Shown piece after piece: positions 1-64,000 of a DNA stretch of 64,000 nucleotides. A program made the translations under genes and the position numbers. Position 1 is the stretch's first letter. Each line of letters starts with the position of its first letter. This DNA is from Guillardia theta CCMP2712 (taxonomy: Eukaryota; Protista; Cryptophyta): positions 983,061 through 1,047,060 of the forward strand of contig NW_005434667.1 in assembly GCF_000315625.1 (NCBI RefSeq), in the 5' to 3' direction. The notes under the pieces are model-generated. The model saw only the letters and a list, made by a program, of their open reading frames with translations. It was not told the origin of the DNA and ran no database searches.

Positions 1-19
1 CTCTTGATCTCGCCGCCAG

Positions 20-298
20 GATGTTGCAAAGCAAAGGGGGGGGTACGGAGAGGAACGTTACGAGAAAGAAGAGTTCCAAAAGAAGGTCTGCAATGTTGAA
101 TGATTCCATGCGAAAGAGATGAAAGGAGTTTAGGTGCGAACCTGCTTCGAAGCATTGATGTCACAAGAGCCTGCAATGTGGAGACGAGTGGATGCAAACA
201 AGACTATGGATGAGGTCACCGAAGAGATTGAAGGGATTGCCACAAAAATCGTTGACCAAGTGACCGACAAACCTATCGGCTCACTGTGGACGAAATGA
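20..298 (+). CDS. DTYMK: Thymidylate (dTMP) kinase, last two exons; 5' part lies outside the window
   Basis: Exons 20-85 and 134-298 (48-nt GT-AG intron) give DVAKQRGGYGEERYEKEEFQKK|VRTCFEALM...WRRVDANKTMDEV...KPIGSLWTK*, matching the eukaryotic dTMP kinase C-terminus (RGGxGxERYE lid, terminal LW). Confidence 0.85.
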
Positions 299-639
299 AT
301 TTAACCGTCGCAAACTGATGGAATGCACTGAAAATTCACGTCTTTTTATGCACAAATGCTGCTCGTTATTCCCTTCAGCAGCAGAACAACGCTCACAGGA
401 TTGCAATGACGAATTTTGTGCCGACTGCGTCGAAGAGACCATCGGTGTTTATCATTCGGATGCAGCCACCGTAAGTGTTCGTTTCGGCGAGTCTCATTTA
501 CTAATGGCTGGACGCTCTCCGTGCCCCTTCACACTGGGCGCCCCGATAAACCGTGACTCTGTGACTGCACAGCGACGCAATCAGCCGGGCAGCTGAGTTG
601 AAATTGAGCAGATCATGTGACAGATTATGCTTTGATCCA

Positions 640-960
640 TCGCTACCGGGCCTCAGGGCCTTCTTGGGCCAGTGCTACATACAAGTTCCTGATCAGGAAT
701 CGGACTCCGGGACACAATCCACCGTGGCACCGTAGGCCGGCGGGTTCACGGTTGGCCGGGCGGCGGGACGGTGTCCGACTCGCGCATCACTGAGTGATGA
801 TCAAACCGGGCCGGGCAGTGCCACTGAGTCCGAACTTTACTTGAACTTCACTGAGACTGAATGCCTGGGGACGTGACTGGGCCGAGAGGGAGATATGACC
901 ACCAGGGCCAGGCGGCTGAAAAATTGTCGGACGGTACGGAGTCCCTACCCGAGTTCAGTG
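640..960. repeat. GC-rich intergenic mosaic of short palindromic words
   Basis: Contains ttcctgatcaggaa, cggactccg, catcactgagtgatg and ccgggccggg; the same words recur at 10425-10540, 12650-13270 and 32740-32990. Confidence 0.5.
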
Positions 961-2001
961 AAAAAGCTAATTCAATGGTTGAAATTTGAACATGTCTGTG
1001 TCAATTTGAAATTTGACCACAACAATAACTTGAACCGGAATGCTAGATAATTTTTAGATTTTAAAAATTAAGTTGTACTTTTCAATTCTTACTGGAAATA
1101 ATATCTGAATTTTGAGTCCTAAAGCATTAACTGCAATTGAGATACCTACTAAAATAAAATCTCTATATATGATTTTACATGTGATATAGAAAATAAAATG
1201 TTTTTAGTATTCCCCGCTTTCATGCACTCGTAGTGCAGATGCTTATGATGTTTTCAAATAGTGGATTCGGCGGACACGTTTTCTCTGGTCCTCCTCCTTA
1301 CAATGGTCTTCGTCGCCATCACTCCTTTCATTGTCGCCCCATCTTGCTGTCCTCTACCCCAGCAGCTTCCCCCGTATGCTTCATCTTCTTTTCCTTCTCG
1401 TTCTCATGGCAAAGTACTTCCTTTTGCCCTGTATCTCCCAAATACGCCCCTCATCTGCTTACTCGCGTTTCGTCTCCTTTTTTACCTCCACACTACCATC
1501 AACTTCATCCATTTGTACTTCTATTCTGTATCCATGTATCTGTTCAAGACTGTATGAACTCCTTCTGCATGCTCATCACGAGCTCAATTCTCTCTCCGAT
1601 ATGTTTTGACTTTCATTTCTCTCACGGTCATCTTGTGCTCTATGAAAACTTCAAACTTTCATATCTCGGATTTCAGACAATTTCAATTAGGTTCTTGTCC
1701 CATCAATTTCCTTCCTTTTGATGATGTTGAGCCTACACAGCACTGTGGCATCTGTCACCCTTCATCTTGTTGATGTTGTCGGTAATGAATCACCCCATCA
1801 CTTTCTGTGCGATTATCATTCAAATCTTGTCTAAATTTGACACTCTAAAATTGACACTTCTTTATTGAAAAATATGTGAAGATAACCAGAAGAACAATTG
1901 ATGATAACTAGGTAGTCACTGACAAGTTGCTCGTGATTGGCAGGTTGCATGAAACAAGGTCCAAGTAAAGCGACAGCTTGAAACTGATTTTGTCTTAAAA
2001 C

Positions 2002-4117
2002 ATGCATCCGCTGCACGTCCCAGCACCGATTCCTGATGATGACGAAGACAGAGTTCACTTCCTCAACACCCTGAGGATTCTTGACACCGAGGCAGAGCAC
2101 TCGTTCGATCGGATAACAGAAGCCGCCTCGGTCATCTTCAAAGTACCCATCGCTCTTGTCAGTCTGGTGGACAGGGAACGTCAGTGGTTCAAGTCAGCTG
2201 TCGGTGTCGATGTTTGTCAGACCCATAGGGATGTTGCTTTCTGCGCCCATGCGATCCTGCCCAAAGAGCCAAAAGTATTCATTGTGAATGACACTTATGA
2301 AGATGAGAGGTTCAAGTACAGCGACCTTGTTCTCGGCGAGCCCTACATACGCTTCTACGCAGGGGCACCGTTAGTGCTGTACACGGATGACGGCATGTGG
2401 AAGCTGGGAACCATCTGCATCATCGACCAGAAGCCTCGGACGCTGCGAGATGACGAGGTTCTCCTGCTGGAGATGCTCGGGCGCTTGGTCGTGGCAGAGA
2501 TCGAACTGAGGGAGAAGCTAGCGAAGAAGCACAGAGAGAGGATCGATGAGGTGCATGAGGGAGCGCAAGTGTGGGCGAAGGAGATGAACACGGCTTACAT
2601 CGGACAAGTCGCTCACGACCTCCGCACTCCTCTCAATAGCTTCTACCTTGGCTTGCAAGCTCTTTCCAGCACTCCTTTGACTTCGGAGCAGAAGAGCCTC
2701 ATCGATACAATGGAGATCTCCGCAGAGCTGATGTCGTTGACCTGCACCAAAGCCATCGATCACACCAAGTCAACCATGGGGAAGGATCTGCATGCAGCCC
2801 GCGGGGCGTTCGACCTCGAGAAGATGCTCAGGAAGAGTGAGAAAGTTGTGCTGGGGTACACGCACCAGTCCATCGATGTCTCCTATGAGTTCGTAATCAA
2901 GGCGGGAGTGTACAAGAAGATCATCTCGGATGAGGATTGGGTGTGGCAGATGCTCATGAACTACCTTTGCAACGCTAGGAAGTTCACCACCCATGGGTAC
3001 ATCAGGACGACTGTTTCTCTCTCCAAGTCAAGGGAGGGGAAGAGCATGATCAGGTTCTCAGTGGCGGACACCGGTATCGGCGTCGACAAGGACAAGATGG
3101 ACCTCCTCTTCAAGCCCTTCGGGCAGCTGCAGGACTTCAGCGGAGGAACAGGCCTAGGTTTGTTCTCTGTGAGAGAGAAAGCGATCAAGTTGGGAGGAGC
3201 GTGTGGGGTTACGATGAACGAGCCCAAGGGGACGATTTTCTGGTTTGAAGTTCCTTACGTCCCGATTACCAACGACGACGATGGAGTGTGCTCGACAGCT
3301 CTCGCTGCTCTCACTTGCGACGTCAAGTGGAAGGCGCAGGACTCCCAGCTGAAGGTGAACAAGGAGGGGAGCAAGAAGATCGAAACGGTGCAGGCCGCAG
3401 AGATTCAGCAGGAGATCAAGGTTCAAATCAGCCTCCTTGCCCAACTTGGCTGATTTCTTACCTTCAGGCCAATGATGGAGAGCTACATGTCCTCGTAGTG
3501 GAGGACGACGTTCCCACACGGACGCTGATGGTTCACGGGCTCAAGAGGAAGGGCTACGTGGTACATCAGGCAGGCAATGGGGAGGAAGGGCTGGAGCAGA
3601 TGTACGCCTCCTGAACGCGATGACGTGAAAGCGTGACAAGGTCGCAGGCAGAGGAGAATGTTCCACATGGTCCTGTGCGACATCATGATGCCGGTCATCT
3701 TGCTCCCCCTCGTTCTTGTGCTGCTCACAGCCTGCTGGTTCAGGTGATGGACGGAGTGGAGTGTGTGAAGAGACTACGAGCGTGGGAGAGCACGCAGTCG
3801 AGAACGTCACAGGTGCAGAGCTATGAGGTGGTGTGCAGCTGACCACGAGCTGACTGAGTCGCATCAGTTCATCTGCGCTCTCTCTGCCAACACAGATGTT
3901 TCGGATGTCAATAAGTGCATGGGAGCTGGGATGAGCGACTTCTTCCCCAAGCCTGTCAAGATTCCGGTGAAGATTCGAGCCAGAGGAAGAGGGGAGGGGG
4001 GGGAATGGGGGAGAGAGGAAGAAAGAGGGTGGGCGGTCTGGAGAGAGGGAATAAATTGTGCTGACGTGCTCCCAGGCCCTCCTGAAGTTTCTTGAAGGCA
4101 AATTCATGAAGCTCTAG
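2002..4117 (+). CDS. Soluble hybrid sensor histidine kinase: GAF-HisKA-HATPase_c-receiver
   Basis: GAF (LDTEAEHSFDRIT...RQWFKS...FCAHAI...IRFYAGAPL), H-box AHDLRTPLN, N-box NYLCNARKFT, G1 DTGIG, G2 GTGLGL. Receiver rebuilt over five introns (3421-3467, 3602-3647, 3694-3743, 3813-3867, 3967-4075): VLVVEDD...VLCDIMMPVMDG...ALSAN...FFPKPV...FMKL*. Confidence 0.92.
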
Positions 4118-4275
4118 GCCTACATTTTAAAAAAGCTGAGGTGATACCAGTGACAGAGATTTGTAATTTGAAAAGGAGTCGATTTTCTACTCAAGCCTGT
4201 GCACAAAGAATAAATATAAGGTGCTCCTCCGAAGGAAGGAGCGTGACGGGAGGAGCAAAATTCTGGCTTCTCATA

Positions 4276-5437
4276 TCAGATTCCATCAACGGTGTGAGAT
4301 AAGTGTTGGTCGATCTTCGGCCAAACAGCTTCTCTCACAACTTTTCTCGCACATCTCTCCTCTTTCCAGACCTTCTTTGCGTCCTCCACAACTCCCGGCA
4401 AACACATGTTGAACTCGAAATCTAGCATGTACCCATCACAATCCTCGCCCTCGCCCTCGCCCTGTCTATCCCGGCACGCTTCTCTCACTGTTACCCTCAC
4501 GCAGACTCCCTTTCTCCTCGTTGAAAAACAAACTTGCATGCGACCACCCCCTGCGGCCTCCCCACCGGCCAGAGAAATACAGGTATCATACGCCAGTGCA
4601 CTTGACCTGCGCAAGTGCAGGATCGTCTTGTGCGCGTTCGTCTCTTGCGGCAGATCCTGACGATTAGGATGCTCTCCCTCCTCCTTGCCCTCTCCCTCCT
4701 CTTCGTTCCCCAAACTTCCGAAGAAACTGAACAGCTCCCTGCGGCTCCTGCTGGCACTTGCCGATGTTCCTTGCTCAATCAATGTAACCTCTTGGGAGTT
4801 GGAATGTAATGCCTCCACAGCATCCAAGTAGACCTGTACCGCAAACCCGTTAGAGATGAGAGTCCCGCCTGAAGGAACTGCCGGCTGTCATACCTTAGCA
4901 TTGGTGAGCGAGGATATCTTATCGTACGTCTGAAACAAGAATCAGGTCTGCTGTGTCCAGGAGACGACATGAACCAGCAAGAAAGATGTGTACACGTCTT
5001 CTCCAGCATCCAGCAACTCAGTCTTTCCCAAGAAAGCAAGCTTTAGTTTAGCTTGAGAAATCTGCAACGATGAATGAAAGTGATCAAAGGGGCTTCAATG
5101 AAACATCGGCGCAAGCACCTCTTTCTGAACGGACTCTGTCTTCTTTCTCACAGCAGAGAGGTCTTGTTGCAACTAGACACTTGCACGTCAGATAAAATTG
5201 CTCGAAATAAGATCTCTGACCTTCAATGATCTGGCAGAGAGCTCCTCGCGCCTTGCCTTCGCTTCCTGAACGAGTTTCAATGCTGGACCTCATTTCAAAT
5301 CGATCACCTCTACTTCATGAAGGAAACATGTGGCCTTAGACAGCATCATCTTCCTCCTGTCGCTAGATTCTGCTCTGTGATGAGAACTATCCTCCTTCTC
5401 CATTACTCGCTACGCCCTTCTGCCGCTTGCCCTGCAT
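4276..5437 (-). CDS. Hypothetical protein, N-terminal coiled coil plus small C-terminal domain, multi-exon
   Basis: Short GT-AG introns join MQGKRQKGVA..|EAKARREELSARSLK|LQQDLSAVRKKTESVQKE|ISQAKLKLAFLGKTELLDAGED|TYDKISSLTNAK|VYLDAVEALHS... to the 4276-4827 ORF. Confidence 0.55.
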
Positions 5438-5599
5438 TGGACCTCGAATGCAGTATTGCTTTTAGGAATTTTTGCTCAAAGACAAGTTTTGGGACAAAAA
5501 TCAAAAAACAAGTAGAACATCGAGCCCCCCTCAGATTCGGTAATCCAGGAATAGATCGGTGCCATGGCAGTGGGGGGAGGGAAAAGAGCATAAAGAACC

Positions 5600-6560
5600 A
5601 TGGCGCGGCAAATTCCCATCCTCAACTTCCAGCGAGGAGATTTCTGCTGCACTCTCTTTGCATCCCTCACCTTGTTTTGTGCTGCTTTCCTCCTTGCTGC
5701 ATGGCTCCCAGTCGAAACCTCCGACAGGTACACGATTGAATCTGTGTACATACAGCTAAATTGTTCTGCAGGGACTCTGCTGTGAATGTAGTGATTTTCA
5801 TCTCATCTTTGGGTAGTGCAGTACTGCTGATTTTCGCTTTTCTCAAGCTGATATGCGGGTATGGCGATGTTTGCACAGCGGATGAATACGAACAGGCCGA
5901 GGAGGAAATCAGCATCCTTACCCCAACAACGCCAAATAGATCAAGTTGGAATGACGAGGTGTTGTTTGCACAAGCAGTGCCAGAGGTGTTGCCAAAGCCT
6001 GAAGCACCTGCCAAGTCTGTGAACCCGGCGGTACCCGATCTGCAGTTCTTGTACCAGGCTGACGAGCTCGCTTCCATTCCGGGCTCTCGGGCTTCTGAGA
6101 AAGATTTCACTCGTAAGCATCGAACATGGGACATTCAAAGAGACGCATATGATATGACAGGAGATAGAAAGAGCATCAGAGACACCATAGTTGAGGCAGG
6201 TTTGGTTCTAGAACCCATCAAGCAATCCATCCAGATGAACGGTGAAGTGTTCCCTGCTGGAACTTTCTGCGTTTCGGACATCAAGAAAGGAAGTCCGTGT
6301 GAGGTGAGCGAAACATTTTGGCCCTATCTTTGAGATGACATGGGATTTCAATGCAGAGACAAGGCACGTGCCGGGTGGGGGATCTGGTCTTGAGTGTGAA
6401 CTCAAAGAGGCTGGTTGAGGGAACTCCTGTAGATGAAGTGCATCACCTGCTAGTGGGAAAAGTTGGAACCTCCATCTTGATCCAAATCTTCCCGAAAGAC
6501 AGCATGACTTATCTGACCAGACATGTCATCCTGTCTCAGAGTTCAAGCTTCAGTAGATGA
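5600..6560 (+). CDS. Protein with two N-terminal TM helices and a C-terminal PDZ domain
   Basis: Introns 5728-5771 and 6304-6356; two hydrophobic segments (TLFASLTLFCAAFLLAAWL; VNVVIFISSLGSAVLLIFAFL); PDZ pattern AGLVL...VSDIKKGSPCERQGTCRVGDLVLSVN...VHHLLVGKVGTSILI. Confidence 0.75.
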
Positions 6561-6711
6561 CTCACAGCGGCGGTGTGCGATCCGACTTGCCGTTCGCTGT
6601 GACAACTTGTCAGGGGAGTAGCATCGGCAACCACTGCCTAAGTTCGCAAGAGATCCTGGGGAGAGGCTCGGAGAGGCTGCTGTCATGTTTGTGAAAATAT
6701 ATATAAAGGTG

Positions 6712-6908
6712 TCAACACGGTCGTCCCCGGCCGTCAGGCAGTTTGATAATGCCACAGTGCCGCCCATCCAGGTCCACTTGATCGCGGACTCCCGGAGTCG
6801 TTACTGATCATGAGGAGTCTACTCTAATCCGATGAAAGTACAGAACCAGTTGCTGTCCTGGTTGCTGTCCAGCTGCAGGAGCTCTGCTGCCGACAGTTCT
6901 GCTGCCAT
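6712..6908 (-). CDS. Putative 52-aa microprotein, two exons, absent from the ORF track
   Basis: ATG at 6908, 38-nt GT-AG intron 6841-6804, TGA at 6714-6712, then an AT-rich 3' region: MAAELSAAELLQLDSNQDSNWFLTTPGVRDQVDLDGRHCGIIKLPDGRGRPC*. Confidence 0.45.
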
Positions 6909-6956
6909 CTTGAGAAGAATGCAGCAGGAATGCTGAGGAGGATCAGGTGGAGGATG

Positions 6957-6991
6957 TGGTCTGGGATCTGGTCTGGGATCTGGTCTGGGAT
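6957..6991 (+). repeat. Tandem repeat (TGGTCTGGGATC) x~3
   Basis: Seen directly, between the divergent microprotein and FKBP genes. Confidence 0.9.
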
Positions 6992-7169
6992 TCGGTAATT
7001 AAATGAGGGGGATGAGGGGGGCAGAGTAGGGATGATGTGGACAGAGGCGGCAAAGATGCGAACGATCGGGTAAGTGGCGGAGAAGGAGGAGGAGGGAGGA
7101 AGAGGAAAACCATGCAAGGGAACAGCGTGTGAGCAGAGTTGAAGGGCAGGTGGTTGTGTGTCAAGAGCA

Positions 7170-8244
7170 ATGGGCAACCCAGTGCTGGTCAATGAGATGT
7201 GCTCACTGAAAATTCCTCTTGTTGCCGCACTCTCCTGTTTCCCTGAAGTTGCCACCAGAAATTGCGTGGTGGAATGAGATCTGTTCTGATAAATTCGTTT
7301 CAGATTGCTCCCGTTGATTCTCACACTGCTCTGCCTTGGTAAAAACTCGATCGGCTTGTACCTCCGTGAGATCCTCTTGACGTAACCACAGCAGGTGCGA
7401 CTGAGTCGGCCGAGGATTCATGGATAGACATCAAAGGTTCGTCTACGTCCACGAAATTCCTCAAGTTTATCATGCTGTTATTGCAGGAGGAGACGGTGTG
7501 CAGTACATAGTCAAGGAGAAGGGAGACTGCAGCTCGTATGTCGTGCAAGACGACGACATCGTTTTCATCTCCCATGCTGGGTATCTTGTGGACACGAGAC
7601 AGCAGTTTGACGGGAACGGTGATGCGTTCTTGAAGGTGAAGATCGGACAAGGTCTGTCCATGACCTGACCAACGCTGACGAGAACGACTCTGACGATCGC
7701 TCATGAAACTGACTCTGATTCTAGGAAGCATAATCAAAGGGATGGAGACGGGCATTAAGGGGCAGTGTGTAGGAGAGACAAGGTGCAGAGGAGAGTGTTC
7801 ACTGTGGTGAGATGACAGTGGAACAGGATCGTGAGGATGCCTCCTCACACGGCCTTCGATGATCCCTTGAAGCGCTTCAAGTCTAAGCCGGTTCCCATCG
7901 GAAGCACAGGTTCCAACCTGACGGGCATGTTTCATGCCCTGAACGAGTGCAACGTCAGTTGAGTATCATATCACCGTCCACGGAGTCCAACGACCAGGTG
8001 CACCTCAGGACTCAGGACAGGACCTTTTCTTGCTCTGATGTTGATGGCAGGAACTCTGCACTACTACTGGGTCATCATGGTGGAACAAGGCGGAGTTCCC
8101 GGACTCATCTTTCTCCTCATCGTCCTCCTCGCCTGCTATGGGTGAGCATGTCCTCCTGTCTCCACACTCGTGTGCCTGATCTCTTGCAGCATCTACGACT
8201 CGTTCTCGAAATCCTCGCGCAAGACCAAGTCCAAGAGGCGTTGA
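7170..8244 (+). CDS. FKBP-type PPIase-fold membrane protein (FKBP11-like): signal peptide, FKBP domain, TM helix, basic tail; start uncertain
   Basis: Spliced: LLPLILTLLCL|AGATESAEDSWIDIK|GGDGVQYIVKEKGD...DIVFISHAGYL...QFDGN...KIGQ|GSIIKGMETGIKGQCVGETR|IVRMPPHTAF...|VEYHITVHGV...|...VPGLIFLLIVLLACYG|IYDSFSKSSRKTKSKRR*. Confidence 0.8.
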
Positions 8245-8477
8245 GCGACGAGCAAGTTTGAGTGAAGATCTTTCGGTGTAAGGTATATGGAATTCTCGCA
8301 GCATTTACCGAAAACCTAGATTGTAAGTTGGGAACCTAACTTATTGCAAAAATGTTACAGAAAAAATGCATTTCTCCTTAAAAATGTGATTGAGATTTTA
8401 AAAAGGGCTCGACCACTTTGAAGTTTCCATGGAGAAATATGGTTGTGACACTCATTTCGATCTACTATGTACATTCT

Positions 8478-9512
8478 TCAACAGTTGCATATCAGGGTGG
8501 CCTGTACCAAAGGTGTGTGAGGGTTCGGAAAGCACGCCTCACTAAGGAACACACCGTCTGCCCACATGCCCTTGTACCCATCGCCGTTGACTTTGACAAG
8601 TTCGCCCTGTCAAACCTCTGAGTTCCCTGTAGATCTTTCCCCTTTCACTTTATTTACCTTGCCGTGCCTCTTCCCGTTTTGCCATTGACCAACGTACTTG
8701 TCTCCGTTCTTCCACAGAAACTTACCCTGACCATGTTGTTTCCCGCCCTAAAGGGTATCATGGCCATCAAGAGTGAAGTAGGTTTATCTCACCCTATACT
8801 CTCCGACATAGCGATCCCCATTGGCATACAGGAAACTTCCTTTGCCGTGATTGACCTGTACAATGTTGGAACAGTCAAGATATTGCTGTGGGACAATTAA
8901 AACCATTACCCCATGGAACCATTCGCCTTCGTACTGTCTGCCGTCTGCATAAATCAACTTTCCTTTGCCATGATATTTTCCATCTTTCCATTCGCCCTGG
9001 GAGAAACCAAAACAAATGAGAAAGCAAGCTCCCCCTGCTTATCTTGGTCAACCTCGTATTTGTTGCCGCTGGGAAAGGTTTTCACAGCAAAACCGTCTGA
9101 CGACTACAAGATGTCAGACATTTGAACGATTCAGTATCAACTACTCACTTGGCAATCTTCTCGCCTTGGATTAGGATTTTCTTTCCACCTCCCAGTCAAA
9201 GGATCGAAAACTCTACCCCTGCCATCATCACTGGTCAGCATCTGTAGAAGAATTGCAGGATTCTGATTACTTCAAAGAATTCGATCTGGCAAGAGCTGCC
9301 TGGTAGCTGTCATCGTCTGATTGCTTTTTAATCTGATCATAGATGTTTTTGCTCGAAGAATTTTGATTTGGCTGTGAATTTCGTCACCAAGTAAACACAA
9401 TCGAGTATGCATTACCTTGGACGAATTTGATGATGTCGAGCCCTGCAGACGACCATCATGAGGCATCGCATGGAGGAAACATTACCGACGCTTTGCTGCT
9501 CTCAGTTCCCAT
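8478..9512 (-). CDS. MORN-repeat protein with putative N-myristoylation site
   Basis: MORN units across introns: GEWKDGKYHGKGKLIYADGRQYEGEW, NHGKGSFLYANGDRYVGEY, KQHGQGKFLWKNGDKYVGQWQNGKRHG. Starts MGTESSKAS and ends ICNC*. Confidence 0.8.
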
Positions 9513-10654
9513 TGTTGAACGAGGTTGCCGCGCTTAGGGGAGTCACAAGCTTGCAGTTTCGTCCACAGGAAAAGAGGAGTAAACAAACAATTAATGTGGG
9601 TGGACCTGATCGCTTTGTTTGAGCCAAGTACTCAACCGAAGTATTGGGAGATGAAAGACTTTGTTGTCGTCAAATCAATGTGCGCTTCTGGCCTCGTATT
9701 GTGTATATCTCTACTCGCCTTTCCTTCTCTCCCGCTACAGGCTCATTGAGACTCTTGTGTGCGGTACCCTTGTTGTGCCGCTTTTTACGTGGATAGAGAG
9801 GACCTATCAGTATGTTATATATAAAACCCACAGGCATTGTAAAAATGAACGTCAAAATCCATAAATGTTCTTCCAAAGTGCTACAGCGAAATCAAAAAAT
9901 TATGCGAAAGGTCTATAATTGCATCATAAGGAGAGTCGCATGCTTTGTTGCTCCTATTTCAACCACAGGACCCTCCAAAAAAGGAAGCAAGATGATTCCG
10001 TTCCGAGTGACAGCCTACTGAGTAGTGACTTTGCTTCAGGTTAAGAGTCTCTCGGCCCTAATTGTCTGCTGGTATCGCTATCTTTGAGTAGGCAGAAGGT
10101 AGAATCTAGGCTAGGCCTTTGAAGGCTTCACTTCCAAGTGGAGTCATAGTTTCGTTTTTCAGTGGGCGTCAAGTTCCGAACTGAATTTCAAAAACCAGTT
10201 GAGATGCCTACCAGTCAGTTTCGACTCTGAGGCCAACAGTACCGCTCCGATGCCCTGCCGCAGTGCTGCTCTACTAGTGACTACAGCATGTGTCTGTCCT
10301 CACCGACGCCTATGACAGCTGCTGTCAAAGTTTGCCCCTGACCCAGCGCTTGGCTAGACCCCTGCAAAGTGGTAAAAATGACCCCTACTAAAAATCACTG
10401 CCTCCAGGCAGGCTACACCAGATCGACTACCGTACGGTCGCAGTGCTGCAGTGCCACGTGCAGGCCCGCCGGGCCCCGGGTCCGGTCGGTCGGTCGGAGG
10501 TCGCAGTGCCGGGCCGCGACGGTCCGACAAGCCTGCACGCTTTAGTCACTTCTTTACTCAAAAGTAATAGCCTGTTCCGGCGACAAAGTTTATTGACTCA
10601 TATTATACTATAATATGATGGCGAGGAGTCTGTCAGGCCGCACGGTTCAATCCT

Positions 10655-12327
10655 CTATGGGTCAAAAGGAATCATGACGCTCTTGACCTCCAAATAGTTT
10701 TCCAGAGCATAAGGTCCTTTCTCGCGTCCAATTCCGCTCTATCAAAACAGGCAAGTGAGGATAATGTAGAGATTTTAAAGACTGTCAGATCAGCGACACA
10801 CCTCCTTGTATCCTCCGAAAGGAACAGCAGCATCAAAGTTATTGAAGCAGTTGAACCAAACAGTTCCTGCTCGAAGAGCTCTTGCAATCTTCAAGCCGAC
10901 CTGGACGTTCTTGGTGCACACACCAGCTGCCAGGCCGAAGGAGGTGTTGTTAGCGCGGTCAATCACCTCTTCAACAGTTTTGAATTTCATCAAAGACATC
11001 ACTGGACCGAAGATTTCCTCCTTGGCGATCACCATATTGTCTTGGACATCGGCAAATACAGTGGGCTGAATGAAGTATCCTTTGTCTCCAAACCTTTCTC
11101 CTCCTGTCGTGAGTCGGGCCCCTTCCTTCTTTCCCTTCTCGATGTAGCCCATGACTCGATCGAATTGTATCTTGTCCACCTGTGGCCCTTGCATGGTTGC
11201 AGGGTTATTTGGATCGCCAAGAACCCTAGCCTTGGACTGCTGAGTCGCCAACTCGACAAACTTGTCATAGATGCTCTCCTACGTCGATGCGTCATGAAAG
11301 TTGCATGGCTTCATCGAATGAACAACTAAACCTGCACAAAGATGCGAGAGCTTGCACAGCACGTTTGGCCTTGGTTGAGAAAAAGTCCAAGCTGAGAGAA
11401 AATCATGCATGGTATCTTCATCATATTCAACCTTCAAGGACTTACCTGAGCAAGACCCAAAGCTTGCTCCAAATCAGCATCCTCCAGAATGATGAGAGGA
11501 GACTTTCCTCCTAGCTCGAGGCTCACATTCTTCATGTTGCTCTCTGCTGCATACTTCTGTATCAGACGTCCAGTCATTGACGAGCCAGTGAAAGCAATCT
11601 TCATCAAGTCCATGTGACTGGCAATTGCTTTTCCGGTCGGATCTCCAAAGCCAGACACAATATTGACAACTCCTTTCGGAAAGCCCGCCTGTTGGATAAG
11701 CCCTGCACAGTACAAGGCGGAAAGCGGAGTTTTCTCAGAGCTCTTGAGAACAACAGTGCATCCAGCAGCTAAAGCAGGGCAAAGCTTCCAAGCAAGCATG
11801 AGCACTGGGAAACTACAGCAAGCCGCTCAGCATGTATCATCTCACAATCAAAACTACAAAACTCACTTCCAGGGAATGATCTGTCCAACTGGTCCGATCG
11901 GCTCATGCCATGTGTAAGCGAAAAAGTTGCCCTCTACTGGCAGCGTTTTGCCTTCGATCTTGTCGGCCCATCCTGCAAAGTAACGGAAATGCTGGATTGC
12001 TAGGGAAAGATCGCCGTGACTTGATGAGACGGGTTTGCCGTTGTTCAGTGACTCCAACACTGCAAGCTCCTCTTTGTTCTGCTCCATGAGGTCTGCGAGT
12101 TTCAAGAGCAGGTCCCTCCTCTTGGTGCCGTCCATCTCTCGCCATGGCGATCCTCGTTCAAAGGCTTTGTTTGCAGCGATCACGGCACGATCCACGTCCT
12201 CTGGAAGCGCTTCTTGCACTTCGCAAATGACCTCCTCAGTTGCAGGGTTGATGGTCTTGAAAGTTTTGCCGGAGATGGAGTTGACAAACTCTCCATCGAT
12301 GAAAAGTCTTGTCTCGTATTTAGACAT
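10655..12327 (-). CDS. ALDH: Aldehyde dehydrogenase, ALDH1/2 family
   Basis: [15 protein letters not shown]...QIIPWN|[25 protein letters not shown] (catalytic Glu), NQGQTCCA (catalytic Cys), EEIFGPV, PFGGYK|..SGIGREKG...[10 protein letters not shown]. Confidence 0.95.
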
Positions 12328-12649
12328 GCTGCCTTTAGGTCGATCTGTCGAAGATGACAAGTGAGGAAAAATCCAGAAAAAAGAATCAAAAATCAAATAC
12401 AAGACACAAATGGATGAAGATTACATGAACGGCATGACACAAGTTATAGCCTGAAACTAAGCACTCATGAGATATTCCACAGACTCAACATCAAAAGAAG
12501 GAGGAGCCAAGCGCAAGGAAGGACATGGCGGAATAGAGGGAAGAGCGGACACAGCGGAACCCAAGAACGGGGGAGAGGTATTGGTCATTCAAGAAGGCGA
12601 CTGGACGGTCGTATCTCAACATGTTAGGGGTAGGGTGAACTCTCGATAC

Positions 12650-13270
12650 TAGCACCGGTACTTCTCCAGGTGTCTATGGGGGTGATCATTGTCCCGAGTC
12701 CACGGTTGCCAGGGTCACGGTACGGTGGGGTGGCTGTTGAACTAAGGCGTGTCACTCTGGAGCCTGAGCGAGGGTCACAAGGCACCGTCGGGCAGTCACC
12801 GGGCAGCGGGACCGGTGCGGGAAAGAAAGAATGCCTCTGAAAAGGACCGGTAGTCTTCGATCCGCCTGGTCGCATTTTGCACACCTTCACGGTCACCGGG
12901 TGGCACTAGTGTACGCCCCATACAACGGCCCGCCGGAGTCCGACTGCAACCGGGCGGCCGCTAGCGGCGGCGACTCAGTCACTGTCACGTGACTCGCGGC
13001 GGGAGGCGGGGCCGGGCCCGCCCGGCGCGCGCGCCGCCCGGCCGGTGCCGGCTGGGCCCGCGCCTGCGGCCGCGCACTGCAGTCACAGAAGACAGCGTGG
13101 TTCAAGTTCTCAGCGGGTTTCTCTTCTGACCGCCTAGTCTGGGCCCGCAAGTTTCTGGCAGAGAGTTCAGGCTCTAGAGTCACCGTCCGGCCGCCCGGCA
13201 AAGCCTTGAAGTTCGGACTCCGGGAGGCTGGCCGGGCCGGGCGGACGGCGAGCCTGTCACGTGAACTTCG
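12650..13270. repeat. Longest GC-rich palindromic-word mosaic, between the ALDH start and the OPR 3' end
   Basis: Contains gcggccgctagcggc, gtcacgtgac, ggcgcgcgcgcc, gccgggcccg, cggagtccg/cggactccg and actagt. Confidence 0.55.
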
Positions 13271-13805
13271 GTATGAGGGGGATGAAGCAGCCAGCGTTAC
13301 GTAGAGACAGCACGTGCGGTGAAGGATCTCAATGCGCTGCACACTAAATACGCGATGAGAGGTAAGGCAGAGGAGGTGTGATGCTGAGAATGCTCTCTGA
13401 TTCGGTAATGAAAACATCTTACGACCTACATTATCTCTTTCATACGCTTTGCGATGATGATTTCGTTGACTTCCCTTTGAACCGAACTCAATAGTCATGT
13501 GTGGGAGTTGTTGGGATAATTTCACGAGACTGATGAAAGCTCGTTGCAGGAACAGAAAATAATTTCAGTTGAAACACTCAATCAGAGGGCCTTTGGTTAA
13601 CTCCTTCATTCGCGAAGAATGGAAGTGAGCTGCTATTTCAAGAAGCGATTGACGCGGTTTTTGAACATTTAATTGAAAAATTCTTGGACGGTCTTATCTA
13701 GCTTCAAATATGTATATTGTACAGTAAAAATGTAAACTACGTCGAGTTGTCAAATAACAAAGAACCCATTCTTGCACATTCAGTGGATTCAGGAATGTCC
13801 GGCTG

Positions 13806-16603
13806 TCATTTCCCCTTCTTTCCCCTAGATCTGCGGATGGCCTCAGCATCGAGCTCCTCCCATATTCTACCCTGGTAGCGAGTCCGTGAGAAGGCCAGTG
13901 CTGCCGTGTTCAACTCGATCGCATTGAACGACCTCACTTGTCTCTTGAGAATCTCTTGCTCGAAGATGGTGAGTTGAATATGCTTCATGACGTCAGTTAT
14001 CCCGAGAGCCCATAGCAAGGAGATCAATGAGTGATTGGTCAGCTTCTGCAGAAAGCCAGCATCGAGGAGGCACGCTATATCCTGAAAAAGCCGTTCGTCC
14101 CTTAGCCCAAGTTTGCAACAGGACCAGGCAAAACTGGAAAGTTGATGGCTTGGGATGTTGTGCACTCCCCTTCTCTCTATCTCTTGGCTGATTCCTTTCA
14201 TGGTATCCACGAAGTACTCATCCCTTCCCTTAAGTATGTGCGCATAGGCCCAGGCGATGTTGACCAAGGAGAGAGTTGAAAAAGTGCTGATGTCCTGAGA
14301 GCGAAGGCACTCATTCACAGGAAACAAGATCAACTTCTCCATGGGGAACGAAACAGCGAAAGACCAGACGAGCAGAGACAAGTCCTTGGACCTGAATCCC
14401 TTCAAGGGATTGGAGAGTACCCAAGTGCGAATCAACATCATCAGCTGTAGCTCGGCAATATCCTCCTTGTGCTGACCAAAACTCTCATCCAAAGGATCCA
14501 AGGACGAGTGAGAATACCGCGAATTCTGCGAAAGTTGTTTGGTCCCCGTATTTGGAACCTGACGTACACGCAACCTGTTTGCCAAGACCCACGAAAAACT
14601 TGTGATCTGATCTTCAGTGAGTTGCTGTAAGCCTATCTGCTGCAGCCATGGAACGAGTGCTTCGAAAAGTTCGTAGCCGACATTAGAATTCGAATATCCA
14701 TGGATAAGGAGGCAGACATCTTTGACCTTGAAACTTGATAATCCCACCTTCATGACCTGATGAGATTTGAGTAAGATCAATACACGGATGTATAGAAAAC
14801 TTACATGATCAGAAAACATTTGCAAGATGTCGTCATTGATCTCATTGCACTTTGCCAGAGCCCATACAATGTTTGAAATTGACTATTGGCTGAATATTAT
14901 GATCGCACAAACACAAAGAGAAAAATGCACCTGAGGAGAATATCTTGACAACTGAGATGAAGGATGCAACAGGCCCTTTTTTGCTTTGTCAAACAAATTG
15001 CTGCAGGAACACGAGAGTCTTTTCCAAGATTTGGCTATCGCCCAGAGCACAATAGATAATTCCTAAGTTAATTGTCATAGACCACCTTCAAACAGGACAA
15101 ATTGAGACGGAGAATTCGAACCTGAGGATTTTTGAAAGAAGAATGCCTTGACCAATCTTCCAATAAATTACAAACTGAATCATCCAAACCACCTTGAATG
15201 ATGACCATCGCCCATACGAGATTCGAAATCTACAATAAATGAGATTTTAGCTGCCATAGTCCGCAAATCAGTACACCTCTTGACTCTTGAAGTTCTCTAA
15301 TCCCCTAGCAACCACCTCTTCCCGCACGCTTGAAGCCAGTATTGTATCCTTGTATTGAATCTTCGCAATGGCCCAGAGAAGATTGCTTAGACTTTGAGCT
15401 GAGAAATTCTTCAAGCCACACGTAAGGGTCATATTTGAGAGGACTCTGCATTCAAACCGAAAGATCAGAGAGAAGAGAGGACGGGAGAGGAAGAGAGCAA
15501 GGGATTGAGGGAGTTTGCAATGACTTATAGTCACCTCATGCAGTCAACATCCTGATAGCCTACATTGCCGAATGACCAGGCAATGTTGGAGATGTCCAGG
15601 GGGCTCAAAACCTCTCCTTGAATATTCTGCAGCCGAACGGATACTTGTTGCATCACCTGAATCAGATCAGCTAAAAGTTTCCTTAAGGTAAAATGCACAT
15701 ACCTCCATCTTGACCTTTTTTGGCAACGAACTTTTGGATGCACACCATGCAAGTCTAGACAAAGAGAAAATGAGTCATGGATTGTGAAAGCATTTGAGTA
15801 TTCCAGATATACCTTGCAACAGCTTCGATGTCTATGTCATCTACCCTCAAGTCCAAAAATCTTTGAAAAACGTGATTTACAATGTCACCATATGGCTTCC
15901 CCTCTGTATTCTTTTGTTGACCGAGAAGTTGTTGGGCCCTCGTTCCACACCATGCCAAGGACGTGTAAGATCGAAGATCGAACTTGGAAGGCTCTTCTTC
16001 AAGTAATGTTAATAGTGTCCGAACGATTCTTGAAAAACCTTCAAACAGAACCAATGTTCAGTTGCCAATATACCTCAACGTGGCTTTATCAGTGAGTAGA
16101 TGGACTTGACGGTTGTTCGCTTTGCATGCGCTTAAGATACCCCGCAAGATTGTGATGTAGTTGATGACAGAAATATTACCTCCACTCTGAACGCAGTCAG
16201 ATCACGCACACCAAACGACCTTATTGAATTCCTCCCTCACCTCCTCGTCCTCCTCAACGAAAGCACGGAGTATCCTCTGAGAACAAGACATTCAAGACGT
16301 CAGTCAAGCTCACATAATACAGAGCTTCTCAAGTACATGAGGGTCATTGAGCTTCACCAGGAAGGCATTGAACTTCTTGGACCGAACCTCTGGATCTTCG
16401 CCCACATTATTTTCCGTTTCTTTGCCATCGGGGATACAAAAGACAACAGAACGTGCGATGCGGTGCTTGAGGAAGATGCTTGGACATGTGAAGAGAGAAG
16501 CTCGGCAAGGAGGACATGTAGGACATCCCAGTTGGAAGGAGCTTCCCTGCTGCACCATGGCGCTCTTTAGCATGACCAGGAATAAAAGCCACCTCCCCGC
16601 CAT
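13806..16603 (-). CDS. OPR/FASTK-like helical-repeat RNA-binding protein with bipartite plastid-targeting presequence
   Basis: Repeats LSPLDISNIAWSFG, FSAQSLSNLLWAIAKI, FSTLSLVNIAWAYAHI, IPSHQLSSFAWSCCKLG, LTNHSLISLLWALG. N-terminus MAGRWLLFLVMLKSAMVQQGSS-FQLG followed by a Ser/Arg/Cys/Pro-rich transit-like segment. Confidence 0.75.
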
Positions 16604-16677
16604 TGCGCCTGCTCGAATGCCTCTATGTAGACTCGCAGTTGACTGAAAATTATACTTTGATCCCCCCCTTCTCCGGC

Positions 16678-17599
16678 ATGGTAGGTCGGGCGTTCTTGGC
16701 TGGGGCAGCAGCGATCGTAGTGGGCTACCATGGGCTCAGCTGCGCCCTTCAGGCTGTCTACTACCTGCGAAGAAGATGTTCGCCGCAAGAATGGAAGATC
16801 CAACCCCAACGCTTCGTCCGTCTCCAGTCTCCAGCGTGCTGGTCCCCGTTTTTAGGACGGTGGTTCGGAAGGAGAGAGGGAAAGGAGGAGTACCACGACT
16901 TTGTTTGCGCGATGAACGTGATCACAGCCGGGTGTTCTGCAGGGTTTGTTGTGCGCAGCATTGTGCGCGGGAGCACGCGTCTCCTGTTCGATTGGAAAGC
17001 TGCGGGCCGCCTTCCTGGGGTTGTAGGAACCTTTTGCTTGGCGGTGGGATGGCAGTCAGTTCTAGAGTACTACTGGCACAGGTTGATGCACCTTCCTTTC
17101 TTCTACAAGCACTTCCACAAGGTGAGCTGGCTCAAAGGCGCCGAGAACCTCTCTCTTGTCAGTTGCTCCCTCCTGACATGCTTTTATCAGATGCATCATA
17201 GCTACAAGTCGCCACAGCCGTTCGATGACATGTACATCCACCCTGTTGAAGCCGTCGGCTACTATTGCATTCTTTACTCTCCCCCCTTCGTCTTTCCTTT
17301 GCATGTCTACGGTTTTGTGCTCTACATGGCCATCATGGGGGTCTGTGGAATCTTGGACCATAGTGGAATCAAGTGGGGTTTCCTTGGGATTTACAACACT
17401 GAAGATCATGACAAGGTCAGTGGAATATGACCTGTGCTCCACATTCTGAACTGGATTGACCTGTTCGCAGCATCACGAGCATTTTGATTGTAACTTTGCG
17501 TTTCCTTTCGTGTGGATGGATATTCTTCATGGAACCTTTGCGGGTGATCATATGGGAATTCATTACCCCTTGTCTTCGGCGAAGCTCGGTATGAAGTGA
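16678..17599 (+). CDS. Sterol desaturase / fatty acid hydroxylase superfamily protein
   Basis: Three His boxes: HRLMH, HK|MHH and HDK|HHEH (two completed only after splicing); also YIHPVEA, DHSG and CNFAFPF..MDILHGT. Confidence 0.88.
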
Positions 17600-17886
17600 T
17601 TTATTGCAAGCACTTGCTCTTAGTATGTCTCAGGTGTCAGGAGGAAGAATCTTAAATCATGATACCACACTGTGGAACTCAATCTTTGTTTTCGCCCTTG
17701 TCTTCATAAATGTTTAATTACCCGTGGGCCGGTGATATTCATCTTCAAACAAGGAGGTCATGCCAAACAGGATGGCAAAACTGATTGCTGAACAATCACA
17801 GAGCTCAATCAGCACACGAGTTGACATGGGTGACATCGATGCAGAGTCGTGAGGAGAGTCTGAGTGGCGACAAGGAGAGGGGGAAG

Positions 17887-17971
17887 AGAAGGAGAAGGAG
17901 AAGGAGAAGGAAGCGACGGAGGAGGAGGAGGAGGAGGAGGAGGAGGAGGAGGAGGAGGAGGAGGAGGAGGA
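17887..17971 (+). repeat. Microsatellite (GGAGAA)n followed by (GGA)~18
   Basis: Seen directly; intergenic. Confidence 0.95.
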
Positions 17972-18199
17972 GAAACGAGCAGAGGAGGAGCGGGAGGACG
18001 TTCGTCACTCAAGCAAAGCGACGAGACTGTCGCCAAAAGTCCTCATGTTGAGGGTTTTATTTGACCTTGGGGTAGGGGGTCCTTCCAGGATATATCTGGG
18101 GTAGGGGTGTGTGTAGGTTAGTCGGCGCAACCATGGCACTCACAGGAAGGTGAGGACAAGAGGGACAAGGTGGAGGGAGAAGGATGTTTCAGGTCGTTG

Positions 18200-18240
18200 T
18201 GATGACGATGACGATGATGATGATGATGACATTGATGATG
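18200..18240 (+). repeat. Imperfect (GAT/GAC)n microsatellite
   Basis: Seen directly, upstream of the SDR gene. Confidence 0.85.
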
Positions 18241-18431
18241 GATATGGTCGTGTTAATGAAGACGAGAGATGGTGTAGACAACAGTTGACGATGACCAAGA
18301 TCCAGCAACGCTTTGATCTGGTGTCAGTGCAGTGAAGACGCGATAAAGAAGATGACCAGATTGCGTGTGAGAATGAGAGGGGGTCAGAAGAGATCAGAAT
18401 AGGGTGATGATAAGGGCAAACGGATGGTACG

Positions 18432-20110
18432 ATGAGAGCAAGGTCGGTTAGTAGGTTTCACAAGAATACGAAGATCAGAAGCCTTGCAGACTGCTTCGTA
18501 TTTAGCTTGTTCAAATCCAATGGCAGGGCTGCGGTCATCACAGGAGGCTCATCTGGAATTGGATTGGCCATCGCAAACATGTTGAAGAGGTGAGAGAAAT
18601 GCAGCAAACTTGTCAGATTCACAACTACATTCAGGGAGGGTGCCAAAGTAATCATCGGCGATGTTCAGAAGCCTCCAAGCACCGATGATTGTATGCAGGA
18701 CCAACCAATCGAGGAAATTTTCTGATCTCTTCAACAAACAGCGATCATGTACTGCCCCTGTGACGTCACCAAGTTCAAAGATCTAGAGGCAAACGGCCAG
18801 TGTTCTTCTCACCAACCCCTCTAACCAAAAACTGCCTTCAATAGAACTTGCTTCACCAGTCTTGCAAACCATATGGACATGTGTCGGTGAGAGTCGTTTC
18901 GCTTCATGGCAGTGATTAAGTCTGAATGAACATGTCAGATATGGGTCAACAATGCGGGAATCCAGAGTGAGACGAGACATCGTCCTTTCAGCAACAAGGT
19001 TTGGTTGTAGGCTGTATAGAGATTGATTGATTGACGTGCTCTGATCAAAGGCGATGATGGATACCGTGCGCGAGAATGTGCAGAAGATCCTATCGATCAA
19101 CCTTCAAGCGGTGAGGAGGTTTAGGGGCTAATGGATCTGAGTGACAGCTCGCAGGTAATCGAAGGGTCAAAGCTTGCTGTATGCATTTGTCTCCTTGAAA
19201 TCCCACAAGTTCTTAGTCTTTCTGGTGCAGATCCGCCACATGAAGGATCATGGACATGGTGTTTGAGAATGAGCATCTTTGAGAGAAGGTTTGACGATGA
19301 CGATCAGGGGGTTCTGTGATCAACATGTCTTCACTTTCGGCATTTATTCCTCTCTCAAACGCTCCGGTTTACTCTGCAACGAAGGTCCTGCGTGAAGGTG
19401 TTGACTGCAATCGATCTGAGATGTTCTGTGTTGTTCAGGCGGGAGTGAATCAATTCACAAGGTGATTTAGAGCACGAGCAAGAGCGATCCATGTTGAGTT
19501 GTTGCGTCAGAGCCGCTGGCTTGCATCTCGGCCCTGAGAATCCTATCAAAGTGAAGGAGACTATTGGATGACGCAGATGAATTGACTTGGTTGCCAGGTG
19601 CATGCCATCTGTCCAGGATTCGTCGACACTCCTCTCATCTCAGACATGCGGCAAAGTAGGCGATGTGCTGTAAAGTGCTGGTGCTGACTTGTGTGTTATC
19701 CTCGCAGTGATTGAGCATGAGGTAGGAGAGAAGTGAGTACTCACTATCCCTCTTTCCGTCTCTTATCCACCTGCTGCAGGCTCATCAGCGCGGACGAGAT
19801 CGCGAGCGCGGCGTTGGAGTTGGTCAGATCTGAGCTCTGACTTGCAAGTGCTGATGGGTCGTTGACAGATCAGCCCCAAAGATCCCAACATGCAAAACGG
19901 CTCCATCATGAAGGAAAGATTGTCTTGTCTTTCTTCAATCTAGTCTCGTCTTACCTCCCCTTGCCTCTCCTAGCCTTTCTGTCTCATCTTGTCTTGTCCT
20001 TTTGCTGAAGGGAAGTGCAGGTGTACATGAAGGACGGCAAACTCATCAAGGAGGTCTTCGACTTTCCCGGGGCTTTCAGGGGGAAGAAAGTTCTGTTCAA
20101 GGACTTGTGA
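18432..20110 (+). CDS. Classical short-chain dehydrogenase/reductase (15-PGDH-like), about 15 small exons, absent from the ORF track
   Basis: Spliced: MRASLFKSNGRAAVITGGSSGIG...CDVTK...IWVNNAGI...GSVINMSSLS...PVYSATK (YxxxK)...AICPGFVDTPL...VLFKDL*. One GC donor at 18789. Confidence 0.88.
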
Positions 20111-20149
20111 GAGGTTCTCTATCTCCGGCTCCTTTTTGCCTGATGAATC

Positions 20150-23100
20150 TTAACGCTGTTGCTCAAACATCTCCAAGTATTCCATCGCAATGCTCCCCCA
20201 CTCCCGCTCCACCTGTTCTTCACAGCCCACCTCTGCTAGTAGTTTGCGGGCCTGGTCCTGCCCCATGCCTGTGTGTCTCATAGCCCATCGCACAGCATCG
20301 GAGAAGATGAACAAGATCAAGCCATGCTCCAGCTCGTACGACTCATCCTCTGCCGCGAAGATCTCCTCTTGAACTACCTCCTTCCTCTCCCTCTCGCCAT
20401 CTCCCTGCACTTCAGCTCCAACCCTCTCACAGTACTGAGGCCAAGTGGCCGTCGCTCTCTCGAACTCCCTGCACGTCACATCAGGAGACATCGACATCTT
20501 TCAGTCGCCTCACCGTCTCACTCTCTGCATGTGAGAGACCAGGAGCACCTTCCCGCCCTCTCCTGCGCACCGCAAACAAATCCATCGCATCAGACAGATG
20601 GCGGCGACGAGGCGATGGGTCGCGAGGGGATGCCGCCTCCTCTCCTTCAGGCCCACGACGCTGAGATCGACAGAACGAAGCGCGAGGATGCTTGCTTTCT
20701 CGTAGATGCTCGGGTCCTTGTCTTGCAAGAGGATCAGCAGGCAAAGCAAACATCTTGACGAGGCATCAGCGAGTGCGGCAGCATTGCATGTCAGAATGCG
20801 CGAGTCCCCTAACGCATCCAGACAAGATCTTCGGAGATTTTGAGGTTCTGAGGGATTTATGCCTTGCTCAAGTCTGATGACCCACCTGCAATCATGAAGT
20901 TGATCAATACAAGGAAAGTTTTCAGTTTCCAAGTTTGACCTGTCGATCCGCTCATTCATAGAGGGCATTGAAGCCTCTACGTTGGCCTGATGGATCAAAG
21001 CAGCAATCCAGTTTGCTGTGACTCGAAGGGCTGCTGATGTTACTTCATGCCTTGAAGACGAAAGGAGCTGGGACGCTTTCGTCTGAGAGGAATTCAAGTT
21101 CGACAAAGAAATAGCGGAAGGCGGGAATCTTTCAAGACAGCAAAGAATCCCACGAATGCAATCACTGTTTGTTTCCAATTCTGCAAAGTATCTCAGTTAA
21201 AAAAAAAAGCGATCATTGTAACTCACCGATTTTGGACATGAGTAGTTGGTACAGACGCCCGTCATGGAATGATTTTGGAAGAAGTGACTCGATGTGAGAT
21301 AGAGCAGCTATCTTCACCTGTGATGACAATCAGAAGGTACAAGTAAGAGAGATAATCACCTCGTCAAGGCTGTGAGACAACAATGCCTCGAAAGTCTCAA
21401 GATTCAATGGACATCTTTGCAGTTTCATTCGCATCATTCTCAGCAATACCTGTGCGGGACTCAGAAATATTGACAACTGCTGGAAATTTCGTACTGATGT
21501 CGCCTGAAACGACATTGATGGTTTCCCCTCAACTTGTTCATACAGTTTATCCGCAAACACCAGTTGCCTCAAGGTTTCTAGTGTTTGGTCTACAAGGCTT
21601 TCTTGACTCAAAACAGTTTGTATCTGTTTTTCATACTTGACGAGGATTGCTTCAATTGTTGAGAGAAGGAGCAATCGCACTGGCTTGTCTGCAAGCTCTA
21701 CAAATGATGCTTCGAGGAGAGAAACAAAGACCGCGCAGGAGTCAGCATCCGACAGTTGTGCACTGCTCGTCAAGATCGTTCTAAGAAACAAAATCTACAG
21801 CAGTTTGTCATCCCACTATCTACAAAAGGAACCAAGAACCTGGCCATGAAGGATGTTGTTCGATGCATCATCGTCATTTTGGATCCCTGATGCAAGTTTG
21901 GTGATGTCTCTTGATATCTCGACCGCGACATCGCAAAGTTTAGACCTTGTTGACAAAGTCAGTCTCTACATTGCAGGCAACGAGCTGGGACCTTTCGGTC
22001 AGAGCGACCGCTGCAAGTGCCGCACTCTCCCTCACTACTTCATACTCGTGCGAGAGAAGTTCGATGGCCAGAAAGCGCATCCTTGAGATGAAGGGCTGCG
22101 ATGAAATGGATTCTGTCCTCAACTTTGCAAGAAGACAAAGACAAGGAAGGACGCGAGAAATCGCAGCGGCTGTACCCAATAATCAGAGACATCCTTTCGC
22201 AGATCTCAAAAGCGCACAGTAAGCACAAAATAAGACAATCATCAGACAGTCTTTCAGTGTCGATTTTCAAGACTACCTTTTCCGGTTTGCTTCTGCTTTG
22301 ACTCTTCTTCGAGGATCCCTAAAAGTTCTCTCTGAAATTCTGGGAAGAGACGGAAGAAGTGATCGGAGGACTTGTAGTTTTCTTGCTTTCCCAACGATCG
22401 CTCGATCGCAGCGCTGAAAGCCTGACCAATTCAAACTCACGATCCCTACAGGCATGATAACATGGCACTGCAATAGATTTTCAAATGCAATGAGATGTAG
22501 CGAGAATGCATGGTGATACAAAAGAATGAATCAAATGCCTCAGCGAACTCACGAGATTAGCCGCGTTTCTGATCATCCATTCTTGGCTGGATAGTGCCGT
22601 AGCGATAGAGCAAAGAATTTCATCCCCCAGGACATCGAGAGCTTTTGATCCAACCTGACAAGACTCGTCACGAAGGTGAGGACACTTGCGATCTTGACCT
22701 TTGCGTGGAGCAGGATCTGTCTGATAACATGCAATGCATGCAATCTCGATGCAACATCGACAGGGTCCTGGTGCTTGTCGATAGGAAGCCCGATGCTCGC
22801 AGATGAGAGAAAAGTAGATTTGGTGGAAGTTGAGGTACAAGTTCCATCGTTCTGCATGCAGTTTCAAACTATCAAAAGTGTTCAGAAGCTGATAACCCGA
22901 AGGTCTTTGGGATCAACAAGTCTGATGATTTGTGGCAAAAAATCTTTAAGCTGCAATTATGGATAAGAAGGCAATGGGGAAGTTTGCAGGCAACCATCGT
23001 GTCTCCTCCTCTTTCGACCGAAAGAATAGCAGTGATTGCATGACTGATTTGTGAGCTTCTCCTGGTGATGGAAAACATTCAATGGAATCTTCAAAATTAT

Positions 23101-26100
23101 CATTGAGTCGACCTTACAGCTGCGACGGAAGGGTCGGGAAGTAGTGCAATCAACTTTGACATCCAATGCGTTAGATAAGATTTGCCTCCCGCACCATCGT
23201 TGTCAACAACAAACATGCAGACTTGTCTCAGCGCCTCTGCACTCTTGTGAAATGGTCAGGAAGAAGCACTTCCAAACAAGTTAGGAACCTGCTCCACAAG
23301 GCCATTGTGAGAAGTGGCGAAAATGATCAGGAACAGATCCTAGTTTGCAGTCTGCTTAGAATCAATACAAGATGTTATAAACGAGCTTACATCTACAATC
23401 TTGTCGAGGAGTTCTTGATCTAGACAATCTTTCTGGAACGAAGATCGCTTGCACAGACTTGACAGCAAGAACGCAGACTCTTTCAAAGTCAACCAACAAG
23501 CTCTCTGTGAACATAACTCCAGGTTGGAATTTCTGGAGAAGTCTTGTTGACGATCTTCATCATCCATCAATTCGAATTCGTCCGGCGAGAGATTCTCGTT
23601 CATCATGCCAGCACAGACCAACTCGTCGTCTAGCAAACTCTTAGCGGTCTGCACGATCTCATGTGTTGTGTTGAGCAAGAGCTGGTAGATTTGTTTGTTT
23701 TCTTTCAAGATCGAATCATAGGAACCAGAGTCCAGGAGAAGACGGGTTGTCAATATGTGACCGTGAATGAACCCTCGCTGTTGAAAGTGACGCATCACTG
23801 AGTCTCGTCCGTCGTCGCAACTCTGCACAGACAGCAATGGCCAATGACTTATGGCGTTCACTGTCTTCATGATTTTCGATTCGAATGTCTTGGACATGTT
23901 TTGATCGAGGTCTGACTTTAAGGAAGAGCTTTCCTAGGAATGCAGATATCAGACTTGAGCAATATCTACAACATGTTCTTTCACCTCAAGCTGCTTCAGA
24001 ATGTAAGAAGTCTTGAGAATCAAAGCTCCGCTACTAGCATCTCTTGAATTCAAACTTGTAACAAGCCTACTCCCGATGACTTCAAGTCGCTCGAATTGCC
24101 TTTGATTAACAAACTCCTCCTTGTACAGAGGAATCAGTCTGTCAAGAAACGTCAGAGCAATCGAAGGCACCAAATCGATCGCATTTCCTTGAGATGATAC
24201 ACGATGCCTTCTGTCGTATAGAGTCGAACATGTGTAACAAGCACATCGATAGACTTGTCAGCAGATCAGGTGTGAACATACGATCCAAAGTTCTCTTCGT
24301 GTTCTCTTCCAAGGCGGCTAGTTGCAACATTCGATCATCGGGTGCGGCAGAGCTCGAGGGCAGCCAAACATCGAGGATGAGCATCATCAACTCAAGCGCG
24401 ACTGTCGCAGGAAGTCATCGCAAGCATTAGAGCAGAATTAAGAGAATTACAGTCTTTCCTTGCCAGACCAGTTCCTGCCGAAGTTTTGATCCAACCAGGA
24501 ATCGTTTGAAAGAGCCATCTGAATATGTCTTCGCCCTCTCCTTCGCTCTTCTCGACATGACCTGCTCCTTCATCATACATTGTATTGGAGAAACCTCTTT
24601 GATATCTCACTTTTCTTCTGCTGTCTTCGGTATTCTATCCTGCACAGGGGCAGCACTTTTGCGATGATTCCCAAGACCTTCACAAGGCTTGAGAGGCAAG
24701 ACGGTCATGCTCTCTTCACCTTCCTCCGACTCGCCCGTGACGGATTGTCACACTCAAACAGGATGGCAAGACGGAGACGCGAGACGTCGAGGTCGTTCAG
24801 TCTGCGGCTGGGCATCTCAATTCAGCTCACAGCTAAAAACTCCAATGACATCACCGACCGGCTGCTCAACACGGGAAAGAAGATCGACTCCAACGCCTGA
24901 CATGTTCGGATGAGCACACATGATCGACACATAGGTGAGGAAATGAACACCTGGATTCGGATCTCTGAGCTGGCACATGAGATTGCTCCTTGAATCAGTT
25001 CTTGATCTCTCGCTCTTTCCTTGTTCCCCTCCTCCTCCTCCTCCTCCTTGTCCATCTCCAGATATCCAGACGGAGGAAAGTCGACAGCCCGATGCTTCAG
25101 GATGGTCAATTTTGCCCAAAGAATTCTCTCATGCATATCCATCTTCGTATCTTCATCAGCATCATTCGAAAGGGATTCGTAGTCCGCAAGAATGCTCTCA
25201 AACCCTCTCAGAAGACTTTCTGCAAAGTGGGGGATCTGATGAACAAGTCGTTGCAAGACAAGAGTGGATACGAGTTCACGATGTTTGTAATGAAGTAGCA
25301 ATCTGACAGTGGGGTGCAGCCACATTTCCGAACATAAATCATGATTTTTAGCAAGATCATCACTCGAACATGACTCCAAAAAGCGTTTTGCTGCAAATGC
25401 ATGAGACGGTGAATCAGTAAGAGTAAAAGCTTCTTCGATCAATATTTTGAAGTGACTCAAGCTGGGCAGATTCCAAAATTGTCCATCGGATGACAACTTA
25501 TCAACCAACGCGCTCAGGAGTAAAAACTTACCCTTCTGCAAGGAGTTCATATTCTATTAAATGCCGTCAACGAAAACCAGACAATCGCCTCACTTACCAA
25601 ACATCTCACCAAGATTGCATCATCGTTCCACAGATCAAATATTCTTGACTTGAATTCTTCATGAAAGAGATCGCTTGCAAGAATGGCATTTCTCATTTTC
25701 AGTGTGTCAAGGAAAAACTCTCTGATCTGTCAGGACAGTTAGCGTACGAGTACATCACAAAAGATGCAAATTTGTGGGCAAGAGGATACTCACGCGATAT
25801 TGCAGTGGACCGGATGAGACTGCATTGCTATACCTCGCCATGATACGGAAGGATTCATACATCACAGAAGAAACATTGACGTCGTGAAATATCTCATACA
25901 GAGAACATGCGTCGTCATTCAAGTTGTTTTGGTGAATTGTTGCAGAGAGCGTTCGAACAAAGAGTGACAGTGTCTGAAATAGTTCTCGCACTTCGCTCTC
26001 CTGAGAGACTAGATCTGCAAATTTCACAATCCAGTCCCACAAGCGATTGTCTGGACTTTCACTGTCAGAATTGAAAAAGGACACTTCTTCCGAGGCCATG

Positions 26101-27128
26101 AAAGATTGAAGGAGACAGATAGAACCATAAATGCAACTCTTCTTTCTTATCTCAGGAATTTTAACATTCAATCCTTGAGACTCCAGCGTTCGCGTTGTTT
26201 TCAGTGCATCAATTTTTCCACTACATGAATTGCTTAAAAGTTCATAGAATGAATATTTCCAGCTTTCAGCTGCAAGAGGGCAATGGCTCTTAATCAACTT
26301 AGTCAGCAGCACTGAAGAAGTCTTCCTCAGTTCTTGGGAGAAATTATCATTCTGCAAGGCATAGTTCGCTTGATGAAAGAGCTTGTCAAACGTGCTTGGC
26401 TCAAGGCGACATGATTCGCTGTCGTCGAACTTTGATGCAGCTGTCAAAGAGGAAAGATCAAGCAGACCAATGCAAACCTGCATCTTTTTGTGAATGTCGT
26501 CTTGCAAAACTTCTGGCTGTCTGTTGCATGTGACAAGATCCTTTTCAAACATCTCTACCAACCGTGAGAAAATCCAACCCTTGTTCAAAGCAACCGCTTC
26601 TTTCAGAAAACTCCTCTGCTTCAATTTCAACAAGTTGCGGAACCCTATTTCGAAGAACCAATCCGTCTCATCGTTGTCTCTGCCCAATTGCAGCAATAAG
26701 GAGCAAGCTTGTACGAGGCATACCTCGTCAAACTTTGAAAGCACTTCAGATATTCTGTTTGTAAAGCAGCAACCTTCGTCTGCTGAGTAGATACCGAGAA
26801 GTGCCATGCCCGCAGATGTTTGCAAGGCTCGACATTTAGTCCATCCTGGAGGATTGGAATCTTCCTGTAGCTCAGCAATGAATTCATTGAGGATGACCTG
26901 CTGCTCTTTGATGGATTTGCAGTCTAAGAAGCTTGAGATACGCAAGGCAAGGCGTGAGCTTCCCATCAATCGCTGGCGGATCTCTGCAAGGCAAGGAATC
27001 CTCTGGACTGCTCCATGTTTCTGTATCCTCATGTTGAGCTTCGAGTTCCTGGTTCTTGAGCTTGTCCCCAGCACGAAAGCGAGAAGGATCAGCACTCTGA
27101 AGCACGTTCTGACCTCGAAGGCCTCCAT
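20150..27128 (-). CDS. THADA: THADA/Trm732 homolog (DUF2428, armadillo-like cofactor of the tRNA 2'-O-methyltransferase)
   Basis: Family motifs in order: RACWLTLKESAFLL, HNGLVEQ, RPFRRS|SQISHAITAILSVE, RLHALHVIRQILLHAK, ALSSQEWMIRNAANL; many exons. Alternative start at 27032. Confidence 0.8.
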
Positions 27129-27312
27129 TCAGGGGGTATCGTTCAGGTCGACGTTAGCAAGAGGAGGGGTCCAAGGGAGCTGGTCGACCTTCCGATGCAG
27201 CACATGGCGAACAGCAAGCAGATCTGGATCCTTTTGCCTTGGTCGCCCGTCGCCCCCCGTTCATTTCCACCGTACCATCCCATTACACGCCATTGCGACT
27301 GCTCGGCCCTGC

Positions 27313-28975
27313 ATGACGGAGGCAGTAAAGTTCACTTATAACGATGAAGAGAAGCAAAATAGCTGCCCCGAAGTTGCGCGCGGAATGGTCGGCATCACCA
27401 TCAAGCAGCTATCTGGTGGAGGAGCAGCTGGAGGAGCAGCTGGAGGGTCTCGATCATCGACTGCTGTCGCCAAATGCATATGGATGGAGGCGGCAAAGGC
27501 GGGAGGAGACCCTGCTGTTGCTGAAGGCATCGACAAGGAGAAGAACTGGAGGCAAGGGTACGTCGACCATGTCGTCAGAGTGATGATGCTCTCTGCGCTC
27601 TCTCGCTCGCACGTGAGGATACGCTGACATCTGTTCGACTTGTTTGTCACTCTCTGCATGGCAGGTACTCAAGACAGCGGCTGCAGGGCTCAAGGCAGCC
27701 CACGAGAGCTTCACGTTTGTTAGGGGAGACCAAGAGCTTCCGTTGGCTGCAGCCATGGAGCTGCATGCGCAGCACAAGTTTGTCACTGGAGTTGTCAAAG
27801 GAGGAGGTGCTCCTCATGCTCAGAGCGGAAGCTTTCCTCTGAACGGGAAGATGATGCCTGAGGACGACGCCAAGAGTCAAGTTCAACGATGGGCTGATTA
27901 CGGCTGCATTGAGGCTGATGCGGCGCAGGCGTTGAAGGAGTCCATCGACAGCGTCAACAAGATTGATCTCTCTCGTCACTGCTTCATCCTGCTGGGCGCC
28001 ACGTCGGAGCTGGGGCCCCTGAAGACGCTGATGCGCCACGGAGGCACTGCCATCGGAGTCTCTAGAAACTCTCCCAGCCGCTGGAGGAACCTGCTTGACG
28101 TCGTGAAGCAAGGCAGCGGACAGATCATTTTCCCTATGAACAAGGAAGCTCGTGATGAGGAGCAGAAATGCGAAGCTGCGGGGTGCGACCTCCTCGTGGA
28201 GACGCCGGAGATTCTGCAGTGGCTCAAGGAGGAGGCTATTTGCGACAAGTTCGACAGCGTCACTGTGGGCTGTTACTTGTACCTTGACGGGGAGGCTCAT
28301 GTCCGAGCAAGTGTGGCCATGGACCTGATCGTGACAGGACTTGTTGAGGAAGGAAAGAAGAAGGGAAAGAAAATCTCAGTTGCTTACCTCGGCTCTCCTT
28401 CGACGTGCGTAGCCATCCCTCAGGAATGCTATGATGCGAGCGTGAAGGCCCAGCACGATGCTCCTTTCTGGCAGAAGATGTTGTTCCTCAAACCCAAAGT
28501 TGTGGAGAAAGTCACGACGGACACAGGAGAGACGATTTATCTCAATAATGGTTTCGTTGTGCTACAAGGACCCAACTACGCCCTTGCCAAGACCCTGCAG
28601 ATGTGGAGGGCGATGCTGTTGCGAGAGGAAGAGAAGCTGATCGTGAGCACAAACATCGCTCCTGGTAGCAGAACGCTTTCTGTCACTCACAATACGGTGC
28701 TCTCATCGTGCTTGGACGGTCAGGGTCACTTCAAGCCGCTCCTGACGTTCGAAGCTCCGACGGCCTCAGAGGTTCTCGCGCTCCTGCTGCTCCATGATGT
28801 GTTTTCATCGTCCTCGATTACTCACCCTAGCAAGGCTCTCACCAACCCACTCCTGCTCTTTTCCAAGAAAGCTGTCCATGGAGGCTTGTGGCGATCGCCA
28901 TGGCAGCCGGAGTCCATCGGGACCGCTGCGTTCGTGCTCGGCAAGGTGTGGAAGTATCATCCGGAAGGATTGTGA
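27313..28975 (+). CDS. Conserved hypothetical protein with Rossmann-like segment, bacterial-like family
   Basis: Two exons (intron ~27613-27664); motifs NWRQGY, FILLGATSELGP, YLYLDGEAHVR, QGPNYALAK, HGGLWR. Confidence 0.75.
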
Positions 28976-29109
28976 TATCTCAACTCGCGCATTTGTGTCA
29001 GAGTGGCTTTACAGATTCATGTGGTCGCATCTCACTCTAGTGGTTAACAACTATTTCACAACGATTTTGTACACGACTCCATCCATCACACTTGCAGTCC
29101 TGCAGCCAT

Positions 29110-32100
29110 TCAGCCTGCTCCACCTCTCGACATCTCAACCTCACCGTTAGTGTCGACGCTCGACCCGCTCTCGTCCATGGATTGTCCGCTCATGCTCGAG
29201 TACTGCTGGAGAGCGCTGGAGGGGAAAGAGATGAGAAGCTCTTGCAACGCATCGGGCTGTACCTCTGATACTCTGCCTCTAGGTCGAGGCAGTCGTGCTC
29301 TATCGCCAGCTTCTCCTGGGACGGGGATCAGCTAGAGAAGAGTTTGAGAGCAGGTGCCCTGTGCTTCGCCTGCAACTTCTCGAAGAGATCGTTGATGGAG
29401 CTGAGGGTGTCGTTTTCCTGCGCCATGTTGTCCTTGATCTTTGAATTTGATGGCTGGCGGGAAACCAGCTGTTAAGAGGAGGAGGGTGCAAGCAGATTCT
29501 CACAGCCGGGATGCGGCGGTAGAGGGAGGACTTGGGGGCCTCGAGCTTGTCAAAGGAGCGACTTCCTCGAGACTCTCGGACGAGTTTCATGACAAGCTTC
29601 ATCTCTTGCTTCAGCTGGTCAATGATCTGCATAACAACGCGGAGGATCAAAAAACGACTAGGACAAGAAGAGTTCTCACCGAAGACCTCTCCCTGAGCTC
29701 CTCCTCAACGACCCGGATACCCTCGTAGATGATGTCAAACTTGACATGCAGCGTCAGGAATGACGGTTCTTGAAGTTGAGAATGAACCTGCTCTTGAGCC
29801 TGGCACAACTCTCTTGCGATCACCTCTGCCTTTAGTATGTTTCAGTTAACAGAACGTGTCGGTAGGAAGGTCAGGACCTCTGCAGAAATAGCTTTGAGCT
29901 GCAAAGTCTCTTCCTCCATCGGCTTCACAAGTTGCTGCGCTGCAGCCAATTGTTCTGCAAGATACCCTGTGACATGGCTGCACAGTAAACCTGAAATTAC
30001 CTTTCAAATTCTGTTCTTCTCGGTACCAAATAAGGAAATTTCTCTGGTAGAAGATTTCACATTTCACTTGCTTGAAAACGCATCTACAAAACATTGCCTG
30101 AAGGTGCTGCTTGTATTCGTCTCGCAATCTCTCTTCGATCTGTTTGACCTGAACACATACAGTCATTAATTTGACTCAGAGGTCAGGGATTTGAAGATTT
30201 GAAGATCTCCCATCGTCTGCTGAATTTGAGTACACAACAAAGTTCATGTGCTTAATACGATTGGAGGGTTGGTTTGCGGTCACCATATCCATCAACAGAA
30301 ATGGAGATATTTAGATCAAAGGTGACCTCTTCACTTGTCTTCGAGTTTTCTTCCAGGAGAGAATCTATTGATGCAACGTTGAGCACGAGAAGAAACCGAG
30401 GAGCTAAGGATCACCGATGGAGGCGAGGAGCTTGTGATTGCATTTCTCAACTTCTCCTTCCTGTTCAGTGTAAGTTCACATTTAAAGAGCTCACAGCTGC
30501 ATTCACCTCAAGGTTGCGATCGAAGCCCTGCTGGATCTCTTCGCCTGCCCAGATATCATGCCGCACAAGGATCTCTCGTCTAGCTCACCCATCCTTTCTC
30601 GAATCTCACTTGAGATTTTCCCAAATGCCTCAACAGGTCCTGATCGCTTAGGAGATGAGATCAGTAGGCGAGGCTCTTTCCTCACCATGTACATCATTCA
30701 ACAGAGTCTCGAAATTCTTGATGGTCTGAACCATCGACTCGACATCCTTAGACCATCGATGAATGGCGTTGTCCGTCTAATGGATACAAGTCAAGTCGAA
30801 GGTCTCATATTAAAGGATCTTGCAACCCTGGAGGTTTCAACCGACAGGCTCTTCATCAGATGCTTATTCTTGGCGCTGACCTGAAGGATTCAATGTCAAG
30901 GCAAGTTCTAGGTATAAGCCTTGTGACCTCAGCAAGGCGGGATTGCGCTTCGTCTCTTTCCCACTTGAGCGATTTGATATCGTTCTGGTACTTCTCTTCC
31001 AACAACTTGAGTTTGGTCTGAAAGAATCATTCACATTTAAAAGATCATTCAAATCTAGATAATTGCCTGCTCCTCTGAGAGTTTGGACTGGGCGGCTCGG
31101 AATTCACCTTCTTGCTCCTGCAAGGAATAAACGAGGCTGTCTGGAAATGCAGACAAGCCGAACCTGCATAAAAGAAACAAGCAATCTCTCTTTTTCATGA
31201 GACAATTGCTGCCTAGAAGACATTCTTTCAGCATACATGATTAGGAGAAGGTACACAACATCTCAAGGATATCTCGTTTATGCTGCAACTCCGATTCCTT
31301 CATTTCCTACACTTTGGTAAGAAGGACTAAATGTTGCCATCAAAGCAATACCCGCGTCAGATCCTCAATGTCTTTTGACAACTCTCCTGCTCGCGAAACT
31401 TCCTTGTCATACTGAATTTTCTGAAAGAGGGAGAATAAGGCCCCAGATGAAGAACGAAGAGCAGGCTCACCAGTCGCTGTAGGTCAGCCAAAGTAGCTTC
31501 GCAGTATTCCTCAGCTTGCTGTGCTCTCTTGTTCGCTAACTTTATTTCCTCCTGGAAAGTTTTTGCTCAGCTCGACTCTCTTATCTGTCAGTTCATTATT
31601 GATGTTGCTAAACCTGCTTGCGGGAATTCTCTGCAGAAACCAATTTCAACTGTAAGTTGAAGTCAATGCCTTTGGAACGAATTTAAACAAGGAAGCCAAG
31701 ATTACCTGTGCAGCCAACTCTTTGATTCTTTGATCAACATGCCATATCTTCTCCTCAGACTCTTTCGAACTGTATCTCCTGTCGTTGTCCGTTAGGCAAA
31801 TATCTCACACCTTCACCCGCTCCCACTTCGAAATCTCGCCAGCGGTAGAGACCAAGTGGATTCTTCTTATGGATTCCTTGACGAGAGTCAGACTCTTCTC
31901 GCACGTACACGTTTTATGTGAACGAATTACCATTTCCGAGTCGATGGAGATAGAGAGATTTTTTTGAACATGAGGTATCTCATCAATGTCCCCCAAATTT
32001 CTCAACTACAACAATAAAGTGAGAATTAGAACTGGCGACTTATGACATAGCATACTTGACTCTGCATTTCTGTAATTGACTTCTTCGACAGAGATCTCTG

Positions 32101-32697
32101 TGGCCATCGAACAATTGTCATTTAAAGGTTTCGATTCTCATAGGCATCACCTCCGAGGCATTGTCAAAGAGTTTTTGCAGTTCTGAATTTTTCTCTTGCA
32201 TTTCTTCCACGTACTTCTCCAGATCGTTTTGACCCTGTTCTTTAGATTTGGATACATCTTCAAGAATTTCCCTTTCTCTGGCATTCAAAACTTCTCGGAG
32301 AATCGTGAATTTCTTCCTTACGCTGTTGCTAAGCAAGTGACCTGTGATGAAAAGAGTTAGTCATTTCGACTAGCAGGTCAACCTTCACAAACTTACAGGT
32401 CTCGCTATGTTGATACAAAAGTTGTCTGGCTTCGCTCTGATTCAGTTCAATGCTTTCAATCACCTTACAACAGCATCAAACACTGACTGAAAGAAAAGAA
32501 GATTGGTCACATTTTGAATTTCGGTAAGTAGATCGGATCGGAGACGCTGGATCTCTTCCGCATCTAGTTGTTGATCTGTTCTGGCTCTTGTGGAGCTTTC
32601 TCTTCCTCCAAGAACTGTACAACCCTGATGTTACCTTCTACCTTCGCAAAGATCGCTACATCCACTCAATTTGTCTTCAGTCCTCACCTGTCGGCAT
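29110..32697 (-). CDS. Long multi-exon coiled-coil protein of unknown function
   Basis: E/K/Q/R-rich heptad exons separated by ~45-55 nt introns (some GC-AG), e.g. SNSVRKKFTILREVLNAREREILEDV and IIDQLKQEMKLVMKLVRE; Ser/Pro-rich tail ending SRGGAG*. Confidence 0.6.
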
Positions 32698-33343
32698 TGC
32701 GGTCACCTTTTTTTAAAGTTACATTTTTTAACTTTTACACGTCTGTACCGGGCCCGGTGCCGATCAGTGTCCGATCACACTCAGAGACTAGCGAACTCAG
32801 ATTGCCTCGGACTCAGGCATGATTCACTGAAGCAACTTGGCAAGTTGACGCGTGGATAGGAGGCAAACTGAGTCTGTTATGCCGCCGAAGCACGGTGGAG
32901 GACACTTTAGTGCAGCCGCTGGGACTGGACTCCGGGAGCTGTTCTCCTGCCAGGCTGGCCCGTTGCGACATCTCAGCTTGGCAGCCAGCCAGAGAAGATT
33001 GTCGTCCCCACGTCTGAAGAACTCATTGTTCAACACTTCCAAAAACAAATTAAAAACATTTGATGCCATGAAAGGAGGTGGGGTAATCACAAGAACCCCA
33101 AGGGTCGATAATAAAAAACCTACGAGATAAGGGGTAGTAGTTTATCCGAGTGCAGGTAGCACGCCGGTGGGTGATAGAACACAGGGGTGGGTCAGATTGA
33201 TGAAGAGGATGTAGTACTGGGTACTTAGGACCGCAATTGAGACTAGAGGATAGGGGTGTCATTACGTATAGGTGGGGTGGGTGCAAATTTGGGGCGGTAC
33301 CTCAAGGTGGGTGGTGGTGTTGCGAAGAGACGCGAGGGGTGGC

Positions 33344-34439
33344 ATGGCGGTAAGCTACGCCACCTTTGGCGATGAGGGGATGGGGAGTAGGAGGAGAGAG
33401 ACAAGAATGGAGGGGTATAAAGTCTTCCTGGTCTTTGGAGGGATGCTAGCTCTTGTTGCCTTTGGGATTGTTGCCCAGAGCTCTTCGTTGAGCAGAGCCC
33501 GACGAGTTGCCCTCAAGGAGGAGATCAACAACTACTCTGATTGGCTCAAGACCCTCAGTGGATCGAAGGAGGCCCCAGCTTCGTATACAGGAATTGAGGA
33601 TGAGCATGATGCCGACTTCGAGTCCCAGAGCGTCAAGCATAGTGGCATTTCATATCTCCTGCCAGGTGCTTTGCCCCAGAGCGAGGATATCGCAAAACTT
33701 CAAGGAGCAGATTTCGCCAATGACATTGTGAGTGAAACAAATCATGTGAGTTAGTGAATAGATGACATTTTTATGCAGAATCAACCGGACACGTCATCTG
33801 TGAATTCCCAGTCACCAATTGATAGCGTTCCACAACTCTTCGAGAAGTTCAAGACTGAGGTTTCTCAGGAGAGAGTTCTGTACAAGGACCTCAAGAGCAT
33901 TATGGATGCACACAAGCTTCCGAATCCTGAGTCACTTGTCGTCAAAGTTGCCGAGAGAGGTCCTCCAGGAGCTCCTGGGCCCCGCGGTCCCCGCGGCTTG
34001 CCTGGAGACGAAGGGGATCAAGGCCCCACTGGTCCTCCTGGGCCCCCTGGCGACGTCGGTCCTCGTGGTGTTCGTGGAGTCATCGGTGAGACTGGACTGA
34101 AAGGATTTCCGGGACCTCAGGGAAAACGTGGGTTTGAGGGACGCATTGGCAAGCGAGGACCGGTTGTACTTGTCTTTTGTTGTGCTGCTTCCGTTTGACT
34201 GGTGCTGATAGATGGGCTCCCCCGGAATTGACGGTCCTAAGGGCAGCCCAGGTCTACAAGGAGATCCTGGTCCTCCTGGTGTTCAGGTAGCCTCTGTATA
34301 TATTCACCCATCTCTTCTTACCGAACGCGCTTCTTTCGTGCAGGGCGACAATGGACCTAGGGGGTCTCAGGGCCCTCAGGGACCTCCAGGAAAGCCAGGT
34401 GCAAGTGGCCCATACAAGTATAAGTGGGTGATGGAATGA
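33344..34439 (+). CDS. Type II transmembrane collagen-like protein
   Basis: Short cytosolic N-terminus, TM helix ([18 protein letters not shown]), RARR, helical neck, then 39 uninterrupted Gly-X-Y triplets over three exons ending [10 protein letters not shown]. Confidence 0.88.
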
Positions 34440-34585
34440 AATGCTGGTTTTTGTATATTCTCAATGAACATTGGCACGAAGCAAAGAACTGGGCATCTAA
34501 TTTGTATTATGGTGTATCTTGTTCGTTCATTTTACTTATGTCACGCAGCTTATTACCTGTGTAGAGTTTAATCACTGGGATCACT

Positions 34586-36597
34586 TCAAAAAGAAATATT
34601 TGGTGTACCTCTGGTTTCCATCGAAACCTTTTTGAACGCTTCTTTTGCCAACTCATAATACTCTTGACGGATTTCAAATTCTTGGTGGGGTGGTTCTTTC
34701 GCATCAACAGTATTTTCTGTACTTTCTTTTGATGGAAAATCTATGTCTATCCAAGACTTTGAACCCACGTATGATGAAATGCCATTGGTCCTCCGCTCAT
34801 TATCTTCGTTGAAAAATTTGATAGCTGCCTCTTGAAGGTCAGGCATGCCCATGAAGATATTAAGCCATCTCTCATTTTCTTCTATTTCATCTCTGATTTC
34901 TTGTGCATCGCTTTCATCAAAAGTGAGATCCATTAGATCTAGATCCCTTTGATCTATATTCAATGATGTGATGTTGCCCATTTTCCTGGTCCGATCAAAA
35001 GCTTCTTCAACAGCATCCCAAGTCTATCAGTCAGGTCACGCCTGTAAATACAACAAGGAAAATTTACCTCTCGCAAAAAATGAGGGGAGTCCATCTGACA
35101 GATCGCTTCCCAAGTCTGCAAGTGGTGCGGGCTCAATTTGCTCCTAACAGCAGATCAACAGAGTCATTAGAGTACTTTTTGTTTTTGTTCTTCGTCAATG
35201 TAAGGATTGGCTGAGTCTCCCAGATCCGGGAAATCCTGCTCTGACGTCAAGGATGTTACATGCTCTAAGAATATGCGGACACCTTGGTTAGATTTTCGCA
35301 GGCAGATTTGAACGCAGGAAGATTTTTCGATATATTTTGGAACGATTCTTCACAAGTGAGATAGTATGCCTGATATGCATACAAGAATCAAAACCAATTC
35401 GAGATTCATCAAATTCTTTGCCTGACGTATTCGATCCTCGTCGTTCAGCACATTTTTTCCTTCAATTGATTCGAGGTATTTCCTGTTGGAACTTTTGTAA
35501 AGTATCAGCCAGAAGTCCAAAGACATACTTATTCTGAGCACGTTTCCATGCTAACTGTGCATAGACACTGCTTGATTCTTCAACTTCTTTCTCATCTGGA
35601 TCATTGTTAGTTTTGACTAAGCTTGGTAACACCTTCCTATTTCCAGTTTTTCCAGGACGCGAATGATGGAGAAATTTTTGATACCAAGAAATTCAAGGCT
35701 ATGTTCATTATCAAGCTTTTGGAGTTGTCGTCCATTGCAAAGAAGGATCTGTTTCTTAATGTCGTATCCCCTTGCTTGGTCTGCTATGGAAAGGTTGCTG
35801 TAATTGTATCTGTAGTAAGCTTCGTGCTCCCAGATCGTGTATTTCAATTGTCTCAACTGGCATTGTACATCTAGTCGCAAGAGATAATGACATCCGATAC
35901 TACTTTTGATGATGATGTCTACTTGAACTGGCATTTGCTTGTAATTCAACACGTAGTCAGGAAGGAGCTCAGGTCTTGCGCCGGGCTTTCCGATATCTAC
36001 AAGATGACTGGTCTTTTTCCAGCGTTCTACCTTTGGAACAATTTTGACCTGATCATTTGATGCCAATCCCAACCTTCGATTGCCTTCTGGCGTAGGATAT
36101 TTACGATCTAATTCTTCTAAGGTCCAGATTTTCCTGTAGCCGATCTTTGCTCTTTCAGGGTTTTGTGCACGTGCATTTTCAGCGTTCATAAGCTTCAATA
36201 GGTTTGTGGTATCGAGTTCACCCAATGCAGTTTCTAAGCCTCCTTCAATAAGTTTTCGCTGAGCAATCTCAACATCGTGCATAGCCCTGTGCTTCTTTCT
36301 TTTCAGCTCCTTGAGATTCAAGTGTGGGAGCACGTCCCTTTTCGTTTCTTCTTCCAAATTACAGACAGTTATGGTATCGTTGCCGTATCTATCGTCAAAC
36401 AAACCCAGCGTTTTCAAGGGTCTCTTTTTGACAGGATCTGGCTCCGGCACTTTCTGCTCGTGCATCAGCTCCTCTTGCAATTGTTGTACAGACTCATGGT
36501 TTGACGAGGAGTATGCGCTACTGTCGATCGAGGACGCCTTAACACAAACCAGCAAGATAACGAGCAAGAAACTCACATACGCTTTTCTTGTGCTCAT
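34586..36597 (-). CDS. Signal-peptide protein with internal ubiquitin-like domain and acidic C-terminal region
   Basis: N-terminus MSTRKAYVSFLLVILLVCVKA-SS; UBL pattern VDIIIKSSIG...LRQLKYTIWE...KKQILLCNGRQL...EHSLEFLGIKNFSIIRV; downstream exons end GTPNISF*. Confidence 0.65.
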
Positions 36598-37120
36598 ATC
36601 ATCCCTCAAGGGAGGGCTCACTGCCCTCTTCTCCCCTTGGTTAGCATCGTCGATGCGCCCATTGAAGCGATCTGCTCGACACTTGCGCGACCTGCCCGGG
36701 CCCGGCCGGGGAGCAAGCGCCCGACAGTTGACTGTGAGTGAACTAAAGCACCAACCCTACCCCTCAACTTTCAACCCCTCATACTCCACCTACCCTCTAC
36801 CCACAAATTTGTATTGGAATGTACCCCTTCCTGGATCTCCCCACTCTTTATCTTCAACCTACGGTAGTACCCGGGAGGGCCGGGGGCTTTCTAGTGAGGG
36901 CCCGGCTCGCCTGTCACGAGGAATGAGGTACAGGTCCTTCTTCTGCTAAGTGAGAGTCTAAGTGTAGAAAGCAAACCTCTCACCATCCCCCTCTATTCTC
37001 AAACTGCCAAAGGCAACCCAAACCCCTGATAGCAAAAACCTCAGCCTGGCTCCATGCCATGAGCGATGAGCCTCTTGTTGGCGGGACGAGAAGATTAAAG
37101 ACGCTGATGCCGTCGGGTTG

Positions 37121-40100
37121 ATGGGATCGTCACAGGCTAGTAGCCATTGCGCAAAAGCCCTATACGGCTTGTTGATGCTGACAACAGCTGCAACTAGCTT
37201 GGCTCAGATCTCTTTCTGCAATGGGAACACGCTTCCAAATGGTAGTACAGCACTCTGCATTGAGCCAAGCTTGGTCCCAATGGCTGGTGGAGCAGTTATT
37301 ACGATGAAAGGGCTGAGCAATGCAGTATTTTCAAGTTGGACTGCTGAATGTAGTCACATGGAAAAGTGGAAGTGTATGGTAGGATACAGCGAAAGCTCTG
37401 GCGCTGAAAGTATCCCTCTCTTATCGATGAATTGCGAGAAAGGATTTGCCCAGTGTGTATCTCCGGGCAGAAAGACAACTGGAGATGTTCCATTCTATCT
37501 TCAGTTCATGGATGCTGATACTTTGTCAATGCTCCCAACCCCAGCTGCAGGAACTCTCTACCTCGCATACTTCGGTATAAAATTCTATTGTTGCTTTCAT
37601 CCATTATGGTGACGATTCCTGTAGGAATCAGTAAAATGAAGCCAATATCAGGCATCAGTGGCATGCAGCCAACTGTAACGCTCACTCTTCTCAATGCAAA
37701 GAATGTCACTCAGTTTCAGTGTAAATTTGTTCCCTTTGGCAGTGGATGGCTTGACCCCTCCATACACCCTCTGATCATTGCAGACTACAAGGGAGCTGGA
37801 CAAATTGGCTGCAGGGTTCCGGATAGTATTTTGCTTTTATCCCCCCAATTTCAAATAGCGCAGGTATTGATCAATCCTCACATGCTCGCTTGGCAAATAC
37901 GCTTCTGAAAGTTGTTGTTCAGGTCCAAATTCTTGTCACCGAACTGCTCACAGGAAGCACAGCGACCTCTTACAATACCACATACACGGATTCACAGTGG
38001 ACTTTCTCTCTTTACAGAGCTTTCAATATAACCGGAGCAAATCTCTTGCTTGCTCCATATTCAGGAGGGACTAATATTTACGTGTACGGCCAGGTATGCG
38101 ATTGATAAGAAATGATCTTCTGTTGACATTTTATAAAGGGATTCTTCTCATTTCCAGGATTATCATGCCGATTGAAGTGGTGTCTCGACTACAATGTAGA
38201 AAGCACGTGTCAGACCACGTTGTTTGGAAGCGCTTTGTACATGAATCATACAACAATCAAATGTGTCACAGGATCGTTCTTCCCAGGCGATCAAGACTGC
38301 AATACTCAAGTAAGCTTGAAACTTTTGATCTTTATTGACCTGAGTGTTGAACTTGCCTTACAGTGCTTGTCTGGTGGATTGCAAGGAGGATATAGGGAAT
38401 TTCCAGCTGTTTCGGATTTGAATTACAGGAAGAGTGACATAATCCAATGCTGCGGAATCACGTGCTGTACAGAACAAGCCAGACTTCAGATAGCATTGGA
38501 TGGTGTACAATATCTTCCCACTTCAGATGCCGTCAATGCACCCAAATACGTTTTGCAGCAGAATGCACCTGAAGTTTTCATCACTATGTACATTGAACCT
38601 GTCATTTCTCGAATTTTTCCTCCAGCAGGCCCTTTACAGGGACAAGTAGAAGTTACAATATTTGGCTACAATTTTCATTCAGCCTCCCTGGATCTTGCAA
38701 GAAACTTAACGATTTGCAAATTTCGAAATTATCAGGTAGAACAGGGAAATCCAGTTTGGACTCTGGTACCTGCAAAGTTCTTGAGTGAGACGGAAATCAT
38801 TTGCACATCCCCGTCTTCATACCATGCTACCAATGAGAGTGTCGGCCTTTCTATCAACTCTCAAGATTTTGTGTCCAACGTCAACGTCAGATATGCTTAT
38901 TTTTCAGTGACTGAGATTATTCCTTCTTTTGGCGGCTGGTCAGGAGGAACAGATGTTTTGGTCAAGGGATACAATCTTGCAAGTTTTGAAGGCGAAGTAC
39001 ACCGGAAGTACACATGCAAATTTTTCAATCAAAACATCTCAAAGGTAGTGACAGCCTCTATCACAAATTCAGGGTTTTTGAGATGTTCTACACCACCATT
39101 CTCTTTGGGGTTGGTAAACTTCAGCTTGGCTCTGTATCAGGATCAATATTCTCGTAGCTCTCATGTGTTTCAGTTTCAATCGGAGGCTTACATTTTTGCA
39201 GTGAGCCCTTCGAGTGGACCAATGGTTGGTGGTTATCCTGTTTCACTGTATGGCGCTAATTTTTTCAATTCTACATATTTAGCGTGCGAATTCAAGATAG
39301 GTACAATATCCGATGTAACCACAGCTGGACACTTCCTCAGTTCGTCTCAAATCTTTTGCATTGTGCCTTCGAGTTATAGCTCTGGAGTATCGCGTATTTT
39401 TGTTTTGAATAATGGACAGCAAACAAGTGCAACTTATTCCGAATTCACTTATTTTTCAGTTCTGAACATCGTTCCAGTGGGTGGCCCAACAAGCGGCAAT
39501 ACGATAGTGCGAGTTACTTTATCAGCACAAACGGATAGAGCGTGGTGCAAGTTTGGTTCGCATACTGTTGAAGCTGCCCTTGTTCACCTAACGAATCAGT
39601 CGAATTCAACTGGCTCTGGAAATGTCTGCTTCAACAACAATACAAGTCTATATTCTCTTTCATCGAATTCATCAAGACAATGCTGGAATTATACAGTATT
39701 GCGCTTGTATGTGCATAATGATTCTAAGTGTACACATAATTTCGAGGGCAATCTAACGATAAAAGTTTCAAATGATACTTGTTACCAAACATCGAACGAC
39801 ACTTTTATCCGTCTTGTACAGAAAAATCTTTCTCACATTTATTTGCACAGTTCTTGTAATCAGAACTGTATGATTTGCAACAATTCTAACGTCTTTGCTT
39901 TGGAGACTTGTGAATATGGTTTACCAGTGTTATGTGTTCCTGAGCAATCTTGTTTTATACAATTTTTCGTTGATCAATTGGTGAATTGTACTTCATTCAA
40001 TCAAGATACCAGCGGTACATGCACAAATGCTTCAACTGGACCAAGTGCTGTAATTGAGTGTGCTACATTGAGCACAATGAGCTCAAATGTGCTTGGCGAA

Positions 40101-43100
40101 GAAGTTTATTTCAGCGTGTCGCTAAACAATCGAGATTTTGCGACATCAGATGTTTACAAAACTTTTACCTTCTTTCCCGAAGTGGTCTTACAGAAGCTGC
40201 TTCCTGAAAGTGGACCCAACAGAGGGGGCACAAGTGTCACAATGATTGGTCTCAATTTCTTTACAGCATGCCGGACAGGTTTAGATCCCTTGACGGGGCA
40301 ATGCTACAAATGCAGCGATGTTGGTTTGTACACCTGGACTTCATTGTCAAGCTGCACTGTAGTTATCCCCGGTAGTACAGCACGGGCCAACTTTTCATGG
40401 GCCAGCCTTCGAAAGTGCGGATTGCCGTGTCAGACTGGAGTGGATGACAAAAATTCATTCAGTGGAGATGGAGCAATTTATTGCAGGTTTGGAAGCATTG
40501 ATGCGGTTGCTTGGTATTTGACTCCAACACGAATGAAATGTACCTCTCCCAGGAATCCAAAGACCTCACTTAACAACCGCCTGTTGAGCCAAGTAAGTTT
40601 CAACAACCAGCAATTCACAAGTCAAATTCTATACTTCAGCTACTTTGAAATATTAAGCTTGTCTCCATCCGTTGGCACTGGTTATGGCGGGACTGTGATT
40701 TCAGTATTCGGATACAATCTGTTCACAGGCTCACGGGGTGGTCAGGAAGTTCAATGCCTTTTCTGGATTGACATACTGATGATTGGATCATATGACATGG
40801 TTAATGACTGCGTATATTGCCCTTCTCCTGAACAACCAGCAGAATTGCTGAACAATGGACAGAATACACTTCAATTTTCAGTAACTCTGAATAGATATAT
40901 TCTTGATCAATACTCCGATAATCAACTTACGTTTCAATACGTTCCTGCAGAGATCGCTACAATAATCAGTCCTTTTCGAGGACCTATGAATGGGGGGATG
41001 ACTGTGTATCTCGGTTTGCCCGCAAGCTCACAAAGAATTCCTGATCTTCTGCACAAATCGTATCCATATCAGTATCAACACTACTTTGCTCAGTCTTTCA
41101 TTAATTACTCATGGCCAGAGCCCAGAAGTGCTTGCCTAGGCCAAGTAACCGATGTCAACGATCCGGCCTTGCATGTAACTGCGACTCAATGCGTGGGAGC
41201 CGTTGCCAAGTTGAATCTTGACAACAGCACGTGGCTTTCATTCTCGCTTCCTGCTTATGCTTCACCAGCAACTGTAAATGTAGAAATGTCTGTGAATGGG
41301 TATTTGCAGAATCATTTCAACCCGACAGCGCAATTTACTCAACAAGCCTACTGCAATACACAGATAAATCAATGCGTGCAAGATAATCAAATGAAGGTTT
41401 GCAAATCCAATATAGATTGTGGTGGATTGAAATTCTACTACTGGGGTATCTTAAGTTTGTTTCCAGTCGCCTTCGATGTTGTAGGAGGTCAGATTCTGAG
41501 CCTGAGTGGTGACAACTTTCCACATCCTGAGGATCTTCCCAGCAAGTGTTTCTTTTTCGATGCGCAGCATGTCAAGTATGCCGAGGCTGTTACCAATGTC
41601 ACGGAGTCTAGTTGCACTCCCTGCCCAGCTAGGAATGTTCTTGGTGTGTGTGTTGTAAGCCGATTTTGTAAAGAAACGAAATGCACGGTTCCTCCATCCC
41701 CCACGGGAGAGCCGATGGTGGTCTATGTTGAACTCTCGTTTGGAGCTTCGTATCCGTTGACACAACAGGGAAAATCAATATGGTATTATAAATCTGCACA
41801 AATTACAAGTATCGACATTACAGCTGGCCCCTCGTATGGAGGTACGCTCATCATAATCAATGGAACAAACTTTGTTAATTCTTCTGGTCTTTACTGTCAG
41901 TTTAGCACAAGCAACCTTTTTTCTTTTGCGAACCCCAATTCGAATGCTTCATTCATCAGCAATACAAGTTTGCTATGTGTCGTTCCTCCATGCGATGTCT
42001 TAGCAATCGCATCGAAGGACAAGTCAACGTGCATGTCATGCTCTCGTTGTGAGGTAGATGTGTATGTAACAATCAATTCAAGGGACTTCATTGCTGGCAG
42101 TTCAAAGTTTTTGTACTGGGACAACCCTATCATTGACTCCATCTTTCCATTAAGGTCTCCAGTTCACAGCCAGGCCAAAATTCCTGTCACTCTTACCGGT
42201 CAAAACTTTGCAAACGTAGGAGCTCAGAACAAAGTTGGATACGGACTGAGTTGTAAATTTGGAAAATTGATAGTCAAAGCGCAATATGATGCTCATTGTG
42301 ATTTCTCACTTCCTGTCTGTAGAAATATTACATGCCTTCCTCCCACATACAGTCAATCAGGATATGTTGACGTTTCCGTTAGTCTTGACACACAGCAATT
42401 TACGGTTCCAACGAGAGGAAAATTCTCATATTTTAATGTTTCAAGTTTGAGACCTCAATACTTGCCAACTGGCACAAACACGAGTGTCCACATTTATGGC
42501 ACTTACCTTGACCATGGACAGGGTTACTCAATAAAATTTTCCAGCATTAGTTATGTGAAGTATGAGACTTGTTCTCCATTGAATGACATATCGATCCTAT
42601 GTTCGGTACCTCCCTTGGAAAGCTTGGGATATTCAGTTGAAATTTCTCTGAGCTCAAGTGAGATCTTATTTGCAGATAGAGACTTCACATCGCAGAATCT
42701 ATCTGTAACCACTTACACTCCTCCAGATGTGTATGCCGTCAAACCCAGCAAAGGTTTGGCTACCAATATTGTGAGTGTCACTCTCACAGGCAGAGGCTTC
42801 GTTAAGACAGACCTCATGATATGCAAATTCGGACAACTTCTGTCAAGTCCCGTTATATATGTCGATAATCAGACCTTGATTTGTAATTCTGTCCCTCAGT
42901 TCGGGCCTGTTGTGGTGTCGATAGCTTTGAATGGACAAGACTTTGCGACATCCAGTGCAACCTTCATAAATTATAAGACTCCTGTGATTTCTGCACTTTC
43001 ACCATCTGCCATTCCAGTGGGATATTCAGGAATTGTGACGATATTTGGAGATTATTTTGAGAAGTTCAGAACTTTGGCCTGTGGCTTCAGGTTTTCACAG

Positions 43101-46100
43101 GTTTTGTATACGCAAGATGCAATTTACACAAATAGCACTTTTATCACTTGTCAAATCCCTGTAGTGCATGATGCAGGATTGTTCGATTTCACCGTGTCCA
43201 ATGATGGTCAGCTTCAATCCAACACAAAGATTACTTTGAATGTATATGGGATATCTGGAATTTACCCCATCAGTAGTACAAGAACGGGGGGCTCCATTGT
43301 GACTGTTCAAGGCGAATATTTTTCACAATCTTCTCCCGTTCTATGCAGATTTGTTGCTCAACCAGGACTGGACCTTCACAATTCGCAAAAGAATACCATT
43401 TATGACTTGTTAGTGATCTCAGGTGGGGCGAATTTGACAGATGGAGTGTTTCCTTTGAAGATGTCGAAATGCTCAGAAACGGCAAGTGTGGTCTATGATA
43501 TCATCATAGTCAATACCTCCTTGACTTACATCGATGGCACCTATGACTTTCTAGTGACCTGCGACTCTCCATGCGCTGGCCAAGGGCTCCTGGCGACGTA
43601 CACGGTATTGCAAAGCAAAATAGTGTTGACGACTATTGTGAATCGAGGCTCCGGTTACACATCCACCAACCCTCCATCACTTTATCTGAGCGAATGTGGA
43701 GCTCAACCTCAAGGAGAAGTTTGCATGAGTGCGAAGTTCGAAGTGCTTGTTGGTTCAACTTGCAGCGAAGTTGGTTGCTGTAACCAAAACGTGGTCGGAT
43801 ACTACTCTGTATTGCATGGCAGCGTTGTTTCTGCCGAGGTCACGTATGGTGGGATTGGATTCAATCATTTAAACCCCCCGGAATTCAGCCCCAACGGTTG
43901 CGATGGATATGGAAATTCAGTTGGCTGCAAGTCCTGTATGTTTCAGAATCAGACCTATGAAGGAAGGTACTGCACAGTAGACAATGACTGTAGCACAAAT
44001 GCGACTTGTGAATATGGTGTAAAATTTCAGGTCTTTGTAGCAAACGTTACTGTATCAGAAGGTATATCGAAAACGATGGCACTTTGCAGAATCCCAGCAG
44101 TCTCTTGGCCTCCTGTACTCTCTGGTTTTCAGCAAGTCCAGCTTCCACAATTGCTCTTCAATGGATTCGCGAAAATTTTTGTCAGTGTGAGATTTTCTCC
44201 TAAGATTCCCTTTACTCATGATTCAGCTGTTTTTTTCGTTTACGATGATCCAATGATACATTCTGTCTTGCCGAACAGTGCTCCTTCGAGAGGTGGAACA
44301 GTTGCTACCATTTCGGGGACGAACTTTAAATATGAGCAAAACATTTTTACCGTGAATTATCCTTGTACCAGGGCACAGGCACCTGTAGCTTGTGATTTCT
44401 CCACTGGATACGATGCTGTACCTGCAAGTGTTGAGGTTTTCTGTAGGTGGCACGAACGATTGCCGTCTGCTTATGGTACATTCGTAGATTCTTCGACTGT
44501 GTTGTGTAAAACACCGCGGGTTTGCTTTGAAGGAAGTACTATGTCTGGATGCGAAGATTGCGTAACAGAGGGTTGCTTGGAACCATCCTTACCTTACTCT
44601 GTAAGTCTTCCAACAGATTCGACCATTTCCTTCCAGTTGTCATCGGACAATCAAATATTCGTCATCGGAGATGCAGAACTTTTTGTCTATTCAATCACTT
44701 CTTTCGTCCCATTTGGTGGTGTGTACAATGGAGGTACTCATGTTACGATATCAGGGTTGAACTTTGACAGAGGTGGCCAGCTTCCATACAACGCTTACTG
44801 CAAGTTTTCACGAGTGGTTGTGCCCGCACAATTCATTCCACAAGAACAACTGATCATATGCATCTCACAGCCTCTCCTGGACATCTACACGAACCTTGAA
44901 ATCAATCTGGGCATCAATGTCAGTGACGACTCGCTTTGGACAGATGACAGACAGTATTTCTTCATGTACACCGCCTATCCAAATCCCCTGGAAATTCTAC
45001 CTGATTCTGGATCGTTTCATGGTACCCAACCTATTTCTTTCAGCGTCCCACGACCATTGCAATTTAACAATTTTCGGTTCAAATCATTCTCATTCAATAC
45101 GTTTCTTGAAGGAGTCGAAGTACACTTGATTGTAACAGGAGAAAGCTCTACGGATCCGAGACTAAACGGGCAGTTAGTTGCTCTTCGCCATCTGTTGGCT
45201 ATGGAAATGAATTTGGAGCTGTGCATGAAGAGAGATTCCTGCAATGGCAATTTAATTTGTATTAGAGAATGTAAGAAGCATACATTGTATTGTTCGATTG
45301 AAAACCTTTGCTATGGAAATGCAACTTGTTCATGTCGTATTCCGGATGTCAACGCTCAAGAACAAATTATCCCCTCTGATATTCAATTTGGGGCTGTTTC
45401 TTCTATCAACAATTCTGCATTTGTATTACCTGTTCGTGTTGAACCAGTAACTTCTGTCACTGAGGTTGAAAGAGCACTGCTCAAAATTTTTCAGGCCTCT
45501 CAAATTTATTCCGACCTGAAGAACAACGCAATAAATTATTACTTTTTCCAATCCATGGGATACCCTGATTTCTGCACCGTTGGGTCAAATAATGTCAAGT
45601 CTTGTCTCAATTTTCAAATCACTGTTTCTCCATTTTCGTACATGTACTATTCAGAATATGGAACATTCGCCCAGTTTGGAAGTTTGCTCACAGCGGGTTG
45701 GGTTGCAAATAACAGCCTGATGCAAGCCAATGTTGCCCAATCATCTTCAAGCATCTCTCCCACAGTCAGGCTTCGATTCTCGATAAATGGACAGCAATTC
45801 AGTCAGAACTCTATTTCGTTCTTTTACTATACAGTGAGAGAAATTTCACCATTTGGAATTCCGATCCGCTTCAAGTTTTCATTCCAATCTATTTCAAATG
45901 GTGATACTCAAGTATTGATTGCTTGCCCGAATTCAACAAGTACATGTCGTGAAACCTTTGTGAGGCAGTTCAACTCTCTTGCTACTATCACAGTTTACGG
46001 AAACAATTTTGTGAACACAACCTATTCGTCTCAGTCAGCTCCAAAATGCCGGTACGGTTATCTTCAAGACAACATGCCAGATGTTCTAGGCAGTCAGCTT

Positions 46101-49100
46101 GTAAGTTCTGTTGTAGTGCCGGTTGTTAATGTCAACTATCAACAAGGTTATGTAGAGTGCATTCAACCGACAGTTTTCAACCTGAACACTGCATTCAACA
46201 TGTCGATGGGCGCTTACGCGATTCGAGTCGAGGTTGCCCTCAACGGCCGCGATTTCAGTTTCAGCTCTCTGAGTGCGGGGGGTCTAACAGGTCTGACCTT
46301 GTTCCTGGAGCCACAGCTGACATCTATGTCTCCCTACTTCGGTCCAATCACAGGCAACACTCTCATCACTGTTATCGGTCAAGGGTTTCAGGTAGAAGCG
46401 TCACGAAGAACACCATCAACAAGCTTTTGTTTGTTTGACGTTTATGGGTCTTTAGCTTCGGCTCCCCCTTGGGCTGTCACAGCAGCTACAGTCATCGACA
46501 GTTCTACAATTATCTGCCGTTCTCCTCTACTTAGTAAGAATGGATATGGTTACACTCAGGTGGTTCAACTGCTTCCACCACAGCAGATCTATGTCTATGT
46601 TACTTTTGACAACTTTCATTGGCACACTGATCCTATCAAGAGCGCAGAGAATGCATTCTCCTTCTTTGATTTGCAGTATATCATTCCCAATCTTGCTGCA
46701 ATTCAATACTCTGCCCAGTCAACCACAACCCTGACTTTCAGTGTCGGCAATTTTCTGCTATCGAATTTGAACGGGTATTGCTGGTGGAGAGTACCGCAAA
46801 GCACCCTAGATTCTTCGTTTGTCACGGTTGCAACGCCTATTGGGGGAAACACATACCAATGTCAGATTCCGGATTGGAGCAAAATACAATTGAACGGACA
46901 ATCAGCCGCTTCTTTGATCCCTTGCACCGGAAAGGACATCAACGCCTCACTAGCCACTTGTAACTCCGATGGCAGTCTGACTGTTCCTTTCGGTGTTGCT
47001 TTCCAAGATGCCAAAAGTACGATAACAGAATCTTCTTTCAACTTTGATCAAGAATTTACATTTTACTCCACACCTCATTTCAACGATTATTTACCCAAGC
47101 TAGGTGACACAAATGGAGGTACAGTGATCCAAATATATGGAGACAATTTTGTAAACTCCAATCAAATACAATGCAAATTTGTCTTTAAGTCAATCCAACA
47201 GACTGCTACCTCAGTTCTATTCATTTCAAGTAAATTGATGGAATGTGTCACCCCCCCTGAGTTGAACTCCAAGGAAGTCACATTATATATTACCTTCAAC
47301 GGTGCTGAACAAATCTCTTGTAATACTTCTTCCATCTGCAAATTTTGGCATCCGTACTACAACGCAGAGAAATCTTGCTGTTCATGGAATGGAAATCAAA
47401 TTGATACGTTCAGTTACTCTCCGAGGCCAACTGTGAGTGCCTTGCAGCCGAATGCAGCACCCTCCCTTGGTGACACCGACATCAAGATCATTGGGAACAA
47501 TATCATAACCGGTGTGAACGGAATCGTCTATGCATGCCTGATAGATTCAAATTATGTCCCTGGAGTATTCCATGCAGAGGGTGGGCTTCAATTCATGACA
47601 TGCCTCACATTGCCAAACATGAGAATCAGCAACCTGGAAGTTCGAGTAAGTTTGAATGGTTTTGAATGGTCGGACAGCTTTCAAATTTTGAGTGTGTACA
47701 AGCCATTGCGACTATTCAGTGTAAGCCCTGCCTTCACTCTCTGGGATAATCCAATACAGGAAGTTACTCTTGTCGGAGTCAATTTCGTAGTACCCAGTGC
47801 GCAAGTTGGAAGCATTCTTGTGCGATTTGCCGAATTTGACACTTCAGTTCAACCTCCGATTGTAAGATGGAAAAAAGATCTTTCTCCTGCTCGCTATGGC
47901 AATGCAATAGCTGATGTGTATGAGCCTTCCTTAGCCGGAGGAATTCTTACCGATGTCATCACTGTCTCTCCACCAAAACGCACCCCTTGTAGTCAGGTAG
48001 GAGCCTTATATTGCGAAGCTGGAGTGGTTCAAATTTTTGTGAGTCAAAACGAGGGAAATGATTGGACCTGGGAAACTGTAGATTTTGCCTACATATTACG
48101 TCCAAATTCTAAACAGCAATGCTTTGGTGAAGTTACTGGAGCGAACCCTACCTGTGCGTTTGCAGCTATAGAATCTCAGGGTAAAGTTGTTTTCTTGGAC
48201 CAGCCGTGGAATGTTAGGGGAACCTGTGAGCTGGGAAGTGACAGCATCTCGGGACAAGGAGCCACTACCGGGCGATGCGTGTGTACGTCAAGTGATTGCA
48301 GTACTGGAGCCTACGATTGTGGTGATCGCACTGGAGACCTGACGTTGGGCTGCTCTATCAAGGCTGCCATCACCCATATGGAACCCAGGAGTGGTCCACA
48401 TGTTGGGGGAACCAAAGTGACGATCCGAGGTTTCAAAATTAACAACGGCACAGGATACTTTTGCAAGTTTGGGACACAAATCGTGCAGGCATCATTGAAT
48501 CTCTCCTATGGCCTTGTCGAATGTGCGTCTCCACCTTTAGACAAGAACGGAAGTGTTGAGGTAGAGATAACAATCAGTGGCGGATCTGGACAGATAGTGG
48601 ATTCCAATGCGGAATGGACTGTGTCTCGAGGCTATCACTTGTTTCACTACTTTTTGACACCGACGATGGTTGGTTTGCAGCCTTCCATCGGCCCGGCAGA
48701 TGGAGGCACCCTTGTGACAGTGACCGGAGGGTTGACTGACAAACTCATGGCGCTGGGGGTGACGTGGAGGTCTCTTGATGTAGACTCCTCAGGAGCTCCC
48801 CAATGCAAGGGCCAACAGATTGCAGGATTGTGCAATGGAATGTACGTCTATGGAAGTTACACCGACTATGGTCCCGTGACTCCTGGATTTGAATCATATT
48901 GCGTATATGAACCTCATTGTCGTTTTCAACTGGATTATGAGCATATCGGGATCAAGTGTAAGTTTTGTTCACTGACATTAAATTACTGCTTTGATTCAGT
49001 CAATGTTACGTTCCTCAAACCGAATGTTGTTCAATGTATAACCTCTCCAAATCAAATGTTGCAGAATGGAAGCGCTTTCTCTGACCTTATGAGAGTCTCA

Positions 49101-52100
49101 CTCACTTTGAATGGCCAATTGTACATGGACATTCCAACTGCCTTTGTCGTCCATGCTTACAACAACATTTATCGTGTAGTTCCCGAAGCTGGTCCTCTGA
49201 GCGGAGGAACCTGGGTGACTTTATTTGGACAAGGATTCATTTCATCAAGTCTGACGGTATGCAAATTTGGAGTTACCGCAACTAGGTATGAGTACGTCAG
49301 TTCCAGTCTAATGCAATGCTTATCACCGCCGAGCGTACAGGAACAGAGTGTCAACATACAAATATCCTTTAATGGAATTCAGTTTGAACCATCCTCCAAT
49401 ATTCCCTCGTTCAGTTACATAATCTTATGGACAATCTCTCAGATATCTCCTGTATTCAGTGGTGAAACAGGAGGTTCATATGTCGAAGTTTTAGGTTCAA
49501 ATTTTTTCAATACTACCTCAATATCATGTAAGTTCGGGACGACTGTTGTGCGGTACCCTGATGCTCAATTCATCTCATCCTCTCAAGTCACGTGTCTCCT
49601 CCCTCGACAGACATTGCCGCGCCCTCACTTTGTCACAGACAGAGCCTCATGCGACGGTACATACGTACAAGGAACACAAAGAAACGACAGTGGATGGTCA
49701 GTCTGTGCTGGTTGTGTCGAATGCTGCTCCTGTCCAAATTGTCCTAACTGTCAAGTCTGTATTTGCACAACAACTACTGGGTGTTGCACGTCGACATTGG
49801 CAAACGATACAAGACAGTTTTTCCGTGGATGTGCTCCAAACCCTCCCCTTGCACCGGGTACCCCTCGTTCGCTTTGTCTCAATCCAACGTACAAATGTGC
49901 ATGGGTGGTCATCGATCCAACAACCAAGTACTTGACCTGTGCCTTGCAACCTTTTGCAGGAACTCTCTTGTTGCCGCCCCAACCTACAGACATTCTTTTC
50001 AATCCGAACACAACCTTTCTATTCCCTGACCTCGCTCTCCGACTGACAGTACCTTTCTTTCTTGCCTTGGATGGACAGACATGGACCTCAAGTTGCTTGC
50101 GCAATCCCGAGTCGAGTGTTCCTCCCTGTCCTACTGAGACTCAAGGATGGAATGGCACCTTTACTATTCTTGAGCAGTACAATGTAACAGCCTTTAAACC
50201 AAACGTAGCCCCGTTGACAGGTCAAACCGTGATCACCGTCTTTGGCGAAGGATTCGTGGCTTCGTCTTCCATCATATGTAAATTCGGATACAAGAACGGT
50301 GGAACCTTTGATCCTAACAACCCAACTGATGCAGCTGGCGTATTAGTAGGTGTGATAGCAAATGAAGTGCCTGGAACGTTTGTAGATTCGTTTTCAATCA
50401 TTTGCTTTTCTCCCCCCTTGGATAAATTAGTCTACGAATATGTCAATCAAAATTCCATTGCAATACAGCCTGTCATCACCCTGGATGGTTCGCCGCAAGG
50501 CTACTCTACACCAAATCCGATGTTTTATTACACTCCACTATGGAAAGTGACGAACATTCTTCCCTCAGCTGTTCCAACTCTTGGAGGTTACTTGGTGACT
50601 GCCTTTGGGCCATATTTCCACTCTTCAACCAGTGTGATGTGCAAGTTTGGAGCGTATTATGCAACAGAAGTCTTTCAGGAGGGTACGCAAAAGATTGTTT
50701 GCCGAAGCCCATCAGTTCAGATCCAGATGAAAGTGAACTTCACAGTGACTGTAGATGGTGAAATTTGGAGTCAACCGTCGAACACGTCAATATTCTATTT
50801 TTATGGAGTGAGAAATGCATTGCCCTTTGGCGATAATGAATATGGTCAACTAGGATTTGGTGTCCGAGGACCAAGACCTTTCAGTGGCCTTATGTGCGTA
50901 GGAGGGAAATACGACGGGCTATACTGCCAGCATGCACTAGATTGCCCCAATGGAATCTGCTCCTTCGTGTCAAAAGACTTGAACCTAGAACCAAGATACC
51001 TAAGCCTTTTGTTTGGGCACAACGTGACCCATGGGGCCATGGGACAAACGCACACGATGTTGATTTCATCTGAAACATATTCTGATGTTTATGGCACGCA
51101 GCCAACTAAGGGTGTCCTCTATTCTTTTGGCGATAATCTGGTCGGCCAGCTAGGTTTCGGCTTTGCGGGGCCCTCCTATTTTCAATACAATTTTTCTGCA
51201 CCATCAGCAGTCATTTGCGAGCCATCTGAGGTATACCTGCTAGACAGAAGAGTCGACAGCCGTGCAATTGTTGGTTTGCCCAGCAGCTGGCCAGCAGAAT
51301 CTTGGATTGTTCCAACCTGCATCAAGTATCAGGACGTGAACACAAAGGGAGTTTGGTCCTCCATAGCGATAGTGCTTTTCAACCCGTTTTATTTGGAGCA
51401 TGTCGAAAGGGTAGCAGCTGGAAGTTTTCATAGTCTCGCTCTTACCAGCCAAGGAAATGTGTATGCCTGGGGATGGAACAATTATGGACAGCTTGGAATG
51501 GGGTCTGCAGACATGCGCCCGAATATCCCTTATCCTTCTGAGGTCCTTTTTTTTGCTTCTTTGAATTCGAAAGTCATAAAACTTGCAGCTGGTTTCTCAC
51601 ATTCTGCTGCAGTCACATCGGGGGGAGTTTTGTACACCTGGGGTAATAACAAGTATGGGCAGTTGGGTCAAGGTGATTATCTCGCACGTCGCTTACCAAC
51701 TGCTGTCTCGGGCTTCTATGATTCGAATGGAAGGGTTTTGCAAGTGTTTGATGTGGCATGTGGGCTATACCATTGTTTAGCGCTAAGTGAACAAGGGCTT
51801 GTGTGGAGCTTCGGTTTGAATTCCAGAGGACAGTTAGGCACTTGCGACTCTACCCCTGTTTTTGATGGCGAGAGCTTAGTTTGTAACAACCCAACCCCTC
51901 TGATGATAGACGCTGCTGTTTACTCCAGTCCATTTCCCCGTCAGGTCTTCTTTTCGCATGTTACAGATTACACAGGAGCTTTGATTGGTCAGCCTTACGT
52001 CGTTCAGATCCATGCAGGAGCATTTCACTCGATTGCAGTGACTATCAATTGTGCTCAGACGTTGAAATCTCTATCAGTCTCTTGTACTGCATATGATTTC

Positions 52101-55100
52101 TCGAATACCGATCTGTATGTTTGGGGGAATAACCGATATGGACAACTGGGGCTTGGTGTTAATTCAGATACAAGCTTCAAGAGCTTTCCAGCACTTGTGA
52201 CAGCCCTACAAACCATCTCGTCAAGATGTAGATCCGGGCAGAGTAGTAACTGTATTGAAGCCCAAACATTCATGAAGGACGGAAAGCACGTAGTGAGTGC
52301 CGCGGGAGGGAGCTGGCACACGCTGGTATCTGTAGTACAACAAGAAGCCATTGGCTACAGGAGATCTTATGCCTCCATCAGCAGGGTGTACAGTATGGGT
52401 AACAATGATCAAGGACAGCTTGGACATGGCGACCGAAAAATCAGAAATACACCTACTGAGATCCAAACGAACAATGTCGAACTGCATGAACTCGGGGCGA
52501 ACTACTACCAGTCTTTCTTCACAGTTGGCTGTCCTCCGTCTGACAGCAACGTATGCAATCACAATGGACAATGCTCAGAGCAAGGAATCTGCACCTGCTT
52601 CTCTGGATATCGCGGTGAAAGTTGTATGATTGAGTGCGATGGTGGAGCTAAGACCGTTTGTTCCTTGCATGGTAACACTACACTAGCAGAAATCATTAGC
52701 AGGTGGAGACAGAAGAATATCTTAGCAACTTCTGGTCATAGTCTGAAACGTAGACTGGATGCTGCAATGAAAAAGTATGTTTGTGTGATCCCTGGAGCTG
52801 TGGATTCAGTGTATCCGAGCTTAGCAATGTGCTCTGCTAAATGTGCTTCGCAAGGTGTATGTAAAGCAATTGATGTTACGATGATCACCAGCGAGCAAGT
52901 TCTGAATTTGCTGAATAGCATTGTTCAAGATTTTCCCACCATGAGTACCGCAGTGAATTTTGTGATTGAAGATTGGCCCATCTACCTCTTTGTGTCTGGT
53001 CAGAGCAGTTTGAAGTTCCCGTCCGAGGCTCGTGCGGCTGTCCTTGACAACTCTACCGTGGGTCCAAGTCAAGGATATTGGACCAGAAACGACATCATGC
53101 CAATGCTGCAGATGCTTCAGAACAGGTCCACGTGCTGGTCAAATTATAGCTGTGGCTATGGGCAATGTCCGATCATACCCGGAGTTACTCGAGTCACAGT
53201 CGGAGAGTCGAACTTTGATGTTGCACCTGGTTGTAGAGATGGGATGACTGCACAGGTTCACTTCAAGAAAAGAATAGAAGAGATCGATCAAGTGTGGAGT
53301 AATCTTGAAATGGCAAACCCTTCTTGTGATCCCATTGCGGTTGCAAACATGTATGGGCTCACGAAAGAGCAAGTGCAATACATCTGGGCCTCTTTCGAGA
53401 CGAACCCTTCCAACGTCTCGAATGCAATGCTGTCTCAGCCCGAGAGTTACTTGAATGCTCCGATTGTCGACCCGGTCCTTGCTGTCTCGCAAGTCTGGAA
53501 CGCGTTCGATGTTGCCTGTCAAAACTATTCTCTTTCCCAAATTGACGCTGGTAATGAGTGTAATTCTAACCTCTAGTTCTGACTTTGCCTTGCAGGTTGT
53601 ATGCAAGATGGTACGTGTGTTTGTAGTTATGGATGGACTGGATCTGCCTGCAATGTCGAATGTAAGGGCGGGGCCAGCAATCCTTGCAGCAATCATGGAA
53701 TATGCCGAACAGATGGGATGTGCATCTGCGACCGAGGATGGACTGGGGCCGACTGCTCCATAGAATGTGCAGGAGCGGCGGAGAATCCAAACCATTGGCC
53801 ATGTCACCTGCACGGGAATTGTGAAGGATGGTTTATCAACCCTCAGACACAATTTCAGTATGGTCCTGTCGATGTTGGACAAGCAAAGTTCTTCACAAAC
53901 GCCAAGGGATTGACGACCTTTGACGTGGGGACAAGCGTGGCGACAAACGGGTCGTGCCAATGTCATTATGGATTCCGAAACGCGATTGGAGACTACTCGT
54001 GTTCTGCTGAATGCCCAGGGATAGCTCTGGACTACGTAGCAGAGACTGGAGAATGTTACAACAACGGGATGTGTAATGCCACGGGACAGTGTCTGTGCTA
54101 TCCCGGGTATAGGAATATTTCTTGCAACGTCGAATGCGTAGGAGGGCATCTACGTGACCCCGTGCTTGGGACGTTCTACTCGAACGAATGTACCGCTCAG
54201 CTCATCTGCGACGTGTACCCAGACTATGTCATCCAGAGCCGCAACGGGCCCATCAAGTGTAAGGATATGAACCCGTACGCGCTCGACTACAGCAGGGACT
54301 ACAACCAGTCGGTCTCGGGGGTCTACCTTCGAGTTTTCAACGGCCTGTGTCAGTTCGAAGATCTGCCGTATCGGCTGGATCAGCGAGCAGCTCCTGTCCC
54401 CAGCTGCCCGTACGTCGACTGGTGCAACCCGAACATCTCCATCGCCCTGAGGAATGGCGTCTGCAGTCAGAGCGACTACTGCATCGAGCATCAGACTCAG
54501 ACCAAGAACTTCGAGGGGCAGCCGGTCAACCTGACCTCCACCTTGAAGGATGCTTTGCTGGGCCCCCCACCCCAGGGATGTCCCAGTGTTGAATGCGCAC
54601 AAATCTCCGCGTACATCGACAAGATGAAGTATCCCGCGAGCGACAATCGCTTCCAGTACCATGACTATGAACCTGACCTCGCCCCAAACCACTCTCCTCT
54701 GCTGGGCAAGTGCTACTGCCTTCCCGGATTCCGAGGAGCTAGTTGCAATCAGAGATGTCCGGGGGGAACATATGGAGGTGAAGACCTCAGCGGTCGGTTC
54801 AGATTCTTCCCTACAACCTTGGACAGAAAGGCGACAGACCAGCAGGTGTACGGCTTCGACGTCTTACGCGGATGGGACAGCACAGGCGATGGAGTGCCAG
54901 ATGGGGTAGCGGGGCGAGGGTTGATCAACATTTGCTCAGGCAACGGCTTCTGCGAAGAGGACGCGACGTGCTCCTGCTTCTTGACCGATAAGGGCCCTCA
55001 CACAAACGAGGTTTACGTGACTGGCTGGCGAGGGCTTGCGTGTGAAATTGAATGCCCGGGAGGAGCGCACTCGATCTGCAGTCGTCATGGCGTGTGCGAC

Positions 55101-55619
55101 GACGTTGGCGAGTGCTCGTGCTTCAAAGGCTTCCGCAACAAGAGCTGTGAGGTGGCGTGTCTAGGGCAGAGGGACTGCAACCCAGCCACGGGCTGTGAGG
55201 GGGTCTGCAACTACGCAGGATCCTGTCAGGAGGACGGATCCTGCATCTGTGAGGCAGCGTTCAGAGGCAGCGCATGCGAGCTTGTGTGTCCTCCCTTCAC
55301 TGGCTTGGCGTCAGACATCTGCAACTTGCGGGGAGTCTGCAATGCGGAGGGTGTGTGTAACTGCTACGTGTGGTACCAGGGAGTCGCGTGCGAGCAGATC
55401 GCGTCTTGGGTCATCGCAGTAGTCGTTCTCTTCACCTTGGCTCTCATTGCCGTCTCGGTACACCTTATCCGCAGGTGGCTGCACAACCGCATGCGCGCCC
55501 GACGACGAGCACGACGAGAACGGAGGAAAGTGAGGAGAACAGAAGCTGCTGTGAATAGAATGAAAGGCTACAAGGTCCCAATCCCCGACGACATGTCTAT
55601 GCAGGCAAAGGGGATATGA
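37121..55619 (+). CDS. Giant (~6,000 aa) type I membrane protein: signal peptide, ~30 IPT/TIG repeats, 7 RCC1 repeats, EGF-like repeats, TM helix, basic cytosolic tail
   Basis: Signal peptide ...ALYGLLMLTTAATSLA-Q; repeated PxxGPxxGGTxVxIxGxNF...CKFG...CxSP; seven WGxNxYGQLG-type motifs (50815-52520); CxCxxGxxGxxC EGF units (52530-55395); TM WVIAVVVLFTLALIAVSVHLI. Four small 5' exons, exon 38364-53550, intron 53551-53595, then the last exon. Confidence 0.9.
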
Positions 55620-55633
55620 TTTACAGTACAGAA

Positions 55634-56461
55634 TCATTCAGAGAAGACGCAAGCGAGAACAGAAGCATTCCAGGTAGAGATGAAGAGAATATTTCCCCAA
55701 GCGTGCGACTTACTTGGATGCACCTTCTCTGGTTGCGACCTAACGACGAAATGTAAATCAATTAAACAAATTCAAAATCTGACTTCACCTTTCGTGCCCG
55801 GCCGATCTGGGGTGATTGTAAAGAATATCAGTGATGGACAACGACTTCTGACAGGTCAACGTCTCAGGCTTCCACAGCTTGATCGTTCCATCCATAGAGG
55901 TTGAAATTAAAGAATATTCAGGTGACAATGACCTGACAGTCCATGGTCATCCGCATCGAAAGCAAGCAACAAACACACATGCTCAGGCCTGTCACTGCCG
56001 CATCGTGGGCGGTCACTGCTTGGACGACTTCGCCTATTGTCGGATCATGTTAGATGAGGTTGAGCGCATGTTTGAAACATGAAGAAGACCTGTCCCGTAA
56101 TCCCACATCCATATCTTCCCGCGTGTATCGCTTGCATAGACAGCGATGAAGGTGTCTCTGCCACGATCAATCTGACAGCTCTGCACGTTGTTGAATTTCT
56201 CTGACTCTCCTTCAAGGCTCTGCAGGCATGGAAGTCACCTTATGTCTCCATTCTTACATCTCATTCACAAGTGTGCATCTTCCATCTTCAATGCTCCACA
56301 TCCTGACCGTCCCATCGTCACCTCCCGAGATCACCTGGTCGCAATTCAAACGGCTCCTACTGGGGCTATATTAACCACTCTCTCTTGCTGCAGGACGTGA
56401 AGAGCAGCAACCCCACTGTAATGACTGGACGAGAGTCAGCTCCTGCTCCTACTCATGCTCA

Positions 56462-56507
<46 letters not shown>

Positions 56508-57677
56508 GATGCTCCCCTCCCACCCGCCTGCCCTACTTTTTTCCTCCCCTATTTTTCTCCTCTGCCTCACCCACCCTTCGAGTCTGAGTAGAGGCAAGGC
56601 ACCTTGTGGTCCCCATAACTATGGAACCACATCAGAGACAGCAGAAATCGGCCGGCCCTTACATCCCAGATGTTGATGGTTGTGTCGACGGACCCTGTGA
56701 TGAGATGGACTTGATCCGAGTCATCTGGACTTGTCAAGGCGATGCTCCAGATGGGCCCTGAATGACCCGCGTACTCTCGATGAGCAGGAGAGCCTGGAGA
56801 GCTGTCGATCTGTTTCTCGAGATCTCACCACGTGAGCGAGGGCGAGGAGAGGGTCACCTTCCACAGCCGAGCCTTGCAGTCCAGTCCTCCAGCCACAACA
56901 AAGTCTCTCATGGCCGCCATGCACAAGATCGGCCCAGGTTGAGCATGATCTACATCGGAATGAGACGATGAGCACGATGGGTCTTTGCTTGCCTGCTCCA
57001 AAGGACCGGATAGGAGCCGGGGCTTTCTTTTCCGCAGACTCCAATGTGTAGCTCAAGAAGGTTGGGATCCGATACATGAAAATCCTCCTGTCCCCTCCTC
57101 CTGTGAAGAGATATGGACCTCCTGGAGCAAACGATCAGTCAAAGCTCCCAAATCTCCTGCCCTTGCATCACCGCCACACATGCTGATCACCGGCCCTTCA
57201 TGGTCATGAAGGACTGTGGCTCTCATGCCCTTCGGATTATTCGGCAAAAGTTTTTCACTCACGTTGAGCCTCAAGATTCTCTTCCAGTTGCGAGCCTGTA
57301 GATCAGAACCCTCTTGGTGGTATGATTGCCCCGATTTCAATCCGAGTGCAACCTTGTACCTCTCGATCTTCTGCCTCCCGAGCGCTCGATGCACGCATCT
57401 TTGCCAGAGAGTAGAAGATTCAAGAGATTGCACGAGAGAATTCCATGATGTCGAGACCATCTCCATCTTCGCCAACTCGTCCAGGTCGCAGAATCCTAAG
57501 ATGTACAGGAAGAGGCTCCTATTGCACAACGTCACGTTTATGCAGCTTGATCTACACCATAGAAACTTGGCGAGTCGCGCACCTTGGCATGCCTCTTTCT
57601 CTCTCTCCCTCCTCCATGAAGCCCCAGGCTCCTCCTGGTCGCGACAGAAGCTCCCGGAACCCAAGTTGTCGCGCCAT
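55634..57677 (-). CDS. F-box/WD40 repeat protein
   Basis: Spliced F-box GMPR|SLFLYILGFCDLDELAKMEMVSTSW...LWQRC; WD repeats LTGSVDTTINIWD, VISGGDDGTVRMWS, GKIWMWDLR, ISTSMDGTIKLWK; ends ACVFSE*. Confidence 0.8.
56435..56515 (+). repeat. (GCTCCT)n hexamer microsatellite inside an F-box/WD40 intron
   Basis: Seen directly. Confidence 0.9.
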
Positions 57678-57758
57678 GACATTGGTGGAATGATGTGTCC
57701 CACGAATGATGGGTGACATATTGTTAAGTGAAATGGTCTGGAGGCCGGGAAGGTTGAC

Positions 57759-57789
57759 TGGGGTAGTAATAATAGCTATTACTACCCCA
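57759..57789. promoter_or_regulatory. 13-bp perfect inverted repeat in the 136-nt divergent spacer; candidate bidirectional promoter element
   Basis: TGGGGTAGTAATA-atagc-TATTACTACCCCA between the F-box ATG (57677) and the GNAT ATG (57814). Confidence 0.45.
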
Positions 57790-57813
57790 CCTCCTTCACA
57801 TTTCTTCCCTGCC

Positions 57814-58694
57814 ATGACCTCCGCCTATGGCGGCAAGGCTGGGAATGGGAGACTGGGCGAAAAGATGCTGAAGATGCTGCCACTGAGTGCTGAGCTGAAG
57901 TCAGGACGACAGGTAGAGGTTGATCTTGTTCGAGAGGAGGAATGGGAAGAATGTATGCGACTCTTGAACGCGATCATTGAGCAAGGAAGGGCGTGGCCAT
58001 TCGACAAGACATATACAAGGATGGAAGATTTTCAAGGATACTTCCTCAGCCACACAGCCTTCGTTGTGAGATCAACAAGTGCTGGGCTTGATGCGAACAA
58101 AAAATTTTCAAATCCAGGGGATGTCATGGGAATATTCTACATCAAACCGAACTACCCTGGTCGCTGTTCACATGTTTGCAATGGCGGATTCATCACGAAA
58201 GAGGAATTCAGGATGCAGGTATGATCAGAAATAATCCTGAGCCTCTTTGATGAAATGGAGTATGACACGTACATTTGCTACAGGGAGTGGGAAAGTTGAT
58301 GGGGGCATGCTACCTTAAGTTCGCAAGAGCACTAGGATATGAGATGTCCTACTTCAACCTCGTGTTCGCCTCCAACGAGGAGAGCATTCGGTTATGGGAT
58401 GGTCTCGGGTTTCAGAGAGTCTCTCTGCTGAAAAAATGCGCGAAGCTCAAGGTTGTCTGCTGGAAGCGCTTGCCCTTGCTGACGCGGCTGTGACAGGGCA
58501 TCGAGGGCCTGGTGGATGCATATGGATATTGCTACGATCTTGCTACGGTAGATGAGAAGTTTGACCCCATCAAGGTCGCCAGGTCACGATCAATGAGCCC
58601 AAGATGGTTCGCGTTCAAACGACTTTACGGCGAGTGGTCGCCTTATCTTCTTCCGTGTTTTGTTGCTTCAACCATTTTCCTGTTGATACAATGA
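57814..58694 (+). CDS. GNAT acetyltransferase, Mpr1/Spt10-GNAT-like, with C-terminal hydrophobic tail
   Basis: FYIKPNYPGRCSHVCNGGF...FRMQ|GVGKLMG...YFNLVFASNEESIRLWDGLGF...; ends PYLLPCFVASTIFLLIQ*. Confidence 0.85.
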
Positions 58695-58778
58695 TGTGAA
58701 GTTTTTTTAAAATATCAACGAAGATGAAAATGAAATTGATTGTTCCCTCTGTAAATGCTCCATGAACAGCAGATCCTT

Positions 58779-60571
58779 CTACTTCCACCAGAAACTTATG
58801 GAAAAGCTAGTTTCACATGATCTTACATAGTGCCAGTATCCTTTTGGGATGAACAAACACTGTCCCGCTTCCAGAACGCAGTCCGTGAAAGAAGCTTTTT
58901 GGAACAGGGGGAACTTTTCCTTGTCCACTTCCTCAACTGGAAAAGTCGTGAGAAGTCACGTGACACGCAGAGAAAGTGAGCCGACGACTCACCATCAACT
59001 CGACTTGTGTTGTACTCCGTCCCACCATGTGGATACATAGCTTCTTGCTCCCTGGGGTGATAAAGCCTGATATATTTGCTTCCTACCACCTGCGACCTCG
59101 TCATACAAGAACATGCCGAGGCAAAGAGAGAGGCTAGCAAGCCACCTGTGCGAAGATGTTGTTGTAATTGTCGTAGTGAAGGGGAGTGACAGTTCCCCCG
59201 GGCCCTAACCATGCGTTCATGACGAGAGTGTCATCTTCTTCGTCGCTGAGGGCTGGTGAATACTCAACACAAGCTTCAAACGCCTCTCTACCCGGTCAAT
59301 GCTGTGTAGTCTGGAACCAGAAAGTCATCCCGCAATTCCTGCAGCATGTTGGACACGCGATATAAAACTCGATGCAGGTCTTCACCTTGATCTGTTCGAA
59401 CAAATCATGTTGAGCTAGGTACCCAATAACATCTCCCTTAGACCTTTGAAGCAACATGATCACTCGGAAAAAAACAACAACAGCAGCAGCGACCTGATGA
59501 TGTCATCGAAGAAACTCTCTAACGTCATGAGTCTTTGGGTCCATCTAAAGCGAGCAGCCCTCAGTAAACTCGCGGTGAATTTCATGCACATCAAACCCTG
59601 ATTCCAAGTAATTTCTCCCAAGCTCAATCGGGACAGTCCGGAAACCTGTAGAGATACACTCAGACGTCAATATTGCAGAGCGTGGCGACAATAACCAGCA
59701 AGTTCGTTGAGGTATTCAAGATTCTTCCACTTTTCGTACGCTGGCCATTGATCTACAACGCCTGTCATGACGACTGGAAGTTGTTTCTGTTGCAACAGTG
59801 TTACTAAAGTGACTGTTTGTTGCTTCCAGCTACATCAAGATACTCCAACTTGAATGTCAACAGGGGTGGAGAAGATACAACTGGAATCCTCTCTCCTTTG
59901 CAGCTTGTTATGGAAGGCAGAGATGAAGACACCGAGTCTCCCCTCTCCTCTACTCTGATCTTCTTAGTTCCCCTCCTTGTCTCTTCCAGTCTCCTCGCAT
60001 CCCGTACAGCTTCCACAATTGCATCGAGCATCCTGTGCGCTTGCCCTCGGTTCCTCTCCCCCCCGAAGAGGAGTGCAAGATCGATCCAGCGTGCTGCTAC
60101 AAGTTCTGCAGGGACAGATTCCATTTCTTCTTCCCACCAGACGCATTCGCACGCCTTCATGTCAAGAGCAGGGAAGTTCTCCGAGTCTTTGAAGAGGCTC
60201 AGGATCGCATTCAGCATGCAGCAGATCGCGAAGAGCTCCCGCCAGCTGTTGGACACTCCCCTCCAGTGTCCCTGGTGAATTTCCTTCCACGTGCTCCCGC
60301 ACAGTTCCAGCACCTTTAGCATGCTTGCATGCAGTGACGTCACCAGCTGACTTCCTTGCTGCTGTTCACCAGAATCCATGTACTCATGGAGGATGCGGAC
60401 GGACTTCAAGACGTCACTCATGGTTTCTATCGACTCTCTTCCTCCGCAAAGCTCTTCCAAGCCTTTCATGCTCGCCATGCACTCGTCGTGGGAGGGGAAC
60501 TCCTTCACCATTCTGGAAACACATCCCATGTTCCCCTTTTCCCTGAGCTGTTTGCCTGCCTTGCTTGCCAT
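58779..60571 (-). CDS. JMJD5: JmjC-domain 2-oxoglutarate/Fe(II) oxygenase, JMJD5/KDM8-like
   Basis: N-terminal WKEIHQGHWRGVSNSWRELF; YLAQHDLFEQI; NAWLGPGGTVTPLHYD (HxD); YWHYVRSCETSFSISFWWK*. Confidence 0.88.
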
Positions 60572-60959
60572 CGCTGACAGGAATGGCTTCCTGCCTTCTC
60601 TCCTCCTTACCTTGGCTCTTTCATCCTCTTCCCCTCTCCACCCTCCCCTGCTGCAACATGCCTCCTCCTCCTGCCTTCACCCTCCCGTCTCTGCAACTCT
60701 GCGTGGTTTTTTCGATGCGCCCTGTCATTGAAACGGGGGAAATCCTCGACCCGACTCCTCCCATCCGCTCCCCCGCACCCCCTGCAGTACTGCCGCCAGC
60801 TCTCCCGCCTCGTCCTACCTGCCCACCTGGCCCATGCTGCCCGCCCTCATAGGCGATGTTGCTTCCAGCCCTACCGGCCGTTTGAGCTGGGAACTTGGAG
60901 GGGAGGAGGAAGGGCGGATCAGACTAGTTTCGATGAAGGAGAGACTGGTATCAAAACGT

Positions 60960-62083
60960 TTACTTGATGAGGAGCGACTTGAAGGGATGGTTGCTGCTAT
61001 CATGCAGCATGCGGGGATAGGGGACATTGGGCTCGCTATCCACGATCTCCTGCATCATGGCGTATCCTTCATCTCGAGGCCCCGCCCACGTCCTCGTGAT
61101 GCCCTCCATCTTCATGATCTCCTGATGAAACTTGTTGTTCCAGTCCATGGCGAAGAGAGCCTGAAGGCACGCAGCTCGTCAGCATGGTAGAAGCTCATCG
61201 CCGGCCTGCTTACCTCTTGGAATGCTTCCTTCTTAGCTGCCTCGAGACCGGGAAGAGCGTCGAACTGACAGTGGTCGAAGGGAGGAGGAGCGTCTTTGAG
61301 GACGGTCATCTTCTTTCCATCCGCATTCACCTTTCCCGACGACAAGGCTCTTTGCCACATGAGGTCGGACACGAGTCCAGCAGCAGCCTCTCCTCGCTTC
61401 AGCGCCTCCATCACGAGGACCTCTCCCTCAGCCGTGTCGCCATGCTTCCCAACGTCTCTGTCGAACCTGATCATCGACAGCGACTTGAGGTTGACTCCTT
61501 GCTTTTTCAGATGGTGGAGGGGGAGGATGTACGCCTGTGGTGAGTCCACCGTCCCTGCTGCGATAGTCTGCCCCTCGAGCTCCTTGAGGGCCTTGATCCC
61601 GCTGTCCTCTGTGACGATGATATGAGATTGGAAATCTCTATCGCAATCTCGCATGCCCAAAGACAAACTTGCGTTGTTGGTTCTCTGCTTGACTCTGCAG
61701 TGTGCAAGGGGGCCGTTCCAGGCAATGTCGATCTGTTTGTTCATCAACGCCTCCACTTGCGCTTCATAGGAGGTGAACAGAATGTAGTCGACATTCATGT
61801 TCTTGGATGCAAAGTATTGTTTCATGCCGTCCCAGATCGAGCTGATTCCAGAGCAGTAAGCGACACAACCAAGGACAACATCAGGTTTCTTGACCCCTCC
61901 AGCATTCATCGTGTGAATGTTTCTTTGCTCATTCAATTTTCTGTAGCTAGAAGGAAAGTAAGAAACACAATCCCTATAAATTCTGCAAAGTCACCAGGAG
62001 ATGGTGCTTGAGGTACCATGAAGTAGTCTTGTCGCAGACGAAAATGATTTGAATTGTCCAGTCAATCGTCTTTGAAGCAGCAT
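60960..62083 (-). CDS. PhnD/SsuA-type (PBP2 fold) substrate-binding-like protein with predicted mitochondrial presequence
   Basis: Exon 62083-61995, 48-nt intron, exon from 61946: MLLQRRLTGQFKSFSSATRLLHGTSSTISCYRKLNEQRNIHT-MNAGG...VVLGCVAY...SYEAQVEALMNKQIDIAWNGPLA...MRDCD...DSPQAYILP...HGDTAEGE...FDHCQF...|ALFAMDWNN...LLIK*. Confidence 0.8.
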
Positions 62084-62696
62084 TGATTCTACAAAGAACA
62101 GGTCAATCACGTTGCCCACCAGCAGTCACCTTATCCGAATCTACATGTAAACGGAGCCATCTCTCTGTTCTCCCTCACCTTTATGAAAGCCCTGTCTGTT
62201 GATTCTGCTACCAAACTAGAGCAGAAAGAACACGAACCTTTGGTGCTATGATCCCATCGCGATTTCCCTGAGCCCTGCAGCAGGTTGCCGCGGCAATTCC
62301 TCGCTCCTCATCTACCCTATCATTTCCTACACATTGAAGTCTGTAATTCTTGACTGAACTGCATTCTCTTCTTCTTCTACCCTCTGATTTATCGTCGTGA
62401 TGTGAATGCTACGTTCAGGTCCCTCATCACTGTCCCTCTGGCGCTGCCATGGAAACATACCAATTTGTAAAACTTAAAAAGATTCTTGTAAAACACAAAC
62501 CAGTTCACTGCAGAGTTCCTGTACGACTCGAAGAAACATGTCTCCGTAGGAGATAACAAGACTGCGGAGAGGAGATAGATTAGTTAGATAATCACTGGCT
62601 CTGCAATGGGAATTTGATCTCCTCATGACTCATGGTGTCGTTGGAAGTTCTTCAGTGATTATTTCTTAGATTCGGTTAACGTTAGCAATACTGGAA

Positions 62697-64000
62697 CTAT
62701 GCACTCTTGACGCTCGTCGTCAAGACGTCGCGGTAGTCGCTCGGCTCGTAAGGAGCGAAGACCTCGGCGAGGTAGTTGGTACCTTTCCGCCGATGAGGAA
62801 TCTTCATGTCTTTCAGCAGCTCATCGTGGTAGTGGATCCAGTGCGCCAGAATTATTCCAGCCCGAGAAGTCGTAAATGGCATCCACGATCTCTTCCATTC
62901 CTGCCAATCCTTCAGCTCGAACGCCCAATCAACCTTGTAAGATTCACCTTTATCTTGTTGATTTCATCTGCCATCACGCTTGGTTCGGGCTGTTTCAGCT
63001 CTCCGTTCAAAAGGCGAGCGAGCCACTCAGATTGTATGGCGAAGGTTGTGATGTTGGAGAGGCTTGCTGACTCAGCGCCTACGAAGGCCATGTCGGGGAC
63101 ATGTGATGGCAGGATGTGCCTGTACAGGTACAGTCCATCTTCTTCCACTCCAAGCTGTTTGACTGCAAATCATCTTCAACGTCGTATATGCAGTCTACTG
63201 GATACATACCCATCGCTGCATCGAAGAAGGCGTACTTCTTCAAGAATCCTGTACCAAGAACCACTACATCAGCCTCCAGCTTGCTTCCGTCCTTCAGAAT
63301 GACACCATCCTGAGTAAATCTTTGAATTTCTCCTTGGACTGTCTGGACTTTCCCTGCGCTAACCATGTTGGTGAATGTTGGGCAGTGAATCTGTGCGTAT
63401 CCATAGAAATCCTTGACAAAGTCCATGCTTGGTTTCCATTTGCCCTTGTGATTGAATTGGAAAGCGAAGATTGCTTCCACGACCCGAAAGGCTCCACTGA
63501 TCACGGGCGAAAGGATTTGATGGGCAATCTTGATGGCTGCCCCTTGCGAGGGCCAAGCTCCCTTATACCAGCTCACAAGTGCTTGACCAAATCGACTAGC
63601 GAAGACGAAACGAACAGGGATGAGACCAGCGATGAGGCGAGGTGTTCCCCAATGGGCGTTTCTAAATAGAAGTGTCGATCTGTTTCCCACCTCCCCAGCG
63701 TTCATTGCAATGTCGATCGCAGACTTGCCGGAACCGACAACAACAACTTTCTTTCCTTCGGAGATCGACGGGCTGAGGTACTCGCTGGAGTGTAAGATCT
63801 TCCCCGCGAATTGACCCTGTTAATCGGTCAATTTCAACCAGCAACGATTCCCAGAGCTGTACCTCATTTTCGTAATGAATCCTGTTCGGCGTGGTAGAGT
63901 ACATACCTTGGCAGATGACGGTGTAATCGAACGTGTGTTTCTCTTGGTTTCCAGTTGGGGTCTTGACAGTCAATTCCCATCCCCGTTCTCCGTCAGGTCT
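62697..64000 (-). CDS. Flavin-containing monooxygenase (FMO); 5' part lies outside the window
   Basis: FMO fingerprint FAGKILHSSEY (FxGxxxHxxxY), NADP-binding GSGKSAID, DVVVLGTGF, LYLYRHIL. Confidence 0.9.

Follow-up and report, generated by a model that had tools for sequence, protein, structure and literature searches.

The question raised by this locus is whether positions 37121 to 55619 of the window (the whole 64-kb stretch of Guillardia theta DNA that was analysed) encode one giant surface protein, whether this protein belongs to a characterised family and what it might do. One gene was found on the + strand; it starts with the ATG at 37121, ends with the stop codon 55617-55619 and has six exons, five short GT-AG introns and a predicted product of 6,081 aa (663 kDa). 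Its start and end were exactly those of the first-pass annotation, in which a single gene for a protein of about 6,000 aa had been claimed; the length stood, but plain read-through did not, since five introns are present and the fourth one lies in frame. The open frames are 38127-53573 (a giant one of 5,149 codons) and 53583-55616, and 5,062 codons run in one frame without interruption.

Splicing of introns 1 to 4 was proven by contigs from two transcriptome assemblies of two studies, with the RNA alignment extending up to 42,800, and the lengths of the RNA contigs X1 and X2 were compatible with a transcript reaching the stop codon. The gene calls of the orthologues P0023 and P0041 start exactly past the position of intron 4. 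A 6,099-aa model reading through intron 4, which carried a spurious hydrophobic segment, was ruled out by the spliced RNA contigs. For intron 5, the predicted junction joining ...IDAG to CMQDGTCVC was gap-free against the intron-less orthologues P0021 and P0031. In the raw RNA-seq run X9, 13 reads were found across 5.9 kb, and expression may therefore be low or condition-specific. The spliced RNA contigs, together with colinear orthologues, show that the locus is a single gene for a giant type-I membrane protein. Among the orthologues, P0021 (47% identity) has TIG, RCC1, EGF, the orphan domain described below, TM and tail within a single unbroken ORF. A single mRNA of ~18.5-20 kb would be transcribed from this cryptophyte nuclear gene. 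The coordinates of all the features are collected in Table 1.

Table 1. Features of the gene and its predicted product, with positions in the window and the evidence used for each.
Feature	Position	Strand	Protein extent or detail	Basis
5' UTR, minimum extent	37043..37120	+		Start of longest RNA contig, X1 (19,757 nt)
Start codon and predicted signal peptide	37121..37204	+	aa 1-28, cleavage between MGSS...TSLA and QI	Read from sequence, by inference
IPT/TIG stalk	37259..50759	+	aa 47-4477, at least 31 IPT/TIG domains and cysteine-rich spacers	Pfam, self-built HMM, hhalign
Intron 1	37575..37624	+	50 nt, GT..AG	Skipped in RNA contigs X1 and X2; retained in DNA contig X4
Intron 2	37864..37922	+	59 nt	RNA contig joints (X1, X2); kept in DNA contig X4
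Intron 3	38094..38138	+	45 nt	RNA contig joints (X1, X2); kept in DNA contig X4
Intron 4	38310..38363	+	54 nt, in frame, no stop	RNA contig joints (X1, X2); kept in DNA contig X4; invisible without RNA
RCC1-like seven-blade beta-propeller	50796..52493	+	aa ~4490-5055	Pfam, blade count
First EGF unit	52524..52625	+	aa ~5066-5099	PF23106/PF07974, Cys pattern
Orphan conserved domain	52626..53549	+	aa 5100-5407, 308 aa	Alignment A1, AF2
Intron 5 (predicted)	53551..53595	+	45 nt, GT..AG	Reading frame needs its removal; orthologue alignment
EGF region	53596..55397	+	aa 5408-6008, ~ten teneurin/tenascin-type units	Pfam, motif count
Single transmembrane helix	55398..55469	+	aa 6009-6032	Kyte-Doolittle maximum 2.82
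Cytoplasmic tail and stop	55470..55619	+	49 aa, C-terminus AKGI	Read from translation

The domain order from the N-terminus is signal peptide, TIG stalk, propeller, EGF, orphan domain, about ten EGF units, TM and tail, and the domain content claimed at first was borne out almost throughout. For the array of about 30 TIG repeats, Pfam TIG was matched in each third of the protein with E values of 1e-37 to 1e-44, 30 units were recovered with the self-built HMM, and one further unit (aa 1190-1376, Prob 95) was added by profile-profile comparison with hhalign against the TIG profile, the other gaps having a probability of <20%. The TIG units are mutually at most 39% identical and internal DNA repeats or self-similarity were absent from the gene, so the repeats are regarded as old. 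About 1,600 aa of the stalk matched no family, either in Pfam at E <= 1 on nine gaps and inserts or in hhalign against TIG. In the Atlas, the Cys-rich spacer at aa 4084-4300 gave no usable match and the gap at aa 2531-2884 gave weak TIG leads alone (0.87 or less), and the AF2 model of the stalk segment aa 3440-3690 had a pLDDT of 29 and no usable fold. Functional modules that escaped recognition may be hidden in these ~1,600 aa and in two inserts.

The complete RCC1 set was confirmed by seven GQLG-type blades (aa 4497-5050) and by Pfam scores far over the cut-offs, namely 208 bits for PF25390 (cut-off 150) and 184 bits for PF00415. Seven RCC1 blades per propeller being the criterion of the RLD superfamily, the predicted propeller can be placed there by its sequence. 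It carries long Cys-containing insertions; the nearest solved chains are UVR8 (1e-55) and the HERC2 RLD, and all its solved relatives found here are intracellular. In adhesion receptors the ligand-binding heads are usually at the tip, and the membrane-proximal position of the propeller counts against an adhesion-receptor reading. About ten EGF units had also been claimed: about 11 were found by motif count, but they do not form a continuous array, being broken by the non-EGF 308-aa domain and by a second insert of ~150 aa (aa ~5620-5775). Pfam gave 96 bits for PF23106 on the EGF region, PF07974 above its cut-off and PF25024 at 47.6 against a cut-off of 65.

The 308-aa domain carries the invariant motif MLQNRSTCW...PGCRDG.TA...KR.EE.DQ.WSNLE. 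Among 1.84 billion representatives it had six matches, of which at least four (P0121, P0122, P0123 and P0125) are orthologue fragments, and it gave no Pfam match at E <= 1 and no usable Atlas match. It was modelled by AF2 as mainly helical with a small sheet (pLDDT 73, pTM 0.76). With this model, no PDB match at E <= 0.001 was obtained by Foldseek, the Atlas TM values were 0.29 or less, and in the VIA-wide comparison the best Z was 4.6, with weak EF-hand-like rows at Z of about 3 as the sole leads. A new fold is not claimed, because the alignment behind the fold work consists of seven sequences.

The signal peptide, the one TM helix and the tail of about 50 aa were all found as annotated at first. 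In the predicted signal peptide, as read from the sequence, an n-region with K precedes the hydrophobic core ALYGLLMLTTAATSLA, and the cleavage site is of the small-x-small type; the signal peptide and the TM helix are the only strong hydrophobic segments in the whole protein. All of the 272 cysteines and all of the 81 N-x-S/T sequons lie N-terminal to the TM helix. The tail is highly basic (18 R/K of 49 residues), with a conserved (G/A)YK motif and 70% identity to that of P0021, and the tail of Hanusia phi P0127 is identical in its first 37 residues and then again in the C-terminal QAKGI. The ciliary VxPx motif was not conserved among the compared tails. The C-terminal AKGI is kept in three species and is no canonical class I, II or III PDZ ligand; this non-canonical end is a point against the cortical anchoring proposed below. 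At least 133 PDZ matches were found in the Guillardia theta genome, so there are many candidate docking partners for a conserved free C-terminus, too many for any one to be picked out other than arbitrarily, and PDZ domains were described as a unique feature of the inner-periplast proteins of cryptophytes (PMC6212826).

Four metagenomic orthologous proteins, colinear and of 42-47% identity, were found: P0021 and the shortened gene calls P0023, P0031 and P0041, the last three spanning TIG up to and including the orphan domain (42-47% identity). Their coverage per region was 94-100%. The distal stalk has the lowest identity (36-46%), the propeller, EGF and orphan domain are intermediate (52-64%) and the tail is the most conserved (70%); in a fragment from Hanusia phi (P0127), the part comprising the last EGFs, TM and tail shows 88% identity. 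As judged by these alignments, the protein belongs to a cryptophyte TIG-RCC1-EGF-TM family, defined here by the domain order, the orphan domain and the basic AKGI tail. The same genome contains a divergent paralogue at C60:461679-479141(-), in which a TIG array, RCC1, teneurin-type EGF, TM and a basic tail with GYK follow one another as they do here. It is 25-38% identical and richer in introns, and for most of the orphan domain no counterpart was seen in it. This paralogue was missed by the direct genome search with the RCC1 segment, a false negative due to its introns, and was recovered by the EGF-tail search and tblastn.

Many loci of the genome carry TIG open frames of 3,000-16,482 aa, and there has been a massive expansion in it of giant TIG genes as well as of RCC1 and PDZ domains. 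The pure TIG giants are without the RCC1-EGF hub, and several of them have near-identical recent repeats, unlike this gene. Other RCC1+TIG ectodomains are found on other membrane anchors, including an OSCA/TMEM63-like module: on contig C15 an RSN1_7TM match (791893-792483(-)) lies 8.4 kb downstream of an RCC1-like match (800894-801655) on the same strand.

As to function, the reading preferred here, with moderate confidence, is that of a very long tether or adhesion receptor of the cell surface, with its anchor in the cortex. Prey capture, self-recognition and flagellar sensing, also suggested in the first-pass annotation, are speculative roles. It would be a type-I membrane protein that can be heavily N-glycosylated, presumably located at the surface, and it contains neither an enzyme domain nor a channel domain. 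Its Ig-like TIG domains, at least 31 in number, and its cysteine knots would form a rod, ~150 nm long if extended, that projects from a more conserved membrane-proximal hub of the propeller, the orphan domain and ~11 EGF units. The hub would probably bind particular proteins or glycans, either in cis or in the surface coat, and the conserved basic tail may link the protein to acidic lipids or to the submembrane skeleton (inner periplast).

A sensory or mechanosensory tether, whose ectodomain would sense force or ligand and signal via a partner membrane channel or receptor, is an unlikely though arguable alternative drawn by analogy with PKD1 and fibrocystin, which work with PKD2. It accords with the joining of an RCC1+TIG ectodomain to the OSCA/TMEM63-like module on C15 and with a hub and tail that are the most conserved parts of a protein without a catalytic domain, but no channel gene adjoins the locus within the window, and the propeller, membrane-proximal here, is reportedly distal in the channel fusions. 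A much more elaborate proposal, distinctly improbable as a whole, is that the RCC1-type propeller was moved outside the cell by cryptophytes and placed in a lineage-specific hub including a new-fold domain, that the ~150 nm stalk is tethered via -AKGI to a PDZ-bearing inner periplast, and that the protein is the non-channel member of a family with OSCA-like pore fusions, in a surface mechanosensing and anchoring system hitherto unrecognised. Little weight is likewise given to a location in a secretory organelle's membrane or in the endomembrane lumen (e.g. ejectisomes, or scale/periplast-forming vesicles), or to shedding of the ectodomain to build the surface periplast layer; the topology signals fit plasma membrane and organelle membranes alike, but the strongly conserved tail and TM-proximal region favour an intact anchored molecule.

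Allorecognition in Dictyostelium is mediated by TIG ectodomains, and loci of recognition usually diverge and expand fast. A gamete or self/non-self recognition molecule, like TgrB1/C1 or the algal sexual agglutinins, is very doubtful here: each domain has its counterpart in the same order in the orthologues (42-47% identity), the Hanusia C-terminus is 88% identical, repeat turnover is absent and no polymorphism was seen (the runs being perhaps all of one strain), against which stand the Dictyostelium precedent and a low depth in one RNA run that could reflect stage-specific expression. The life cycles of cryptophytes, which are dimorphic and probably sexual (PMC7486100), also speak for such a molecule. 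That separate genes or an assembly error were mistaken for a single gene, or that the locus is a bacterial contaminant, can be regarded as largely refuted and exceedingly improbable: although giant bacterial RCC1 proteins score high against the RCC1 segment and the RNA evidence is confined to the 5' third of the transcript, the bacterial matches are restricted to the RCC1 repeats at 25-37% identity, the 5,062-codon frame is unbroken, intron-less orthologues span every module, and a bacterial origin is rejected because spliceosomal introns are present and spliced out in the RNA contigs of two studies.

With splicing proven by RNA and conservation across species, the locus offers a well-supported case of an RCC1-like propeller in the predicted ectodomain of a eukaryotic membrane protein, together with a conserved domain of 308 aa for which neither relatives beyond the family nor a fold match could be detected. 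Very few molecular components of the cryptophyte surface (periplast, flagellar coats) have been identified, and a giant conserved anchor whose tail has a defined motif offers a handle for localisation and pull-down. This value is tempered by a function that rests on inference and by the very large class of giant TIG proteins in this genome. The gene had been put forward as the best candidate for an undescribed system in the window; its architecture matched no characterised family, but with a same-order paralogue, RCC1+TIG ectodomains on other membrane anchors and dozens of giant TIG genes in the genome it is not a singular oddity.

In the literature on TIG + RCC1 + EGF, on Guillardia theta and on giant cryptophyte TIG proteins, the architecture was not described, and the names on the protein-search matches included no characterised TIG array + RCC1 + EGF family; literature matches to Tetrahymena Mdl1 and Chaetoceros were irrelevant. 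The earlier view that the architecture is unlike characterised families was upheld, in that the protein fails the tests for fibrocystin, plexin and teneurin and lacks what defines Tgr. The giant bacterial RCC1-repeat surface proteins are likewise of several thousand residues with extracellular RCC1-like propellers, but their RCC1 copies are numerous and combined with Big_2, cadherin-like or FN3 domains, EGF, TM and tail are lacking, and their similarity is limited to the RCC1 repeats. Dictyostelium TgrB1/TgrC1 are also protist single-pass surface proteins with TIG ectodomains, but they are of ~900 aa, highly polymorphic and without an RCC1/EGF hub, whereas the 6,081-aa protein is conserved domain by domain.

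The EGF units, matching PF23106 and PF07974 above their cut-offs, recall those of teneurin, tenascin and MEGF-PEAR1, and attractin and MEGF8 likewise join EGF units to a propeller, in their case Kelch, on a single TM helix with a short conserved tail. Teneurins are type II and combine an eight-EGF block, an NHL propeller and a YD shell with a toxin-like end, whereas this protein is type-I by its signal peptide and C-terminal TM; the profile of the whole teneurin EGF region (PF25024) stayed below its cut-off, and NHL, YD/RHS, FN3, fibrinogen, CUB, Kelch and C-lectin domains were not found. With the plexin/MET/semaphorin receptors the protein shares the logic of a beta-propeller, cysteine-rich knots, an IPT/TIG stalk and one TM helix. 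Their propeller is a Sema one at the distal tip, whereas here it is RCC1-type, membrane-proximal and C-terminal to the stalk, and Sema and PSI gave no Pfam match in the protein or its gaps; plexin/MET tails have a GAP or kinase domain, whereas the 49-aa tail is domain-free.

Fibrocystin (PKHD1) and PKHD1L1 are without an RCC1 propeller, an EGF array and the orphan domain, no sequence orthology to them was detected, and their hallmarks G8 and PbH1/parallel beta-helix were not found by Pfam in the whole protein or its gaps, even at E <= 1. Nevertheless they are, like this protein, giant type-I single-pass proteins with an N-terminal IPT/TIG array, a short tail and heavy glycosylation (here as predicted sequons). 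They belong to the coat of cilia or stereocilia or act there as surface sensors, and by analogy they may be regarded as its best functional counterparts.

Open reading frame and splice signals were used for building the model of the giant gene from the ATG at 37121, and the model was then corrected with RNA contigs. The coding sequence contains a + strand open frame of 5,149 codons (38127-53573), 678 further open codons in the same frame up to the stop (55617-55619), and three short open pieces 5' of the long frame; since these pieces are connected via short GT..AG introns, the gene is eukaryotic. The sequence was present in transcriptome-like assemblies of two studies (X1, 2014; X2, 2018) and in DNA runs X4-X7, and introns were compared between RNA and DNA by aligning four runs over 36900-42800. 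The X4 DNA contig is unspliced over this region, and the X1 contig (19,757 nt) has its first base at 37043. This is one gene with one long mRNA, whose 5' part is proven by the spliced contigs. The corrected product has 6,081 aa (663 kDa, pI 5.5). One base at 39963, present in the window and in both RNA contigs, is absent from the X4 contig (depth 6), most likely as an error in that contig.

Intron 5 is probably real, with indirect support from metagenomic orthologues: the spliced junction (...SQIDAG/CMQDGTCVC) matches P0021 and P0031 gap-free, both of which lack an intron at that point, and P0023 and P0041 as called end exactly at this position. A second X2 contig, 15,086 nt long and beginning at 40686, would reach some 200 nt beyond the stop, provided that only one more 45-nt intron is removed, and the X1 contig would extend about 1.4 kb beyond it; these lengths appear compatible with a single transcript. 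The expected X1 extension (55620-57052) enters convergent - strand ORFs (56721-57703), and would be explained by a long 3' UTR or by the assembler having joined two convergent transcripts that overlap. Only 13 reads of the raw RNA-seq run X9 were found across 36900-42800, so that expression there may be low or condition-specific.

Collagen triple-helix repeats (PF01391, E 2.5e-17) are encoded by an ORF at 33773-34198 (+), together with 33080-33417, situated 3 kb 5' of the giant gene. Immediately before this ORF is a group of seven GGGGTR motifs, which read as YACCCC on the - strand. Two TACCCC motifs were observed on the + strand (36758-36763 and 36822-36827), 220-285 nt upstream of the X1 start, and the window contains more YACCCC matches than expected (46 observed vs 32 expected).

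Features of the giant gene (introns, window positions) and of its product (aa positions)
Feature	Position	Strand	Description
Intron 1	37575-37624	+	Absent from X1 and X2 contigs; as predicted by frame/splice model
Intron 2	37864-37922	+	Absent from X1 and X2 contigs; as predicted by frame/splice model
Intron 3	38094-38138	+	Absent from X1 and X2 contigs; as predicted by frame/splice model
Intron 4	38310-38363	+	54 nt, in frame, without stop; absent from X1 and X2 contigs
Intron 5	53551-53595	+	Inferred from orthologue alignment
Signal peptide	aa 1-28		Read from sequence
RCC1-like propeller	aa 4497-5050		Seven GQLG-signature blades with long inserts between them, one Cys-rich
First EGF unit	between propeller and orphan domain		Membrane-proximal part
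Orphan domain	aa 5100-5407		308 aa, non-EGF
EGF region	after orphan domain		About 10 teneurin/tenascin-type EGF units, broken by an insert of about 150 aa without family match
TM helix	aa 6009-6032		
Tail	after TM helix		49 aa, 18 Arg/Lys, C-terminal AKGI

The architecture proposed from the sequence alone (signal peptide, about 30 IPT/TIG repeats, a complete RCC1 repeat set, about ten tenascin/teneurin-like EGF units, one TM helix and a tail of about 50 aa) was recovered in all its parts, with corrections for the five introns, for the orphan domain and the insert that interrupt the EGF region, and for the part of the stalk without family match. Pfam TIG was matched in each third of the protein (E 1e-37 to 1e-44); 30 units between aa 47 and 4477 were detected with a profile made from the protein's own repeats, and a 31st in aa 1190-1376 by profile-profile comparison (Prob 95). 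The units are mutually at most 39% identical and no internal DNA repeats were found; the array is old and has not been amplified recently. For the residual stalk gaps (about 1,600 aa), Pfam gave no match at a threshold as loose as E <= 1, and most of them hold a cysteine-rich knot with 6-16 Cys per 50-110 aa. The propeller scored 208 bits against PF25390 (cut-off 150), and its nearest solved chains, UVR8 (1e-55), the HERC2 RLDs, RPGR and RCC1, are all intracellular proteins. All 272 cysteines and all 81 N-glycosylation sequons are N-terminal of the TM helix, and the topology signals are type I.

Among 1.84 billion representative proteins searched with the orphan domain, six matches were obtained, at least four of which are orthologue fragments. 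Seven aligned sequences showed a mean column identity of 62% and long invariant motifs, and the AlphaFold2 model is mainly helical and moderately confident (pLDDT 73, pTM 0.76). No matching fold was found in the PDB by Foldseek at E <= 0.001, by shape comparison with the ESM Atlas (TM not above 0.29) or in an exhaustive VIA-align scan (best Z 4.6). As the seven-sequence alignment is too shallow, the domain was classed as unassigned and not as a new fold.

The metagenomic orthologues P0021 (5,805 aa), P0023, P0031 and P0041 are colinear with the giant protein, with 42-47% identity over the whole length that each covers and a coverage per region of 94-100%. The distal stalk is 36-46% identical, while values of 52-64% were obtained for the propeller, EGF and orphan domain and 70% for the tail, so that the tail and the membrane-proximal part are under stronger constraint. 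P0127, a transcript fragment of Hanusia phi from EukProt, is 88% identical across the last EGFs, TM and tail; the first 37 tail residues are identical and QAKGI again stands at the end. A paralogue in the same genome (C60:461679-479141(-)), 25-38% identical and with more introns, has a TIG array, RCC1, teneurin-type EGF and TM in that order, followed by a basic tail that contains a GYK motif. The module order is kept across species and in this paralogue. At the orthologous metagenome locus (JGI 3300052690, contig Ga0504710_0002261), an STT3 gene was observed upstream on the opposite strand; no synteny with this locus was seen, and the upstream ORF of the window, 35617-36621(-), has no Pfam match.

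The genome searched (87.1 Mb in 669 contigs) yielded about 1,350 TIG candidates at first look, the longest open frames being 16,482, 11,314, 10,988, 10,646 and 10,500 aa, and at least 151 RCC1-like matches. These expansions, and that of PDZ domains, are extreme (for example C67:52203-113151, C25, C2:900991-921851, C40, C56 and C134). Several TIG giants show runs of identical scores, a sign of near-identical recent repeats, unlike the giant gene. The giant gene, itself well conserved, thus belongs to a large cryptophyte set of TIG surface giants, which reduces its singularity but not its reality. Many RCC1 propellers together with teneurin-type EGF units are also present in P0043 (7,087 aa) and P0051 (6,169 aa), two giant proteins of eukaryotic appearance found in public assemblies; ectodomain RCC1 plus EGF therefore probably does not set this family apart, and extracellular giants of this kind may exist in other protists. 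P0043 has a signal-like N-terminus. High-scoring bacterial matches to the giant protein share RCC1 repeats only.

The giant protein would act as a long tether or adhesion receptor, with the TIG rod projecting from a conserved hub that would provide the specific contacts. An Ig-like domain measures about 4 nm, so that the extended rod would reach about 150 nm. The basic tail may couple the protein to the cortex. Cryptophyte inner-periplast epiplastins uniquely have PDZ domains, and in Guillardia the plasma membrane is knobbly on its surface and overlies a continuous epiplast (Goodenough et al. 2018, PMC6212826). The genome gave at least 133 PDZ matches, and the free C-terminal -AKGI, kept in three species, could be a candidate PDZ ligand, non-canonical as it is. 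A rival explanation is a mechanosensory tether acting together with a channel; at C15:791893-801655(-), an RCC1-like match is followed 8.4 kb further downstream, on the same strand, by one to RSN1_7TM (OSCA-type), which partly confirms a fusion of RCC1-TIG ectodomains with OSCA-like modules. A gamete or self recognition molecule is a second rival, and an organelle or shed matrix protein a third. An artefact is very unlikely. The gene is real, transcribed and conserved.

The combination of domains, including an ectodomain RCC1 propeller and the orphan domain, is uncharacterised, and the earlier statement that no characterised protein is known to join a TIG array to RCC1 and EGF arrays was supported: full-text literature searches directed at this architecture or at cryptophyte giant TIG proteins gave no description of it. 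Teneurin membership fails because of the type I orientation, a whole-region EGF model below cut-off and the absence of NHL/YD modules. By Pfam, G8 and PbH1 were not found, on which fibrocystin membership fails, and neither were Sema, PSI or a cytoplasmic GAP/kinase domain, on which plexin/MET membership fails. The protein was classified among giant modular single-pass surface receptors, and its closest working analogues are fibrocystin/PKHD1L1, with which it shares a giant TIG array, one TM and a short tail, and plexin/MET, with which it shares a propeller, Cys knots and an IPT stalk.
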